Source: Nitrospirota bacterium (GTDB lineage: Bacteria > Nitrospirota > UBA9217). From it: a stretch of 64,000 bases of DNA. Of the stretch, positions 1-64,000 are shown piece by piece. Numbering within the stretch: position 1 is the stretch's first letter; the number at the start of each line of letters is the position of its first letter. The notes beneath the pieces were generated by a model. It did not search any database. It had not been told where the DNA came from and saw only the letters and a list, made by a program, of their open reading frames with translations. A program made the translations under genes and the position numbers. Location: positions 1,632,001 to 1,696,000 of the forward strand of contig CAVTRN010000001.1 in assembly GCA_963737155.1 (NCBI GenBank), given 5' to 3'.

Positions 1-935
1 GCATGGCAGGGTATATCTATCTTCCCCCAAGAAACCTCGGCATCGACGCAGCAACGGATCAGGCGCACCGGGCAGACGATCTCTGCGGCAGAATCGGGCT
101 TGTGGGTGCCGCTATTTCGGACTATCCCTCGATCGGCGAACTTTGCACCGAGATCAGGGGAAGCGTTTCGATCTCTTCACTACGCGCCGACTCGGTAAGT
201 GAAGACCTCATTAAATGTCTCGCGAAGAGCGGTTACAAAACAATTGCTGTGGCACCCGAAGCCGGGTCGGAACGGCTCAGAAAAGTCATCAACAAGGGAA
301 TTAGAGAAGCCGACATTCTCCGGGCAGCAGATCTTATCTTCAGTCACGGTATTCCGAATCTTAAACTGTATTTCATCATCGGGCTGCCCACCGAGACCAT
401 GGAGGACATTGAGGCGATCATCGCGCTTGCGAACCAAGCGCATGATGTGCAGCTCAAAAATGCACGGCCACTGGGCAGGATCGGAAGGATAACTTTGAGT
501 GTCAATTCTTTTGTTCCCAAGCCTTTTACGCCGTTCCAGTGGGAGCCCATGGAGTCCATCGAAAACCTGAATAAAAAGATCCGCGCTCTTGACAAGTCAG
601 TAAAAAGAATCGGGAACATGAACATGATCCACGATCTGCCGAAATGGGAATATATCCAGGCATTACTTTCGCGCGGCGACAGGAGGATCGGAAGGCTCAT
701 CGCTGCCGCCCACGAACATGGAGGCGATTGGAAAAAGGCATCGAAAGCAACAGGCATCGATGCTGGCGTTTACGTGAGCCGCAGACGCGACTTTGACGAG
801 ATCTTGCCCTGGGATTTTATTGACATCGGTGTGAGAAAAGAATATCTTAGAAATGAGCACGAGCGCGCGCTTGAAGGCAAGTTTACGCCACCCTGCAAGG
901 TCGGTTCTTGCAAGACCTGCGGAGTGTGCAAATAG
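1..935 (+). CDS. Radical SAM protein (B12-binding/TIGR03960-like), 5' truncated by window edge
   Basis: Motifs SSLRAD, APEAGSERLR, KLYFIIGLPTE, FVPKPFTPFQW and a C-terminal CxxxxCxxCGVC; the ORF runs in from the window edge. Confidence 0.8.
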   Translation, partial: MAGYIYLPPRNLGIDAATDQAHRADDLCGRIGLVGAAISDYPSIGELCTEIRGSVSISSLRADSVSEDLIKCLAKSGYKTIAVAPEAGSERLRKVINKGIREADILRAADLIFSHGIPNLKLYFIIGLPTETMEDIEAIIALANQAHDVQLKNARPLGRIGRITLSVNSFVPKPFTPFQWEPMESIENLNKKIRALDKSVKRIGNMNMIHDLPKWEYIQALLSRGDRRIGRLIAAAHEHGGDWKKASKATGIDAGVYVSRRRDFDEILPWDFIDIGVRKEYLRNEHERALEGKFTPPCKVGSCKTCGVCK

Positions 936-1025
936 AGCATTAGTTATTCGCGGATGAACCTGGTAGGAAGCTCATGGAAATAAGTCTGCCCGATGAAATT
1001 GACAAAATGAAAGAAGGATCAACGT

Positions 1026-1811
1026 ATGCAGAGTGTTGAGGGAAAAATCTGGGATCTGCCAGGATTAACAAGCAGCCCCTATTTAACTATCCCAACGCTG
1101 AACGACCTGCAGCGAATCGCCCATGCTTTCACGACGAGGAACAAGAATCTCGGCGCGCGGAACAGAGGAATCAAAGTACCTTCTGACTGGGATGTTGTTG
1201 CCAATCTCTTCAATATTAGAGCCGATCGCGTGGTTACGGTGAATCAGGTTCATGGCAACACCGTCGTTATCGTGAATGACCACAACTACCTTGCTATGCA
1301 GACAATAGAGGCTGATGCTATGATTACGAGCACGCCGGGCATCGCCATCGGAGTCGAGACTGCGGACTGCGTCCCAATCCTGCTGATAGATCCGACGGTC
1401 CCCTCTGTTGCAGCTATCCATGCAGGGTGGCGGAGCACAGTGAGGAGCATTGTCCGCAATACCGTGAGAGTGATGCATAAAAAGTTTGGTTCGGACCCAA
1501 CGCATCTGATCGCTGCTTTCGGTCCAGCCATCGGACCGGAATGCTACGAAGTAGACGAGCTGGTCATGGGGCCGGTACGAGAAGTTTTTCCCTTCTGGGC
1601 GGACCTGGTGTCTCCGCGCGGACAAGAGAAATGGAGTCTGGACCTGGTCAAGGCAAACAGAATGGAGATGCTGCAGGCCGGGCTGGAGGCAAAGAACATA
1701 CATTCACTGGGAATGTGCACCTCCTGCAGAAGGGACCTGTTCTATTCCTTCCGGGCTGAGGGAAAGACCGGGAGGATGCTATCAATCGTGATGATTAAGC
1801 CGCAAAAATAA
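1026..1811 (+). CDS. pgeF: Peptidoglycan editing factor / purine nucleoside phosphorylase YfiH family
   Basis: QVHG, TADCVP, HAGWR, GPAIGPECYEV and YSFR motifs; sits upstream of yggS as usual. Confidence 0.92.
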   Translation: MQSVEGKIWDLPGLTSSPYLTIPTLNDLQRIAHAFTTRNKNLGARNRGIKVPSDWDVVANLFNIRADRVVTVNQVHGNTVVIVNDHNYLAMQTIEADAMITSTPGIAIGVETADCVPILLIDPTVPSVAAIHAGWRSTVRSIVRNTVRVMHKKFGSDPTHLIAAFGPAIGPECYEVDELVMGPVREVFPFWADLVSPRGQEKWSLDLVKANRMEMLQAGLEAKNIHSLGMCTSCRRDLFYSFRAEGKTGRMLSIVMIKPQK

Positions 1812-1899
1812 TCTACTGCAAAGCCGTCATGTTAGAGAAGAGATGCTTATCAAACAATCAAGATTCATTTTCTAGATTTTTGTGAGAGTATTTTCCCCT

Positions 1900-2586
1900 A
1901 TGTCGATTTCAGACAACATTAAAAAGGTTAAGGACAGGATCGCTTCAGCGGCGCGGCACGCTGGCCGTGATCCGTTATCTATTAAGCTGATCGTTGTCAC
2001 TAAAACCGTTGATGTCGAGAGGATTCGCGAGGCTGTAGCAGCGGGAGTGGGAGACCTCGGCGAAAACCGGGTCCAGGAGGCAAAGGAAAAAATCGAACAG
2101 ACCGGCTCCCTTGCGTGCTGGCACCTGATCGGACATCTTCAGTCGAACAAGGCAAAATACGCAGTGAAGCTCTTTGATCTCATTCACTCTATCGACAGCA
2201 TTGAGCTGGCGCAAGAGGTTGACAAACAGGCGGCAAAGATCGGGAAGATACAGAATATTCTCATCGAGGTGAATATTTCCGGTGAAGCGAGCAAAGCCGG
2301 TATCGCAGCCGTTGATGCTGCTAACCTTGTCGGAAAAGCTGCGGTTCTGAAGAACATTTCGATCAAAGGGCTTATGACCGTGCCGCCTTTTTTTGGCAAT
2401 GCAGAAGAGGTAAGACCATATTTTAAAAAATTGAGTGATTTGTCGGCACGAATCAAGAACGAAAATATTTTGCAGGTATCCATGGGAGAATTATCTATGG
2501 GCATGAGCGGCGATTTTGCAGTTGCTGTGGAAGAAGGCGCTACCATGGTAAGGGTAGGTACGGCAATATTCGGGGCGAGAGCCTAG
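1900..2586 (+). CDS. yggS: PLP homeostasis protein YggS
   Basis: VTKT, GENRVQE, WHLIGHLQSNK, LSMGMSGD, VRVGTAIFG. Confidence 0.95.
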   Translation: MSISDNIKKVKDRIASAARHAGRDPLSIKLIVVTKTVDVERIREAVAAGVGDLGENRVQEAKEKIEQTGSLACWHLIGHLQSNKAKYAVKLFDLIHSIDSIELAQEVDKQAAKIGKIQNILIEVNISGEASKAGIAAVDAANLVGKAAVLKNISIKGLMTVPPFFGNAEEVRPYFKKLSDLSARIKNENILQVSMGELSMGMSGDFAVAVEEGATMVRVGTAIFGARA

Positions 2587-2690
2587 GATAATTTCGTCAT
2601 AGAAGCAGAGGGGAAAAAGAAGACCGAGGGCTAACCTCGTGACTCCCCCCCATTATCAAAAGGAAAACCCGAACAGGAGTTGGAGGATAC

Positions 2691-3506
2691 ATGACAATCA
2701 ATGCAAAAATCGCATTCATCGGCAGCGGGAACATGGCTGAGGCGCTCATCAAAGGATTGATTGTGGCGGGAACTGCGAAGGCGAATCAGATTATGGGAAC
2801 GGATGTTTCGACTGACCGTCTTGACCATCTCAAAAAGACCTACGGTATCAGCGCCGCTAAATCGAATATCGAAGCCGCGCACGAGGCGGGGGTCATCATC
2901 CTGAGCGTCAAACCCCAAATTATTGAAAGAGTCTTGACAGAAATATCCTCCGTAGTGGATGATAAAAAGCTGGTCATTTCCATAGCAGCAGGAATCGCCC
3001 TTGCGAAGATCGAAAAATCCTTGAGAGAAACGGCCCGCATCGTGCGCGTCATGCCGAATACGCCAGCACTCGTGCTAGCGGGAGTGGCAGCGCTGTCTGC
3101 GGGAAAGAATGTTACGAACGAGGATCTCGCCCTCGCACAGAGTATATTTAACTCCGTGGGCAGAACTGTGATAGTTGATGAGAAACTTATGGACGCGGTA
3201 ACCGGCCTCTCTGGGAGCGGCCCGGCTTATATTTTCATGATCATCGATTCACTCTCCGACGCGGGCGTGAAGGTCGGTCTGCCCCGGTCGCTTGCGCTCG
3301 AGCTTGCTGCACAGACTGTTTACGGCTCCTCCAAAATGGTGTTGGAAACCAATGAGCATCCCGGCAAACTTCGGGACATGGTGACGTCCCCGGGCGGGAC
3401 CACGATCGAAGGGTTGCATGCACTCGAAAAAGGAAAGCTGCGGGCCACGCTCATGAATGCCGTGGAGGCGGCAACAGCGCGGAGCAAAGAGCTAGGAAGT
3501 CAATAA
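2691..3506 (+). CDS. proC: Pyrroline-5-carboxylate reductase
   Basis: FIGSGNMA, RVMPNTP, TGLSGSGPAY, VTSPGGTT. Confidence 0.97.
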   Translation: MTINAKIAFIGSGNMAEALIKGLIVAGTAKANQIMGTDVSTDRLDHLKKTYGISAAKSNIEAAHEAGVIILSVKPQIIERVLTEISSVVDDKKLVISIAAGIALAKIEKSLRETARIVRVMPNTPALVLAGVAALSAGKNVTNEDLALAQSIFNSVGRTVIVDEKLMDAVTGLSGSGPAYIFMIIDSLSDAGVKVGLPRSLALELAAQTVYGSSKMVLETNEHPGKLRDMVTSPGGTTIEGLHALEKGKLRATLMNAVEAATARSKELGSQ

Positions 3507-3556
3507 AAACCATCGTATCTAAGGAGTCGAAAGATCACGAGATGCAGGGAGGAAGA

Positions 3557-3856
3557 ATGTTCGTATTCGGAAATGTCATTCTGGGGGTTGCCAAGGTGCT
3601 CGATGTGGTATTGAATATCTATATGTGGGTCATTATCATACGTGCGCTCATATCGTGGGTAAACCCGGACCCCTATAACCCGATTGTGCAGTTTCTGACA
3701 CGTGTTACCGAGCCGGTGCTCAGGCCGATCAGAAAGCTGGTCCCGCCTTATAAAATCGGCATTGATCTGTCGCCACTCATAGCTATTCTTATAATTATTT
3801 TCTTACAGTACGCCGTCGTCGAAACGCTCAGGCGCGTCGGTTACTCTATGGGATAA
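3557..3856 (+). CDS. yggT: YggT family membrane protein
   Basis: ISWVNPDPYNP..TEPVL.PIR..IDLSP; GGAGG upstream of ATG 3557. Confidence 0.92.
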   Translation: MFVFGNVILGVAKVLDVVLNIYMWVIIIRALISWVNPDPYNPIVQFLTRVTEPVLRPIRKLVPPYKIGIDLSPLIAILIIIFLQYAVVETLRRVGYSMG

Positions 3857-3892
3857 AAAAGAGATTTTGCCACACAGTAAGGGAGGCAATGT

Positions 3893-4384
3893 ATGGTTGA
3901 AGGTTTCAAAGTGACCCCAATCGACATCCAACAGAAACGATTTCATATCGGGTTTCGCGGTTATGAACGCACCGAAGTGGAAATGTTTCTCGACCTGGTA
4001 CGGGATGAGATGGAAACGCTAATTCGCGAATTGATGGATCTGCGTGAATTCAAGCAGTCCTACGATCAGCGGCTTCGCGAATTGATCGAAAAAGAGGAAG
4101 TGGTCAAAAAAACGATGTTTATGACCCAAAAACTTATGGAGGACCAGAAGGACAACGCGCACAGGGAAGCGGCGCTCATCATCAAGGATGCGGAAATCCG
4201 CAGTCTTCAGATTGTGGGAAGCGCACACGAGGGGAAAAGTCGGTTGGATGCGGAAATACGGGAACTCAGCAGACGCAAGCATCACTATCTTGAGGATATG
4301 AAGAAGGTGATCCAGATGCACCAGGAGATGATCAATTTCGAGGAGACGGGCGCTGATGCCAAAGAAGAGCCCCCCCAGGAATGA
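3893..4384 (+). CDS. divIVA: DivIVA domain protein
   Basis: TPIDIQQKRF..GFRGYERTEV..FLD followed by coiled coil; operon context. Confidence 0.88.
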   Translation: MVEGFKVTPIDIQQKRFHIGFRGYERTEVEMFLDLVRDEMETLIRELMDLREFKQSYDQRLRELIEKEEVVKKTMFMTQKLMEDQKDNAHREAALIIKDAEIRSLQIVGSAHEGKSRLDAEIRELSRRKHHYLEDMKKVIQMHQEMINFEETGADAKEEPPQE

Positions 4385-4667
4385 GACAGCCCCAGCGATC
4401 GCTTTGCTCTCAGTCCGAATCCAGCCGCGGGCATCTAAAAACGAAATTATCCTCATGGAGAATGGTAGGCTTAAGATCCGGTTGACAGCGCCGCCCGTTG
4501 ACGGAGCCGCGAATGATGCACTAGTCAGGTTTCTTGCCGAACGTCTATCGATCGCCAAAACAAAGGTGGAGATCATTTCCGGCCATAAGGGGAGAGTGAA
4601 GGTCATTGGGGTCAATGGAATGAGCAGTGAGGCTGTTGAAAGGATATTGAATATAAAGAGGGAATAG
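4356..4667 (+). CDS. yggU: DUF167/YggU family protein
   Basis: VRIQPRAS..LKIRLTAPPVDGAANDAL..ISGHKGR; exact start uncertain. Confidence 0.88.
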   Translation: MPKKSPPRNETAPAIALLSVRIQPRASKNEIILMENGRLKIRLTAPPVDGAANDALVRFLAERLSIAKTKVEIISGHKGRVKVIGVNGMSSEAVERILNIKRE

Positions 4668-4747
4668 GGTAAAATATAGCAGAGAGAAGTTTTTTTCATT
4701 TTACTCTAAAAATTGTGAAATTTGGACTGAAAAGTGTATTTGAAAAA

Positions 4748-5100
4748 GGGGGCGACAGGTTTCGACGGGGATCGAGATGTCAGGAGTTGCATGCCGAGGT
4801 GCCATGGGGCTCGTAAAATACATGGTAAATAACAACTGCCAATAATGAACTGGCACTCGCTGCCTAATTTAGGCTAGCGCGTCTCCCGGCCGGCGCCTGA
4901 ACAGTCGAAGGGACGTCAAAAACCAGGCTGGTCTTTCTGACTTCGTCCGGGGCGGAAAGACGAGACAAACCGGGCTGGCCAATTCCAAAGCTTTCCCCAA
5001 GGCGGTGGATGAGGTAAGAGTTTAAAATGAGGGGATAAGCATGTATGAGCTTCTGGCTGAAGGTTTTCGGACGTGGGTTCGATTCCCACCGCCTCCACCA
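4748..5100 (+). ncRNA. ssrA: tmRNA (SsrA); tag ORF 4838-4867 encodes (A)ANNELALAA*
   Basis: 5' GGGGGCGACAGGTTTCGAC, 3' GGGTTCGATTCCCACCGCCTCCACCA tRNA-like domain, ALAA-ending tag. Confidence 0.97.
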
Positions 5101-5280
5101 TTTAAGTTATTGAAAAATAAAGGCTTTTTAGTGTTTTTGTGGGTTTCTACAAATAATAAGTTGTGATTGACTTAAGGCTGATTTCTAATGAGATCAGCCT
5201 TTTTTTTGCGCCATCAGTCACCAATGCTGTAATAGGCGGTTCCGTGATAATTTATCTAATAAGATTGAACGCCACACTGA
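5087..5280 (+). repeat. att core plus left arm of island 1, near-identical to 46568-46759
   Basis: Direct comparison shows ~190 bp shared (…gtgtttttgtgggtttctac…aagattgaacgccacactga). Confidence 0.92.
5174..5207 (+). terminator. Intrinsic terminator downstream of tmRNA, inside the island arm
   Basis: AAGGCTGATTTC-TAAT-GAGATCAGCCTT followed by a T run. Confidence 0.75.
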
Positions 5281-5444
5281 TATTTCTATCCGTGATTTCC
5301 TTCTTTGTCATTTGTTCGCACCTTTTAGGTATTATCGCGCGGGATTAGTTTTTGAAGTGAACTCAATGCCATAGTACAGTTAGTATCATTGCCTTTGAAG
5401 TAATAATTCAGGTTGAAATGTGCAATTATTTCGATTCATAATAA

Positions 5445-7027
5445 GAGCCTGTTGCATAAATCATTTGACATTAATATACGAATAGTATAGTATTGGTCAT
5501 CACGCATATAAGGAGACGCTGGATGGCCTACAATTTCAAAGACTGTAACCGAGATCAAGTATATCTCATGCCGCCCACCTTGCAGGAGTGGCTGCCATCC
5601 AAGGACCTTGTTTGGATGGTCCTTGACGTCGTGGCAGAAATGGATCTTACGGCATTCTACCGAAAATACCGTCAGGACGGAAAAGGCCAGGCAGCTTTTG
5701 AGCCGTCAATGATGGTCTCCCTGCTGTTATATGCCTACAGCCTCGGTATCCGATCATCCCGTGAGATCGAGAAGCTTTGCGAACGGGACATCGGATTCAA
5801 GGTAATTGCCGCCAACCAAGTTCCGGACCACTGCACCATCAGCCGATTTCGGAAGGACAACGGCCAGGCACTGGAGGGGCTGTTCAAACAGATGCTCAAG
5901 CTCTGCAAGGAAGCCGGGCTCGTCAAAGTCGGCATCGTGGCCCTTGACGGGAGCAAGATAAAGGCTAACGCAGCCCTGGAAGCCAACCGCACGTACGAAC
6001 ATATCGAGCAGGAAGTGAAGAGGATGCTCGATGAAGCGGAGGCCAAGGACACCGAGGAAGACCGGCAGTACGGCCAAAACAAACGGGGCGACGAACTTCC
6101 TGATGAACTTGCCGACCGAACCAGCCGCAGAGCCCGCCTTGCCGCGTGCAAAAAGCGGTTGGAAGAACAGGCTGCAGAGGCAGCAGCCGAGCAACAGTCA
6201 AAGATCGAAGAACGACAGGCCCAAGAGGCTGAAACCGGCAGCAAGAAACGGGGCCGCAAACCTCAGGAGCCTGATCCGACGCCATCGTCGGAAGCGAAGG
6301 CCAATATGACTGATCCGGACAGCAGGATCATGAAAACCCGAAGCGGATATGTTCAGGGCTACAACAGCCAGGCCGTGGTCACCAAGGAGCAGATCATCAT
6401 CGCCGCCGAGGTCACGAACCAGGAAAACGACATCAACCAGCTGCATCCCATGATCCAGAAGGCCCAGGAGAACTTAAACGAGATCGCCCTGCAAAAAGAA
6501 CTGAAGATCGAAATATCTCTGAGCGATGCCGGCTACGCAAGTGAGAAGAACTTTGCGGCCATCACTCCCGACGGTCCCGAACATCTTATCGCAACCAAGA
6601 AAGACTGGAAGCAACGTAAAGAGGCCGCCGCATCATCCCCGCCCCAAGGGAGGATACCAAAAAGCCTGACACTCCGGCAGAGGATGGAGAGGAAGCTCCT
6701 GACCAAGCGGGGCAGAGAGCTTTATAAGAAACGAGGCCAGACCGTCGAACCGATCTTTGGCCAGATTAAAGACAATCGCGGCATCCGGCACTACATGCGC
6801 CGAGGGATTGAAGCCTGCTCCCAGGAATGGAAACTCATCTGCGCGACGCACAATCTCTTGAAGCTTTGGCGAAGCGGCAAAGAGATTGCGGCCCAGATGG
6901 CAGTATAAAGAACGAAAACGACAGCTGATTCATGCCGTGTGCTTCGCAGAGATACCCCATTTGCAGTCTGGCACTATCCCATATGGGCGATCATAAACGG
7001 CTATGCTGGCATTTGAGCAACAGGCTC
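5445..7027 (+). mobile_element. IS1182-family IS, copy 1 (1583 bp, 4-bp TSD ATAA)
   Basis: IRs GAGCCTGTTGCATAAAT / ATTTGAGCAACAGGCTC; ATAA on both flanks. Confidence 0.92.
5523..6908 (+). CDS. IS1182-family DDE transposase
   Basis: SSREIE..PDHCTISRFR, VALDGSKIKANA, DAGY, YKKRGQTVEPIFGQIK; AAGGAG RBS before ATG 5523. Confidence 0.93.
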   Translation: MAYNFKDCNRDQVYLMPPTLQEWLPSKDLVWMVLDVVAEMDLTAFYRKYRQDGKGQAAFEPSMMVSLLLYAYSLGIRSSREIEKLCERDIGFKVIAANQVPDHCTISRFRKDNGQALEGLFKQMLKLCKEAGLVKVGIVALDGSKIKANAALEANRTYEHIEQEVKRMLDEAEAKDTEEDRQYGQNKRGDELPDELADRTSRRARLAACKKRLEEQAAEAAAEQQSKIEERQAQEAETGSKKRGRKPQEPDPTPSSEAKANMTDPDSRIMKTRSGYVQGYNSQAVVTKEQIIIAAEVTNQENDINQLHPMIQKAQENLNEIALQKELKIEISLSDAGYASEKNFAAITPDGPEHLIATKKDWKQRKEAAASSPPQGRIPKSLTLRQRMERKLLTKRGRELYKKRGQTVEPIFGQIKDNRGIRHYMRRGIEACSQEWKLICATHNLLKLWRSGKEIAAQMAV

Positions 7028-7323
7028 ATAACTCGCGACCTTCTTCCTGAATCTGTTGAAGTTGCCATTCTTCGCAACACATAAAGTTTCAATCTGAATT
7101 CATTAACGTTATATATGGGTAGAACATGGGGTTATATACCCTTAGAATCACCGCTCGACACTATTGTCATAAATATAAAACAAGCCTTTTGTCCTGACAA
7201 CTTATAGCAATGGATATGTTTGTTTGAATCGCCAGGATCGTCTTCTACCGGACTAACATCGGATGCTCAGCATTATCGGAACGGATTCCACTCCGCTAAT
7301 AACTGTGGTCACCGATTTCTCCT

Positions 7324-8559
7324 TCACAAGAGTCGTTCCTCTTTCCCCCCCATCTCAACCGCTTTTTTTATCTCTTCTTTGAGGTGCTCCGGAAGCCCCT
7401 TTATCTCAATATCCAAAAAACCTCTGACAATGGCGGCAGTCGCCTCTTCACCGGTCAGTCCCCGCGCCATTAGATACTGGATCTCTTCCTCTGCGATCTT
7501 TCCGACAGCGGCCTCGTGGGACATATCGACGCCGCTCACTCTGCCGTCGAGCTCGGGGATGGCGAGGATCGAGCCCCGTTCGGAGAGAATGAGCCCCCGG
7601 CATTCCAGATGAGCCTTGATACCGGGAACCTCACCGATCAAGTTCCCCCTCGCGACAATGGCGCCCCCCTTCGTGATCGCCCTTGCAACGACCTCCGCCC
7701 TGCTTCCCTTCGCTCTCAGAAAGACCTTGGAGCCCACATCCATATTCGATCCCTCCGGCGCCAAAAGAACGGTATTGTACCTGACCGTCGCGTTTTCGCC
7801 AATGCAGTACGCGGCGGGATACATCTGGAGGGTCTTTACCGGTCGCATGCAGATGTAGTTGCTCATGAAAACGCCATTTTCTTCCACGATCGTACCGGTC
7901 CTGGGTCTCACCGCCACGTCCTCAGCCCAGTTATGGATCATGGTAAAAGTGACCTTTGCGTTTTTCTGCACGTAAAACTCGGAGACGCCGACATGGAGCC
8001 CCGACTTAACTGTCTGAGCAGTCGTGCAGCCGGTGATTATATGGAGCTCTGAACCCTCCTCGGCTATGATTACGTTGTGTACGTTCTGAGCCATGCCTTC
8101 CTGTGTCATGTAAAGGCAGGCCTGCAGAGGAAATTCCACCTTCGCCCCGGTCAGGGCACGCAAAAAGTAGCCATGATGCTGTTTCAGCTCCGCCTGGGCT
8201 GTATACTTGTCCGCGTCCACCTGCACGGCCTTCCACCAGTAGTCTCTGAGCCACTCGTATTTTTTAAGCGCCTCTGTGATGCTCATCACTTCAAGGCCGT
8301 CTTGATACGCCGAAGAGAGCATGACCGAATGGTCCATCTGGAAAAATGACCCTGCCCTGCATACCTCCTCCGGATCAATACCCACGGTGGCAGCCCGCTC
8401 CTTTACCTCATCGGTCAGCCCCGTCAATCTTTGAATCTCACTATGCTCCTCTGCCTGGCCGGAATATGCGGCGAGATCGATATCTGAACCGATGGCTGCA
8501 GGTTTCTTCTCAGCATCTCTTGCTCTTTCCTGAATAGTTACCTTCGGCATCTTACACAC
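7324..8559 (-). CDS. sufB: SufB/SufD family Fe-S scaffold (SmsB-like)
   Basis: QNVHNVIIAEEGSELHIITGC, HLECRGL, IPELD, SHEAAVGKIAEEEIQYLMARG. Confidence 0.9.
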   Translation of the reverse strand: MCKMPKVTIQERARDAEKKPAAIGSDIDLAAYSGQAEEHSEIQRLTGLTDEVKERAATVGIDPEEVCRAGSFFQMDHSVMLSSAYQDGLEVMSITEALKKYEWLRDYWWKAVQVDADKYTAQAELKQHHGYFLRALTGAKVEFPLQACLYMTQEGMAQNVHNVIIAEEGSELHIITGCTTAQTVKSGLHVGVSEFYVQKNAKVTFTMIHNWAEDVAVRPRTGTIVEENGVFMSNYICMRPVKTLQMYPAAYCIGENATVRYNTVLLAPEGSNMDVGSKVFLRAKGSRAEVVARAITKGGAIVARGNLIGEVPGIKAHLECRGLILSERGSILAIPELDGRVSGVDMSHEAAVGKIAEEEIQYLMARGLTGEEATAAIVRGFLDIEIKGLPEHLKEEIKKAVEMGGKEERLL

Positions 8560-9290
8560 TCCTCGTACCCTTTAGCCCGTATGTCATCCAGAATGTCCCG
8601 CGAGTTCCCGGAGCAGCTCACCGTGCTGTTCAGCATAACGTATGCTCTGTCGGCATTGACATAATCTAGGATATAGCCGGCATGCGTTATGATCAATCCC
8701 CCCTTTGTTCTCTTATCTTTCCTTTTATCTTTCTCGATCAATTCATTTATTACCTTGCCCACCAGATTGATATTGACTAGGTCCACGCCTGAATCAGGTT
8801 CATCGAACATAATGAACTCGGGATTCTGTGCGAGAAGTTGAAGAAGTTCGGACCGTTTGATCTCTCCGCCGGAAAACCCCAGATTGATGTCCCTATCCAA
8901 AAATTCGGTAAAGTTCAATTTGTCGGCGTCCTCGTTGATTCTTTCTTCCATGTAAGAACCGCTATTCTCCATGCAGATGCGCAGCATGTCTCTAAGCTTC
9001 ACCCCCCGCACCGATGGGGGATTCTGAAACACTATGCCGATGCCCATCCTGGCACGCTCGTCTATGCTGCGTTGCGTGATGTCCTTACCCCTGAAGACAA
9101 TGCTTCCCGATTCTACCCTGTACTGCGGAATTCCCATGATCGTCTTTAGAAGAGAGGTCTTTCCAGAACCGTTCGGACCAAACAAAACAATTGTCTCCCC
9201 CTGCACGATGCCAAGGTTCACATCATTGAGTATCCTTTTCCCATCAACGCTGACTGACAGATTTCTGATCTCTATCAAACTGGAAAGCAT
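8538..9290 (-). CDS. sufC: SufC-type ABC ATPase (SmsC-like) with C-terminal CxxC
   Basis: GPNGSGKT, RDINLGFSGGEIKRSELLQ, DEPDSGVD, C-terminal CVRC; overlaps sufB. Confidence 0.9.
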   Translation of the reverse strand: MLSSLIEIRNLSVSVDGKRILNDVNLGIVQGETIVLFGPNGSGKTSLLKTIMGIPQYRVESGSIVFRGKDITQRSIDERARMGIGIVFQNPPSVRGVKLRDMLRICMENSGSYMEERINEDADKLNFTEFLDRDINLGFSGGEIKRSELLQLLAQNPEFIMFDEPDSGVDLVNINLVGKVINELIEKDKRKDKRTKGGLIITHAGYILDYVNADRAYVMLNSTVSCSGNSRDILDDIRAKGYEECVRCRR

Positions 9291-10563
9291 GCTTTTCTCC
9301 CCGGCGGTGTTCCCTCACAGACTGCATCCATGCTTTAATTTTAGCAAACTTTTCTGAGAATGCCTGAAACATTCTGCACATGTAGCCATAATAATCCTTG
9401 CAAATAATAAAACGTTGCTCTCATAAATGAGCAGCGGTCATAGTCATGCGTTCCATGTTATGGCTGATCTCCGGTAATTCAAAAAAGAAGCTAAAGCAAT
9501 AGCCACTGATATTTTTAGTGTCAGCCAATCCCGCGTCTTAACTTGATAGGCGGAAAATAGCTTTAATATAATTTAGAGATACTCATCGCTCTCGCAAGGA
9601 AGGCAAGAATGTACATCAGCCTTAACAGAGCTGCGCAGTGACATGAGTTAACCAGTCGTCCGAGAATGTCGCAACGAAAAATCAGCCGCACCTCTAAACG
9701 CATCGTTCATGTATAAGTTTCTTTATGGTGCAGGAGTAATCGGTACCTGCCGGTGAGAGAGTAACAGAGGACGTTGATCCAGAAACTTCAAGCCGAATTT
9801 ATTGATTGTTTCAACAATAAAATCCACACACATGTGATGCTCAAATAGTTAGACATCGCGAAAAAAATGAAGAATTCCGTTTCAAGTTTTTAGTCCTTTG
9901 TTCTTACTGTTTCTGTTGAAGTTCCCATTCTTTGAAACATATAAAGTTTTATTCTGCAATCGTCAACTCGCCCTTCCAGATCTATGCTATATTATTTATT
10001 GAAGTTCTTTTAAGAATAAACTAAGGAAGTCTGTAGTAGATCCTTTCAATAGTTGAAGGAAGGCAATAATCATGGCAAGAGCAATTTCACTTATTATTTC
10101 CGGCCAGCCGGTTAATTAACATCATCAGGCAGTTCCATCAAAGCCTGTCGGAGAGGAAGCTATCCCAAAACCATTGGTGACACCGTCGCTATCTTGACTC
10201 AGGGCAAGCACGCAGTATAGCTCAGAACAACTGGTCCAACAGGGGCGGAGGATATAAAAGAAACTCCCGTTCAGAAGGCTGTTTAGTCTTTAGCTGGCAA
10301 GAAGCTTGTTCGATCAATGCCGACCAGCTGATGCATGAAAAAATGGATCACGATTCCGGTGTTTTGTCTCGTCTTTTTAACAAAAACACCTCTGCCTACC
10401 GGCCATTTTCACGTAAGAGCGGGTATCGCAGGAATAGAAATATTTCAGGCCGAAATTAGCAGGGGTTATAACCACTGGAGGAACGGGGATATTGGACAGT
10501 ACTTTCGCTGACCAGAGTCCCTATTCCAGCGAGTCTTTGATAGCATGTGAGTTAGTGGATGCG

Positions 10564-11049
10564 ATGATGAAGCGGTATGGTAAAAAACACCCGGTTGTTT
10601 TTTTGATCTTCATGGTGCTGGCGGGGCAGGATGCCATTATCCCATCTTATGAAGAGATACAGATTGAATTGCCGAGAAGGGAAATATGTACAACTTGTCC
10701 AGACAGCTCAACGCATAAAGAAATTCCCCGCATTACCACAGAAGAGCTAAGGGAGAAGATGGGTAGTGGAGGTAATATTGTAGTCTTGGATGCGCGGACC
10801 AAGGCTATGTACGATAAAGGGCACATCAAGGGAGCACTCTCCTTTCCCTGGGTTCTAAAACTAACCCAAGGGGACGTCAGGCAGCTTCCTCGAGACAAGA
10901 TGATAATCATCTATTGCGACTGCGGCCCCGGCGAGTCTGACAGTTCCGACCTAGCAGCGCAGTTAATAGAGATGGAATTCAACGTAAAGGTTCTGGCTGA
11001 TCCGTCCATCAGGGGATGGATAAAGGCCGGATACCCCGTTGAAAAGTGA
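10564..11049 (+). CDS. Rhodanese-like domain protein, possible N-terminal signal or anchor
   Basis: VVLDAR..YDKGHIKGA, IIIYCDCG, GWIKAGYPVE. Confidence 0.82.
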   Translation: MMKRYGKKHPVVFLIFMVLAGQDAIIPSYEEIQIELPRREICTTCPDSSTHKEIPRITTEELREKMGSGGNIVVLDARTKAMYDKGHIKGALSFPWVLKLTQGDVRQLPRDKMIIIYCDCGPGESDSSDLAAQLIEMEFNVKVLADPSIRGWIKAGYPVEK

Positions 11050-11075
11050 CGGCACAACAAAGGAGGGATGTCACC

Positions 11076-12812
11076 ATGGAAAGAAGAATGTGCGGAGGCT
11101 TTGGAAAAATTTTACTTTCGGTTACTCTCCTAGCTTTGCCTGCCATTGCATTTTCTCAGGAAGCAGTCAAAGAGGTGGAACTGATTAACCCCGAGGGTGT
11201 CGTCAACATTGAACCGATGAAGGTCAATCCTCATCCGGCCAGTCTCGAGGGAAAGACCATCGTGCTTCAGTGGAATGGTAAACAGAACGGAGACAATTTC
11301 ATGAACCAGATCGCGGCGCTTCTCAGTGAAAAGGTAAAGAACATCAGGATCATCAAGGCCTGGCAAGACGCTCCGGAAGTAAAAATAATCAGTCAGAATC
11401 CGGAAAAGAGCAGGCAGCTTGCACAACGCATAGCCGCATTCAAACCGGATCTTGTGATTGCCGGACAGGCCGATTGAGGCTCCTGCACCTCATGGCTGGT
11501 AGTTGACCAGCTCAATCTGGAAAAAATGGGTATTCCCACTGTTACTATAGCTTCGTCTGAGTTTATCGGACTGTCGAAGGATACCGCAATGAGTCAGGGC
11601 GTCGCCGATATGAGCTTCGTTATTGTGCCCCATCCGATGGGAGGAATTGCGATCGAAGAGATAACGCAAAAGGCGAAGGATGCTTTCCCCGCTATCCTCT
11701 ACGCCGCAACAAGATGGAAACCTGTGGCAGAAATGCCACCCAAGAAGCCAACCTATCCGGCAGAGCGAGTTACGTTGAAAGGCATGGGCGAGGATATAAA
11801 CACCGTGTTTTTTGAAAGAGGCTGGTCTCTTGGCTTGCCCATTGTACCTCCCACGTCAGAAAAAGTGGCAGAGATGCTGAAGGGAACCAGCCGCAAACCT
11901 AGTGATGTTCTTGGTCAGGTTCCCCCGAGAATGGGTTCTCTCACCGTTGAGTTGGTAGCAACCCATGCGGTCATGGCTGGTTGTAAGCCTGAATATATGC
12001 CTGTGCTTATTGCAGCCATGGAGGCCCTTCTAACACCTGAAGCAAACTGGCGCGGTTCAGCCACATCCACAGGCTCCATCGGCGCGCTCGTGATAGTGAA
12101 CGGACCGATTGTGAAGGAGATTGGCCTTGCATACAGCCAGGGAGCCGCGAGCAGGATGCACCATGCCAATGCTTCCCTTGGTTATGCCATTGATTTGATT
12201 GCGGCTGTTGTGGGCGGCTCAAAACCTCCATCGCCGAAAAAAACCACTCTAGGTTCACCTGCAGATTTTGTTGCCTGGATCTTCGGGGAGAATGAGGATG
12301 CCCTTCCCAAGGGATGGCAGCCATACCACGTTGACAAGGGGTTTAAGAAGACAGAGAGCGTGGTGACCCTGATGGGCATCTGGCCTCCTGTAGACGTGGT
12401 AGATTTGTGGAGTGCTACCCCCGAAGAGCTTTCGAACTGGTTCAGCCATGCGGTCTCTCCATTGCTGAGTATTGGTGGTCCCTGCTGGACAAGCCAAATG
12501 GAACAGCCTCACATCATAGGGCTAGGTCCTGAGCATGCAGATATCTATGCAAAGGCTGGATGGACAAAAGATCAGATCAGGAAAGTCATCTGGGAGAAGG
12601 CCCGTATTCCCTTTTCATCCTGGGCAAAGGCATGCCCTAATCAGGCTGCTTTTAAGGAAAAATTTGGCGAGGTTACTCCAGATACTCTTGTCCCGATCAC
12701 CCTCAAACCCGAATATTTGCAGATCATCATTACAGGGGGGAAAGGGCAACATTCGCACTATTTTGCTCCATTCCCCGGTAGTAACCCGGTGAGCAAAGTT
12801 ATCACAAAATAA
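11076..12812 (+). CDS. UGSC-family selenoprotein (Sec at TGA 11475-11477), predicted signal peptide, 578 aa
   Basis: ORFs 11046-11477 and 11526-12812 share a frame; readthrough gives ..AGQAD-U-GSCTSWLVVDQLNLEKMGIPTV..; SECIS-like hairpin follows. Confidence 0.88.
11495..11511 (+). promoter_or_regulatory. Putative bacterial SECIS hairpin
   Basis: GCTGGT-AGTTG-ACCAGC perfect 6-bp stem starting 17 nt after the UGA, G at loop position 2. Confidence 0.7.
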
Positions 12813-12904
12813 GGACTGGCCCAGGTGATCGTGTCGGTATTTGTTGCTAAGGTTGAAGAGTTGCTCCTACAATGAAATGCGTTGGCGTGAATGAATCTTG
12901 AAAT

Positions 12905-12969
12905 ATCTAATATTGGCTTCAACCTGACTCACTGGACAAGCCGGTTCGCAGGTTAAGCCGCTGTTCGTG
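12905..12969 (+). repeat. Degenerate integron attC-like site
   Basis: ATCTAAT-attgg-CTTCAACCTG…CAGGTTAAG-ccgct-GTTCGTG: R''/L''/L'/R' layout with an extrahelical C. Confidence 0.55.
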
Positions 12970-13269
12970 TGTGAGTTTCACTGAGTATTGTGCATCTTGC
13001 ATTTATCGGTCGCCGTGCATGATTGTAGGTGGCGTTGAGTTACGTATAATATTAGCAGAGGTGCAATAACCATATTGTATCATGTATTTTGTGATAAGTT
13101 TTTTCTATCAATAGTAACTTCCCGAAGCTGTGGAGTTTCTATTCTATGCAACAGTCAACACTTCATTCTGGAATTTGTTAACGTTTGCTCACCCAAAATC
13201 AGTCCATTTTAGTTGACAGCCTGCCAAATGTCTGATAATATAATGCCAGATGACATGGAGGCTATTCTT

Positions 13270-13710
13270 ATGATTACTGAACAAAAAATCGCATCAGTCC
13301 TCGGTGGTCAAACATCGCTTGGACGCAAAATTAAGAGTACACTGGATATGGACAGACTTATCCGAGAAGGATTCCCCTATAAAGCGGGCAACCATGTCAG
13401 GGGCTTATTGAATCTCTCACTGCCACTTTTTGCTGGCATTATCGAAGTGAGTGAAAGAACATTGGCGCGAGTCCGCAAGTCGCCAAATCAGCGCTTGCCC
13501 ACTGTCGCTAGTGACCGTCTCTATAGGCTGGCCAGAATATTTTCGATCGCTTGTGAAGTCTTAGAGGATGAGGAAAAGGCAAAGGAGTGGATTCGACGTT
13601 CCCAGGTCGGTTTAGGTGGCAAAACTCCCCTTGATCTACTGCATACCGAGGCTGGGGCAAAGGAGGTTGAGAATCTTCTCTGGCGTATTGAGTATGGGGT
13701 GATCTCGTGA
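13270..13710 (+). CDS. Xre/MbcA/ParS family antitoxin
   Basis: HTH (VSERTLAR), SDRLYRLARI, LGGKTPLDLL.TEAGAKEV..IEYG. Confidence 0.9.
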   Translation: MITEQKIASVLGGQTSLGRKIKSTLDMDRLIREGFPYKAGNHVRGLLNLSLPLFAGIIEVSERTLARVRKSPNQRLPTVASDRLYRLARIFSIACEVLEDEEKAKEWIRRSQVGLGGKTPLDLLHTEAGAKEVENLLWRIEYGVIS

Positions 13711-14180
13711 TCACGGCATGGCGTTTGGACAAGGAGAAACACGCCAAGGACGCATTCGCGGGTGAAGGAGCGCGCCGTGTTAGCGGTCGTTGGCATCACG
13801 AGGGCCTACCTGTCGTTTACATAAGCGAGTCCCTTGCGCTGTCCGTTCTCGAAAAATTCATTCATCTGGGATTCGACGCTTCTCATATCAAGTTTGTGTA
13901 TTTTAAAATTGAGATTCCCGACAGCGTCCCCATTGAAAAACTGAAAGCATCTGATCTCCCCGATGACTGGACCAGAGAGCCGCCGCAAGATTCGACAAAA
14001 GATATCGGTTCTAACTGGGTAAGGAAGGTTGGCACTGCTGTTTTAAGGGTCCCTTCTGTTCTAGTTCCAAGAAGCTGGAACTATCTGCTTAACCCTGCTC
14101 ACAGCGATTTTAAGAAAATCCGGATCAGTGACCCCATGCCTTTTGTTTTTGATGCTAGAATGTGGAAATTGCCATACTAA
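13707..14180 (+). CDS. RES-domain toxin
   Basis: GEGAR..GRWH..PVVY.SES.ALSVLE, VPSVLVP..NYLLNPAH; overlaps the antitoxin stop. Confidence 0.92.
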   Translation: MITAWRLDKEKHAKDAFAGEGARRVSGRWHHEGLPVVYISESLALSVLEKFIHLGFDASHIKFVYFKIEIPDSVPIEKLKASDLPDDWTREPPQDSTKDIGSNWVRKVGTAVLRVPSVLVPRSWNYLLNPAHSDFKKIRISDPMPFVFDARMWKLPY

Positions 14181-14591
14181 CAATTAATAAATCTTCGAGT
14201 GAATCAGCTGAGTTGTCTTTATCGTTGAGGCTTAATATGTTCCAGATGAAGTAAAGAATTTTGGTTCATATAGAATATCGCGGGTTCCTTCCTGTACCTA
14301 ATGACGATGCCAATTTTATAACACTGCTATTTGCAACCTGTAGTTAGCACTTTTTGCGACGTAATAAAACAAAAAAGACGAGAGGAATGATTCATTCCTC
14401 CCGTCTATGAAATCCTTTTTTAAAGTCCAGAAGATTAAATTGAACTATTTTTTTTACTTTCTCCACGGGTGGGACCAGTTCTCCTTCAAGGATGATATTC
14501 TTAATCTGTCGGAGATACCGCCTGAATCCATAGCTGCGTTATTCCATAGTATGTGCTTCTTTAGACCATCTAGACCCTCGGCGCACAATGG

Positions 14592-14819
14592 CTAGTTCTT
14601 CACTTTGCATATTCTCGCGTATTCGGCGGGACGTGTAAATGATTTTTTTTCTTCCCCCGGGATTGATAAAAAAGAGACGGCATTTACCACCAAAGGGAGA
14701 CCCATAGCTATTGAGAAAATCATAGCGGCGAAAAATCTGTGCTTTTTTCCATATTTTGACTCTTCACTGTTTTGGTAGTCCACTGAGAGTCTTGGATCAG
14801 TTTGAGAAAATTGCCCCAA
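14592..14819 (-). CDS. Small hypothetical membrane protein
   Basis: 75-aa ORF with one hydrophobic segment and GGAGG RBS, downstream of the porin. Confidence 0.35.
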   Translation of the reverse strand: MGQFSQTDPRLSVDYQNSEESKYGKKHRFFAAMIFSIAMGLPLVVNAVSFLSIPGEEKKSFTRPAEYARICKVKN

Positions 14820-14862
14820 GGTCCTCCAAAGACTTCCGAAATCCTTTTATTAGTTCTTTTCC

Positions 14863-16053
14863 TTACCACCGATACATAAAGGCGAGCGAGTAGGTATCCT
14901 GTGTTTTCTTTGTGCCGTTGTCAAATGAATCCTTGTTCGATGTATCATGACGGTACTCGGGCCTCACAACTAAACCGCCGCCCAGACGGATCTCCGGAGT
15001 CAACGTGAATTCGGCCAGCTCCTGCGACTTAACCAGCCCAGCCGGCGTGGTAGTAGTAACTCCATCAACGTAACCAATGTAACCGTCACTGTCATTAACG
15101 GATTCCCCGCGGACGGAGATGCTGTAGGTGTCATTGATATCGTATTTTACGATGCCCGAGAAGCCATACAATCTCACCGCACCAAACGTCGCTCCGGCCA
15201 TGGTATTGTCCTGTAAGACATTGTCGTAATTCAGGATGATGGACAAAGGCTTTATCGGTTTGATCGTCGCAACAAGGTCGAGCAGGTCACGATTGTCGTG
15301 ATTGTCGTTATTCGTCTCCGGGCCCGATAGATAATTGACATACGCCGAGAATAGATCACCAGTCACAATATTGACGCTCACACCGACCGTCTTGCCGATA
15401 TTGTTATCCGTCGCATTGTCCCAGCCGTTCACCAGGAACAGCGCCGCATTTATGTTGTCAGTGAACACATAGCTTGCTTTCACGCCGGTATGGGTAAGCG
15501 GTTCCGCATAGGTAAACAGCAATGACCGGGAATAATTGGGATTGTCGATGGCCTCAATTACTTCGGCACCTACAAAGGTGACCATCTTCCCGATATCAAA
15601 CCGCAGTCCCTTGCCAACCGGTGCAGTGTAGCTTATATATGCCTCGGTTAAGTCAAATGCATCCGTTGTACTCGTGCTTGAAAATCCCACTCCCGCCTCA
15701 TTCATCAACTTCGCTGTTTCTCCGGCCATAAACTTCACATGATACCCGATTAAGCCAGCCGCAGGGTCCTTGGAAAATACGAGTTCCGCCATATCAAGAT
15801 TGAAGCTGTTCGCTTGCTGGTCAAATCCCCGCAGGTCATTCAATCCCGCTGCCCCTGCCGGACCGCTTGCATTATCGTTGATGGTATAGCCACTCTGCAG
15901 ATAGATGCTCATGCCCAGCGCGTTCTTCACATCTACTGGATTCAAACCCGCCGGCTTCGCGTCATCCGCAAAAGCCGCAGCGGACATTGCCACCATGGCG
16001 CAAAATATCGCAAAGCCAATCTTCAAACCAAGTACAGATCCCATTCTTTTCAT
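14863..16053 (-). CDS. Outer-membrane beta-barrel porin (DUF1597/BBP2-like)
   Basis: Signal peptide, GKMVTFVGAEVIE..NPNYSRS, NGWD, RPEYRHD, C-terminal aromatic residue; co-oriented with kdp operon 1. Confidence 0.82.
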   Translation of the reverse strand: MKRMGSVLGLKIGFAIFCAMVAMSAAAFADDAKPAGLNPVDVKNALGMSIYLQSGYTINDNASGPAGAAGLNDLRGFDQQANSFNLDMAELVFSKDPAAGLIGYHVKFMAGETAKLMNEAGVGFSSTSTTDAFDLTEAYISYTAPVGKGLRFDIGKMVTFVGAEVIEAIDNPNYSRSLLFTYAEPLTHTGVKASYVFTDNINAALFLVNGWDNATDNNIGKTVGVSVNIVTGDLFSAYVNYLSGPETNNDNHDNRDLLDLVATIKPIKPLSIILNYDNVLQDNTMAGATFGAVRLYGFSGIVKYDINDTYSISVRGESVNDSDGYIGYVDGVTTTTPAGLVKSQELAEFTLTPEIRLGGGLVVRPEYRHDTSNKDSFDNGTKKTQDTYSLAFMYRW

Positions 16054-16077
16054 TTCAATCTCCTTATTTTAATTAAA

Positions 16078-18150
16078 TTAAACAATATGCATTGCAGTTA
16101 TCAGCATGTCGATCAGCTTGATCCCGATGAACGGAAGGATCACCCCGCCGACGCCGTAAATCAGGGCGTTGTAGCGCAGGATCACCGACGCGCCGAGCGG
16201 GCGGTATTTCACTCCGCGAAGCGCAAGAGGCACGAGGAAGATGATGATCAGCGCGTTAAAGATCACGGCAGACAACACCGCGCTCTCCGGAGTTGCAAGG
16301 CCCATAATATTAAGAGCCCCTAGAGCTGGATAGACGGAAAGGAATGCAGCAGGCAGAATGGCGAAATATTTTGCCACGTCGTTCGCAATGCTGAAGGTCG
16401 TAAGTGTTCCGCGGGTCATCAAAAGTTGCTTGCCGATCTCAACGATTTGAATGAGCTTGGTGGGGTTCGAATCGAGGTCCACCAGGTTTCCTGCTTCTTT
16501 TGCCGCCTGGGTACCGGAGTGCATGGCAACCGCCACGTCTGCCTGGGCTAGCGCGGGCGCGTCATTGGTGCCATCTCCGGTCATGGCAACAAGCCTGCCG
16601 CCTTTCTGGTATTCGCGGATCAGCTTGAGCTTGGCCTCGGGTGTTGCCTCGGCGAGAAAATCATCGACTCCCGCCTCAGCTGCAACCGCGGCCGCAGTCA
16701 GGGGATTGTCACCGGTGATCATGACCGTTTTGATCCCCATCTTTCGCATTTCTGCAAATCGTTCCTTAATTCCGCCCTTGACGATATCGTTCAAGCGGAT
16801 AACGCCGAGCACTTTATTCCCGTCGGCAACCACGAGCGGCGTTGCGCCCTGTTTAGCGATGTCGTCCACGATCAAGCGAACATCGGGAGGGAATATTCCG
16901 CCCTTCTTCGTGACGAAGTTTTCGACTGCATCGGCAGCGCCCTTGCGGACTTCCTGGCCGTCGTGGTTTACACCGCTCATCCTGGTCTGGGCGGAGAACG
17001 GAACAAACTCCGCCTTGATGCTTGTCATGTCCCGGGCGCGGAGACCGTACTTCTCTTTGGCGAGCACGACGATGCTCCGCCCTTCAGGCGTTTCATCGGC
17101 CAGCGAGGCAAGCTGGGCCGCGTTTGCCAAAACTCCCACGTGCACACCCGGAGCAGGGATTAATTCAGTGGCCTGCCGGTTTCCGAGCGTGATGGTGCCG
17201 GTTTTATCAAGCAGCAGAACATCAACGTCTCCGGCCGCTTCCACGGCCCGTCCTGACGTGGCGATTACATTAGCCTGGATCATCCGGTCCATGCCCGCAA
17301 TTCCTATGGCAGAGAGGAGCCCCCCGATCGTGGTCGGGATGAGGCATACAAGAAGTGCCACGAGTACGGTGATGGTGACAGGCGTGCCCTGTCCCGCCGC
17401 CTTGACGCTGAAGAGGGAATAGGGAAGGAGCGTCACGCATACGAGCAGGAAAACAATCGTCATTCCAGCCAGCAGGATGTCAAGGGCGATCTCATTCGGC
17501 GTCTTCTGGCGCTTTGCGCCTTCGACCAAGGATATCATTCGGTCAAGAAAGGTCTCGCCGGGATTCGAGGTGACTCGCACCACCAGCCAGTCGGAAAGGA
17601 CCGTAGTCCCGCCCGTGACCGCGCTCCGGTCTCCCCCGCTCTCCCGGATCACGGGCGCGCTCTCGCCTGTCACAACGCTTTCATTAACCGAGGCAACACC
17701 TTCGATGACTTCGCCGTCCATCGGGATGAGATCGCCTGCCTCTACGAGAACGACATCACCTTTCTTGAGCTCTGACGAGACGATCTTCGTGATCTCCGCA
17801 TCCGGTTTCGGTTTCGCCAGGCGTTTGGCCATCACGTCACGCCGCGTTTTTCGAAGTGACTCTGCCTGAGCCTTGCCGCGGCCTTCAGCCATCGATTCCG
17901 CGAAATTTGCGAAGAGCACGGTTACCCAAAGCCAGATGGATATCTGCAGGATAAAGGAAGGGGACGCCTCGCCTTTTCCCGTGAACGCGGCGTGAAGGAA
18001 CAGGAGCGTCGTCAAAATACTCCCGACTTCTACGACAAACATGACAGGGTTCTTGATTTGGTAGATCGGATTCAGTTTTTTCAGCGAATCCCGCAATGCC
18101 GGTTTTACGATTTTCGGGTCGAACAGCGACCTTTCTTTTGTATTGCTCAT
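16078..18150 (-). CDS. kdpB: K+-transporting ATPase subunit B (copy 1)
   Basis: [38 protein letters not shown]. Confidence 0.97.
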
Positions 18151-18229
18151 GCCTGCCTCCTCGGAAAAACGATTGTCGCACTGATTCATATTGTGCATAC
18201 AAAATTCGTGCACTGTACAGTAGTATTAC

Positions 18230-19243
18230 CTAGGGCGCTCCATATTTATTACGAAGCTCTAAATTGACCTCAAGCACATTGATGATCTTTTCCCCTGCGA
18301 GGCCATCGAACGGAGCAAAAGCGTTCTTTTGCAATATCTGTTCGATCTCTTTCCGGACCTCAGCCTGGTCGCGCTTTAAGTCTGTGGCCCATTTTGGAGC
18401 AACCCGGTCGAGCTGAAACTCGGCGTTCAGCAGTGTGATATGCGGATCAAGTCCTGATGCCGACGTGGTGACCAGGTCGCCGGGAACATCCTGAATATCG
18501 GCATCCGCATGGTCCTGACGCCACATATCGAAGAAAATAGACTGGATGTCCGAGCCCGCATTCACCGGTTCGATAGTCGTTATCGTCTTGCCGTCTTTTC
18601 CAGTACGGGTAACACCAGAGGGGAATTTGCCGGCGTTCTCTGCCGAGAAGTTCTTGAAGAAAACGATGGCAAGGTCTGACGCTTTTGGCTGAGATATTCC
18701 CGGATTGTCCTTTATAAACTGTGCTACTTCCTTCGGATGCGACTTGGCCCAGTTATCTACATAGGCAGCGTGCGTCGGATCTCCGGTAACCCATGCCTGG
18801 GCAAGAGAGTTGTGCATATCGGCCCACTGTGCAACAATATGTGGTGCTCCCTGAAACACGTCTTTCTGGAACCACTGCTCGACATCCGGTGCTACCGGCT
18901 GTCCGGCCTTGGGACCGCTTCGATAAGCCACAATCGGACCCAGGGTACGTGCGACACGATCACGCAACGCGTAGTTGGACGCAGCCAGGGCCGACGAGGA
19001 CGAGGCGGACGCATCGTAAGACGCCGCGGAGGGACGGGGTTGAAAGTACTCGTCCTTCGTAAACGGCTGGGCAATGAGCCGTGAGCCCACGGGCTTGCCG
19101 TCAGGCCCCATCAGCAGGCTGCCGTTGGCCTGGGAGGGAAAGAAAACTTGCCCTACTGCCCACAGCGCAAGCGTATATAGGACAACGCAAATGACCACGG
19201 AAAATACTAACAGCAAGATGCTCTTGGAAAGATATCTGAACAT
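18230..19243 (-). CDS. kdpC: K+-transporting ATPase subunit C (copy 1), long 337-aa form
   Basis: QANGSL..GSRLIAQPF..YFQPRPSA; DLVTTSASGLDPHIT; INVLEVNLEL. Confidence 0.9.
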   Translation of the reverse strand: MFRYLSKSILLLVFSVVICVVLYTLALWAVGQVFFPSQANGSLLMGPDGKPVGSRLIAQPFTKDEYFQPRPSAASYDASASSSSALAASNYALRDRVARTLGPIVAYRSGPKAGQPVAPDVEQWFQKDVFQGAPHIVAQWADMHNSLAQAWVTGDPTHAAYVDNWAKSHPKEVAQFIKDNPGISQPKASDLAIVFFKNFSAENAGKFPSGVTRTGKDGKTITTIEPVNAGSDIQSIFFDMWRQDHADADIQDVPGDLVTTSASGLDPHITLLNAEFQLDRVAPKWATDLKRDQAEVRKEIEQILQKNAFAPFDGLAGEKIINVLEVNLELRNKYGAP

Positions 19244-19294
19244 GGGTAAGCCTCCTTGATTCATTGGTACGGTCGCATCAGATAACATCGCCCG

Positions 19295-21124
19295 TTACCC
19301 GCCGACTGGAAACGGTCCAAGATGTTCCGCAATCGGGCCGAGCGCAGCTGCCGGCAGGAAAAGAAGCGCTCCAATAATGAGAATTGTGGCAACCAAAAAC
19401 AGTCCAAACGTGGCGTCGTCGTCGCGCAGAGTCCCCAGACCAACCGGACTCGTTTTTTTCTCGCCCAGATATGCCGCCATTGCGATCGGCGCAATGATCG
19501 GAAGAAAGCGGCTGAAGAGCATGACCAGGCCCGTCGCGATATCAAAAGCTATCGCACTCGGAGCCGGACTCGTTGCGTTGTAGAAACCGTAAGTAACTCC
19601 CAGGCCGTCGAAAGCCGAACCGTTATTAGCGGAAGCTGACGAGAACTGGTACAGGATCTGCGAGAAACCGTGCGCACCGGGGTTGCTTACGGCGTCCACG
19701 CCCCAGTGCGTCACCGCGAAGAGGGCCACGGGCGCGAGAATCATAAACGGATGGACCAGCAAGGCAATGGCCGCCAGCTTGATTTCGCGGGCTTCAATCT
19801 TCTTGCCCAGATATTCCGGCGTCCGCCCCACCATCATGCCGGCGATGAAAATGCCGATGATTATATACAGCAGCATGTTTATCATCCCGACGCCTTTTCC
19901 TCCGAAAATGGAGTTGATCCACATTCCAACCATGGGCGACAAGGCGGCGATCGGGTTCAAACTGTCTTCCTCTGCGTTCACCGCGCCGCAGGTCACATCT
20001 GTCGTCAAAGCGTCGAACGTAGCGCCTGCCGAGGTCCCGAAACGCATTTCTTTGCCCTCGAGATTGCCCAGGTGCTGGTCTACCGGCAAACCCGCAACCG
20101 CGGCAAAGGTCACGGGCTTTTTCATATCCCACGATTTTTCACCGGGAATTTCGAGGGTTCGCGCAGCATGTGCCGTCAATCCCGGGTTCGGTTTCATGGT
20201 ATCATAATAGATTGACCAAACCACGGTGCCCGCCATGAGCGCCAACATGACAATAAATATGACATAGGCATGCCGCATTTTGCCGAGCATCCGTCCGTAC
20301 ATGATAACAAGCGCGAAGGGGAAGATCATCATTGCAAGCGTGTTGAAAAAGTTCGACAGTGCAGTCGGATTTTCGAAGGGGTGCGCTGAGTTCATTCCAT
20401 AAAATCCGCCGCCGTTGGTCCCGAGCATTTTAATGGACTCAAGTGCCGCCACGGGGCCAACCACGATCGTCTGCTGCTTCGCCTCTCCCTTGTCTGTTGT
20501 TCCCATGGCCGCGGGTTCCAGTGTCGAAACCTGGTGGAAGGTTTTGAAGGTCATCGGGCTGCCTTGCGATAGGAAAATGAGGGAGAAGACAAAGGCAAAC
20601 GGAACAAACATGTAGATCATAACCCGCCACATATCCAGGAAAAAGTTTCCGAGCGACTTATCACTGCGCAAGGCTCGTATGATCGCGGCCAGTGCGCACA
20701 AGCCGATGGCGGCCGATATATACATATTTGAGATGCAAAAGAAAATCTGACTGAAGTTCGACAGATGCTGGTCCCCGGAATAGTGCTGGAGGTTCGTGTT
20801 CGTCATGAACGACACCACGCTGTTAAAGATCGTGCTGGGGAACAGCATTGTCTTGCCGTCGGGGTTGAGCGGCATATATGGCTGGAGTGCCAGAACAAGA
20901 TAACCGAAGACGAAGAGGACTGTGTTGAAGAGAAGCAGGGAGCCGATATACTGCTTCCAGTTCTGAGGACCGCTGTCCAGGCGCTTTTCGAACCACCCCA
21001 TGACCGGTAGAGGCCGGTATTTCCCATCCATGATCCAGGCCAGGTAGCGGCTCAAGGGGAATGCAACAATAGTCGCTGTGGCGAGAAGCGTAAAGGGAAG
21101 CAGCCAGGTTTGAATAAACATCAT
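19295..21124 (-). CDS. kdpA: K+-transporting ATPase subunit A (copy 1)
   Basis: [51 protein letters not shown]. Confidence 0.96.
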   Translation of the reverse strand: MMFIQTWLLPFTLLATATIVAFPLSRYLAWIMDGKYRPLPVMGWFEKRLDSGPQNWKQYIGSLLLFNTVLFVFGYLVLALQPYMPLNPDGKTMLFPSTIFNSVVSFMTNTNLQHYSGDQHLSNFSQIFFCISNMYISAAIGLCALAAIIRALRSDKSLGNFFLDMWRVMIYMFVPFAFVFSLIFLSQGSPMTFKTFHQVSTLEPAAMGTTDKGEAKQQTIVVGPVAALESIKMLGTNGGGFYGMNSAHPFENPTALSNFFNTLAMMIFPFALVIMYGRMLGKMRHAYVIFIVMLALMAGTVVWSIYYDTMKPNPGLTAHAARTLEIPGEKSWDMKKPVTFAAVAGLPVDQHLGNLEGKEMRFGTSAGATFDALTTDVTCGAVNAEEDSLNPIAALSPMVGMWINSIFGGKGVGMINMLLYIIIGIFIAGMMVGRTPEYLGKKIEAREIKLAAIALLVHPFMILAPVALFAVTHWGVDAVSNPGAHGFSQILYQFSSASANNGSAFDGLGVTYGFYNATSPAPSAIAFDIATGLVMLFSRFLPIIAPIAMAAYLGEKKTSPVGLGTLRDDDATFGLFLVATILIIGALLFLPAAALGPIAEHLGPFPVGG

Positions 21125-21219
21125 CTTACCTCCTTGTTATTTTTGAATCAGTCGCCTCTCTTGGGTACCGCTAACAGAGAAAATCATGAAAGGAGGCGAC
21201 ACATCGAGCAGGAATCCAA

Positions 21220-21315
21220 TTAGATTTTTTCACAAGCTTTCACAAACAAACCACATACTCCCATCCCTGCAATGCCGAGGAAAAACATCGTTAACAGCCA
21301 GATGGCAACGTTCAT
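21220..21315 (-). CDS. Small kdp-associated membrane peptide MNVAIWLLTMFFLGIAGMGVCGLFVKACEKI
   Basis: Read by hand; AAGGAGG RBS; paralog at 28087-28182 also ends CEKI. Confidence 0.75.
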   Translation of the reverse strand: MNVAIWLLTMFFLGIAGMGVCGLFVKACEKI

Positions 21316-21352
21316 CGGGAATCCCTCCTTTGCGTTAAGATGCATTGTCCCT

Positions 21353-21445
21353 TCATGACAGGCTCTCCGGCCTAAGAAGCGCGATCATGAGATAAATAAA
21401 TAGCCCTGCGGAAACAATGCCGCCAATCCAGTAGAATAGTTCCAT
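21353..21445 (-). CDS. kdpF: KdpF (MELFYWIGGIVSAGLFIYLMIALLRPESLS)
   Basis: Read by hand; YL..ALLRPE signature; AAGGAGG RBS. Confidence 0.88.
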   Translation of the reverse strand: MELFYWIGGIVSAGLFIYLMIALLRPESLS

Positions 21446-21459
21446 TCAAGCCCTCCTTC

Positions 21460-21540
21460 CTAGACTTGTTCAACGAGTTTCACGAAATATCAGTTTGCAA
21501 CAAAGAACACAATTGCGATGCCGATAAACAGGACGTCTAT
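21460..21540 (-). pseudogene. Decayed small kdp leader peptide (IDVLFIGIAIVFFVAN*YFVKLVEQV)
   Basis: ATA where a start is expected, internal TGA, RBS-like AAGAAGGA, first position behind the kdp promoter. Confidence 0.55.
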
Positions 21541-21547
21541 GGATCGT

Positions 21548-21632
21548 CCTTCTTTGCATGGATAAATTATAAGCACAAACGGCGTTAAATTGTTGATAAT
21601 AATGGTGCAAAAAGAATTAAAATTTTATAAAG
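21548..21632 (-). promoter_or_regulatory. Conserved kdp-type promoter, copy 1
   Basis: ctttataaaattttaattctttttgcacc…ttaacgccgtttgtgcttataat…caaagaagg; homologous to three other sites. Confidence 0.7.
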
Positions 21633-22228
21633 ATTTACTATGGTTCTTTTGTCACGTACTCCATATATAATTATAAGAATATGCAACAAATAGTCGCCCA
21701 ATCCGGAATCAACCATCGCTATATTTACCGCCCTCGGGCCTCTTCCTAAACTTGATACTCTGGATAAGGAATGCCAGGCGGCCTCTGCACGCCGGATAAT
21801 CAAAATCTCTCAAAGATCAACTCCGCTTCGTGTTAGGATACTAGTCGAACAAAGCCTGGACGTCTGTGATGGATGCACAGTGGAGGTTTGTTCTCAAAAT
21901 AAAGCTTAAGCTAACTTGATAGAAATAATCAACTTAGGCATTTATGAAAGCCATCCTTCACAGGAGGAGCATGGGATTTAGACATGCGTCGCATGTCCAA
22001 CAGCGCTTTTACAAGTCTGTTAAAATTATGTCTGTCTCGTTGCCCCTTACTTGTTTGCAACGGCAGCTGTTAAATAGGATATGCAGAATACCGGTTGATA
22101 CTTGCGCCACTTCTCATCACTGACGATTAGCGACGCCATCTCGAACACGAGCTGCTGGGTTGTGGCGAGATTGCCCCCCGTGTTGCCTGCTTTGTCAATA
22201 TAGAAAAAGTGCATTATCGCCCTACTGC

Positions 22229-22294
22229 GCTTGACACAATCGTTCGCAGGGACTGCGGCAGTTTCGCATGATCCCGCGAAGCGTGATGTTATAG
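22229..22294 (-). repeat. attC-like site closing the DUF4062 cassette
   Basis: Minus strand CTATAAC(atca)CGCTTCGCGGGA…TCCCTGCGAACG(attgt)GTCAAGC; the gene's stop lies in R''. Confidence 0.6.
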
Positions 22295-23290
22295 CTTCTT
22301 TTTTATTTTCACACTTCGAAGTGCTAACATTTTATGTTTGCCCTTTAGGGTTAGAGCCCAAGATAAACCCGCCCCGAAACCGACAGTATTAAGTGACGTT
22401 ACTTGGATAAGACCAAGAGCAAGAAATTGCACTTTTATACTCTGAAGGATATCGATATCTAGTTTTGCCGCAAAGGGCTCTCCAAATCCCGTTGCTTTCA
22501 AAAGTACTAAAGCAATTTGAATTTGTAAGCTATCTTCATCATGCCACCGTAATAAATAAGGGGAAATTAATTTGAAGATGTCTTTCCAAGATATTTTTTC
22601 AAACCATTCTCGGGAAGACTGTCCAGCCTCCATTGAATAAGTTCCAGATATAATAGTTACCTCTTTAAATGCAATATTTTTCGTATCGATGTTGACTTCT
22701 GCAATGCTTTCCATCCTTGAAATTTGTGTTTGCAATTCGTGATTTTCTTTTCTCAAATTATTTATTTCTTCGAGCATTTCCGCGCTTCCTACCTTGCCCG
22801 CTCGAACCCAGCCTTTATTTGGATTATCTCTAATCAACTGAGTTAAGCTTCTGCTTACCACTGCTCCTAATTCATACGTATTGCTCCAGTGCTTATATAA
22901 ATTACTTCTCACAATTGACATAAACTCTTCCAGCTTCTGAACCTGATTCTCATCCTTATCATTTTTATCATCAGGTAAAGAATCGTGGTCATGCCGGATA
23001 AACCCAATGGCAGGTATCCCCTTTGATAGTGCATATTCATATTCTTTGCGAGCGTAACTTTTCTCATCCTGATCTTCGGATCCATAAAAACCACAAATTA
23101 TTACGACATAATAATCACATTTATCAATTAGGTCCTTTATGACAGTCCACTGATCCTCATTCGCCGCAGGATAGTATTCCATACCACATGGGACACAATC
23201 CAATTCGAGGAGCGCTTTCATAACCTCCAGGCGTTCATCAACGAGATTTTCAGATGTTGAGCTCACAAAAACCTGGTACCGCTTATCCAT
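22289..23290 (-). CDS. DUF4062 domain protein (probable integron cassette gene)
   Basis: KRYQVFVSST..L..ER, GMEY.PA, IDKCDYYVVII…YGS, KEYEYA; AT-rich. Confidence 0.85.
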   Translation of the reverse strand: MDKRYQVFVSSTSENLVDERLEVMKALLELDCVPCGMEYYPAANEDQWTVIKDLIDKCDYYVVIICGFYGSEDQDEKSYARKEYEYALSKGIPAIGFIRHDHDSLPDDKNDKDENQVQKLEEFMSIVRSNLYKHWSNTYELGAVVSRSLTQLIRDNPNKGWVRAGKVGSAEMLEEINNLRKENHELQTQISRMESIAEVNIDTKNIAFKEVTIISGTYSMEAGQSSREWFEKISWKDIFKLISPYLLRWHDEDSLQIQIALVLLKATGFGEPFAAKLDIDILQSIKVQFLALGLIQVTSLNTVGFGAGLSWALTLKGKHKMLALRSVKIKKKL

Positions 23291-23455
23291 TGTCTCTTTT
23301 CCCTATAACATCAATTTGGCGACAATAATTCATCATGTAGGTTTCAACTCCTAAACAGTTTCCTTCCTTGCACTCTTCTCGTGCGTAATTGCTGCAAGCC
23401 TGAAGCAGCAGCATAATGGAACGTCTTTTCGCATCCATTCCCCTTCTTCGCGCGG

Positions 23456-24907
23456 TCAGTCTCGTTCCTGCTCTTCATCATCTCTCTCGCCAAAAGACGG
23501 GCGTATTCCCAATTTAAGTATTTTTTTCTTGAGCGTGTTCCGGTTAATGCCAAGCAGTTTCGAAGCATGTACCTGGTTGCCCGAGGTCTTTGTGAGTACG
23601 AGCGAGAGAAGAATTTTCTCCACGCGTTGTGTTACCATAGAATAGATGTCGCTTGTTTCGAGTCCGCTCATACGGTCTACGAGATCGGCAAGTTTTATCT
23701 CAAGATAGTTTTCAAAGGATGATGAAGTGGCGTGGCCTCGTTTGACTATCTGAGGGGGGAGGGAGTCTAAAAATATTTTATCACTCTGCGAAAGGGTGAT
23801 TGCGCGCTGCACCGCGTTTTCCAGTTCGCGGACGTTCCCAGGCCAGTCGTATTTACAGAGGATATCAAGAGTTTCTGGAGTGAACATCTTGGATTTGGTG
23901 CCTGACTGGTATTTCTGTATAAAAAAATCGATAAGAGGAGCGATATCGTCTTTCCGCTTCCTGAGAGGCGGGATGTCGATCTGGATCACATTCAGACGGT
24001 AAAAAAGGTCCTGACGGAAACGTTTGTCCTGAATGGCCTTCTCCAGGTTCTGATGAGTGGCAGCAATCACGCGGGCATATGTTCTGATGGTGTTTGTGCC
24101 ACCCACACGTTCGAACTCGTATTCCTGGAGCACTCGTAAAAGCTTGCCCTGGAGCGACATGCTCAGGTCGCCGATCTCGTCCAGAAACAAAGTCCCGCCA
24201 GAAGCCGCTTCGAATTTCCCTATTTTTTTAGCTGCGGCTCCGGTAAACGCGCCCTTCTCATGCCCGAAGAGTTCGCTTTCAAGGAGTTCCGATGGAATCG
24301 CTGCAGAATTTACGGCGATAAAAGGTCTGCCAGCCCGAGTGCCGCCGTGGAAATGAATTGCCCGGGCAACGAGTTCCTTCCCGGTACCGCTCTCACCACG
24401 TATCAAGACGGTTGCATCGCTTTCCGCGACCCTTCCGATCGTCTTGTAAATCTCCTGCATGGCGGGCGTATTGCCGATCAGTCCGCCTTCGTTTTTATCC
24501 CGCACTTCGGCGCGAAGGACTTCGACCTCGAGCGAAAGCCTCCGTATGTCGAGGGCTTTCTGAATGAGAACATAGACTTCCTCGAGATCGAAAGGCTTCG
24601 TGATGTAATCAAAAGCCCCTCGGCGCATAGCTTCGATTGCGTTCTGCATGTTTGCTTGCGCGGTCATAATTATGACCGGGATCCTGGCCTGTCCGTTCTG
24701 GATTATTTCGAGTGCATCGAGCCCGTTCATACCCGGCATGCGAATGTCCATCATAACCAGGGAGATATCGCCTTTTTTGATCCTCTCGAGAGCCTCAACT
24801 GAACTCCCGGCGACCTCCGTCTCGATATCTTGTTTTTCAAGCGACTTCTTCAGAACCCAGCGAACACTTTCCTCATCATCGACAATAAGAACTTTCTCGT
24901 AACTCAT
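23456..24907 (-). CDS. Sigma-54-dependent response regulator (NtrC-like)
   Basis: REC domain (VDDE, MDIRMP), GESGTGKE, ELFGHEKGAFTGA, WPGNVRELEN, Fis HTH GINRNTL. Confidence 0.93.
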   Translation of the reverse strand: MSYEKVLIVDDEESVRWVLKKSLEKQDIETEVAGSSVEALERIKKGDISLVMMDIRMPGMNGLDALEIIQNGQARIPVIIMTAQANMQNAIEAMRRGAFDYITKPFDLEEVYVLIQKALDIRRLSLEVEVLRAEVRDKNEGGLIGNTPAMQEIYKTIGRVAESDATVLIRGESGTGKELVARAIHFHGGTRAGRPFIAVNSAAIPSELLESELFGHEKGAFTGAAAKKIGKFEAASGGTLFLDEIGDLSMSLQGKLLRVLQEYEFERVGGTNTIRTYARVIAATHQNLEKAIQDKRFRQDLFYRLNVIQIDIPPLRKRKDDIAPLIDFFIQKYQSGTKSKMFTPETLDILCKYDWPGNVRELENAVQRAITLSQSDKIFLDSLPPQIVKRGHATSSSFENYLEIKLADLVDRMSGLETSDIYSMVTQRVEKILLSLVLTKTSGNQVHASKLLGINRNTLKKKILKLGIRPSFGERDDEEQERD

Positions 24908-25063
24908 TGTTGTTCCTCATGATCAGAGAAGGAGCTTTAATCCTGTCTTCTTTGTTCCCGATGAACGTAATCTTTGAATCCAAAACGCGATGTTTCTTAG
25001 AAAATGGCGTCCTGAAACCAGCAGCACAATTCCAAGAACCGCATATTCCAAAGCAAAAAATAT

Positions 25064-25209
25064 TCATATCTGTCTTCTACAAATAATCAAGTTCTGGAGT
25101 ATCCCAAGTTTGTTGGCGGCCTTAGCTATGCTCCCATTACATTCTGTGAGGGCTTTGATAAGCTCATCCCTCACCATTTATCTTCCACTTTCTCTTTCAG
25201 TTTGACCAT
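25064..25209 (-). pseudogene. Frameshifted stand-alone Fis-type HTH gene
   Basis: MVKLKEKVEDK / MVRDELIKALTECNGSIAKAANKLGI read in two frames. Confidence 0.5.
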
Positions 25210-25316
25210 TTTTTTCTCTAAGGTTATGCATTAGTTGATTCGCCCGTATGCATACCTCGGCATCTTCCCTCTAAACCAGTGCTTTTCTATCGACTCTGCG
25301 GTCAAGAGAGACTGAT

Positions 25317-25634
25317 CTAAAGTGCTTCAATAAGAGGGAGGATACATATCCTACAATCTCCCTTTTGGTCTATCCTGACAATCTTACGGATTGTTGCAAC
25401 AACGTTGTCTACCAAGCCATCTGCAACGATAATCTCGACTTCCATTTTTGTCATAAAGTCTGAGATATATTCTGCTCCACGGTAAAACAATGTCTCCCCT
25501 TTCTTAAAGCCGTTACTTACACGTTGGCTAACCATTGTTTCCTCAACCATTATTTCATCGATTCCCATGTCCTGAAGTGCAGTTTTTACCTTTTCTAAAG
25601 TTAACGGCCTAACTATGGCTTTTATCAGTTTCAT
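25317..25634 (-). CDS. Divergent P-II family nitrogen regulatory protein
   Basis: MKLIKAIVRP..LEKVK.AL, YRGAEY T-loop, K.EVEIIV.D; B-loop degenerate (QKGDCRI). Confidence 0.82.
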   Translation of the reverse strand: MKLIKAIVRPLTLEKVKTALQDMGIDEIMVEETMVSQRVSNGFKKGETLFYRGAEYISDFMTKMEVEIIVADGLVDNVVATIRKIVRIDQKGDCRICILPLIEAL

Positions 25635-25728
25635 GATGCTCCTCCTTGCTTTCTTGATTTTCAAATATCCGCATTCGCTGTTCCGGACGTATAATAATTC
25701 CATTCCCTGTCCATGGCGGTAATAAACT

Positions 25729-26061
25729 TTACCGCGTCAGCGAAGCATTTCGTGTCAACTGTACGCGTTCGTTGAGCGTCCTATCATCTCTGCTCATGTA
25801 CGATATCTTGTCCTCATGCCTGTCGGCAAGCATCCATGCTCTTTTATAAAGATATTTCGGTTGTTTCAGTATTACCCTGAATTGCCCGGCCTCAAAATTC
25901 ACCGGCATGAAGAGTCCGGACTCTCGAGCAAGAATATTAGCCTGCACGAACGCCCATTCACTCCCTGTTGTAAATCCTTTGCTCTGGCCGATCGGAAAAC
26001 CAGCCGCAAAACCCATAAGCAATAAAGCGATCATCAATGCACCTCGAATTATTATTTTCAT
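25729..26061 (-). CDS. Hypothetical membrane-anchored or exported protein
   Basis: 110 aa, hydrophobic N-terminus, AAGGAAGG RBS. Confidence 0.55.
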   Translation of the reverse strand: MKIIIRGALMIALLLMGFAAGFPIGQSKGFTTGSEWAFVQANILARESGLFMPVNFEAGQFRVILKQPKYLYKRAWMLADRHEDKISYMSRDDRTLNERVQLTRNASLTR

Positions 26062-26144
26062 TGGCCTTCCTTACTATGAGTTTGTGGTTCGAAAACCACA
26101 TCGCTCTATCCCATAATTTTTCAGCTGTATCTTACGACCATCTT

Positions 26145-26426
26145 TCCTGAAGTTCGGGATTGCGCGTTGACGATCGTTTCACCCGCATGTTTTCCAAAAG
26201 GCGCCGCGGCGTACTTCTGCAATATTTCCTCGATCTTTTCGGCTTGCCGACGGATCACGTTTCAGGTTAGCCACCCATTTGCAGGCAACCCGCTCGGGCT
26301 AAAACTCGACGTTCTGTATAGTGATATGAGGATTAAACCCTGATGCGGACGCGGTGACCATTTCGTTGGGAAAAACCAACTAACCGCTAACAATGCGACA
26401 GCGATGCCAAAATATGTGACGTTCAT
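26145..26426 (-). pseudogene. Collapsed third kdp operon: leader peptide MNVTYF.. joined to a kdpC 3' remnant
   Basis: Minus strand aatcctcatatcact…aaatgggtggctaacctgaaacgtgatccg…gcgccttttgga matches the kdpC2 3' end (~33190-33420). Confidence 0.8.
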
Positions 26427-26434
26427 TGCCATCA

Positions 26435-26518
26435 CCTCCTTTGCGTTGTTTAAATATATGCACAATCGCCATAAAGATGCTGTTAAAAAGATTGTAAAAT
26501 AATAAAGATTTTATAAAG
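26435..26518 (-). promoter_or_regulatory. Conserved kdp-type promoter, copy 2
   Basis: ctttataaaatctttattattttaca…tttatggcgattgtgcatatattt…caaaggagg. Confidence 0.7.
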
Positions 26519-26919
26519 ATATTTTAATATATTTTTTGCCCTGCACTCCATATATAATAATATGAATATGCATAGTATGATCGCTCAATGAGGGACCATC
26601 CACCACCTCAACAGCCCGTGTGATTAAAATATCAAACGAATTTATTGCATATTTCTGATGGAATAATTCCTGTCTTTTGCTCTTTAACTGACATCGAGGT
26701 GGTCAATATCGCGATGCCTGGGAAATTTTAGTGTGGTGCCCACATGTTCATTGTCCGCAGGCTTGACGGTAGCAAATAATATGACAACCCGTGGCAGTCC
26801 GGAAATAGAAGCGGAGTAGGAAACTTCAATCGTATCTCTGGTGAAAGAAAATTGAAATCGGGCTATGGTCGTGTTGTCGGGGCTAGCCTATCTGGAGTAT
26901 ACGGTTAGCGATCAGACGG

Positions 26920-27438
26920 GTGGGAAACATCTATAGGGACGGTTTGGAGCCTGCATTGATCGGGCAAAATCAAACACCTGGAATCATCTTATCTGTCTCC
27001 GTCACGAGGATCTCATGTAACCAGGTCCCAAAGTCTGAAGAGGTTTCCCAAGACTCTTTTGGACAGCTCGCGCTCCGGGCCTTCAAAGTTTATATATTAG
27101 TGATAGCGTTGGTCCTCCTGGACCCGGGTTTCAAACCAATGATCGATATGTACATATCGAAAATTCCAGCACCGATCTTCTATTGGGGTAATATTACCTC
27201 GACGATTCTCGACAATGCCACGCTTGCCGCAGCGGAACTTGGACTCATTCTGACAGCTGCTCAAGTAACGGGTATCATGATGGGCGTCATCATCTCAGGC
27301 AGCATGCGGATCCCTGGAAATATTCCGAATATCATCGCAGCAAACAAGCTGCACATCTCGATCAGAGCATGGGTAAAGGTCGGCGTGCAGTTCGCCCTGG
27401 CGATAATGGCCGTCTATTTCAGCATACTCTACTTCTAA
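26920..27438 (+). pseudogene. DUF1646-like membrane protein fragment
   Basis: YWGNITSTILDNATLAAAE, GSMRIPGNIPNIIAA; only the C-terminal half is intact. Confidence 0.6.
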
Positions 27439-27494
27439 ATTTTCCTCATATCGTACACAATCGAAAAAGCTGTTCTTGTACAAGGTCCCTTGCC

Positions 27495-27612
27495 GTTATT
27501 GCGAGCTGAAGGCGAAGCAATCTCGTGGTATGTCTTGGGATACATTCCGCACACGCGTGTTTTGCAGTCGCCAGAATCCGGGATTGCTTCTTCGTTTCTT
27601 TCCCCATAGTGA
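27495..27612. repeat. REP/MITE-like palindromic element (degenerate)
   Basis: GTTATTGCGAG…GAAGCAATCTC … GGGATTGCTTC inverted arms. Confidence 0.45.
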
Positions 27613-27717
27613 TAGATAGCATGGGATGTTTGAGGCGACTGAACAGTGCACAACTTTTGAACTGAAAACTGCACATTATTTATTCAGATGCTTAAATCAG
27701 TGGCTATCTCCTCAATA

Positions 27718-27802
27718 ATTTAATTAAATTTTATTTCTTTTGCATTCAATCTTAGCAGCAATTTTACGCCGATTGCGCTTATATTTACGCACACAAAGGA
27801 GG
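27718..27802 (+). promoter_or_regulatory. Conserved kdp-type promoter, copy 3
   Basis: aaattttatttcttttgca…ttagcagcaattttacgccgattgcgcttatattt…caaaggagg. Confidence 0.7.
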
Positions 27803-27809
27803 CGATATC

Positions 27810-28013
27810 ATGAACGTTACCTATATGAATATTTTTGTCGCATTCTTCCTGCTCAGTTGGTTTTTTACCAGACACTTTTGGCAAGCGGTAACAGAAAGCT
27901 ATAGCACCAACTTACCGCGGAGACATCGTTCTCGCAGCCGGGCTGGAATTTTCTACATAAGAGATCGATGCGGCCCATTCAGAAACCAACAGCATTTATT
28001 GCAGGGAATCTGA
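27810..28013 (+). CDS. kdp leader small membrane protein (MNVTYMNIFVAFFLLSWFF…)
   Basis: Strong RBS; N-terminus paralogous to the ORF starting at 26426. Confidence 0.55.
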   Translation: MNVTYMNIFVAFFLLSWFFTRHFWQAVTESYSTNLPRRHRSRSRAGIFYIRDRCGPFRNQQHLLQGI

Positions 28014-28086
28014 CTGAAGTGTCTTTGCTTTTTCTCTCAAACAGATTGTTATTAGATGCTACTAAAAGTAGAGGAGGAACTCTTAA

Positions 28087-28182
28087 ATGAACCTTACATT
28101 CTGGCTGCCAGCGATGTTTATCCTGGGCATTGTATTGATGGCGCTTTGTTACCTGTTCATGGAAGTATGCGAGAAAATTTAA
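28087..28182 (+). CDS. Small kdp-associated peptide MNLTFWLPAMFILGIVLMALCYLFMEVCEKI
   Basis: Read by hand; GAGGAGG RBS; paralog of 21220-21315. Confidence 0.78.
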   Translation: MNLTFWLPAMFILGIVLMALCYLFMEVCEKI

Positions 28183-28200
28183 TCAATTGAGGTGATTTCA

Positions 28201-28284
28201 ATGATGATCTATCTGACGGTAGCTGTTGTGGCGTTCTTGTTCATTTACCTGTTTTTGGCGCTGATCCGGCCGGAATGGTTCTAA
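28201..28284 (+). CDS. kdpF: KdpF (MMIYLTVAVVAFLFIYLFLALIRPEWF)
   Basis: YL..ALIRPEWF signature directly upstream of kdpA. Confidence 0.9.
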   Translation: MMIYLTVAVVAFLFIYLFLALIRPEWF

Positions 28285-28333
28285 CAGGGACATCAAGGCA
28301 AGCTGAAATACCTAATTAAAAAGGAGTTAAACA

Positions 28334-30163
28334 ATGTTTATGCAAACCTGGTTTTTACCCATCTTGATTCTGGTAACGGCGAGCGTGGTCGCGTTTCCCT
28401 TAAGTCGATACCTGGCGTGGATCATGGACGGAAAATACCGGCCCTTGGCGGTCTTTGGATGGTTCGAAAAACGCCTTGATAGCGGCCCCCAGAACTGGAA
28501 GCAATACCTCGGCTCCATGCTCGTCTTCAATACGTTGCTGTTTGTCTTTGGTTTCCTTGTGCTGGTGCTTCAGCAATGGATGCCGCTTAATCCTGACGGC
28601 AAGGTGATGCTTGCCCCGAGTACGATCTTTCATAGCGTTGTATCGTTCATGACAAACACGGACCTCCAGCATTATTCGGGGGACCAGCACTTGTCGAACT
28701 TCAGCCAGATCTTCTTTGGCCTTGGCAATTTTTTTACGTCAGCAGCGATCGGTTTCTGCGCACTGACCGGCATCATCCGGGCTTTGCGCGGAGATTCCTC
28801 CCTAGGCAACTTCTTCGTGGACATGTGGAGGGTAATTGTCTACACGTTCGTGCCCGTTGCCGTTGTGATCGCCCTCTTTTTTCTGGCACAAGGCAGCCCG
28901 ATGACCTTCAAAAGCTCTTATCAGGTTTCGACACTCGAACCCGCGGCTATGGGGACAACGGACAAGGGCGAGGTTAAGAAGCAGACCATCGTAGTCGGAC
29001 CGGTGGCGGCCTTCGAGTCTATAAAGATGTTAGGGACAAACGGCGGCGGATTTTACGGCATGAACTCGGCTCATCCTTTCGAAAACCCCACTGCCGCGTC
29101 GAACTTTGTGAACACGCTGTCGATGATGCTCTTCCCGTTCGCGCTTGTCCTCATGTACGGCCGAATGCTCGGCCGAAAGCGGCACGGCGTAGCCCTTTTT
29201 TCGGTGATGCTGACGTTGATGACGGCAACAATTATCTGGGCGATCTACTTTGATACGTTAAAACCGAACCCAGGCTTGACCGCTCATCCAGTGGCCCGAA
29301 CGTATGAAGTTCCCAGCGCATCAGCGCCGGGCGGCAAGCAGACGGTGTCTCTGCCGGCAGTCGCCGGCTTGCCCGTAGACCAGCATCTGGGCAATCTCGA
29401 GGGCAAGGAGATGCGTTTTGGAAACTCTGCAGGCGCAACGTATGCGGCGATAACGACGGATGTGACTGCAGGCGCCGTGAACGCCGAGCACGATAGCCTT
29501 AATCCACTTGCCGCCTTGGCTCCCATGGTTGGGATGTGGCTGAACTGCATCTTCGGCGGCAAAGGCGTGGGGATGATCAACATGTTGATCTTCCTGATAG
29601 TCGGGATCTTTATAGCCGGACAGATGGTGGGCCGGACGCCGGAGTATCTCGGCAAGAAAATCGGAGCGCGCGAAATGAAGCTCGTCACCATCGCCCTGCT
29701 GATCCATCCGCTGATGATCCTGATGCCCAGCGGTCTCTTCGCCGCAATGGATTGGGGACTCAAGGCCGTCAGCAATCCCGGGGCACATGGTTTTACGCAA
29801 ATATTCTACCAGTTTTCCTCGGCTTCCGCAAATAACGGTTCCGCCTTCGACGGCTTAGGAGTGACGTACGGCTTTTTCAATAACCCGAACCCGGCGCCGA
29901 CCGCTGTCGCATGGGACATTGCTACCGGACTGGTAATCGTTATCAGCCGCTTTATTCCGATTATCGCGCCGTTCATAATGGCGGTCTCTTTGGGGGCGAA
30001 GAAGGCGAGCCCCTTTGGTTTAGGAACCATGCGGGATGACACCCCCACCTTCGCCCTCTACTTGCTCAGCGCGATTATCATCATCGGCGCATTGCTCTTC
30101 CTTCCGATCGCAGCGCTTGGACCATTTGCCGAGCATTTCGGGCCGATCCCCTTCGGCGGGTGA
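28334..30163 (+). CDS. kdpA: K+-transporting ATPase subunit A (copy 2)
   Basis: [34 protein letters not shown]. Confidence 0.96.
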
Positions 30164-30237
30164 GCAGGAATGAGTACGTTTATGAAAATCCTGGAACGCT
30201 TACAATAAATTGTGAGATTTTTAAAAAGGAGTTCGAT

Positions 30238-32394
30238 ATGAATAAAGCACCGAATACTACAGAAATAGAACAGCACGTCCGTGTGGCTCCGGAACAGCCG
30301 CACCACCGTATAAAAGCAAGAAAGCTGCTGGAAAAGGAAACGACGATGGCGGCGCTCAAACAGGCATTCGTCATGCTGCGGCCGGACATCCAATGGAACA
30401 ATCCCGTGATGTTCGTCGTGGAAATCGGCGCCATCCTGACGTTGCTGTTTATCGCGAGAGCAGCGCTCGGAGATTCCGGGAGCCAGGTGAGGATGGGTTA
30501 TTTTATCGCGGTCGACGCATGGCTTTTCCTGACCGTATTGTTCGCGAACTTTGCCACAGCCCTTGCCGAGGCCCGGGGTAAAGCACAGGCGGAATCGCTC
30601 CGGCAGACGCGTCATGACACGGTGGCTTTTCGTTTAAAAAACGGCAACAGCATCGAACAGGTTTCCTCGAACGTTTTGAAACCAGGCGATCGGGTCGTCG
30701 TGGAGGTGGGACAAACGATCCCCGGCGACGGAGAGATCATCGAAGGGGCCGCATCCATCAACGAGTCGGCGATTACGGGCGAGTCTGCCCCGGTCATTCG
30801 CGAGGCGGGCGGTGACCGGTCCGGTGTAACCGGAGGTACCGTCGTACTCTCCGACCGAATCGTCGTACGAATCATGAGCGGCGCCGGCGAATCATTCCTT
30901 GACCGGATGATCGCTCTGGTCGAGGGTGCCATCCGGCAGCGAACGCCGAATGAGATCGCCCTTACACTGGTGCTCTCGGCATTTACGCTGGCCTTCTTGA
31001 TCGTGGTGGTTCCTCTTTGGCCGATGGCCTGGAACGCCGAACAATACATGATGGGCTACCTGGGGATCACGGAACCTTTGCACAGCCTGGGCACCGATGT
31101 TCCGACCCTTATAGCGCTTTTGGTCTGCCTGATTCCCACTACCATCGGCGCATTGCTTGCCGCCATCGGGATCGCAGGCATGGACCGGGCTTTACAGGCA
31201 AACATAATCGCCAAGAGCGGCAAGGCCGTGGAGTTGGCGGGAGATATCGATGTCGTGTTGTTGGATAAGACTGGCACGATCACGATCGGGAACCGGCACG
31301 CAACGAAATTCCTGACTATAGGAAATTATTCGGCTGCCGAATTAGGCCGGTTGGCGGCCCTGGCATCCGCTGCCGACGACACGCCTGAAGGCAAAAGCAT
31401 CGTGACGCTGTTCGAGAAGCAGAGCAAAGCCTTGATCAGCGCGCCGCAGAACGCATTGTTCATCCCCTTTTCAGCCCAAACGCGCATGAGCGGCATCGAT
31501 CTTCCTGATGGACGGCGGATAAGAAAGGGTGCGCCAGACGCCATCATCAAATTCGTCGAGGAAAATCACGGAAGTGTTCCAGCTGATCTCGACGACGTGG
31601 TCAATTCCGTCGCGTCCAAGGGCGCGACGCCCCTCGTTGTCGCTGATGGCGGTCGCATCGCGGGCGTGATTGCCCTCGAGGATATTTTAAAGCCCCACAT
31701 GCAGGAACGATTCAAACGGCTGAGACAGATGGGTTTACGGACTGTCATGATCACCGGGGACAATCCCGTTACAGCTGCCGCCATTGCCGCACAGGCAGGA
31801 GTCGACGACTTCATTGCCCAGGCCACTCCGGAATCCAAGCTCGCTTACATCAGGAAGGAGCACGCTCAGGGGAAACTCGTGGCCATGATGGGAGACGGCA
31901 CGAACGATGCTCCGGCCCTGGCCCAGGCTGACGTAGCGCTGGCCATGAACGCAGGAACTCAGGCGGCCAAGGAAGCGGCCAACATGGTGGATCTGGACAG
32001 CGATCCCACAAAATTGATCGAAGTCGTGGAAATCGGAAAACAGTTATTGATGACACGCGGCTCCCTGACGACCTTTTCGATCGCGAATGATGTGGCGAAA
32101 TATTTTGCGATCATTCCGGCGCTTTTTGCCGGAACGTTACCGTGGGTGAAAGCGATCGACGTCATGCATCTGCATTCCCCGGTATCGGCCATTCTGTCGG
32201 CTGTCATCTTCAACGCGCTTATCATTCCGGTGCTCATCCCGATCGCGCTTAGGGGAGTCAAGTACCAGGCGCTCGGCGCCGATGCTTTGTTACAGAGGAA
32301 CCTGCTGATCTGGGGACTGGGAGGCATTATCATTCCCTTTATCGGCATCAAACTGATCGACATGGCCATGGTGACTATGTGCATGGTCAGCTAA
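30238..32394 (+). CDS. kdpB: K+-transporting ATPase subunit B (copy 2)
   Basis: [26 protein letters not shown]. Confidence 0.97.
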
Positions 32395-32423
32395 CGCTTG
32401 AAGGATTTAAGGAGGACATATAC

Positions 32424-33443
32424 ATGAAACAATATATTTCGAAGGGTAGCTTGCTGCTGTCAGTCTCAGTGATCATCAGCTGCATCCTCTATCCGATGGT
32501 ACTATGGGTGATAGGACAGACCATCTTTCCCTTTCAGGCCAACGGCAGCCTGCTGGAAGGTCCTGATGGAACCGTAGTGGGATCGAAGCTCGTTGCCCAG
32601 CCATTTACGAAGGACGAGTATTTTCAACCCCGCCCCTCGGCGGCGTCTTACGATGCGTCTGCCTCGGCCTCGTCGGCCCTCGCTGCCTCCAACTATGCGC
32701 TGCGCGACAGGGTCGCCCGCTCGCTCGGTCCGATCGTAAAATATAAAAGCGGACCCAAGGCCGGCCAGCTGGCAGCGCCCGATATCGAGCAGTGGTTCCA
32801 AAAGGACATTTTCCAGGGCAACCCGCACATCGTCTCTCAGTGGGCTGACCTGCACAACTCCCTTGCTCAGGCCTGGGTCGGTGCTGACCCGAAAAACGGT
32901 GCTTATGTGGACGATTGGGCAAAGGTGCACCCCTCTGTAGTAGCCCAGTTCATTAAGGACAATCCGGCAACACCTCAGCCAAAGGCAGCTGATCTGGCCG
33001 TCGTATTCTTCAAGGACTTCTCAGCGGAGCATCCCGGACAGTTCCCTTCAGCCGTGACCAAAACGGGGCCCGACGGCAAGCCACAGACGACGATAGAGCC
33101 GGTCAAGGAGGGTTCTGACATTCAGTCGATTTTCTTTGACATGTGGCGGCAGGACCATCCGGATGCGGACCTTCAGGATGTTCCCGGTGACCTCGTAACC
33201 GCATCCGGTTCCGGGCTTGACCCGCATATCACGCTTCAGAACGCAGAGTTTCAGCTCGATCGGGTAGCCACCAAATGGGCGGCTGACCTGAAACGTGATC
33301 CGTTGGCAGTCCGAAACGAGGTCGAGCAGATATTACAGAGGAATGCCTCGGCTCCGTTTGGAGGACTGGCGGGTGAGAAGTTTGTTAACGTGCTTGAAAT
33401 CAATCTCGAACTTCGCAAGCTCTACGGGGCGCCGTCGTCATAG
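32424..33443 (+). CDS. kdpC: K+-transporting ATPase subunit C (copy 2), long 339-aa form
   Basis: QANGSL, YFQPRPSA, TASGSGLDPHIT, VNVLEINLEL. Confidence 0.9.
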   Translation: MKQYISKGSLLLSVSVIISCILYPMVLWVIGQTIFPFQANGSLLEGPDGTVVGSKLVAQPFTKDEYFQPRPSAASYDASASASSALAASNYALRDRVARSLGPIVKYKSGPKAGQLAAPDIEQWFQKDIFQGNPHIVSQWADLHNSLAQAWVGADPKNGAYVDDWAKVHPSVVAQFIKDNPATPQPKAADLAVVFFKDFSAEHPGQFPSAVTKTGPDGKPQTTIEPVKEGSDIQSIFFDMWRQDHPDADLQDVPGDLVTASGSGLDPHITLQNAEFQLDRVATKWAADLKRDPLAVRNEVEQILQRNASAPFGGLAGEKFVNVLEINLELRKLYGAPSS

Positions 33444-33637
33444 CCTCACAACAGCAGAGATGATATGAATGAGGTGATCCGCATCCGCACCGGCTAGCGC
33501 GGCGAGATGATAATGTAACGATGGTAGTAAAATAAGGGGCGAGGGATGAGAGACGGGGGACTGATAAAATCGTTTGTAGTCCGACCGAAGAGATCGCCCT
33601 TGCTCCATTGTAATTCAATTAAAGAGGAGGAAGCAAC

Positions 33638-35053
33638 ATGGCGACACCCAACGATGTATTGAAGCTGGCAAAAGAAAACAACGCAATGATGGTGGACTTC
33701 AAATTCATGGACTACCCAGGGCTGTGGCAGCACTTCTCTGCGCCGCTTGCCGAACTTACCGAGGCCGTTTTTGAAGACGGGCTCGGGTTCGATGGCTCAA
33801 GTATCCGCGGTTGGCAGGCCATCCATGCGAGCGACATGCTCGTGGTCCCGGATGCGGAAACTGCGGTGATGGACCCTTTTACCAAGTACTCCACGCTCTC
33901 GCTTATCTGCAACATCGTAGACCCCATCACCAAGGAGCGCTATAGCCGCGACCCGCGCCATATCGCACAGAAGGCGGAAGCCTATCTGAAATCTACCGGC
34001 ATCGGTGACACAAGTTACATGGGTCCTGAACCTGAATTCTTCATCTTCGATGATGTCCGCTTCGACCAGAATTCCCACGAGGGCTACTATCACATTGACA
34101 GCGTGGAAGGTATCTGGAACAGTGGCCGCGTTGAAAATCCAAATCTGGGCTATAAGCCCCGCCATAAGGAGGGCTACTTCCCGGTGCCTCCGATCGATAG
34201 CCAGGAAGATATCCGCACCGAGATGGTTGAGGAAATGCAAAAGGTCGGGATCTATGTAGAAAAACAGCACCACGAAGTTGCAACCGCAGGCCAGGCCGAG
34301 ATCGACATGCGCTTCAGCCCACTGGTCAAAATGGCAGACCATCTCATGTATTTCAAGTACATTATTAAGAACGTGGCGAAGAGACACAACAAAACTGTGA
34401 CTTTCATGCCCAAACCGCTCTTCGGCGACAACGGCTCAGGCATGCACACCCACCAGTCCATCTGGAAGGGTGGCAAGCCCCTTTTCGCCGGCGACCAATA
34501 TGCTGGAATGTCCCAGCTTGCGCTCTATTATATCGGCGGCATTCTGAAGCACGCAAAAGTAATCGCGGCTTTCACGAACCCTACGACGAACTCCTACAAG
34601 CGCCTGACGCCAGGATTCGAAGCGCCGGTAAACCTGGCTTACTCCAGCCGGAACCGTTCCGCTTCCGTTCGCATCCCGATGTACAGCCCGAGCCCCAAAG
34701 CAAAACGCATCGAAGTAAGATTCCCCGATCCGTCGTGCAACCCCTATCTCGCCTTCGCAGCCATGCTCATGGCCGGTCTGGATGGTATCGAAAACAAGAT
34801 CGATCCAGGCCAGCCGCTCGACAAGGATATCTACGATATGGCGCCCGAAGAACTAGCCAATGTGCCGTCCATGCCCGGTTCGCTCGACGAGGCGCTCAAC
34901 AACCTCGAAGCGGATCACGCTTTCCTAATGAAGGGTGACGTGTTCACCAAGGACGCCATCGAGATGTGGCTAGAGTATAAGAGGACCAAAGAAGTGGATG
35001 CCCTCCGTCTCCGGCCCCATCCCTATGAATTTTTTCTGTACTACGACATCTAA
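33638..35053 (+). CDS. glnA: Type I glutamine synthetase
   Basis: [48 protein letters not shown]. Confidence 0.98.
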
Positions 35054-35076
35054 GAGCAGCCCTATACCGCACAAAC

Positions 35077-35114
35077 GAAACCGGAGCCTCTTCAAAGGGG
35101 TCCCGGTTTTTTTT
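35077..35114 (+). terminator. Intrinsic terminator after glnA
   Basis: GAAACCGGAGCCTCT…AGGGGTCCCGGTTTTTTTT. Confidence 0.75.
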
Positions 35115-35233
35115 ATGACGGCAATGCATATATCATCATCGCCGGAATATTTTACAAATAATTACTACAAGCTTCCCGCTGTCTTATTCCACCGAATATA
35201 GCTGATGTTACTTGCCATTTTGCTAAAAAGTGC

Positions 35234-35317
35234 CTTTATAAAATATTAATGTTTTGACTGCAATTTTAGCAGAATATTTATGCCACTTGTGTTTATAGTT
35301 AAACAATGCAAAGGAGG
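35234..35317 (+). promoter_or_regulatory. Conserved kdp-type promoter, copy 4
   Basis: ctttataaaatattaat…ttttagcagaatatttatgccacttgtgtttatagttaaacaatgcaaaggagg. Confidence 0.68.
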
Positions 35318-35443
35318 TTGTTCGCTGCAGCTCAGTGAGGAGCCATCAGATTTAAAGCAGGGACCCGGGCTGAAACATCTTTGCTTTTTCTCTCAAACAA
35401 ATTGTCATGAGCTGTTATTTGAAATTGCATTGAGGTGAACCAA

Positions 35444-37102
35444 ATGAGACACGTAAATGTACTGAAGCCTGCAAAAGAGAACAAACCTAGAATGGTGGAT
35501 TTTAAGCTCAAGGATTACCCCGGATTGCAGCGGCATTTCTCCGACCCCGTAGAAAAGTTGAACGAGGTTATCTTTGAAGAAGGCCTCGGGTTCGACGTCG
35601 CCAATATCCGTGGCTGGCAGGCCATCCACACGAGCGCCATGAAGGATGAGCAGTTTCGCACACCCCTGTTTGACGCAATGGTCAATCTTGCGGAAAGCCG
35701 CAAGGTTTCCTTTCATACCCCCGGTCATAAAAGCGGGAAAGGCATATCCACCCGGTTCCGCGAATTCGTGGGACCGCGCATTTTTACCATCGATTTGACG
35801 ACCCTTGACGAAGTAGACTCCTTGCAAAACCCCACCGGCGTAATCAAGGAAGCCCAGGAACTGGCCGCCAAAGCAGCAGGTGCCGACCGCTCTTACTTTC
35901 TCGTGAACGGAACGACTGTGGGTAACCATGCTATGGTGGCTTGCACGACCGGCCCCGGGGACAAGGTTCTGATAGCCAGAAACTGCCACCGTTCAGTGCT
36001 TACCGGTCTTATCATGAGCGGCGCCCAGCCAATCTTTTTCCAGCCAGCCTTTAGCCGGGACTTGAAGCTCACCCTGAACGTCACATTCGAGACCGCGAAG
36101 CAGGCCATTGACGCAAACCCGGACGCCCGCGCTCTTCTGATCACTAGCCCGAACTACTACGGTCTCTGCGCAGACATTGAAAAAATAATTCCCTACGCTC
36201 ACGAGAAGGGTCTTTTCGTGTGCGTGGACGAAGCGCATGGTCCTCATCTGAAGTTCAACCCCAAGCTCCCCAAATGCGCCCTTGATGCCGGCGCCGACCT
36301 CTGCGTCCAATCAACCCACAAGATCGTCGGCGGTATGACACAGGCGTCAATGCTGCATGCAAAAACAGGCAGAATCAATATCGATGACGTGACGAACACG
36401 TTAAAGCTCCTCCAGACAACGAGCCCCTCCTACATCCTGATGGCGTCTTTGGACCTTGCCCGGATGCAGATGGCGACAGAAGGTAAGACACTCCTCAACC
36501 GTGCCATTAAACTCGCCGAGGAAGCCCGGTCCAAAATCCAAAAAATCAACGGCATCAGCTGCTTTGGTAGAGAGCGGGTGAAAGCCGTCGGCATGGCTGA
36601 CATGGACGTGACGAAACTCATGATCACGGTTTCGGACTTGGGGCTCTCCGGCTACCACGTGTCCCATTTGTTGAATACGAGATTCGGCATCCAGGTCGAG
36701 ATGGCTGACCCTTTCCATGTGCTTGTTATTGTTTCGATCGGCGACCGGCAGGACGACCTCGACCGTCTCGTGGAAGCCCTCCGGCAAATATCGGCGGAGA
36801 CCGGGCCCCAGAGAGCGCGACTGCCGCTGGACAAGGTTCATCCGCCAATGCTTCAGAACCGCTTCGCCATGACCCCGCGTAAGGCTTTCTATTCAGATAG
36901 TGAGTGGGTGCACGTGAATGATTCCGCAGGCAGGGTTTCAACGGAGATCGTGACCGTATACCCCCCGGGCATCCCACTCCTCGTGCCCGGAGAAGAGATC
37001 TCTCAAAATGCCATCGATTACTTCCAGAACATGGCAGGCCTCGGCGCAACCATCGACGGGTTGACTGAAAATGACACGCTCATACGCGTGTCTAAAACCT
37101 AA
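35444..37102 (+). CDS. Arg/Lys/Orn decarboxylase (fold type I) with an in-frame GlnA-derived N-terminus
   Basis: SFHTPGHK, LVNGTT, RNCHRS, DEAHG, QSTHK, TTSPSY, YPPGIP; first ~65 aa resemble the GlnA N-terminus. Confidence 0.88.
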   Translation: MRHVNVLKPAKENKPRMVDFKLKDYPGLQRHFSDPVEKLNEVIFEEGLGFDVANIRGWQAIHTSAMKDEQFRTPLFDAMVNLAESRKVSFHTPGHKSGKGISTRFREFVGPRIFTIDLTTLDEVDSLQNPTGVIKEAQELAAKAAGADRSYFLVNGTTVGNHAMVACTTGPGDKVLIARNCHRSVLTGLIMSGAQPIFFQPAFSRDLKLTLNVTFETAKQAIDANPDARALLITSPNYYGLCADIEKIIPYAHEKGLFVCVDEAHGPHLKFNPKLPKCALDAGADLCVQSTHKIVGGMTQASMLHAKTGRINIDDVTNTLKLLQTTSPSYILMASLDLARMQMATEGKTLLNRAIKLAEEARSKIQKINGISCFGRERVKAVGMADMDVTKLMITVSDLGLSGYHVSHLLNTRFGIQVEMADPFHVLVIVSIGDRQDDLDRLVEALRQISAETGPQRARLPLDKVHPPMLQNRFAMTPRKAFYSDSEWVHVNDSAGRVSTEIVTVYPPGIPLLVPGEEISQNAIDYFQNMAGLGATIDGLTENDTLIRVSKT

Positions 37103-37130
37103 ATCCGGCAAACCATTGAGAAGGACCAAG

Positions 37131-37238
37131 GACACCCAACTATGTACTGAAACTGGCAAAAGAAATAAAACAGAGATGGAGGATTTTAAGTTCGTGGATT
37201 ACCCCGGTTTGTAGCAGCATTTCTCAGTCCACGCCGAA
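37131..37238 (+). pseudogene. Third, decayed glnA 5' fragment
   Basis: gacacccaactatgtactgaaactggcaaaagaa…gattaccccggtttgtagcagcatttctc aligns with glnA 33642-33750; contains a stop and an indel. Confidence 0.8.
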
Positions 37239-37476
37239 GTGTACCGCAGCGTTGTTCCAAGCCCTGGGCGTCGGATGGTGGAAACGGACCGATGTGCTCT
37301 CCAAGGATGGCCAGTAACGCACGCAGTAGGTGCTGTCGCAGCGAATGGATTTCTACAATGCCGATGCACTACCATCGGATGCCTATGAGAGTACATCAAA
37401 ACTCGGTACTCACAAGTTAAGTTATTGTTGACCGCTTTATTATTATATTCTTGGAATAGTATTAGTCATGATATTA

Positions 37477-39059
37477 GAGCCTGTTGCATAAATCATTTGA
37501 CATTAATATACGAATAGTATAGTATTGGTCATCACGCATATAAGGAGACGCTGGATGGCCTACAATTTCAAAGACTGTAACCGAGATCAAGTATATCTCA
37601 TGCCGCCCACCTTGCAGGAGTGGCTACCATCCAAGGACCTTGTTTGGCTGGTCCTTGACGTCGTGGCAGAAATGGATCTTACGGCATTCTACCGAAAATA
37701 CCGCCAGGACGGAAAAGGCCAGGCAGCTTTTGAGCCGTCAATGATGGTCTCCCTGCTGTTATATGCCTACAGCCTCGGTATCCGATCATCCCGTGAGATT
37801 GAGAAGCTGTGCGAACGGGACATCGGGTTCAAGGTAATTGCTGCCAACCAGGTTCCGGACCACTGCACCATCAGCCGATTTCGGAAGGACAACGGCCAGG
37901 CACTGGAGGGGCTGTTCAAACAGATGCGCAAGCTCTGCAAGGAAGCCGGGCTCGTCAAAGTCGGCATCGTGGCCCTTGACGGGAGCAAGATAAAGGCTAA
38001 CGCAGCCCTGGAAGCCAACCGCACGTACGAGCATATCGAGCAGGAAGTGAAGAGGATGCTCGATGAAGCGGAGGCCAAGGACACCGAGGAAGACCGGCAG
38101 TACGGCCAAAACAAACGCGGCGATGAACTTCCTGATGAACTTGCCGACCGGACCAGCCGCAGAGCTCGCCTTGCCGCGTGCAAGAAGCGGTTGGAAGAAC
38201 AGGCTGCAGAGGCAGCAGCCGAGCAACAGTCAAAGATCGAAGAACGACAGGCCCAAGAGGCTGAAACCGGCAACAAGAAACGGGGGCGCAAACCTCAGGA
38301 GCCTGATCCGACGCCATCGTCGGAAGCGAAGGCCAATATGACCGATCCGGACAGCAGGATCATGAAAACCCGAAGCGGATATGTTCAGGGCTACAACAGC
38401 CAGGCCGTGGTCACCAAGGAGCAGATCATCATCGCCGCCGAGGTCACGAACCAGGAAAACGACATCAACCAGCTGCATCCCATGATCCAGAAGGCTCAGG
38501 AGAGCTTAAACGAGATCGCCCTGCAAAAAGAACTGAAGATCGAAATATCTCTGAGCGATGCCGGCTACGCAAGTGAGAAGAACTTTGCGGCCATCACTCC
38601 CGACGGTCCCGAACATCTTATCGCAACCAAGAAAGACTGGAAGCAACGTAAAGAGGCCGCCGCATCATCCCCGCCCCAAGGGAGGATACCAAAAAGCCTG
38701 ACACTCCGGCAGAGGATGGAGAGGAAGCTCCTGACCAAGCGGGGCAGAGAGCTTTATAAGAAACGAGGCCAGACCGTCGAACCGATCTTTGGCCAGATTA
38801 AAGACAATCGCGGCATCCGGCACTACATGCGCCGAGGGCTTGAAGCCTGCTCCCAGGAATGGAAACTCATCTGCACGACGCACAATCTCTTGAAGCTTTG
38901 GCGAAGCGGCAAAGGGATTGCGGCCCAGATGGCAGTATAAAGAACGAAAACGACAGCTGATTCATGCCGTGTGCTTCGCAGAGATACCCCATTTGCAGTC
39001 TGGCACTATCCCATATGGGCGATCATAAACGGCTACGCTGGCATTTGAGCAACAAGCTC
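37477..39059 (+). mobile_element. IS1182-family IS, copy 2 (1583 bp, TSD ATTA)
   Basis: Same IRs as copy 1 with one change in the right IR; ATTA on both flanks. Confidence 0.92.
37555..38940 (+). CDS. IS1182-family transposase
   Basis: About 7 aa differences from copy 1 by visual comparison. Confidence 0.93.
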   Translation: MAYNFKDCNRDQVYLMPPTLQEWLPSKDLVWLVLDVVAEMDLTAFYRKYRQDGKGQAAFEPSMMVSLLLYAYSLGIRSSREIEKLCERDIGFKVIAANQVPDHCTISRFRKDNGQALEGLFKQMRKLCKEAGLVKVGIVALDGSKIKANAALEANRTYEHIEQEVKRMLDEAEAKDTEEDRQYGQNKRGDELPDELADRTSRRARLAACKKRLEEQAAEAAAEQQSKIEERQAQEAETGNKKRGRKPQEPDPTPSSEAKANMTDPDSRIMKTRSGYVQGYNSQAVVTKEQIIIAAEVTNQENDINQLHPMIQKAQESLNEIALQKELKIEISLSDAGYASEKNFAAITPDGPEHLIATKKDWKQRKEAAASSPPQGRIPKSLTLRQRMERKLLTKRGRELYKKRGQTVEPIFGQIKDNRGIRHYMRRGLEACSQEWKLICTTHNLLKLWRSGKGIAAQMAV

Positions 39060-39232
39060 ATTAATGTATTTAAAGCGGTTGATGACCATGGTGTAAGTAA
39101 GAACATGAATTCTTTATCATCTGCAACTTAATGTCCGCTTTTTCGTTCCCCTTGCAACGCAGACTAATTTTTGCAAAACTGTGGGCTTACGGTCTCATAT
39201 GTAATTTTCAATCAGTAGTCTGTATAGATAAT

Positions 39233-39262
39233 TTGTCAACACGGCTGCAAGCTAGTAGGTGT
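39233..39262 (+). repeat. 30-bp direct repeat (partner at 41173-41202)
   Basis: TTGTCAACACGGCTGCAAGCT(ag/ta)TAGGTGT. Confidence 0.75.
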
Positions 39263-39416
39263 TGATGTGATAGACATATTTTTTGACGGGGTGTAGAATA
39301 GTAGTTGTAGCATGCGATACGACCTCTTTCTTGTAGTTATTGTCGTTTAAATTCTTAGAAAAATACCTGATCTAAATGAAATATGACAACTGGGAATAGA
39401 TAACGAGGTATTCACA

Positions 39417-40199
39417 ATGCGGAATAAAACAGCCCTAATAACGGGTGCCTCAAGCGGTATCGGTTATGAAATCGCAAAAATCCTAGCAAAGGATAGCGAT
39501 ATCCTTGTGCTGGTATCGAGAAAACGAGAACGACTCCTTGAAGTGAAAAGGGAACTAGAGAATTACGCCCCTGTGTCCGTGAAGGTAATCGTCAAAGATC
39601 TTTCGCAGCCGGGAGCGGTGGAGGACATTTACCGCGAGCTTGAGAGTGAGAAGATCAGCGTGGATATCCTGATCAATAATGCAGGTGTCGGTCATTTGGG
39701 CTCATTCACCGAAACAGATTGGCGGCACGATGCCGATATCATTGCGACAAACATCACGGCGTTGACGCATATGACAAAGCTCTTTGTAAAAGATATGATT
39801 GCGCGAAAAAAAGGAAGAATCATGAACGTGGCATCGACAGCAGCGTTCCAGCCAGGGCCACTCATGGCCGTCTACTATGCCTCAAAAGCCTATGTACTGT
39901 CCTTTTCTGAGGCAATTGCAAATGAGCTTCGAGGCACCGGTGTTACCATCACGGCACTTTGTCCCGGTCCAACGGCCACGAATTTTGCCAAAGTTGCCGA
40001 CATGGAGCGATCAAAGCTTTTCATGCTCAAGCCTCCCGCATCGGCAATGGACGTTGCGCATTATGGCTACGACGCAATGATGAAAGGAAAGACCGTTGCT
40101 GTACATGGCGCGGTAAACAAGATCATAGCCTTCAGTGTAAGGCTTTCGCCAAGAAAACTTTTATCCCTTATCTCGCGCCGCTTGAATGAGAAGAACTGA
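39417..40199 (+). CDS. SDR family oxidoreductase
   Basis: TGASSGIG, NNAG, YYASK. Confidence 0.92.
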   Translation: MRNKTALITGASSGIGYEIAKILAKDSDILVLVSRKRERLLEVKRELENYAPVSVKVIVKDLSQPGAVEDIYRELESEKISVDILINNAGVGHLGSFTETDWRHDADIIATNITALTHMTKLFVKDMIARKKGRIMNVASTAAFQPGPLMAVYYASKAYVLSFSEAIANELRGTGVTITALCPGPTATNFAKVADMERSKLFMLKPPASAMDVAHYGYDAMMKGKTVAVHGAVNKIIAFSVRLSPRKLLSLISRRLNEKN

Positions 40200-40229
40200 G
40201 TATTGCAATTAGTTAAGAAGGAGGTAAAC

Positions 40230-40823
40230 ATGCGTGTTGTCGTAATCGGGGCTACAGGCACCATCGGTAAAGCAGTCGTGGCGGCACTCGATCGTGATCA
40301 CGAAGTGCTACCCATCAGCCGGAATTCGAAAATTCGTGTGGACATCACCGATCCAGAATCCATTCGCACAATGTACAAGACGATTGGTGCGATTGATGCG
40401 GTCATCAGTGCGACTGGCCAGGCGCGCTTCGCGCCACTGATGCAGCTAACGGATGCGGATTTTCAGTTCTCGCTAAATAACAAGCTCATGGGGCAGGTGA
40501 ACCTGGTCCGTTTCGGCATGGACTCGATGCGCGATCACGGCTGCTTTACGCTTACCAGCGGCATTCTGGCGCGATCCCCGATGAAAGGGAGCGGTGTGAT
40601 CAGCTTAGTGAACGCCGGATTAGAGGGGTTCGTCCGCGTGGCCGCGCTCGAAGCGCCCCGTGGCATCCGGGTTAACATAGTCAGTCCGCCATGGATAACC
40701 GACACACTCCGGGCGCTCGGTATGGATCCGTCACACGGCCTCTCCCCTGAGGCCGCCTCCAAGCTCTATGTGCAAAGCCTTGGCGGAAATCAGTCCGGCG
40801 TCGTTATCGAAGCAACTGTTTGA
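40230..40823 (+). CDS. Short-chain dehydrogenase (atypical SDR)
   Basis: IGATGTIG, NKLMGQVNLV, GIRVNIVSP. Confidence 0.88.
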   Translation: MRVVVIGATGTIGKAVVAALDRDHEVLPISRNSKIRVDITDPESIRTMYKTIGAIDAVISATGQARFAPLMQLTDADFQFSLNNKLMGQVNLVRFGMDSMRDHGCFTLTSGILARSPMKGSGVISLVNAGLEGFVRVAALEAPRGIRVNIVSPPWITDTLRALGMDPSHGLSPEAASKLYVQSLGGNQSGVVIEATV

Positions 40824-41319
40824 GTAATACTACATCTGTAAAAAAGAATTCTGCTGACGTGTTAAAAGTTGCGCTCGATAAGAACCTGATATGAAGGAAA
40901 AACAAAAAAAGACACTATAACTTCTAATTGGCGTATTCCTACTTCTAGTATTTACATAGTTCTTGATAGTGCTTAATCTGTAAAAATTATCCGGAAGATA
41001 TGATTGGAATCCACTTAGATCGCCAGCTCTGATAGAATTCCTCATATTTGATGTCATTGTTATTGTGCCTTTCGTTATATTAACAATGATTGCAGGGAAA
41101 TATCTCATTATAATAAAAATGATTAGCATGTCACTCGTATGCAATTATCACCTAGAATATTGCATTGATACATTGTCAACACGGCTGCAAGCTTATAGGT
41201 GTAGTCGATGGATGTCATTAGCCGAATGAAGTAAAGATTATCAGTTGAAACATTCAGTGCTCACTTCTTTCCGTATTCCGTATCATTTAGGCCGTCCTAT
41301 TTTCTGCTTTATCTTACAT

Positions 41320-42694
41320 GGCTCATGGCACCCTTCTGTGGGTAAAAGACCACGGATGGAATCGATTCATCCAGGGAGTGCAGGCCTGAATGATCTTCAA
41401 ATCTAGATAGGCATTGTCTCGATAACCGTATGCGCGGCGAATTACATTTCTTGCTTTAGCGTTTGCGGCCTCAATAAATCCAAGCGGCGCTTTATTATCG
41501 CAATACGCCAAAATACCATCCAGATGCTTTTCCACCATACGTGCGAATTTTTGCATCGGCTTCAGTCGACTCCATTTAAGTTGGTCTACCCAACCTCGAA
41601 AGAACTTGCGTGCCCATGTTATTGATTCATAGCTCCACAAGTGCCCAAACGTCTCTTTCATCAAATGCGCCTTAAACAATCGCTTATTTGCTCGCAATGC
41701 GTCATTCAGCTCTACCCGCGCATTTCCTCGTACATGGGCTTGACGGGAAAGCAGAATAAATTTTTTCCCCGACAGTCGGCCTTTCATCCATTTCCCGGCC
41801 TTTCGGATCTCCTGTACTCGCACAGCATTAAGAGCTTTTAGTAAGTGTTGGATAACGTGAAACTTATCGTAAATAATCTGCGCACTCGGACAGTGCTTGC
41901 GGACACTGTTGCGGAACGGCTTCCACATGTCCATTACTGCATGGGTGATTATATGAGCACGCTCTTTGCCAAACCACTTCCAGAACTTGCTCAAGTTGCG
42001 TTCTTTTCGCCCTTTTCCCACAAACAGCATCTCGGGACCACGAGGTCCATCCAGAGCGCTTATCATGTGCTTATACTTATGACCCTTGCCCTTTCCATGG
42101 GAAAGTTCATCCATGCCCAATACGTTTATGCCGTCCAGAGGGCGGTTTGCCTGCTCTTCTTGTAATGCCTGTTTATCGATCGCCTTGACCGTATGTCGGT
42201 GCAGCATCAGGATATCGCCCACGGCCTTGACCGTTGTCACTTTGCACAATTCCTTGGTTACATGCGCCAATTCTGCGGTGACCCGCGGTCCTCGGACATC
42301 TACAAAATCAAGAGGTTCCGATAAAATCCCGCACGCTTTACAGTTGCCGCGGTAGCGCTCGAATCGGATAAATGTTGGGGTACTCCAAAACAGTAAATGG
42401 CGGACCTCAAATTCCTTGCTGTCGTATCCGCCGACGTCTATTACACCACACTTCGCGCATGTATGAGTTTTATGATCCCGAGCTATCGTAACAATGACGG
42501 ATATACGTTCCTTTCGGTATCCTATATCAAACTCCGTCACATGATGCCCTTGAATTCCTAATAAGCGTGTGAGATAATCTAAATGCATCCGGAAGGCCCC
42601 TCCTTGCTTAATGATTGCGAGTCATTTGCAAGAAGTTAACGCTTTCCGGGTGTCTTTTCAACGCATTTCAGCCCATAGTATCGTGCCAAGAGCC
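41320..42694 (-). mobile_element. ISL3-family IS with 8-bp TSD TCTTACAT
   Basis: IRs GGCTC(A/T)TGGCAC; TCTTACAT at 41312-41319 and 42695-42702. Confidence 0.93.
41323..42588 (-). CDS. ISL3-family transposase
   Basis: Zn finger CxxC..CxxC, LGMDE, MDMWKPF, YDKFHV, RRAYGYR. Confidence 0.93.
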   Translation of the reverse strand: MHLDYLTRLLGIQGHHVTEFDIGYRKERISVIVTIARDHKTHTCAKCGVIDVGGYDSKEFEVRHLLFWSTPTFIRFERYRGNCKACGILSEPLDFVDVRGPRVTAELAHVTKELCKVTTVKAVGDILMLHRHTVKAIDKQALQEEQANRPLDGINVLGMDELSHGKGKGHKYKHMISALDGPRGPEMLFVGKGRKERNLSKFWKWFGKERAHIITHAVMDMWKPFRNSVRKHCPSAQIIYDKFHVIQHLLKALNAVRVQEIRKAGKWMKGRLSGKKFILLSRQAHVRGNARVELNDALRANKRLFKAHLMKETFGHLWSYESITWARKFFRGWVDQLKWSRLKPMQKFARMVEKHLDGILAYCDNKAPLGFIEAANAKARNVIRRAYGYRDNAYLDLKIIQACTPWMNRFHPWSFTHRRVP

Positions 42695-42851
42695 TCTTAC
42701 ATAATAATTCTATTATACTTTCCGCATCAAGTAATCAACCTTTTGATTGCGGGCAACGGCGTAAATACCCCTAAAGGCTGATTAGAATGTTCAACATTCT
42801 TACCCAGAGACTGCATCATACCGCGAATCAAGAAGAGACGATAATCACCAT

Positions 42852-45692
42852 ATGAAGATTATTGAATATGACGACCTTGATACATCAAAAGTGAAGCGTC
42901 AATACGGAAAGCTCATTGGCTTTCTTGAAAAGGACGATTTATATTCGGCAGAAGTTAAAAAACTGTCTGAACAGGATCTATTCCGAGCTAAGCTTGATGA
43001 TACCAATCGTCTCCTGTTTAAAATCATGACCTATGGAGGGGAGAGGTACGCCCTCATACTTGAGGTTGTGCTGAATCACGAGTATGATAAATCGAAGTTT
43101 CTGCGGGGCGTTCGAATTGACGAAGCAAAGATTCCGATTGTCGAGTCGGCGGCCGTGGGATGCGAAAAGCTTCCCGTCCTCTCATATATCAACCCGTCGC
43201 TTATCCGGTTTCATGTTCTTGACAAGGTGATATCTTTTGATCCTGATCAGCAAGAATCCTTTCAGCATCCCACGCCGCTCATCATCATTGGCCCCGCCGG
43301 CAGCGGCAAGACTGCGCTAACCCTCGAAAAGATGAAGCAAGCCCAGGGTCAGGTCCTGTATGTGACCTTGTCGCGCTACCTTGCGGATAATTCCCGAGAT
43401 ATTTATTATTCCCATCACTATGAAAACAATGAGCAAGAGATTGCCTTCCTGTCGTTCCGGGAATATCTTGAAACGATGCGGGTCCCCGAGGGCAGGGAAA
43501 TCACCTACCGGGCCTTTGCCGGATGGCTCACGAGGATTCCGAAGCAGCAACGCGTCTCCGACGCTCATCGTCTCTATGAGGAGTTCCGTGGTGTATTGAC
43601 CGGATCCATCATAGACAAACCATGGCTTACTCGCGAAGAGTACCTCGGGCTCGGAGTTCGGCAGTCCATCTTTCTTGCTGATGAGCGCGAAGCAGTATAC
43701 TTGCTATTCGAAAAATATCTTGCATTTTTGAAGGAGAATGGTTTTTACGACCCAAATATCCTGGCGCACGGTTACTTACTCCATGTAAAACCGTACTATG
43801 ATTTTGTCGTTGTTGATGAGGTGCAGGATATTACGAACATCCAGCTTCAGCTCATTCTCCGGAGTCTGAAGCGGCCTGATGATTTTATTCTCTGTGGTGA
43901 TTCTAATCAGATCGTCCATCCTAATTTTTTCTCATGGAGCGGCCTCAAAACTATGTTTTATCAGGCCGATGCTGTTGAATCAGGCAAGATGACGCGAATT
44001 TTACAGTCGAATTTCCGCAACTCGGTTTCCGTTACCAAACTTGCGAACAAGCTGCTCAGGGTAAAACACAAACGTTTCGGGTCTATCGACCGGGAAAGCA
44101 ATTATCTTATGAACAGTGTGTCGGACAGGTCTGGCGAGATCGTTTTCGTCCGGGACACGGATAAGGCTAAACGGGAATTGAGCCAAAAGACCCGAAGATC
44201 AACGAAATTCGCCGTATTGGTCATGCGCGATGAAGACAAGGCCTTGGTGCGGCAGTTCTTTGATACGCCGCTGCTCTTCAGCATTCAGGAGGCCAAGGGC
44301 CTGGAATACGAGAATGTTGTTCTCGTGAACTTTATATCGAGTGAGCGCGCCACCTTCCAGGAGATCATTGATGGGGTGAGTGAAGAGGACTTGATCGGGG
44401 AGTTGGATTATCGGAGGGCCCGGGACAAAACGGATAAATCCCTTGAGGTCTATAAGTTCTTCATTAATTCTCTTTATGTCGCCGTCACGCGCGCCGTGCA
44501 TAAATTGTATCTGATCGAGAGCGACATTAACCACCCGTTCATCGAAATGCTCGGGATTCAGGACGCGCGAGAGGATGCTATAGTTGACGAGAAGCAGTCC
44601 AGTATTGAGGAATGGCAAGCTGAGGCCCATAAACTGGAGCTCCAGGGCAGGCAGGAGCAGGCAGACGAAATCAGGCGAGGTATCCTGAAAACTCAGCCTG
44701 TTCCATGGGAAGTGTGTACGCCGAACTACGTACTGAAACTCCTTGCGCACGTTCGAAACCCCAAGGAAGTATCACAGAAACCGAAAAAAACATTGTTCGA
44801 ATACGCGTTGTACTACGACGAGCCCCGATTAATGGACACCTTAAGCCAGAGCGGATTCGACAAGGCAAAAAAACTATTTATTACGGAGTATGGTTCCCGG
44901 TCTTTGAACGAACCTGCATACGAGCAACAAAGAAACAGTGCGTTGACTCGATACCACGAGGATTACAGGGGTCGGTTTTATAAGAACATACTCAAACAAT
45001 GCGAAACTTACGGCATCGACCACCGTACGGTATTCAACAAAACACCTCTCATGCTTGCAGCGATTGAGGGCAACGCAGCGCTTATCCGGGAACTGCTCGC
45101 AGCGGGCGCTGATACGGAAGCGATCGATCATTATGGTTGTACGGCTTGGATGGGCGCTCTAGAATGGGCACTTCAGGACCGTGAATTCGCTTCCAAACAG
45201 TTTTCCTCTGTGCATGAGCTTCTTGCACCCTCTTATATTAGTCTGAAAATTGAGGACCGCCTGGTGAAACTAGACAGCAGTCAAGGAGAATTTTTTCTGT
45301 TCGCCATCTTTTTATCACTACTGCACAAACGTTTCAACTCAAAGTACGTGGCCATGGTCTCGCTCAACGCTATTACGCTGGCGGAAAGGGGTTCCCTCCT
45401 GCCGGACAGCATCGTGCCTGGGTACCGGAAGAAGAGGACCTATATTTCGGGGCTTCTATCGAAAAATGAAACGGAAAGCTCGAATCCATACAGCAGGAAG
45501 TTGTTCAGACGTGAGCGGCAGGGGTGGTATGTACTGAATCCGAAACTCGCCGTACGTCATCGTGAGGAATGGAGAAATATCTACCAGCATGCTGGCATCG
45601 ACCTGATTGCTCACATGGGGCCGGAAGGCGAGGGGGCGTACCGCTCCATGATGGCGCACGTGCTTAGCGATGGCGGACAAAAGGTTTATTAA
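42852..45692 (+). CDS. SF1 (UvrD-like) helicase with a putative N-terminal RelE-like domain and C-terminal ankyrin repeat
   Basis: GPAGSGKT, VVVDEVQD, CGDSNQ, SNFRN, EAKGLEY, YVAVTRA; ankyrin NKTPLMLAAIEGNAALIRELLAAGAD. Confidence 0.85.
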   Translation: MKIIEYDDLDTSKVKRQYGKLIGFLEKDDLYSAEVKKLSEQDLFRAKLDDTNRLLFKIMTYGGERYALILEVVLNHEYDKSKFLRGVRIDEAKIPIVESAAVGCEKLPVLSYINPSLIRFHVLDKVISFDPDQQESFQHPTPLIIIGPAGSGKTALTLEKMKQAQGQVLYVTLSRYLADNSRDIYYSHHYENNEQEIAFLSFREYLETMRVPEGREITYRAFAGWLTRIPKQQRVSDAHRLYEEFRGVLTGSIIDKPWLTREEYLGLGVRQSIFLADEREAVYLLFEKYLAFLKENGFYDPNILAHGYLLHVKPYYDFVVVDEVQDITNIQLQLILRSLKRPDDFILCGDSNQIVHPNFFSWSGLKTMFYQADAVESGKMTRILQSNFRNSVSVTKLANKLLRVKHKRFGSIDRESNYLMNSVSDRSGEIVFVRDTDKAKRELSQKTRRSTKFAVLVMRDEDKALVRQFFDTPLLFSIQEAKGLEYENVVLVNFISSERATFQEIIDGVSEEDLIGELDYRRARDKTDKSLEVYKFFINSLYVAVTRAVHKLYLIESDINHPFIEMLGIQDAREDAIVDEKQSSIEEWQAEAHKLELQGRQEQADEIRRGILKTQPVPWEVCTPNYVLKLLAHVRNPKEVSQKPKKTLFEYALYYDEPRLMDTLSQSGFDKAKKLFITEYGSRSLNEPAYEQQRNSALTRYHEDYRGRFYKNILKQCETYGIDHRTVFNKTPLMLAAIEGNAALIRELLAAGADTEAIDHYGCTAWMGALEWALQDREFASKQFSSVHELLAPSYISLKIEDRLVKLDSSQGEFFLFAIFLSLLHKRFNSKYVAMVSLNAITLAERGSLLPDSIVPGYRKKRTYISGLLSKNETESSNPYSRKLFRRERQGWYVLNPKLAVRHREEWRNIYQHAGIDLIAHMGPEGEGAYRSMMAHVLSDGGQKVY

Positions 45693-45903
45693 GGAAACTG
45701 CCGTGCGATTATGCTTGGTAACAGAAATGCCTTGAAATGTTCATTGTTACAGATATAATAAAGTCAAGGGATTCTCTCGATCATGATATATTACCCAGGG
45801 TTTGGACAAACCGATTGATGACAACAGACTTTTCTGTAAAGTCAGACGGACTCAGAAGTGGATAAATCCATTATGTGCACGGAAACCGTAAGGGGCATCG
45901 CAA

Positions 45904-46227
45904 ATGAATGATAGATTCTTGCGGATCCCGCATCTTGCCCAGAATGGCGATGTGAAAATATCCGACCATGGCTATGACGAACTTGCAGCTGACAATATCT
46001 TTGTTCGGGATGTTATAGCGACGGTTGCCGATGCGATCATTGTCGAGGATTATCCAGACTATCCAAAAGGGCCTTCCATCCTCGTGTTGCAGAAAGATCG
46101 GACTGGTCACTCAATACATGTGGTATGGGGCATTCCAAAAGGGGCATCGTCACCAGCAGTCCTGGTTACCGCTTATAGGCCGGATTTGGAACGCTGGTCA
46201 GACGATTTTCTAAGGAGAAAGAAATGA
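45904..46227 (+). CDS. DUF4258 domain protein (putative toxin)
   Basis: ISDHGYDE..EDYPDYPKGPSILVL..IHVVWG..LVTAYRPD..W. Confidence 0.8.
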   Translation: MNDRFLRIPHLAQNGDVKISDHGYDELAADNIFVRDVIATVADAIIVEDYPDYPKGPSILVLQKDRTGHSIHVVWGIPKGASSPAVLVTAYRPDLERWSDDFLRRKK

Positions 46228-46439
46228 AGTCAAAACATTATACAAAACTTGTGCATGAGCGGGAATATGTTGCCGAAGTAGATGTGGAATTGATTTATTC
46301 AGATGATGGGTGGTCACCTTATCTTTCCGTGGAAGATGCATACAAGCTGGATGATGTGCGCGAAGCTCTTCGGCAGGGCAATTTGGAAACAGCGTCCCGT
46401 TTGGCGAAAGTCTATACTTTAACCCCGCTAACCACATAG
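46224..46439 (+). CDS. Small partner protein of DUF4258 (putative antitoxin)
   Basis: ATGA-type overlap region with the upstream gene; 71 aa. Confidence 0.65.
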   Translation: MKSKHYTKLVHEREYVAEVDVELIYSDDGWSPYLSVEDAYKLDDVREALRQGNLETASRLAKVYTLTPLTT

Positions 46440-46759
46440 GTTTCCCATTGGGTGGAATATGACGTTAGAGAAAGTACAGTACAGTGGGGGTACTTTTGGG
46501 GGTATCCTGAAAATAGCATTTGAAAATATATAATAATTTCAATGCATTGGACAAACTATTTGATGGTCACCGCCTCACCATTTAAGCTATTTAAAAATAA
46601 GGGATTTTCAGTGTTTTTGTGGGTTTCTACGAATAATAAGTTGTGATTGACTTAAGGCTGATTTCAAATGAGATCAGCATTTTTTTTCGCCATCAGTCAC
46701 CAATGCTGTAATAGGCGGTTCCGTGATAATTTATCTAATAAGATTGAACGCCACACTGA
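46434..46759 (+). repeat. Island 1/2 junction: right arm, tmRNA-3' core (46568-46586, 1-nt deletion), left arm
   Basis: 46434-46567 matches 54970-55095; 46587-46759 matches 5107-5280; tandem GGGGGTA repeats. Confidence 0.9.
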
Positions 46760-46847
46760 CAATCCTAAATTCGACCCAATATCGCAAGTTATTTACCCGC
46801 ATTTTGTCCTCTTCCCTAAAGTGCCATTCTTCTGTATTATATTGTCT

Positions 46848-47420
46848 GTGCAAACCGCCGATGATCTTAAGTTCATAGAAGCGTTCAAAAAAGGAGACAC
46901 ATCGGCATTTGAGGAGATCGTCCTCAAATACCAGGATAAGATATACAACCTCTGCCGTCATATGCTCGGGAACGCCCACGACGCGGAGGACGCCGCACAG
47001 GATGTGTTCCTGAAAGCCTACAAGGCCCTGCCCAAGTTCCAGCCCGATGCATCTCTATACACTTGGCTCTATCGCATTGCGGTCAATACCTGCATTGATT
47101 ATCGAAGAAAGCCCCTCTTTGCATCTCTGTTCAACCGATTCGAGGACGGTGTGGACGTTATGATCGATAGGCCCTCGTATGAACCTTCTCCAGAACTGCT
47201 CTACGATTTGAAACAAGCGGGCCGTGCCCTATGGAGGAGCCTTGCAAGGATTTCTCCGAAGCTGAGGGCTGCCATTGTCTTGAAGGAAGTGGAGGGTCTC
47301 TCCTATGAGGAGATTGCCAAAGTCCTCGATATTTCCCTGGGGACGGTGAAATCACGGATTTCCCGGGCGCGGGAAGAATTGAAAATTTTAATGGAACAAA
47401 ATCAAAAACCATCCGTTTAA
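46848..47420 (+). CDS. ECF RNA polymerase sigma factor
   Basis: DAEDAAQDVFLKAY, TWLYRIAVN, GLSYEEIA..GTVKSRISRAR; GTG 46848 chosen because the longer ORF extends into the att arm. Confidence 0.9.
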   Translation: MQTADDLKFIEAFKKGDTSAFEEIVLKYQDKIYNLCRHMLGNAHDAEDAAQDVFLKAYKALPKFQPDASLYTWLYRIAVNTCIDYRRKPLFASLFNRFEDGVDVMIDRPSYEPSPELLYDLKQAGRALWRSLARISPKLRAAIVLKEVEGLSYEEIAKVLDISLGTVKSRISRAREELKILMEQNQKPSV

Positions 47421-47437
47421 TTGATAGGAGAGAGATA

Positions 47438-47890
47438 ATGAAGTGTCCAAAAACAAAATCTCTGTCATCATACCTTGATAACGAAGTGAAAGCTAAGGGA
47501 AAAACGTCGTTCGAAATTCACATGAAGGAGTGCGCCGCATGCTCCCTTAGACTTAAAGAGATGCAGACTCTCCTCAATCAGTTCGCCAGCGCAGAGAGAT
47601 ACAAGGCACCCTACGGGTTTTCCACACGGGTTATGGCCCTCGCAACCGCGCAGAAAGAGCGTAGGCTGTCACGGCTTCTTCCTCTGGTAACGAAATTTGC
47701 CGAGATTCTCATCCTGCTTGCAGTGATCAACATCGGCATCGCCTCCGGCAGGTTTGTGGTAACTAGCATCACGGCACAAAAGACCACAAAGATCGCATCG
47801 TCATTTTCTCTTGATGTTTTCGACCTTGCTCCGCCTGATTCGGTGGGGGGCGCATACATAGCGCTGACGGAGGTGAACCATGAGAAGTAG
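47438..47890 (+). CDS. Zinc-finger (HxxxCxxC) anti-sigma factor
   Basis: LSSYLDNE..HMKECAAC plus a TM segment. Confidence 0.85.
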   Translation: MKCPKTKSLSSYLDNEVKAKGKTSFEIHMKECAACSLRLKEMQTLLNQFASAERYKAPYGFSTRVMALATAQKERRLSRLLPLVTKFAEILILLAVINIGIASGRFVVTSITAQKTTKIASSFSLDVFDLAPPDSVGGAYIALTEVNHEK

Positions 47891-48347
47891 CGCTCCGTTG
47901 AAATTCGCTCTTGCTATTTCGTTGGCATTGAATCTGTCGTTTCTCGCAACCGCAGGATATACCTATTATAAACAATCCAGAACATGGACCTCTCCCTTTG
48001 GCGTAAAGATGGAAAAAAGCAAGTTCCTGTTCGAAGAGCTATCTCTCAAGCCTGAACAGCTCAATGCCTTGAGGGAGCGGACGATACCCTTCCGGGCCGA
48101 GCTCGACAAGCGTCGCGTGGAAATCACTGAAAAAAGAAAAGAGCTGATTGCGCTCCTGCGTGAGGATAAACCCGATAAAAATGCGGTAAACGCCGTCATT
48201 GCCGAAATCAGCAAGATGCAGGAAGAAATGCAGAGAATAATAGCAACACACATGCTGGAGTTAAAGGCATCCCTCGACAAGGACCAGCAGCAGAGATTTT
48301 TTGACTTGATTGAAAACACCATGCTGCAGAGCGGCCAGATGGGATGA
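47880..48347 (+). CDS. Periplasmic heavy-metal sensor (Spy/CpxP/ZraP-like)
   Basis: SLALNL, LSLKPEQ, LDKDQQQRF. Confidence 0.82.
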   Translation: MRSSAPLKFALAISLALNLSFLATAGYTYYKQSRTWTSPFGVKMEKSKFLFEELSLKPEQLNALRERTIPFRAELDKRRVEITEKRKELIALLREDKPDKNAVNAVIAEISKMQEEMQRIIATHMLELKASLDKDQQQRFFDLIENTMLQSGQMG

Positions 48348-48354
48348 TGGATAC

Positions 48355-48470
48355 GCTCAGTCTCGCTTATCTCACTTGCTGCCGGATAAATGCCGTGATG
48401 AACATCGTGCTCATTTCTGTGGGTGAACGCGTGAAGGAGATCGGCCTGTACAGGGCCGTCAACGCGAGAA
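48355..48470 (+). pseudogene. MacB/FtsX-type ABC permease remnant
   Basis: VMNIVLISVGERVKEIGLYRAV resembles the IMNIMLVSV.ER..EIG motif. Confidence 0.5.
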
Positions 48471-48486
48471 AAATGGAGGTTTTGAT

Positions 48487-49689
48487 ATGAACAGGAAAAC
48501 GATCCTAAGCAGCGCCATCGTTCTCTACTTTATAATCGGTTTTGAGATCTTGATAATGATAAGTCCGTTTGCGGGACTCTTCTATTCCGCATTCACTCCT
48601 TTTTTATTGGAACTGGCCAAGTATCCCGCCACACGGTGGTTGAGCGCCTTTTTTCTGCCTCACATGGTGGTCCCTCCGGGTGCTTTTTTAAAATTTGTCC
48701 GTGTGATGGGGTCGGTTCTTTTTGTAACAGGCTTGTCGGTGTTTGTCATTTGCGCGCTTCAGGTATACACGAACAAGTTCTTGAAAAGGGGCACGGCCTT
48801 AAGGGGGCTTTACTCAGTCATAAGACATCCCCAGTATGTTGGGCTTGCCTCGGCAGGGATCGGTCTCGCCATACTATGGCCAAGATTTCTCACCATTGTG
48901 CTCTGGCTCGTAATGATCGGGCTTTATTATCTCCTTTCCAAAGACGAGGAGAGGCGGATGCTTAAGGCGTATCCGGATACCTACGGGGCATATATGGAAA
49001 AAACAGGGATGTTCCTGCCAAAGAAGATGGAAAGGCCGCTCTCTCCTTCAGGCACTATGGGAAAGATTGCCCTATTCGCGCTCATTGCCACGTTAACCAT
49101 CGGCAGTGTCTTTTTTCTGAGGTATTACACGGTAAAAAACCTTCCTCTCTGGGCGCAAAATTTAAACGGCTCAGGCCCTCATGTGGTTGCACTAGCCCTC
49201 ATGCCGGACGATGCGCAAAAAATGGATCACAGAATGAATGATATCCTCTCGATGCATGAGGTGAAGACCAAACTTGGAAATAATGGGAATTATCTTGTCT
49301 ATTTCATTCCCCCCGATTACATCATGCAGGGAATGATTGCCGATACTGGAGATGAGTGGAGGCTCTACAAAAGGCACCACTTTACCTTAAGCAGATTTAT
49401 GGACTGGGTGATCCATCCTTTTAGCCACTTGGCGGGGCATCACCATGATGCCAATATGGAGCCCCTCGGCCATTCGCCATTTGGCATGGAGATGGGCATG
49501 GTAAGAAGGCTGATTTTTCTGAATGTCTCTGACGGGGTGTTCAGTCAGCCGTCCGATTTCTTTTCCATAAATGCAGAGAGAGTGCCCCAGTTCATGTTGG
49601 ACGTGGATGTACATAACCTGAAGCCCATCCAGGTTAAAGATTTACCAACAGATACAGGTTGGGGCAAACTGCCGACACCTATGTTTTAA
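48487..49689 (+). CDS. Isoprenylcysteine carboxyl methyltransferase-family membrane protein with a long His/Met-containing C-terminal domain
   Basis: GLYSVIRHPQY, EERRM..Y..YMEKT. Confidence 0.75.
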   Translation: MNRKTILSSAIVLYFIIGFEILIMISPFAGLFYSAFTPFLLELAKYPATRWLSAFFLPHMVVPPGAFLKFVRVMGSVLFVTGLSVFVICALQVYTNKFLKRGTALRGLYSVIRHPQYVGLASAGIGLAILWPRFLTIVLWLVMIGLYYLLSKDEERRMLKAYPDTYGAYMEKTGMFLPKKMERPLSPSGTMGKIALFALIATLTIGSVFFLRYYTVKNLPLWAQNLNGSGPHVVALALMPDDAQKMDHRMNDILSMHEVKTKLGNNGNYLVYFIPPDYIMQGMIADTGDEWRLYKRHHFTLSRFMDWVIHPFSHLAGHHHDANMEPLGHSPFGMEMGMVRRLIFLNVSDGVFSQPSDFFSINAERVPQFMLDVDVHNLKPIQVKDLPTDTGWGKLPTPMF

Positions 49690-49847
49690 AAAGTGAGAGC
49701 GATAGGCGGCTGTTTGACTTTCCACGGGCATAGAAGGCAAGATATCTTTATCTTGGAAGGGAAGTGAACAGTCCGAATTGCTTCAAAAAACGTTTGTCTA
49801 GCAATAACTTTACGAGAAAGATATTTTTAACATGAGGTATTCTTATT

Positions 49848-50309
49848 TTGGAACCGGAAGCAAAGCAGGTTGCAAATAAAGTTGCTGACGCTCAAGCCGA
49901 GGTGGGCGCTATTGTAGAAAAGCCGAAGAACCTTTATAACCGGATGGAATGGGCTGGGGCGTCCAGGGGCGTCGGAACATTGATCCCCTTTGTGGTTGCC
50001 TATATCACTATCGTGAAAAAGCCGCCACTCGGCCTTCTGTTCATGTTCGGTATTTCGCTTATAGCATCTGGGCTTTATTACCGGACACCTATTCCAATCC
50101 AGCCCATGAAAGCCATCGGCGCGGCAGCCATCGCTGTAGGCATAAGTCCAGCAGCCCATTTACGGATCAGGTCTTACCACGGGGCTTTTCTGGCTTCTTG
50201 CCGGAGTTACGGGGATTATCAGGCCGATTGCCAAACTTGCGACCAAACCCGTTGTTCACGGCAAGCGGAACCCTCTGGTGCTGAATATGACCAACAAAAA
50301 GTAATTTGA
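49848..50309 (+). pseudogene. Truncated MOT1-like molybdate/sulfate transporter
   Basis: NRMEWAGA..GTLIPF…PIPIQPMKAIGAAAI, then frameshift and truncation. Confidence 0.68.
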
Positions 50310-50354
50310 CTTTGCAGCATGCTCATGTTATAAGAATTTAACACTACATAAAAA

Positions 50355-50527
50355 AGCTACGCATTCAAGCTAAGGGAATCCCGTGGAAATCGGGAGCGGA
50401 ACCGCCGCTGTAATCCCGGCCCCTGTATCATAAGGGGGCCATACTCACTGCCAGAACATGCCACTGGCCCGGTTAACGGGTTGGGAAGGCGGGCAGGGAG
50501 GAAGGGGAAAGCCAGAAGACCTGCATG
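50355..50527 (+). ncRNA. Cobalamin riboswitch 1
   Basis: AAGGGAATCCCGTGGAAATCGGGAGCGG..CCGCCGCTGT..GCCACTG..GGGAAGGC..AGCCAGAAGACCTG; ends approximate. Confidence 0.88.
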
Positions 50528-50582
50528 GATGTTCTCGCACAGTCTTCGGCGTTAAGACGATGTGTGGTTAATTCTGTCTGTT

Positions 50583-50618
50583 AATCCCCAGTCTTCCAAG
50601 GAAGGCTGGGGATTTTTT
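50583..50618 (+). terminator. Riboswitch-associated intrinsic terminator
   Basis: AATCCCCAGTCTTCC-AA-GGAAGGCTGGGGATT followed by a T run. Confidence 0.82.
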
Positions 50619-50744
50619 ATTGGGGTGCGATACCCTAGGACGTAGCGTGGGCAAAACTGTTGTGACGGTCGTGAACGGGTTACCAAAACGTCAGATATAG
50701 AGGTGATAAGAACGAGATAGTCGGATTGAATCAGGCATAAGGCG

Positions 50745-50907
50745 AAATGTAGCATTCCGGGAGTGTTGAAGCGGAAAGGAGTGAAAATCTCCTGCTGTCA
50801 CGCAGCTGTGAAGATAACGAAAACCCAAGGAAAGAGCCGCTGTCACGGCAACCCCGTGATGGGAAGGCAGGCGAGTAGGCAGCCCTGAGCCGGAAGGCCT
50901 ATCATTC
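50745..50907 (+). ncRNA. Cobalamin riboswitch 2 (less canonical)
   Basis: GCGGAAAGGAGTGAAAATCTCCTGCTGTCACGCAGCTGT..GCCGCTG..GGGAAGGC..AGCCGGAAGGCCT; ends approximate. Confidence 0.75.
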
Positions 50908-50936
50908 CCAAAACCTCGACGTATAAGGAGAATAAA

Positions 50937-51707
50937 ATGTTAAGAGAAAACAAAAAATATAAAACTATAATTTCATTTTTGGTTCTTGTGTTCATGGGTT
51001 ACTGGATGTCAGCCAACAATGCATATGCCATGCACATATCAGAGGGGATCCTGCCCTTTAACTGGGCGGCGCTCTGGTTCGCGGTTGCAGCGCCGTTTGT
51101 GGCATTCGGTTTATTTCGGTTAAAGAGGCTATCGAAGGATGACCTGTCTTTTAAGCCGCTCGTCGGGTTTATGACGGCTGTTGTGTTTATTATCTCTTGT
51201 ATGCCCATCCCCGTTCCGACCGCAGGCACTTGTTCCCATCCGTGCGGAACAGGGTTAGCGGGGATACTCCTCGGTCCTGCGATAAGCACCCTCGTGGCGG
51301 CAGTGGCGCTCCTGATACAAGCGCTCTTTCTCTCTCATGGGGGTTTAAGTACGCTGGGAGCCAATACCGTCTCAATGGGTGTTATGGGTTCCTTTACAGG
51401 GTATTTAACGTTCAAGGCATTACGCACGTTGAAAGTGAACTTGGCGGTTGCATGCTTTATGGCAGGGCTGTTTGCCGACTGGGCGACATACCTGGCCACA
51501 TCCGCGGAACTCGCCTCAGGCATTCGGGGGGACTCTCCCTTTCTGCCGCTTTTTTATAAGATACTTATTGCCTTTATCCCGACACAGCTGCCTCTGGGAA
51601 TACTGGAAGGGGCGATGACTGCAGGCATGGTCGTTTTGCTGTATCGGAAGAGACCTGAATTGCTGGTCAGGATGGGCGTACTCAAACCGGAGGCGGTGAA
51701 AGCATGA
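50937..51707 (+). CDS. cbiM: ECF cobalt transporter substrate-binding subunit
   Basis: Signal peptide then MHISEGIL, GTCSHPCG, ALFLSHGGL, FIPTQLPLGILEG. Confidence 0.93.
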   Translation: MLRENKKYKTIISFLVLVFMGYWMSANNAYAMHISEGILPFNWAALWFAVAAPFVAFGLFRLKRLSKDDLSFKPLVGFMTAVVFIISCMPIPVPTAGTCSHPCGTGLAGILLGPAISTLVAAVALLIQALFLSHGGLSTLGANTVSMGVMGSFTGYLTFKALRTLKVNLAVACFMAGLFADWATYLATSAELASGIRGDSPFLPLFYKILIAFIPTQLPLGILEGAMTAGMVVLLYRKRPELLVRMGVLKPEAVKA

Positions 51708-52033
51708 AAATTCAAAATAAGAAATCCACACTGCTAAGTTACGGTAAAAAGATTCTTACCGCTTTTATGCTATATGTCGCCTGCAGTATGCTGTCTCCGG
51801 CCACTTCCGCCGCCGAGAAGTGGTCTGGTGTTGACGAATCTGTCGTCGAAAAATACGCAAAAGAACAGGGTAGAGAAGCGCATAAGCCACTGATCAATAC
51901 GGACCAGGGAGATCTTCTTCTCTTCGTCTTCCTCCTTGCAGGAACAGCAGGAGGTTTTGTCGCCGGATATTACTGGCGGATACTCATGGTTGAAAAAGCG
52001 ACCTCTTTATCAAAGGAAGTATTAAAAAGCTGA
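51704..52033 (+). CDS. CbiN-like auxiliary cobalt transport subunit
   Basis: WSGVDESVVEK..GDLLLFVFLLAG..GFVAGYYWR; overlaps the cbiM stop. Confidence 0.72.
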   Translation: MKIQNKKSTLLSYGKKILTAFMLYVACSMLSPATSAAEKWSGVDESVVEKYAKEQGREAHKPLINTDQGDLLLFVFLLAGTAGGFVAGYYWRILMVEKATSLSKEVLKS

Positions 52034-52223
52034 TGCACCCGTGGATGCACGTGCTGTTTTTTCAGTTAGCCCGCGTATCCATAAATTATAAAGGGCTATC
52101 TGTTCCCAACTTCCATAACTACCTGGCCCTAAGTTATTCGTGTTGCCATGCAGAATGCGTCTTACGCATGGCCTGTGGCTGTTTTTTTGTCCACGGTGCA
52201 ATCGAACGCTGGAGGTGCGAATA

Positions 52224-53588
52224 ATGGAGTTCATCGCAATCATTTCGCTTTCTCGGAAACTATTGGATAAAAGCTTTCTTTCTGCAGTATTACTCGTTGC
52301 GATCTGCAGCGCAGCGGATGCTGAAACTGCGCCGGAGCCGGATTGGTCGCCTCAACTTCTTGGGATGCAGTTCAACGGCGTATACCAAAACGTGCCTGCT
52401 TTCCCGAGTCCCTATCGAGGGCTTAACAGCTTCAACACCACTAACGGCGAAGGACAAGATTTTACCCAAACATATGGAGTGTATTTGGGGTCACAACTGG
52501 CACCGACGCTTCAGACCTATCTGGACCTTGAGTATTTCCGCGGTAACGGAGTTAGCGACGGCGTAGGGCTCGCCGGGTATGTCAATGGAGATGTCATCAG
52601 AGCTGGATCGTCGGACCTGCCAAAGGATCCCTATGTGGCACGATTATACATCGAGTACATTCTTCCGCTATCCTCAGAAACCGAAAAGGTGGAGCGGGCC
52701 ATGGATCAACTTCCCGGGGATCAGCCTGTGGCCAGATGGGAAGTAAAAGCGGGGAAGCTTTCTCTCACGGACGATATTGACTGGAATCGCTACGCCAATA
52801 ATAATCGGACTCAGTTTCTCAACTACGATTTCCTATACAATACTGCATGGGATTACGCGGCGGACACACGGGGCTACAGCTATGGATTTATCACAGCCCT
52901 GGTCCAGCCGATATGGAAACTGGCCTTCGGGGTCTGTATGGAACCTAATACCGCCAATGGCGCGAATTTTGATTTTATTGGCACGAGAGAGCTTGGATAC
53001 AACCTGGAACTCAGTCTGAATCCAAATGATGCGGGAACGGTAGTCCGTTTCCTCTCTTATTTCAATGAGGCGAAGATGGGTAACTACGACGCAGCAATGG
53101 CGCTTGGTCGTGCCTTACCCGATCTCGCGCTCGTTGAGAAGCCCGGCGGCACGAAGTACGGTTTTGGACTGAATTTTGAGCAACCGCTTGCTGACGAAGG
53201 AGAAACAGGCCTGTTTGGGCGCATAGGCTGGAATGACGGGGCTCACGAAACTTGGGCTTATACGGAAGCAGACCGCCATGCTAGTCTGGGTGCTCAGGTG
53301 AGTGGGGTAAACTGGGGGAGAACGGAAGACCGATTCGGCATAGCATGCGGGATTAACGGTTTGTCTGATCCACACAAAAATTATCTTGCATCAGGCGGCA
53401 GCGGCATACTCCTTGGTGACGGCACGCTCAATTACGGTCTGGAGCAGACCCTTGAAACCTTCTACCGTGTCCAACTCGGTCGATACGCGCAACTGTCCCC
53501 TGATTTTCAGTACATACAGAACCCCGGCTACAATCGAGATCGGGGGCCGGTCGAGGTCTATTCGTTGCGTTTACGATTGAATTATTAA
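52224..53588 (+). CDS. OprB-family porin (metal-uptake-associated type)
   Basis: RTQFLN..WDYAADTRGYSYG, LSPDFQYIQNPGYNRDRGPV. Confidence 0.82.
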   Translation: MEFIAIISLSRKLLDKSFLSAVLLVAICSAADAETAPEPDWSPQLLGMQFNGVYQNVPAFPSPYRGLNSFNTTNGEGQDFTQTYGVYLGSQLAPTLQTYLDLEYFRGNGVSDGVGLAGYVNGDVIRAGSSDLPKDPYVARLYIEYILPLSSETEKVERAMDQLPGDQPVARWEVKAGKLSLTDDIDWNRYANNNRTQFLNYDFLYNTAWDYAADTRGYSYGFITALVQPIWKLAFGVCMEPNTANGANFDFIGTRELGYNLELSLNPNDAGTVVRFLSYFNEAKMGNYDAAMALGRALPDLALVEKPGGTKYGFGLNFEQPLADEGETGLFGRIGWNDGAHETWAYTEADRHASLGAQVSGVNWGRTEDRFGIACGINGLSDPHKNYLASGGSGILLGDGTLNYGLEQTLETFYRVQLGRYAQLSPDFQYIQNPGYNRDRGPVEVYSLRLRLNY

Positions 53589-53848
53589 TCAACTCGGTGG
53601 AGAACAAACATGACACTAAGAGTGAGCCTTCACGGGGCGACAGTAGATACAGACTTCACCCGGTATTCCGCAACTGTTTACTCACGCACCGGTGCAGATA
53701 GTAGGTGAAGTCAAGCTTTTTAACCTACGCGGATCGATGCTAATAACCGGATTGAAGTATGTATTACCGCAATTCGTATTGAAGGGCCACATTAACACCT
53801 TTGCCTTTCCTCTTGCCCGTTATAGACCCCCGTGCTATCATTTAACTT

Positions 53849-54040
53849 ATGAAAAAGTCTAACCGCACTATACCTCTCAAAAAAATAAAAACACCTCGGA
53901 AGCAGGGCATGACATTAAAGAGGCTGTTGTCGCGTGTGACCGAAAAGAATATTCACCACGAAGTTGACAGCGGCCACGCTGTAGATAGAGAAGCCAGGTA
54001 CAATGAGCAAGAGGATAAAATCAAAAAGACCGCGGATTGA
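53849..54040 (+). pseudogene. MazE-like antitoxin C-terminal remnant
   Basis: TLKRLLSRVTEKNIHHEVDSG resembles the MazE tail; no toxin gene follows. Confidence 0.45.
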
Positions 54041-54290
54041 GATTACCCGTTGGAAGTTGGGGATGGTTCGGACTCCTTTCAGGCCGTGGATCCGGTTGAA
54101 ACTTGGGAAAAGATGGAGATAGCAGAATTGCTATGATGTCGAGGAAAAGGCAGCGAAGGATGCGATCTTGGAAAATAAATAAATAGGGATACACCATATT
54201 TTAGCTTGATTTCATTGTTCTCGTGATCAATCTATGCTATAGATTTTCGAGCCAATAATATCTTGTTATACGCAGAAGCGAGGCACGGTT

Positions 54291-54677
54291 ATGAACGTTG
54301 AGTCAATCGATCATATTGTGCTGACGGTCAAGGATATCGAAGCAACCTGTGCTTTCTACACGAAGGTGCTTGGTATGAAGGTGACTACGTTCGGGGCTGG
54401 AAGAAAGGCGTTGTCATTTGGGGTACAGAAGATAAATTTACATGAGCACGGAAATGAATTTGAGCCAAAAGCGAAAGTAGCAACGCCGGGATCGGCCGAT
54501 TTGTGTTTCGTATCTACTGTCTCAATTGGGCTGGTTCTTGATCACTTGCGCACTAACGATATTGAAATCCTGGAAGGTCCTGTTCATCGAACTGGAGCTA
54601 TGGGTCCAATTACCTCGGTATACTTTCGAGATCCAGACGGGAATCTAATCGAGGTGTCGAACTATGAGATTGCATAA
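54291..54677 (+). CDS. VOC/glyoxalase family protein (probable integron cassette gene)
   Basis: IDHIVLTV.D..FY, QKINLH, PGSADLCF, SVYFRDPDGNLIE. Confidence 0.92.
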   Translation: MNVESIDHIVLTVKDIEATCAFYTKVLGMKVTTFGAGRKALSFGVQKINLHEHGNEFEPKAKVATPGSADLCFVSTVSIGLVLDHLRTNDIEILEGPVHRTGAMGPITSVYFRDPDGNLIEVSNYEIA

Positions 54678-54738
54678 GACTGCGCTTCAGCTGACGTCAG
54701 GCCATCGTGGCCTTCCTCAGCTGTGCTTTGAGTTCGTT
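54672..54738 (+). repeat. Degenerate attC-like site
   Basis: GCATAAG-actgc-GCTTCAGCTGAC…TCAGCTGTGC-tttga-GTTCGTT; stop codon lies in R''. Confidence 0.6.
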
Positions 54739-54969
54739 CATAAGATACAACCATTATGTGAAGTAAATGTTGTGGGCATAGGAAACACAATGGCTTCCAA
54801 ATAATTTTCTTCACATAACGGATACTCTTACGGCGATTCAAGCCAGTATACAATGTTGTTTCTTTACATGATTAGGTGTTTTGGATTGTCTTTGCACGTG
54901 GGATTAAAAGAAGGAAGATGCTTACGGGACAGCTTAAATCGCATCTGATTCCGACAATTCAAATTCCCA

Positions 54970-55130
54970 CATAGGTTTCCCCATTGAGTGTAATATGACA
55001 TTGGAGAAAGTACAGGGGGGGATTTTGGGGGTATCCTGAAAATAGCATTTAAAATATATAATAATTTCAAAGCATTGGAAGAACTATTTGATGGTCACCG
55101 CCTCCACCATTTAAGTGGTTGATTTTATTA
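54970..55130 (+). repeat. Island 2/3 junction; core CACCGCCTCCACCATTTAAG at 55096-55115
   Basis: Exact 20-bp core; arm homologous to 46434-46567; IHF-like TAAGTGGTTGATT at the core's 3' edge. Confidence 0.9.
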
Positions 55131-55601
55131 AAATCATGATGAAAAAAGTCGTGCCGTTTTATGAAATAGTCGACAAGTGTTGACCTCTCATTTCAATAAA
55201 AATCTCGGGTAGGGGTGTTTATAAACCACTACCCTGATCTTATGCAATAAATCTTCAGTTATCTTGAAAATCCGCCTGCTGAGAAAACGTTCGTAAAAGA
55301 TTCCTTTTATGAACATCTCGCAAACTCGGAATTTCCATCGAATAAAGGTTCAAGATTTTTTTACGATATCCATGTTAGACGCAAGGGGGGCGTATGTGAA
55401 AAATACGAGATGTATTATGCAATCTGTGACATATATATGAAAATGCGAAGTAGGAAAGGACCTCTTGATTGAAAACCATATCAGAAAATGTAAGATTCAA
55501 AAAGTATTTTGTAATCATTTGAAGAATCGATGTACCCGCGTAGTGCGCGCCACGCTTCGCGTGTTGCCTGCTCTTGGGGTGGGGGATTGGGAGAAACTGC
55601 C

Positions 55602-55907
55602 TTATTTTTTCAATAATCGTTTTGCCGCTTCCACATAAGCTTCGAAGTCGGCACGTTTTCCAATTCCAATTACTTCTACCGTGACTTCCTGCTCAATAAT
55701 CCGATAAACGATCCGTATTGACTTACGCACGGTGTACATTTTATAGTAGCCCGTTAAGTCAAGTCCGCGCAGGTTTCCGAGCGGCTCTCCGAGGTGAGGC
55801 GACGTTTCTAACTTCTTTAACTGTTTGGCCACAAGTTTTTTCATTGAACCATCAAGGTTTCTGAAGTCGTCTACTGCGGCCTCTTGCAGAAAAACTTTAT
55901 AGCTCAA
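55602..55907 (-). CDS. RelE/ParE family toxin
   Basis: GEPL.N..GLDLTGYYK..IRIVY..IGIGKR..Y; TTG start after AAGGAGG. Confidence 0.88.
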   Translation of the reverse strand: MSYKVFLQEAAVDDFRNLDGSMKKLVAKQLKKLETSPHLGEPLGNLRGLDLTGYYKMYTVRKSIRIVYRIIEQEVTVEVIGIGKRADFEAYVEAAKRLLKK

Positions 55908-56187
55908 TGTGCTCCTCCTTAAGGAGCTTATCAAGAACTACCCGTCTCCCAGCGCTTTTCTTTCGCGTTGTGATGATATCAAATATCTCAACATGCTCAA
56001 CAAATTGCACGAGTTCTGCCATATACTCATATTCTTCTGCGGGAAGGATGACAGCGGTAATTTCATTGTTTTTAATAATTACGGCCTTTTCCTTCCGATG
56101 GTTTGCAAGATCAGATATCACTTTACCGAAATTTTTTGCGGCTGACGTAGCGCTGATAATCTCGTCGCGTTTAAAAGTCGCTTCCAT
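55897..56187 (-). CDS. Phd/YefM family antitoxin
   Basis: IISATSAAKNFGKVI..VIIKNN..AVIL..EEYE. Confidence 0.85.
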   Translation of the reverse strand: MEATFKRDEIISATSAAKNFGKVISDLANHRKEKAVIIKNNEITAVILPAEEYEYMAELVQFVEHVEIFDIITTRKKSAGRRVVLDKLLKEEHIEL

Positions 56188-56215
56188 GGTTTTTCTCCTT
56201 TTTTATCTGCGTAAT

Positions 56216-56244
56216 ATTATACGGATAATTGTACGCGAAGTCAA
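56216..56244 (-). promoter_or_regulatory. Sigma-70 promoter of the phd-relE pair with overlapping palindromic operator
   Basis: TTGACT-N17-TATAAT. Confidence 0.72.
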
Positions 56245-56726
56245 GAGCATAAAAATGTAGTGCATAAAATGTTGTGGAGGGTTCAAAGCAGAGAGATGCA
56301 TCTACTGACATGAAAGCAGGCTGAAATCCAGCCTGTTTTTTGTTTTCAGCTATGTTGTGTGCGAATTTTTCTGTTAGATTGAAAAAATGTTTCATCTACG
56401 CTAAAAAGGGGAAATACAACCTCTTGCTCTACCCACACATAACCCTAACAATATCAGGTTGTAACTTTAAATTATTTCTGAGAATTGAAACGCGTTTGCT
56501 ACCAGGAAGAACCTCGCGAGTTACCAGAAGTCGAACGATCACGTTGTCGATCAACGCTTGGAGATTGGTAAAAACCTTTGAATGCATACCTCAACTGGTA
56601 CTAACCGCTTCTTTACCGCCAAGTCCACACTATGGACGTGCTATAATTATTTAAATGCAAGTTCGTATAAGCATGGATGGCAGGATAGATGGCGACTTGT
56701 TCTATCCACGGAGAAGGAGGGATACC

Positions 56727-56933
56727 ATGAAATTAAGTACAAGAAACCAAATCAAGGGCACGGTCATTGAGGTTGTAAAAGGTACTATCGCGGCAAAAGT
56801 AAAGATCGATATCGGCGGGGGAAATACGATCACTTCCACGATAACAGTCGATGCTGTAAATGACCTCAAGTTGGAAAAGGGTGATCAGGTTACCGCCCTC
56901 ATAAAAGCCAGCAGTGTCATGATCGGCAAGTAG
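56727..56933 (+). CDS. Molbindin / TOBE (Mop) molybdate-binding protein
   Basis: MKLSTRNQIKGTV..ITSTIT..L.L..G..V.ALIKASSV. Confidence 0.92.
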   Translation: MKLSTRNQIKGTVIEVVKGTIAAKVKIDIGGGNTITSTITVDAVNDLKLEKGDQVTALIKASSVMIGK

Positions 56934-56979
56934 CAGGCTGCCCGAATGAGATTGACTTGCCTCGGTTTCGGTCGATTCC

Positions 56980-57223
56980 TTACATAGAGAGCTGATCCGC
57001 GACGTTATGTGTCTGGATTGTGTGCACAAGGGAAGCGCCGCCCCTGACCGCTGACGCCATACGAATAGCCTTTGTGATATATTTGAGGCTCTTGCCCTCT
57101 TCCAAAGGTTTTGGTATAGGCATCAATACAGTAAGGACATTGAACTGTATGCGCAACAGCAACGGTGATTAGTGGTTTTCCCCGCTTTGTGAACGTTCTA
57201 GGCTCTAAAGCAGCAGTGTACAC
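56980..57223 (-). pseudogene. Frameshifted AhpD/CMD-like peroxidase gene
   Basis: AVAHTVQCPYCIDAYT in one frame and ASAVRGGASLVH..LSM in another. Confidence 0.68.
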
Positions 57224-57262
57224 TCCTTCATATTATTTGCGACTGTCTTAACATCTTTATTA

Positions 57263-57297
57263 TTGACAATGTGTATAATATTAAATATAATACACAT
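57263..57297 (+). promoter_or_regulatory. vapBC promoter and operator
   Basis: TTGACA-N17-TATAAT with inverted repeat ATGTGTAT…ATACACAT. Confidence 0.78.
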
Positions 57298-57310
57298 CAG
57301 AGGTGAGAAC

Positions 57311-57520
57311 ATGAGTACAGCAGGAAAAACCAGGAAACAATTTATCCTCGATCAGGATAAAATTAGACGGGTCAGAAAGATTGTAAATGCTAAAACCGAC
57401 ACTGAGGCAATTACAATGGCTTTAGACATCATCATAGAAAACACAAAAATAGAGACGATGCTCGGATCAATCAAAGGCAAAGGGGCAATAAAGGATATCT
57501 ATGGCAGAACATCCGGTTAA
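57311..57520 (+). CDS. VapB-like antitoxin
   Basis: RHH-like sequence (AKTDTEAITMAL); overlaps the PIN gene. Confidence 0.75.
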   Translation: MSTAGKTRKQFILDQDKIRRVRKIVNAKTDTEAITMALDIIIENTKIETMLGSIKGKGAIKDIYGRTSG

Positions 57521-57929
57521 ACTGGTTCTCGACACATCTATCTACATTCCCTTCATAAACCAGGGTGTTGCTCATCCAACCATAGAAATCCGTCAGGGCC
57601 GCCCCCTGATCTATATGTGTGCTGTTGTAATGGAAGAACTTTATGCTGGTGCATTGGATGTTTCTTCAGTAAAGCTTCTTGATAAGATGCATGACACTTT
57701 CGCCAGCATGGGTAGGCTCATTATTCCAGATGAGACGGACTGGCAGAAAACTGGAAAAGTCATTGCTCAACTTGGGAAGAAATACGGTTTGGAGGAAATG
57801 TTTTTATCAAGGATAACAAACGATATTCTGATAGCTAACACGGTGCGCAAAATAGGTGCATTTGTCGTAACAAATAATCAAAAAGATTTTCTCAGAATCC
57901 AGGAATATATTGATTTCAAGATTTTTTAA
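57501..57929 (+). CDS. vapC: PIN-domain (VapC) toxin
   Basis: LVLDTSIYI, VVMEELYAG, NDILIA, VVTNN.KDF. Confidence 0.88.
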   Translation: MAEHPVKLVLDTSIYIPFINQGVAHPTIEIRQGRPLIYMCAVVMEELYAGALDVSSVKLLDKMHDTFASMGRLIIPDETDWQKTGKVIAQLGKKYGLEEMFLSRITNDILIANTVRKIGAFVVTNNQKDFLRIQEYIDFKIF

Positions 57930-58085
57930 AGGATGACGTTTAGCTGAATTTATCATCCTTTTGAAATATCTCGTCTCTGATTATTTTCGCTGTAACCTGT
58001 ACACGACGCAGGATTCATCTTGTATTATAATGATAAATGTTTGCTCGTCTCGCAAATGATTCCATCATTCTGCAAGCAGATAAAG

Positions 58086-58600
58086 ATGAGAATAGAAACT
58101 AATATCAAAATAATAGAACAATTATCAAGACACGGAAAAGATGCAAACAGGACGTTTTGTTGTTTTCTGTGGGGGACTGACGTAACGGCTGCAAGAATTG
58201 ATTCAATAGTCCACGGTCTCTACGAAGAAGTATCGGCTTAAATTGGTTGTACTCATTGCGGGAACTGTTGAAAAATGATTCAGCCGAATCTATCGGTAAC
58301 TGACATAAAAAGACTGGCTCGCCAATTCGAACCGACCACAAGAGAATTCCGGACGCGTTTTCTTCTGAAAAATGATGAGGGCGAAGGCTTTGTTTTCAAT
58401 GAACAGCCTTGCCCCTTTTTAAAAGAGCAATCGTTGCAAAGTTTACGAAAACCGCCTACATGGTTGCAGATCATATCCGCATCTCCATAAACGCGATTTC
58501 ATCTTCAAGATAAACCAGGCAGTCTCCAATTGCTCCATTTGCCCGATTGTGCTCAATGTTTATGAGGGGCTTAAACAAACCCTTTGGCCTCCTCGATTGA
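58086..58600 (+). pseudogene. YkgJ/FliB-type cysteine-cluster protein pseudogene
   Basis: CTHCGNC*, PCPFL, CKVYENR, CRSYPHL, CSICPIV spread over shifted frames. Confidence 0.68.
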
Positions 58601-58711
58601 AATATATAAGGAGGGCCTGAGATTGTGTGAAATGCACAGCTTTATTTTATCCTTCACTTGATGTTTTATATTTTAAACGTATTAGCCCGACGAAGTCTTA
58701 TGACATCCAGC

Positions 58712-58814
58712 ATTTTGGGGTATCTTTTGAGGTATGTCGTAATATCCCTAAAATAAATTGTAGAATATCAATCAGTTGGAGAAACGTTGATGGCCACCGC
58801 CTCCACCATTTAAG
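58712..58814 (+). repeat. Distal att site; core at 58795-58814
   Basis: Exact core; TTGGGGTATCTTTTGAGGTAT arm repeat; IHF consensus TATCAATCAGTTG. Confidence 0.85.
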
Positions 58815-58851
58815 TAAGACGCCTCCTCTGCCATCAAGCTACCGTATAGAT

Positions 58852-59859
58852 TCATATTTCGATGCAGATTTTGCCGAAATGGGCACCGCTCGCCTCGTAA
58901 CGAAACGCATCGATCAGGTCTTGTAGAGGAAATGTCTTATTGATGACCGGCTTCATGTCATTGGCATCCAGAGCGCGAATCATCTCGATCTGCTGCTGGC
59001 GGTTTCCGACTTGCATCCCCTGAAGCCTCGCTTGTCGAGTCAACAGCGCCGCGGTCGGAATCGGACCGGAGAAACCCGTCAAGACGCCGATGATCTCGAT
59101 ATGCCCGCCGATGCGGCACGCGCTGATCGACTGTGGCAGAGTATCCGGACCGCCCACCTCGATGACATGATCAACGCCACGTCCGTCGGTCAGGTCTAAA
59201 ACCTGATCTGCCCAGTTTGGATACTGCTTGTAGTTGATCGTATGGTAGGCGCCTAGAGTGCGTGCGCGAGCCAGTTTTTCATCCGACGACGAAGTGACGA
59301 TCGTCAATGCGCCCATCATTTTTGCGAACTGTAGGGCGAACATCGACACACCACCCGTGCCCAAAGTCAATACCGTCTCGCCGGCTTTCAAAGGACCATC
59401 ACTGACAAGTGCGCGCCACGCCGTAAGACCGGCGGTGGGCAAAGTCGCCGCTTCCGTACAGCTGTAATTCTTAGGCACGCGAGTGAACCAATTCGCCGGC
59501 CGCACCACCCTCTCCCGCGCATAACCATCCAAGCTATCACCGGGCGTCTTGGCGATCCTGAATGGTTCGACTTCGCCGTTTTGCCACTCGGGGAAAAAGC
59601 AGGAGACGACGTGATCGCCCACGGAAAACTCGCTGACCCCTTCCCCGATCCTTTCGACAATTCCAGCTCCATCTGTCAACGGGATGAGTCCGTCTGCGGT
59701 TGGAATTTTCCCAAGCGCGACCAGATAATCATGATAGTTCAGCGAGCTCGCGTGCAGCCGCACCTGGATTTCGCCCTCCTGTGGCGCATCCGGCTCGTCC
59801 ATCTCGACCATTGTCAGGCGCTCGAGCCCACCGGATCCTTTAAGTCTTATTGCTTTCAT
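58852..59859 (-). CDS. NAD(P)-dependent MDR-family oxidoreductase
   Basis: SSLNYHD, DGAG, AATLPTAGLTAW, GTGGVS, HFGKICI. Confidence 0.9.
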   Translation of the reverse strand: MKAIRLKGSGGLERLTMVEMDEPDAPQEGEIQVRLHASSLNYHDYLVALGKIPTADGLIPLTDGAGIVERIGEGVSEFSVGDHVVSCFFPEWQNGEVEPFRIAKTPGDSLDGYARERVVRPANWFTRVPKNYSCTEAATLPTAGLTAWRALVSDGPLKAGETVLTLGTGGVSMFALQFAKMMGALTIVTSSSDEKLARARTLGAYHTINYKQYPNWADQVLDLTDGRGVDHVIEVGGPDTLPQSISACRIGGHIEIIGVLTGFSGPIPTAALLTRQARLQGMQVGNRQQQIEMIRALDANDMKPVINKTFPLQDLIDAFRYEASGAHFGKICIEI

Positions 59860-60359
59860 AAGGTATCTCTCCTATGGAAATGGTTAGGATGAGCAGCGAC
59901 CTAAAGTTAAAAAAAGATGTCGAACTGTCTCAGGCCGCCCGCTTATCTCAAGTTTCATCCAGTGTTCAACATATTAGTCAGCTCCGTCGTCATATATCAC
60001 GGATTTTTCATATTATCCTCACACTTTGCATGCATAAGAGCGACGCAAATCACTTATTGACCTCCTTTTTAGCTTCAATCGTCTATATTGGGATAGTACC
60101 ATAGACCTTACAGGTGTCAATTTTGTTCATTTTGAGGTTGCTGGGAATCGTGATACAGCCGGAGAAGTAAAAAAGCGATTTCCTTCTGTTGTTTGAGTTG
60201 CCAGCGTCAGGCAGCTGGTTTGTACTTCTCGAGTACCTGGTTATAAGCCTCATTCGGTCTAAGTTTATCAAGCGATGCATGTCGCCTGTTGTCGTTTTAC
60301 CAGTTGAACCAGTATATCATTTCCTTGGAAAGTTCGGTTATTGAGGTACCTTTACTCAC

Positions 60360-60621
60360 TATTCCTTCTTGCTGGGCTCTCCTTTACCTAACGTAATCAG
60401 TTGCACAAACTGTTATTGATAAAAAAGCCCCATCCGGCTGAACAGTCACCGTAGCATTCTAAAGAAGGGATCAAGCCGACATGCGTAAAACGGAGGTCTG
60501 TCTTATCGACCATTTTGGTGATCTCAAAGACAATTTGAGTGCCGCTCCTTTCCGTCTCATCTTTAACGAAGGTCAAATGGTCGTCCAGTATATGCCATAC
60601 GACTTCCTTACTTGGTGCCAC
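60360..60621 (-). pseudogene. SRPBCC/AHSA1-like domain fragment
   Basis: GTQIVFEI..TDLRFTHVGL.P..ECYGDCSAGWGFFI. Confidence 0.6.
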
Positions 60622-60896
60622 TGATAATATTTTATAGCACGAAACGCTTGCAGGTCAAGGCGACCTGTCTACAAAGCTGATGTGGATTTGGATAGAGGAC
60701 TTTAACGATTTCTAGATGATAACTTGTATGTTGCAGAGATTGGAAACTATAACTGACTCAGGAAGTTATATATTAGTAAGGGAATAGATAAAATGAGCGT
60801 TATAACAGAAAGAATATTTATAAGCTAGCCAAAATGGGAACCTCCTGCTAAGAATTAATTTATAACGGAACTAAATTCAAGAGAAAGGAGGCTTCT

Positions 60897-61830
60897 ATGA
60901 ACTGCATTAATGATAGCAGACTTGGGCAGTTTCATCAACTGAAGAAAGAGATTCGGAGTTCTACGGAGTATTTGATTGTCGGCCTGGACATTGCCAAGGA
61001 AAAGCACAACGCCTTCTCTGGTACGGCGACCAGCAATGCAGTGTTTCGGGGCATGTTCTTTGACAATACGATGGAAGGTTTTTGTAAGCTACTCGTGCAA
61101 GTAGAGGCACTGAAAGCGGAGTATAGCCTTTCGAAGGTGGCTTTCGGGTCTGGAGCGGACGGCTAATTACCACAAGCCCCTGGCAGAATATCTCATCAAG
61201 TACGGTTTCATGGTTGTTGGTATCCCCCTTTTTCGACCGTAAAGAACCGGCAGCTTCTGGAGGCCGATGGGACAAACACGACACCTAGGAGGCCGCTAAC
61301 GTTGCCGACCTCATCGCCCAGGGTAAATCTGTATTACGACTATCCGGAAGCAGCCAAAGGCGATATCGGAAGCCTTCGTCCGTTTAAGAAGCGGCTCAAG
61401 AAAGAAGAGCAGGCACTGCAAGTTCGCATCCGCAATCAGCTGCTCGCGAGTACTTCCCGGAGATGGACCGCCATTTTCGCGCTGAGGTGACCATGGCTGT
61501 GGTCCGGACTTGTCTTGATCCATCTATCGCTGATTGCCGGAATGGAATACGATCAATTTGCCGAGCAGTAGCACCGGGGAGGGTGAATTTGAGGCAGCAG
61601 CGTCTGCTCCAACAAATCTGGCAACTAGCCCACCAGTCTATTGGCTGCCGCGTGGGAGAAACAGTGACATTTGAGGCGCAGGCGATGGTCTCGACCATCT
61701 ATCACCTTCGTGAAATGATCAAAAACCTGAACGACAAACTTCGACCATCAGGTATAAACTTTACGACGGCGCCAAGGGCTCGCAAAGCCGAAAGATGCAT
61801 GAGCATGGCGGGAATATTACCGGGCTGATT
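60897..61830 (+). pseudogene. IS110-family transposase pseudogene
   Basis: LIVGLDIAKEKH N-terminus; fragments in several frames (ANYHKPLAEYL, RWDKHD, ANVADLIAQG). Confidence 0.75.
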
Positions 61831-62227
61831 TACAGGCAGAGAATAGACCTTTCTAACCGCCGCTCCTCAATTGACAAATTACCTTATAACCGGCGAAATG
61901 ATTATGTCACTTAGGGTTAGAGTTGTCCTCCTCCATTAAGCGGATACGATATATGAGTGTGTCCATGATCTCATCAGCATCAAGAGCCATAATTCATTTT
62001 TTTCTATGAATAAGTAATCGAGCATAAGTTCCCGAACTAATCTCATATACTCTTTGAGTCCTCGTCGATATTATCGCCCCTGGCTGGCGTTTGGTGACTA
62101 AATCTTGGCCGATCAGGATAAATTCACTCCCTCAGGGAATCGTCAGACATGTACAACACCTTTGGAAAACCCAGGATGAACCTGACCTGACGAGCGTCGT
62201 GTCCATCCTGGTATGCCATCTAACAAC

Positions 62228-63547
62228 CTACGCTTTAATTTTTGCCAGTCTGAAAAAATCTACGAGAAATAGCGTCACGCCGATTGCAAAGCCCCATGCC
62301 GAAACCCAGAATACGGCATACCATAATTTCATATACCCTTGCGTCGTGAGGAAATCCATGCCCATCACTCTCTGGAAGTAAACCTGCACGATGCCTGCAA
62401 CTGCAAGAGACAAAGCCATGAGACCCATGAATGAGCACATGAACCAGAAAGCTTTGATGCCGAGCGACTGTTTGAAATTCGGCAGACCTTTCAACTGCGG
62501 CATAGCAAAATAGAACATCGTGAGGTTTAACATGGCATAGGCACCGAAGAATGCGAAATGTCCATGCGATGCTGTTATCTGCGTGCCGTGGGTCCACCGG
62601 TTAATTTGGGGCAACGTGTGGGCAAAACCCCATACCCCGGCACCGAAGAAGTGCATGACCGCGCAGCCAACGGCCCAATAGAGGGCCACCCTGTTCGGAA
62701 TCTCTGTTTTCCGCTCCCGCACTACGCGAAGGGTATCGACTACCATGAAGAGGATCGGAAGCGGTTCAAGTGCGCTGAAGATGCCACCCCACCAGAGCCA
62801 GTAGTTCGGCGTTCCAATCCAGTAGTAATGATGCCCTGTACCCACAATGCCGGTGAACAAAACAAATCCCACCTCGATATAGAGCCATTTCTCGACGAGC
62901 TGTCGATCAACGCCCGTCAGCTTCATAAGCATGAAAGCCATGATGGCGCCGGTAATGAGCTCCCAAGCTCCTTCTACCCAGAGGTGGATCACCCACCACC
63001 ACCAGAAGTACTGGTCCGAAAGGTTCTTCATGAAAAATACGCCGAAGAGAAACATACCCGCAAGCATGACTAATCCGCCCAAAAGCACGCCCTGGATCAC
63101 AGTCCATTTCTTAGTCTTCATCATGGTCATGAAAATGTTGAAGAGGAAAATCAGCGCCACGATGACAATTCCGAACTTCAGTACCGTGGGTTGCTCCAGA
63201 AACGGCATGCCCCATGTCCAGCCGAGCAGATAGCCCACGATTGCCGTGACGCCGATTAGCGCGAACAGCACAAGCTGGAAATTCGCGAGTTTTTTGCTGT
63301 AGAGCTCGGTCTGCGCCTCTTCCGGAATGATGTAGTACGTGCCGCCCATGAAACCGAAGAGAAGCCAGACCACGAGTAGGTTGATATGGATTGCCCGCGC
63401 GGTGTTAAAGGGAACGATGTTGATGAGCGGGTCAAAATCCCACACGTATTTGGCGCCTGTGATCAGACCAAAGACAATTTGGAGCCCGAACAAGACCGCT
63501 GCAATCATAAAATAATTTAGAGCAATCTTTTGCGATTCGTATTTCAT
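62228..63547 (-). CDS. norB: Cytochrome c-dependent nitric oxide reductase large subunit
   Basis: RAIHINLL, WWVIHLWVEGAWE, GTGHHYYW, SALEPLP, SHGHFAFFGAY. Confidence 0.93.
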   Translation of the reverse strand: MKYESQKIALNYFMIAAVLFGLQIVFGLITGAKYVWDFDPLINIVPFNTARAIHINLLVVWLLFGFMGGTYYIIPEEAQTELYSKKLANFQLVLFALIGVTAIVGYLLGWTWGMPFLEQPTVLKFGIVIVALIFLFNIFMTMMKTKKWTVIQGVLLGGLVMLAGMFLFGVFFMKNLSDQYFWWWWVIHLWVEGAWELITGAIMAFMLMKLTGVDRQLVEKWLYIEVGFVLFTGIVGTGHHYYWIGTPNYWLWWGGIFSALEPLPILFMVVDTLRVVRERKTEIPNRVALYWAVGCAVMHFFGAGVWGFAHTLPQINRWTHGTQITASHGHFAFFGAYAMLNLTMFYFAMPQLKGLPNFKQSLGIKAFWFMCSFMGLMALSLAVAGIVQVYFQRVMGMDFLTTQGYMKLWYAVFWVSAWGFAIGVTLFLVDFFRLAKIKA

Positions 63548-63558
63548 TTCATGCCTCC

Positions 63559-64000
63559 TTAGCGCAGTCCTGCGAGATAGCCCGCGAGATCATCAATATC
63601 TTTCGGGGCAAGCTTCGAAAAATCCGGCATGATGGAATTGGGGTTATGTGATTTCGGGTCCCTGATCTGTGCCTCGATCCATGCATTGTCCCTTTTCCCA
63701 CCCTCTCTGGACAGGTCAGGCCCTACCTTACCACCCACGCCGTCCAACATGTGGCACGCGGAACATCCCTGCGCCTTGTAGACCGCTTCGCCCGGGCTGC
63801 CAGAGGTCACCGCCGTAGCGAGAAGGGGCTTTGGAGGCCAGTTGTTCGTATCGATCCCGTTCACCCACGTAAGGAAGGCAACTACATCGTCTACTTCCTG
63901 ATCCTGAAGGTGGAGGTTCGGCATCTTCCTGGCGTTTGGCCAAACTTTTTCAGGGTCTTTCAGAAATCTCTTGACCCACTCGGTATCGCGATAGCTCATT
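63559..64000 (-). CDS. norC: NorC-like cytochrome c subunit with an extra C-terminal heme-c domain (5' outside window)
   Basis: RKMPNLHL..IDTNNWPP (NorC end) followed by CSACH..VGPDLS..MP. Confidence 0.78.
   Translation of the reverse strand, partial: MSYRDTEWVKRFLKDPEKVWPNARKMPNLHLQDQEVDDVVAFLTWVNGIDTNNWPPKPLLATAVTSGSPGEAVYKAQGCSACHMLDGVGGKVGPDLSREGGKRDNAWIEAQIRDPKSHNPNSIMPDFSKLAPKDIDDLAGYLAGLR

Follow-up and report, generated by a model that had tools for sequence, protein, structure and literature searches.

Copies of a kdp promoter-leader module, probably driven by KdpE, ahead of pump and nitrogen genes in a Nitrospirota bacterium

Four regions in a 64,000-nt stretch of a Nitrospirota genome (the whole stretch analyzed, hereafter the window) look like copies of one promoter, and they stand ahead of genes for K+ pumps, a porin, glutamine synthetase, a P-II-like protein and a decarboxylase. 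What reads these copies, where did they come from and do they form a regulon? The original prediction, made from the letters alone, had taken them to define a hidden regulon. We found the four homologous regions where it had placed them, alignable over ~100 nt (mean column identity 73%, n = 50 invariant columns), and Pfam agreed with the downstream genes that it had named for all four copies (Table 1). We consider it likely that these copies (c1-c4) are paralogous kdp promoter-leader modules driven by the response regulator KdpE, and that c2, c4 and a fifth copy outside the window (c5) derive from duplicated kdp operons that lost their pump genes by deletion.

The four copies share one geometry. 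The first hexamer, S1, is TTTATA in three of the four and TTTAAT in c3; the second, S2, has the form TTWATK (TTTATT, TTAATT or TTAATG) and starts 11 bp after S1 in every window copy. S3 (TTAGCA-like) lies 31-33 bp past S1, S4 (TTTAYG or TTAACG) 11 bp past S3 and a -10 hexamer (TATAAT, TATATT or TATAGT) 17 bp past S4, with S1 starting 59-61 nt ahead of the predicted -10. A ribosome site, AAGGAGG (AAGAAGGA in c1), follows. Across 15 copies, column conservation was 0.83-0.88 in S1, S2 and S3 versus 0.61 in the flanks and between sites. No sigma-70 -35/-10 pair was called at any copy, which fits dependence on an activator. The leader ORF runs on aberrantly behind c2 and c3 and is dead behind c1, where its ATG has become ATA, and behind c4, where none remains.

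Table 1 Promoter copies, their elements and the genes behind them (positions in the window)
Feature	Position	Strand	Remarks
Module copy c1	21547-21631	-	alignment, nhmmer, leave-one-out
c1 S1	21626-21631		
c1 S2	21615-21620		
c1 S3	21594-21599		
c1 S4	21583-21588		
c1 -10	21566-21571		TATAAT
c1 ribosome site	21547-21554		weakened
Module copy c2	26435-26517	-	alignment, nhmmer, leave-one-out
c2 S1	26512-26517		
c2 S2	26501-26506		
c2 S3	26481-26486		
c2 S4	26470-26475		
c2 -10	26453-26458		TATATT
c2 ribosome site	26435-26441		
Module copy c3	27719-27802	+	alignment, nhmmer, leave-one-out
c3 S1	27719-27724		
c3 S2	27730-27735		
c3 S3	27752-27757		
c3 S4	27763-27768		
c3 -10	27780-27785		TATATT
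c3 ribosome site	27796-27802		
Module copy c4	35235-35317	+	alignment, nhmmer, leave-one-out
c4 S1	35235-35240		
c4 S2	35246-35251		
c4 S3	35266-35271		
c4 S4	35277-35282		
c4 -10	35294-35299		TATAGT
c4 ribosome site	35311-35317		
Variant kdp operon 1 + porin	14863..21445	-	behind c1; order A-C-B
KdpF	21353-21445	-	
Peptide X2	21220-21315	-	31 aa
kdpA	19295-21124	-	
kdpC	18230-19288	-	long
kdpB	16078-18213	-	
BBP2 porin	14863-16053	-	
c2 leader	26121..26426	-	X1 stub fused to kdpC relic
Gene block behind c2	22289..26061	-	
110-aa ORF	25729-26061	-	without family
P-II	25317-25703	-	divergent
Sigma-54 activator	23456-24907	-	receiver domain, NtrC type, GAFTGA intact
DUF4062 protein	22289-23290	-	
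DUF1646 gene, truncated	26920..27438	+	C-terminal 150 of 347 profile positions; between divergent c2 and c3
Variant kdp operon 2 + glnA	27810..35113	+	behind c3; order A-B-C
Leader ORF X1	27810-28013	+	
X2	28087-28182	+	
KdpF	28201-28284	+	
kdpA	28334-30163	+	
kdpB	30160-32394	+	
kdpC	32379-33443	+	long
glnA	33638-35053	+	
Terminator-like hairpin + T-run	about 35075-35113	+	
Region behind c4	35350..37238	+	leader remnant, fused decarboxylase, dead glnA fragment
Orn/Lys/Arg decarboxylase ORF	ATG 35444 to 37102	+	Pfam
glnA 5' fragment	37131-37238	+	second, dead
IS transposase	37525-38940		after c4 unit

Other promoter and RNA classes did not account for these regions. A sigma-54 promoter search (TGGCAC-N5-TTGCW, up to two mismatches) gave 25 matches in the window versus 32.1 expected, none of which fell where the copies have their -10, and a pattern for -24 GG/-12 GC found none in the four upstream regions. 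The sigma-54 pattern was likewise absent upstream of variant kdpA in 16 NtrC-linked and 15 KdpE-linked loci. At the gathering score, Rfam detected no cis-regulatory RNA near the copies; its matches in the window, one tmRNA and two cobalamin riboswitches, lay away from them.

Building a motif and scanning the genome, as the original prediction had proposed, revealed seven module sites. The four-copy nhmmer profile recovered c1-c4 from the 4.84-Mb genome at E about 1e-22 and just two extra sites (E 6e-8 and 0.012), the following match having E 2.3. When each copy was left out in turn, the omitted copy ranked 4th in all four runs (E 1.9e-11, 4.5e-14, 1.1e-11 and 1.5e-12). With a 15-sequence profile, exactly seven sites were found at E<1: c1-c4 and three outside the window, namely c5, which stands ahead of another divergent P-II gene, and the two weakest matches, at the promoter of canonical kdpFABC (E 3.7e-11) and upstream of kdpD (E 0.21). 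A 21-bp weight matrix of S1-S2 placed its six training sites on top and yielded no convincing extra regulon members, as the next candidates either missed the rest of the module or coincided with long open frames, at their beginning or further inside.

In relatives, the module belongs to kdp genes. A covariance model run over 61 genomes of the Nitrospirota family had matches in 40. Beyond this genome there were 61 matches, including 23 at the expected place of the kdpFABC promoter, 12 at that of the kdpD promoter, 23 on contigs without a kdpC hit and 3 elsewhere. Among the 30 best family loci, the next downstream gene was kdpA or kdpD in 28, the exceptions being the c2/c3 pair of the sister genome G047 and a contig end. 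Across the 61 genomes the module stands almost only ahead of kdpA or kdpD, typically once or twice per genome, and with seven sites this genome is the extreme. Presence at both the kdpFABC and the kdpD promoters is what one would expect if KdpDE regulates itself.

Only one KdpD/KdpE pair is encoded in the genome. The original prediction had rightly noted that kdpDE is missing from the window; we located the pair about 21-24 kb to the left, encoded beside the canonical kdpFABC operon. KdpD (897 aa) carries KdpD, Usp, GAF, HisKA and HATPase domains, and KdpE matched E. coli KdpE (4kny) with 258 bits, compared with 157 bits for the next family. No second KdpE-type regulator was found in the genome, where the response regulator closest to KdpE shares 36% identity with it. 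In the recognition helix R193 and R200 are retained, and T215, which is required for binding in E. coli, is replaced by N. As described in the accessible text of PMC3264566, the E. coli operator TTTATA-N5-TTTACA (consensus TTTA(T/C)A, footprint -72 to -50) consists of 6-bp direct repeats with a 5-bp spacer and two invariant leading T. The suggestion that T-rich direct repeats point to KdpE held up against that account, with which both half-sites and spacing agree: all four copies have AT-rich 6-bp repeats with a 5-bp spacer, and S1-S2 is predicted at about -73 to -56, counted from the predicted -10. The canonical promoter, c1 and c3 stand ahead of kdpF/kdpA or kdpD, as does the module in 28 of the 30 family loci; c2, c4 and c5 do not, and precede kdp relics or no kdp genes. 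From operator, placement and regulator together, the module is most likely switched on by KdpE, and S3-S4 may be a second KdpE site.

The operons behind c1 and c3 encode KdpFABC K+ pumps, judged by KdpA scores of 504.5 and 500.9 (equivalog cut-off 387.7), KdpB scores of 1080.6 and 978.4 (cut-off 527.9) and the four K+ filter loops (NTNLQ, TNGGG, TCGAV and NNGSA, compared with NTNWQ, TNGGG, SCGAV and NNGSA in E. coli). Their KdpC proteins scored 155.9 and 164.1, under the cut-off of 178, because of an insertion of ~150 aa, for which we obtained no Pfam match, no usable Atlas match and, with Foldseek against the PDB, KdpC chains only. Both operons are a horizontally spread Kdp variant; a literature search returned no relevant account of a second or variant kdp operon, nor of kdpX, kdpZ or kdpY. 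In operon 2, the segment that holds glnA and its terminator (33623-35114) duplicates the glnA adjoining the canonical kdp locus at 96.5% nucleotide identity.

The DNA behind c2 and c4 indicates where these copies came from. After c2, the X1 stub (ATG at 26426, running on to 26262) meets a frameshifted 3' relic of kdpC (26121-26379), in which 26234-26377 is 76% alike to 33176-33319 in the kdpC of operon 2. After c4, a leader remnant (35350-35417) is 79% alike to the operon 2 leader at 27994-28061, and the first ~67 residues of the decarboxylase ORF are a copy of the glnA N terminus (35446-35641, 72% nucleotide identity to 33643-33838). The kdpC fragment and the leader and glnA 5' copies thus point to duplicated kdp operons as the origin, and similar deletions, with the promoter fused to kdpD, occur in three relatives (G045, G042 and G026). 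Spread as a mobile element was considered and rejected, as the copies are not bordered by terminal inverted repeats and relatives keep the motif at their kdp loci.

A working model would run as follows. The KdpD/KdpE pair beside canonical kdpFABC would supply phosphorylated KdpE, a dimer of which would bind the direct repeat S1-S2 (TTTATA-N5-TTWATK); KdpE may also bind the second in-phase pair, S3-S4 (TTAGCA-N5-TTTAYG), over the missing -35. Bound KdpE would recruit RNA polymerase to a promoter with a good -10 and no -35, and transcripts would start a few bases ahead of the ribosome site of the small hydrophobic leader ORF. Copies c1 and c3 would drive the two variant kdp operons, one with the porin and the other with glnA, presumably under K+ limitation. 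At c2, c4 and c5, internal deletion of pump genes from duplicated operons would have fused promoter and leader stub to formerly far-end genes: the 110-aa ORF, P-II-like gene and sigma-54 activator at c2, the 5' end of glnA, by now joined to a decarboxylase of the arginine/lysine/ornithine type, at c4 and the second P-II-like gene at c5.

As in this genome, the E. coli operator lies ahead of kdpF/kdpA and the KdpD-KdpE pair follows kdpC, and the AT-rich 6-bp repeats with a 5-bp spacer stand roughly 50-72 nt ahead of the start, here by prediction and in E. coli according to the available part of PMC3264566. Unlike in E. coli, seven copies occur here, three of them ahead of non-kdp genes, a second in-phase hexamer pair covers the -35 position, a leader ORF comes right after the promoter, relatives have a separate copy ahead of kdpD, and KdpE has N in place of T215. 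Half-sites of the PhoB pho box, given as TGTCA(T/C) in the same source (PMC3264566), differ from those here, which are KdpE-like. The place of S3-S4 matches that of the pho box. Pho-box promoters, where an OmpR/PhoB-family activator stands in for the -35, likewise have direct repeats at an 11-bp phase beside a good -10 and no -35.

In Clostridium acetobutylicum the kdp operon includes small additional ORFs ahead of kdpA and one more gene that separates kdpC from kdpD, a layout found also at the canonical locus here, which has a leader ORF of 26 aa, KdpF and, ahead of kdpD, a gene of ~139 aa; we know of no promoter multiplication in that species. In pathogens such as Staphylococcus aureus, KdpDE has a regulon wider than kdp and, as proposed here, targets promoters other than that of kdpFABC. 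Unlike there, the putative extra targets are glnA, P-II-like, sigma-54 activator and decarboxylase genes, and they would have been gained through copying of a whole promoter-leader module instead of through stray sites. In the accessible text of PMC5401905, the C. acetobutylicum KdpE site is T-rich and similar to that of E. coli, and an S. aureus KdpE site is also listed.

A KdpE regulon that takes in glnA, the genes for P-II and the sigma-54 activator and the decarboxylase gene is a plausible proposal. A fuller version is possible, if doubtful: KdpD/KdpE would have been rewired by promoter-leader copying such that one signal co-induces three Kdp pumps, a porin, glutamine synthetase, P-II with an orphan sigma-54 activator and a polyamine decarboxylase. 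If true, the activator would pass the signal on to other promoters, and the cell would mount a coordinated response in which organic cations replace scarce K+ and the nitrogen cost is handled. Our literature search found no published description of this K+/glutamine/P-II/sigma-54/polyamine combination under KdpE. The relics at c2 and c4 speak against the hidden regulon of the original prediction being an ancient designed unit, these copies being stubs of duplicated kdp operons, and the promoter-decarboxylase link drawn at c4 is missing in G047, which keeps the fused decarboxylase (91%) and the proximal leader remnant with no promoter module upstream. The c2 activator, which the original prediction had assigned to nitrogen signaling as NtrC, is of a sigma-54 response regulator type that accompanies variant Kdp in other phyla, and so at most a putative nitrogen regulator.

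These same observations bear on a rather unlikely alternative, in which only c1, c3 and the canonical promoter are KdpE targets and c2, c4 and c5 are rearrangement by-products, silent or non-adaptive, with no selected regulon. Besides the relics and the unlinked decarboxylase of G047, it has in its favor the IS transposases that flank the c4 and c5 units, the restriction of c5 to this genome among 61 searched (absent from all 60 relatives) and the normal decarboxylase (C1:930116-931570) and normal glnB-glnA pair elsewhere in the genome. The promoter core is 83% identical to that of G047 and the neighboring relic DNA 90-94%; conservation of the core does not exceed that of its flanks, so this comparison yields no hint of selection, G047 being too close (82-94% everywhere) for informative footprinting. 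Relic origin alone, however, does not imply silence: c2, c4 and c5 keep all five promoter elements intact despite divergence at roughly a quarter of positions, the ORFs downstream of the stubs, including the GAFTGA-bearing activator and the decarboxylase fusion, are intact with good ribosome sites, and in G047 the c2 module recurs with its whole unit at 91-92% protein identity. It is very improbable that another regulator, for example one of the OmpR/PhoB family responding to nitrogen or osmolarity, reads the module, or that the T-rich tracts are an UP element or bent-DNA enhancer of a constitutive promoter. The genome does encode six more OmpR-family regulators, the KdpE T215 is replaced, the targets include glnA, P-II-like genes and the sigma-54 activator, and in 11 of the 30 best family loci glnB-glnA immediately precedes the module; yet those regulators share no more than 36% identity with KdpE, half-sites and spacing equal the KdpE operator, conservation falls on specific hexamers beyond mere A/T richness, and relatives have the module almost only at kdpA and kdpD promoters.

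With KdpE as the preferred regulator, active stubs would mean that a regulon can grow by duplication of a complete activator-dependent promoter module, with cargo deletion putting distal genes under the old signal, and that K+ starvation is tied to glutamine synthesis, P-II/sigma-54 signaling and polyamine synthesis in an uncultured soil/peat lineage. With silent stubs, the locus would show no more than common gene decay next to a familiar kind of promoter. The seven sites here and 61 in relatives provide a precise operator model. Ahead of variant kdpA in other phyla, the best S1-S2-like box took rank 1-2 within its locus at 8 of the 19 loci that have KdpD/E close by and at 2 of the 11 others; with their low scores these boxes are only suggestive.

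Two of the three Kdp pumps in the proposed regulon belong to the subtype with the extra 31-aa peptide and the long KdpC. Older reports (Buurman 1989, 1991) are said to have NH4+ carried by Kdp, and we considered the variant as an ammonium pump; with all four filter loops conserved and the glycine of E. coli position 232 retained in them, this is unlikely. Wild-type E. coli Kdp has little NH4+ activity and the G232D mutant transports NH4+, according to the available text of PMC12629597.

Four upstream regions in the window had been described as homologous copies of one promoter, and we confirmed this: c1 and c2 (minus strand) and c3 and c4 (plus strand) align over ~100 nt with a mean column identity of 73% and 50 invariant columns, and the order and identity of their elements, including four hexamers (S1–S4), are common to all four (see table). 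A simple sigma-70 scan called no -35/-10 pair at any of them. When applied to the whole 4.84-Mb genome, a profile of the four copies recovered each at E of about 1e-22 and gave only two extra sites (E = 6e-8 and 0.012), with the next match at E = 2.3. Leave-one-out profiles recovered the omitted copy at rank 4 in 4/4 runs (E = 1.9e-11 to 4.5e-14), and a 15-copy profile, drawn from this genome and its relatives, yielded exactly seven genome sites at E < 1. The genes downstream of the four copies were also as originally stated.

Elements of the promoter module and coordinates of the features discussed
Feature	Location	Strand	Description
S1			TTTATA; TTTAAT in c3
S2	11 bp after S1		TTTATT / TTAATT / TTAATG
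S3	31-33 bp after S1		TTAGCA / TTAACA / TTATCA
S4	11 bp after S3		TTTACG / TTTATG / TTAACG
-10 hexamer (predicted)	17 bp after S4		TATAAT / TATATT / TATAGT
AAGGAGG	after -10		then start of small hydrophobic ORF (MNVTY...)
c0	contig 1, 1616503-1616600	minus	promoter of canonical kdp operon
glnB-glnA	G000 contig 1, 1617410-1619256 (L006 17410-19256)	minus	directly upstream of c0
c5	contig 2, 118440-118529		precedes 105-aa divergent P-II gene, then Mutator-type transposase
Operon 1	window 16078-21445		variant kdp; kdpA-kdpC-kdpB at 16078-21124
Operon 2	window 28087-33443		variant kdp
BBP2 porin	window 14863-16053		OmpL-like beta-barrel
Xre-RES pair	window 13213-14180		antitoxin and toxin
kdpC fragment	window 26121-26379		frameshifted 3' part
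DUF1646 gene	window 26920-27438		truncated
Copied glnA	window 33623-35114		gene and terminator only
GlnA-decarboxylase fusion	window 35444-37102; G047 C2:190929-192587		internal ATG at 35639
Normal decarboxylase	contig 1, 930116-931570		89% identical
IS transposases	window 37525-38940, 41323-42588; L007 7541-8809		flank c4 and c5 units
Cobalamin riboswitches	window 50308-50542, 50731-50920	plus	73 and 56 bits

The remaining three sites lie outside the window: c0, c5 and, weakest, a site about 100 nt upstream of kdpD. The operon behind c0 encodes a 26-aa leader ORF, KdpF, KdpA, KdpB, KdpC (196 aa), a ~139-aa product, KdpD (897 aa) and KdpE. The original prediction was right that the window holds no kdpDE, since the pair ends 21-24 kb before the window begins.

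Using a sequence-only covariance model, we searched 61 genomes of an uncultured Nitrospirota family, this one included, and found the module in 40, with seven copies here, four in the sister genome G047 and one to three in every other matched genome. Outside this genome there were 61 matches: 23 at the kdpFABC promoter position, 2-6 kb ahead of kdpC in the same orientation; 12 at the kdpD promoter position, about 0.4-1.3 kb beyond the start of kdpC; 23 on contigs without a kdpC match; and 3 elsewhere. On direct inspection of the best 30 loci, the next gene was kdpA or kdpD in 28, the others being the c2/c3 pair of G047 and a contig end; on the kdpD side, the gene starts about 100 nt after the motif. 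Based on these neighbors and positions, the module in this family is the kdp promoter, normally with one copy before the pump genes and one before the sensor genes, the pattern expected of an autoregulated KdpDE system. In 11 of the 30 loci, glnA is the gene immediately before the module, and a glnB-glnA pair directly ahead of the kdp promoter, in the same orientation, recurs across the family.

Sequence and comparison with relatives give good support to the reading of this promoter as a KdpE target. According to PMC3264566, the KdpE operator has the consensus TTTA(T/C)A and a footprint from -72 to -50; the predicted operator S1-S2 has the same sequence and spacing, and its position, counted from the predicted -10, would agree with that footprint. 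The Clostridium KdpE site, according to PMC5401905, is likewise T-rich. The genome's KdpE is a clear ortholog by sequence (258 bits to 4kny compared to 157 bits for the next family), with R193 and R200 kept and T215 replaced by N. It is the single KdpE-type regulator in the genome, the next response regulator being 36% identical, and the second KdpD-like match is a sensor fragment of 272 aa that lacks a kinase.

Both window operons represent a distinct Kdp subtype with a KdpC of 352-354 aa. This long form shares only 38-39% identity with the genome's own canonical KdpC but is 66-79% identical across Nitrospirota, Deltaproteobacteria-type lineages, Acidobacteriota, Verrucomicrobiota, Binataceae and Paraburkholderia, which suggests that the subtype spread horizontally among soil and peat genomes of many phyla. 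Because its K+ filter loops are conserved, we read the variant as a K+ pump. The added length is a highly conserved ~150-aa insertion, predicted to form a helical bundle and hairpin (pLDDT mostly 80-94), for which Pfam, Atlas and Foldseek against PDB gave no match beyond KdpC itself. Among 78 fetched variant loci (L025-L102), 66 encode a conserved 31-aa peptide (MNLxIWLPAMF...ACEKI) before KdpF/KdpA. Gene order is A-C-B in operon 1, as in the orthologs of G047, G052, G002 and G037, and A-B-C in operon 2 and most other loci, with a few B-C-A. As in the window, the variant operon is followed by a BBP2 porin gene in 13 further loci of the 78 (14 in total; for example, L032, L034 and L057); the porin may be an outer-membrane partner of the pump.

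The 'NtrC' behind c2 is an intact sigma-54-type activator, with a receiver aspartate region, GAFTGA motif and HTH_8 domain, and rpoN is present in the genome. Its identity as the nitrogen regulator NtrC is the less likely reading: of the other 77 loci, from other phyla, 22 have a regulator 34-46% identical to it beside the variant Kdp, so it is better read as a putative regulator travelling with the variant pump. The G047 ortholog (in L025) is 92% identical, and in the Deltaproteobacteria-type loci inspected a ~352-aa cytoplasmic histidine kinase precedes each such regulator. The P-II-like proteins form a small, divergent clade; they share about 50% identity with canonical GlnB, and their T-loop is altered.

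The simplest history of the extra copies is that kdp operons were duplicated and redundant pump genes then lost, which would leave the promoter ahead of formerly distal genes. Between the two window operons, KdpA identity is 76%, compared with only 37-38% to the canonical KdpA. After c2, a leader ORF start is fused to a 3' kdpC fragment (76% to the kdpC of operon 2), followed by a 110-aa ORF, the P-II-like gene and the activator, an arrangement kept in G047 at 91-92% protein identity. After c4 come 68 nt of the operon-2 leader (79%) and then an ORF in which ~67 N-terminal residues copied from the start of GlnA (65-66% aa) precede the decarboxylase; beyond it lie a further dead glnA 5' fragment and an IS. 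The c5 P-II-like gene is 72% identical to that behind c2, and in three relatives (G045, G042 and G026) deletions of similar kind have joined the module to kdpD. Transposases around the c4 and c5 units (DDE_Tnp_1 with DUF772, ISL3 and Mutator types) fit IS-linked rearrangement of the region. Between c2 and c3 lies a truncated DUF1646 gene (putative cation transporter family), with matches also near variant kdp/NtrC clusters in L043 and L060.

Whether these copies form a selected K+/nitrogen/polyamine regulon, as proposed, is a separate matter, and several observations argue against it. The predicted KdpE-dependent promoter has been copied to these genes, but the c4 and c5 links occur in this genome alone. 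None of the 60 relatives searched gave a match to c5, the fourth G047 match being its kdpD promoter, and the fused decarboxylase of G047 keeps a ~75-nt proximal leader remnant with no promoter module upstream. A normal decarboxylase and a normal glnB-glnA pair are also present here, and the glnA after operon 2 is a 96.5% nucleotide copy of the canonical gene (the glnA at the matching position in G047 is 70% identical). Identity to G047 is 82-94% everywhere, with the promoter no better kept than the relics; in a comparison of 15 more distant copies, however, conservation is higher in S1, S2 and S3 (0.83-0.88) than in flanking and inter-site columns (0.61). It is reasonable to regard the wider regulon as a possible consequence of promoter copying. 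In a literature search of limited coverage, neither a set of targets like this nor the pump subtype was found described.

The GlnA-decarboxylase fusion is kept in two species at 91% identity, and its glutamine synthetase residues correspond to part of the beta-grasp domain. Among the best 120 homologs listed, only the G047 protein (552 aa) is full length; the remaining 119 span 73-88% of the query, and 117 of these are 458-507 aa, most 493-494 aa. The internal ATG aligns with the start of the normal 494-aa homologs and could be an alternative start. Elsewhere in the window, two cobalamin riboswitch aptamers lie in tandem, and an Xre-like antitoxin and RES-domain toxin pair sits just past the porin end of operon 1.
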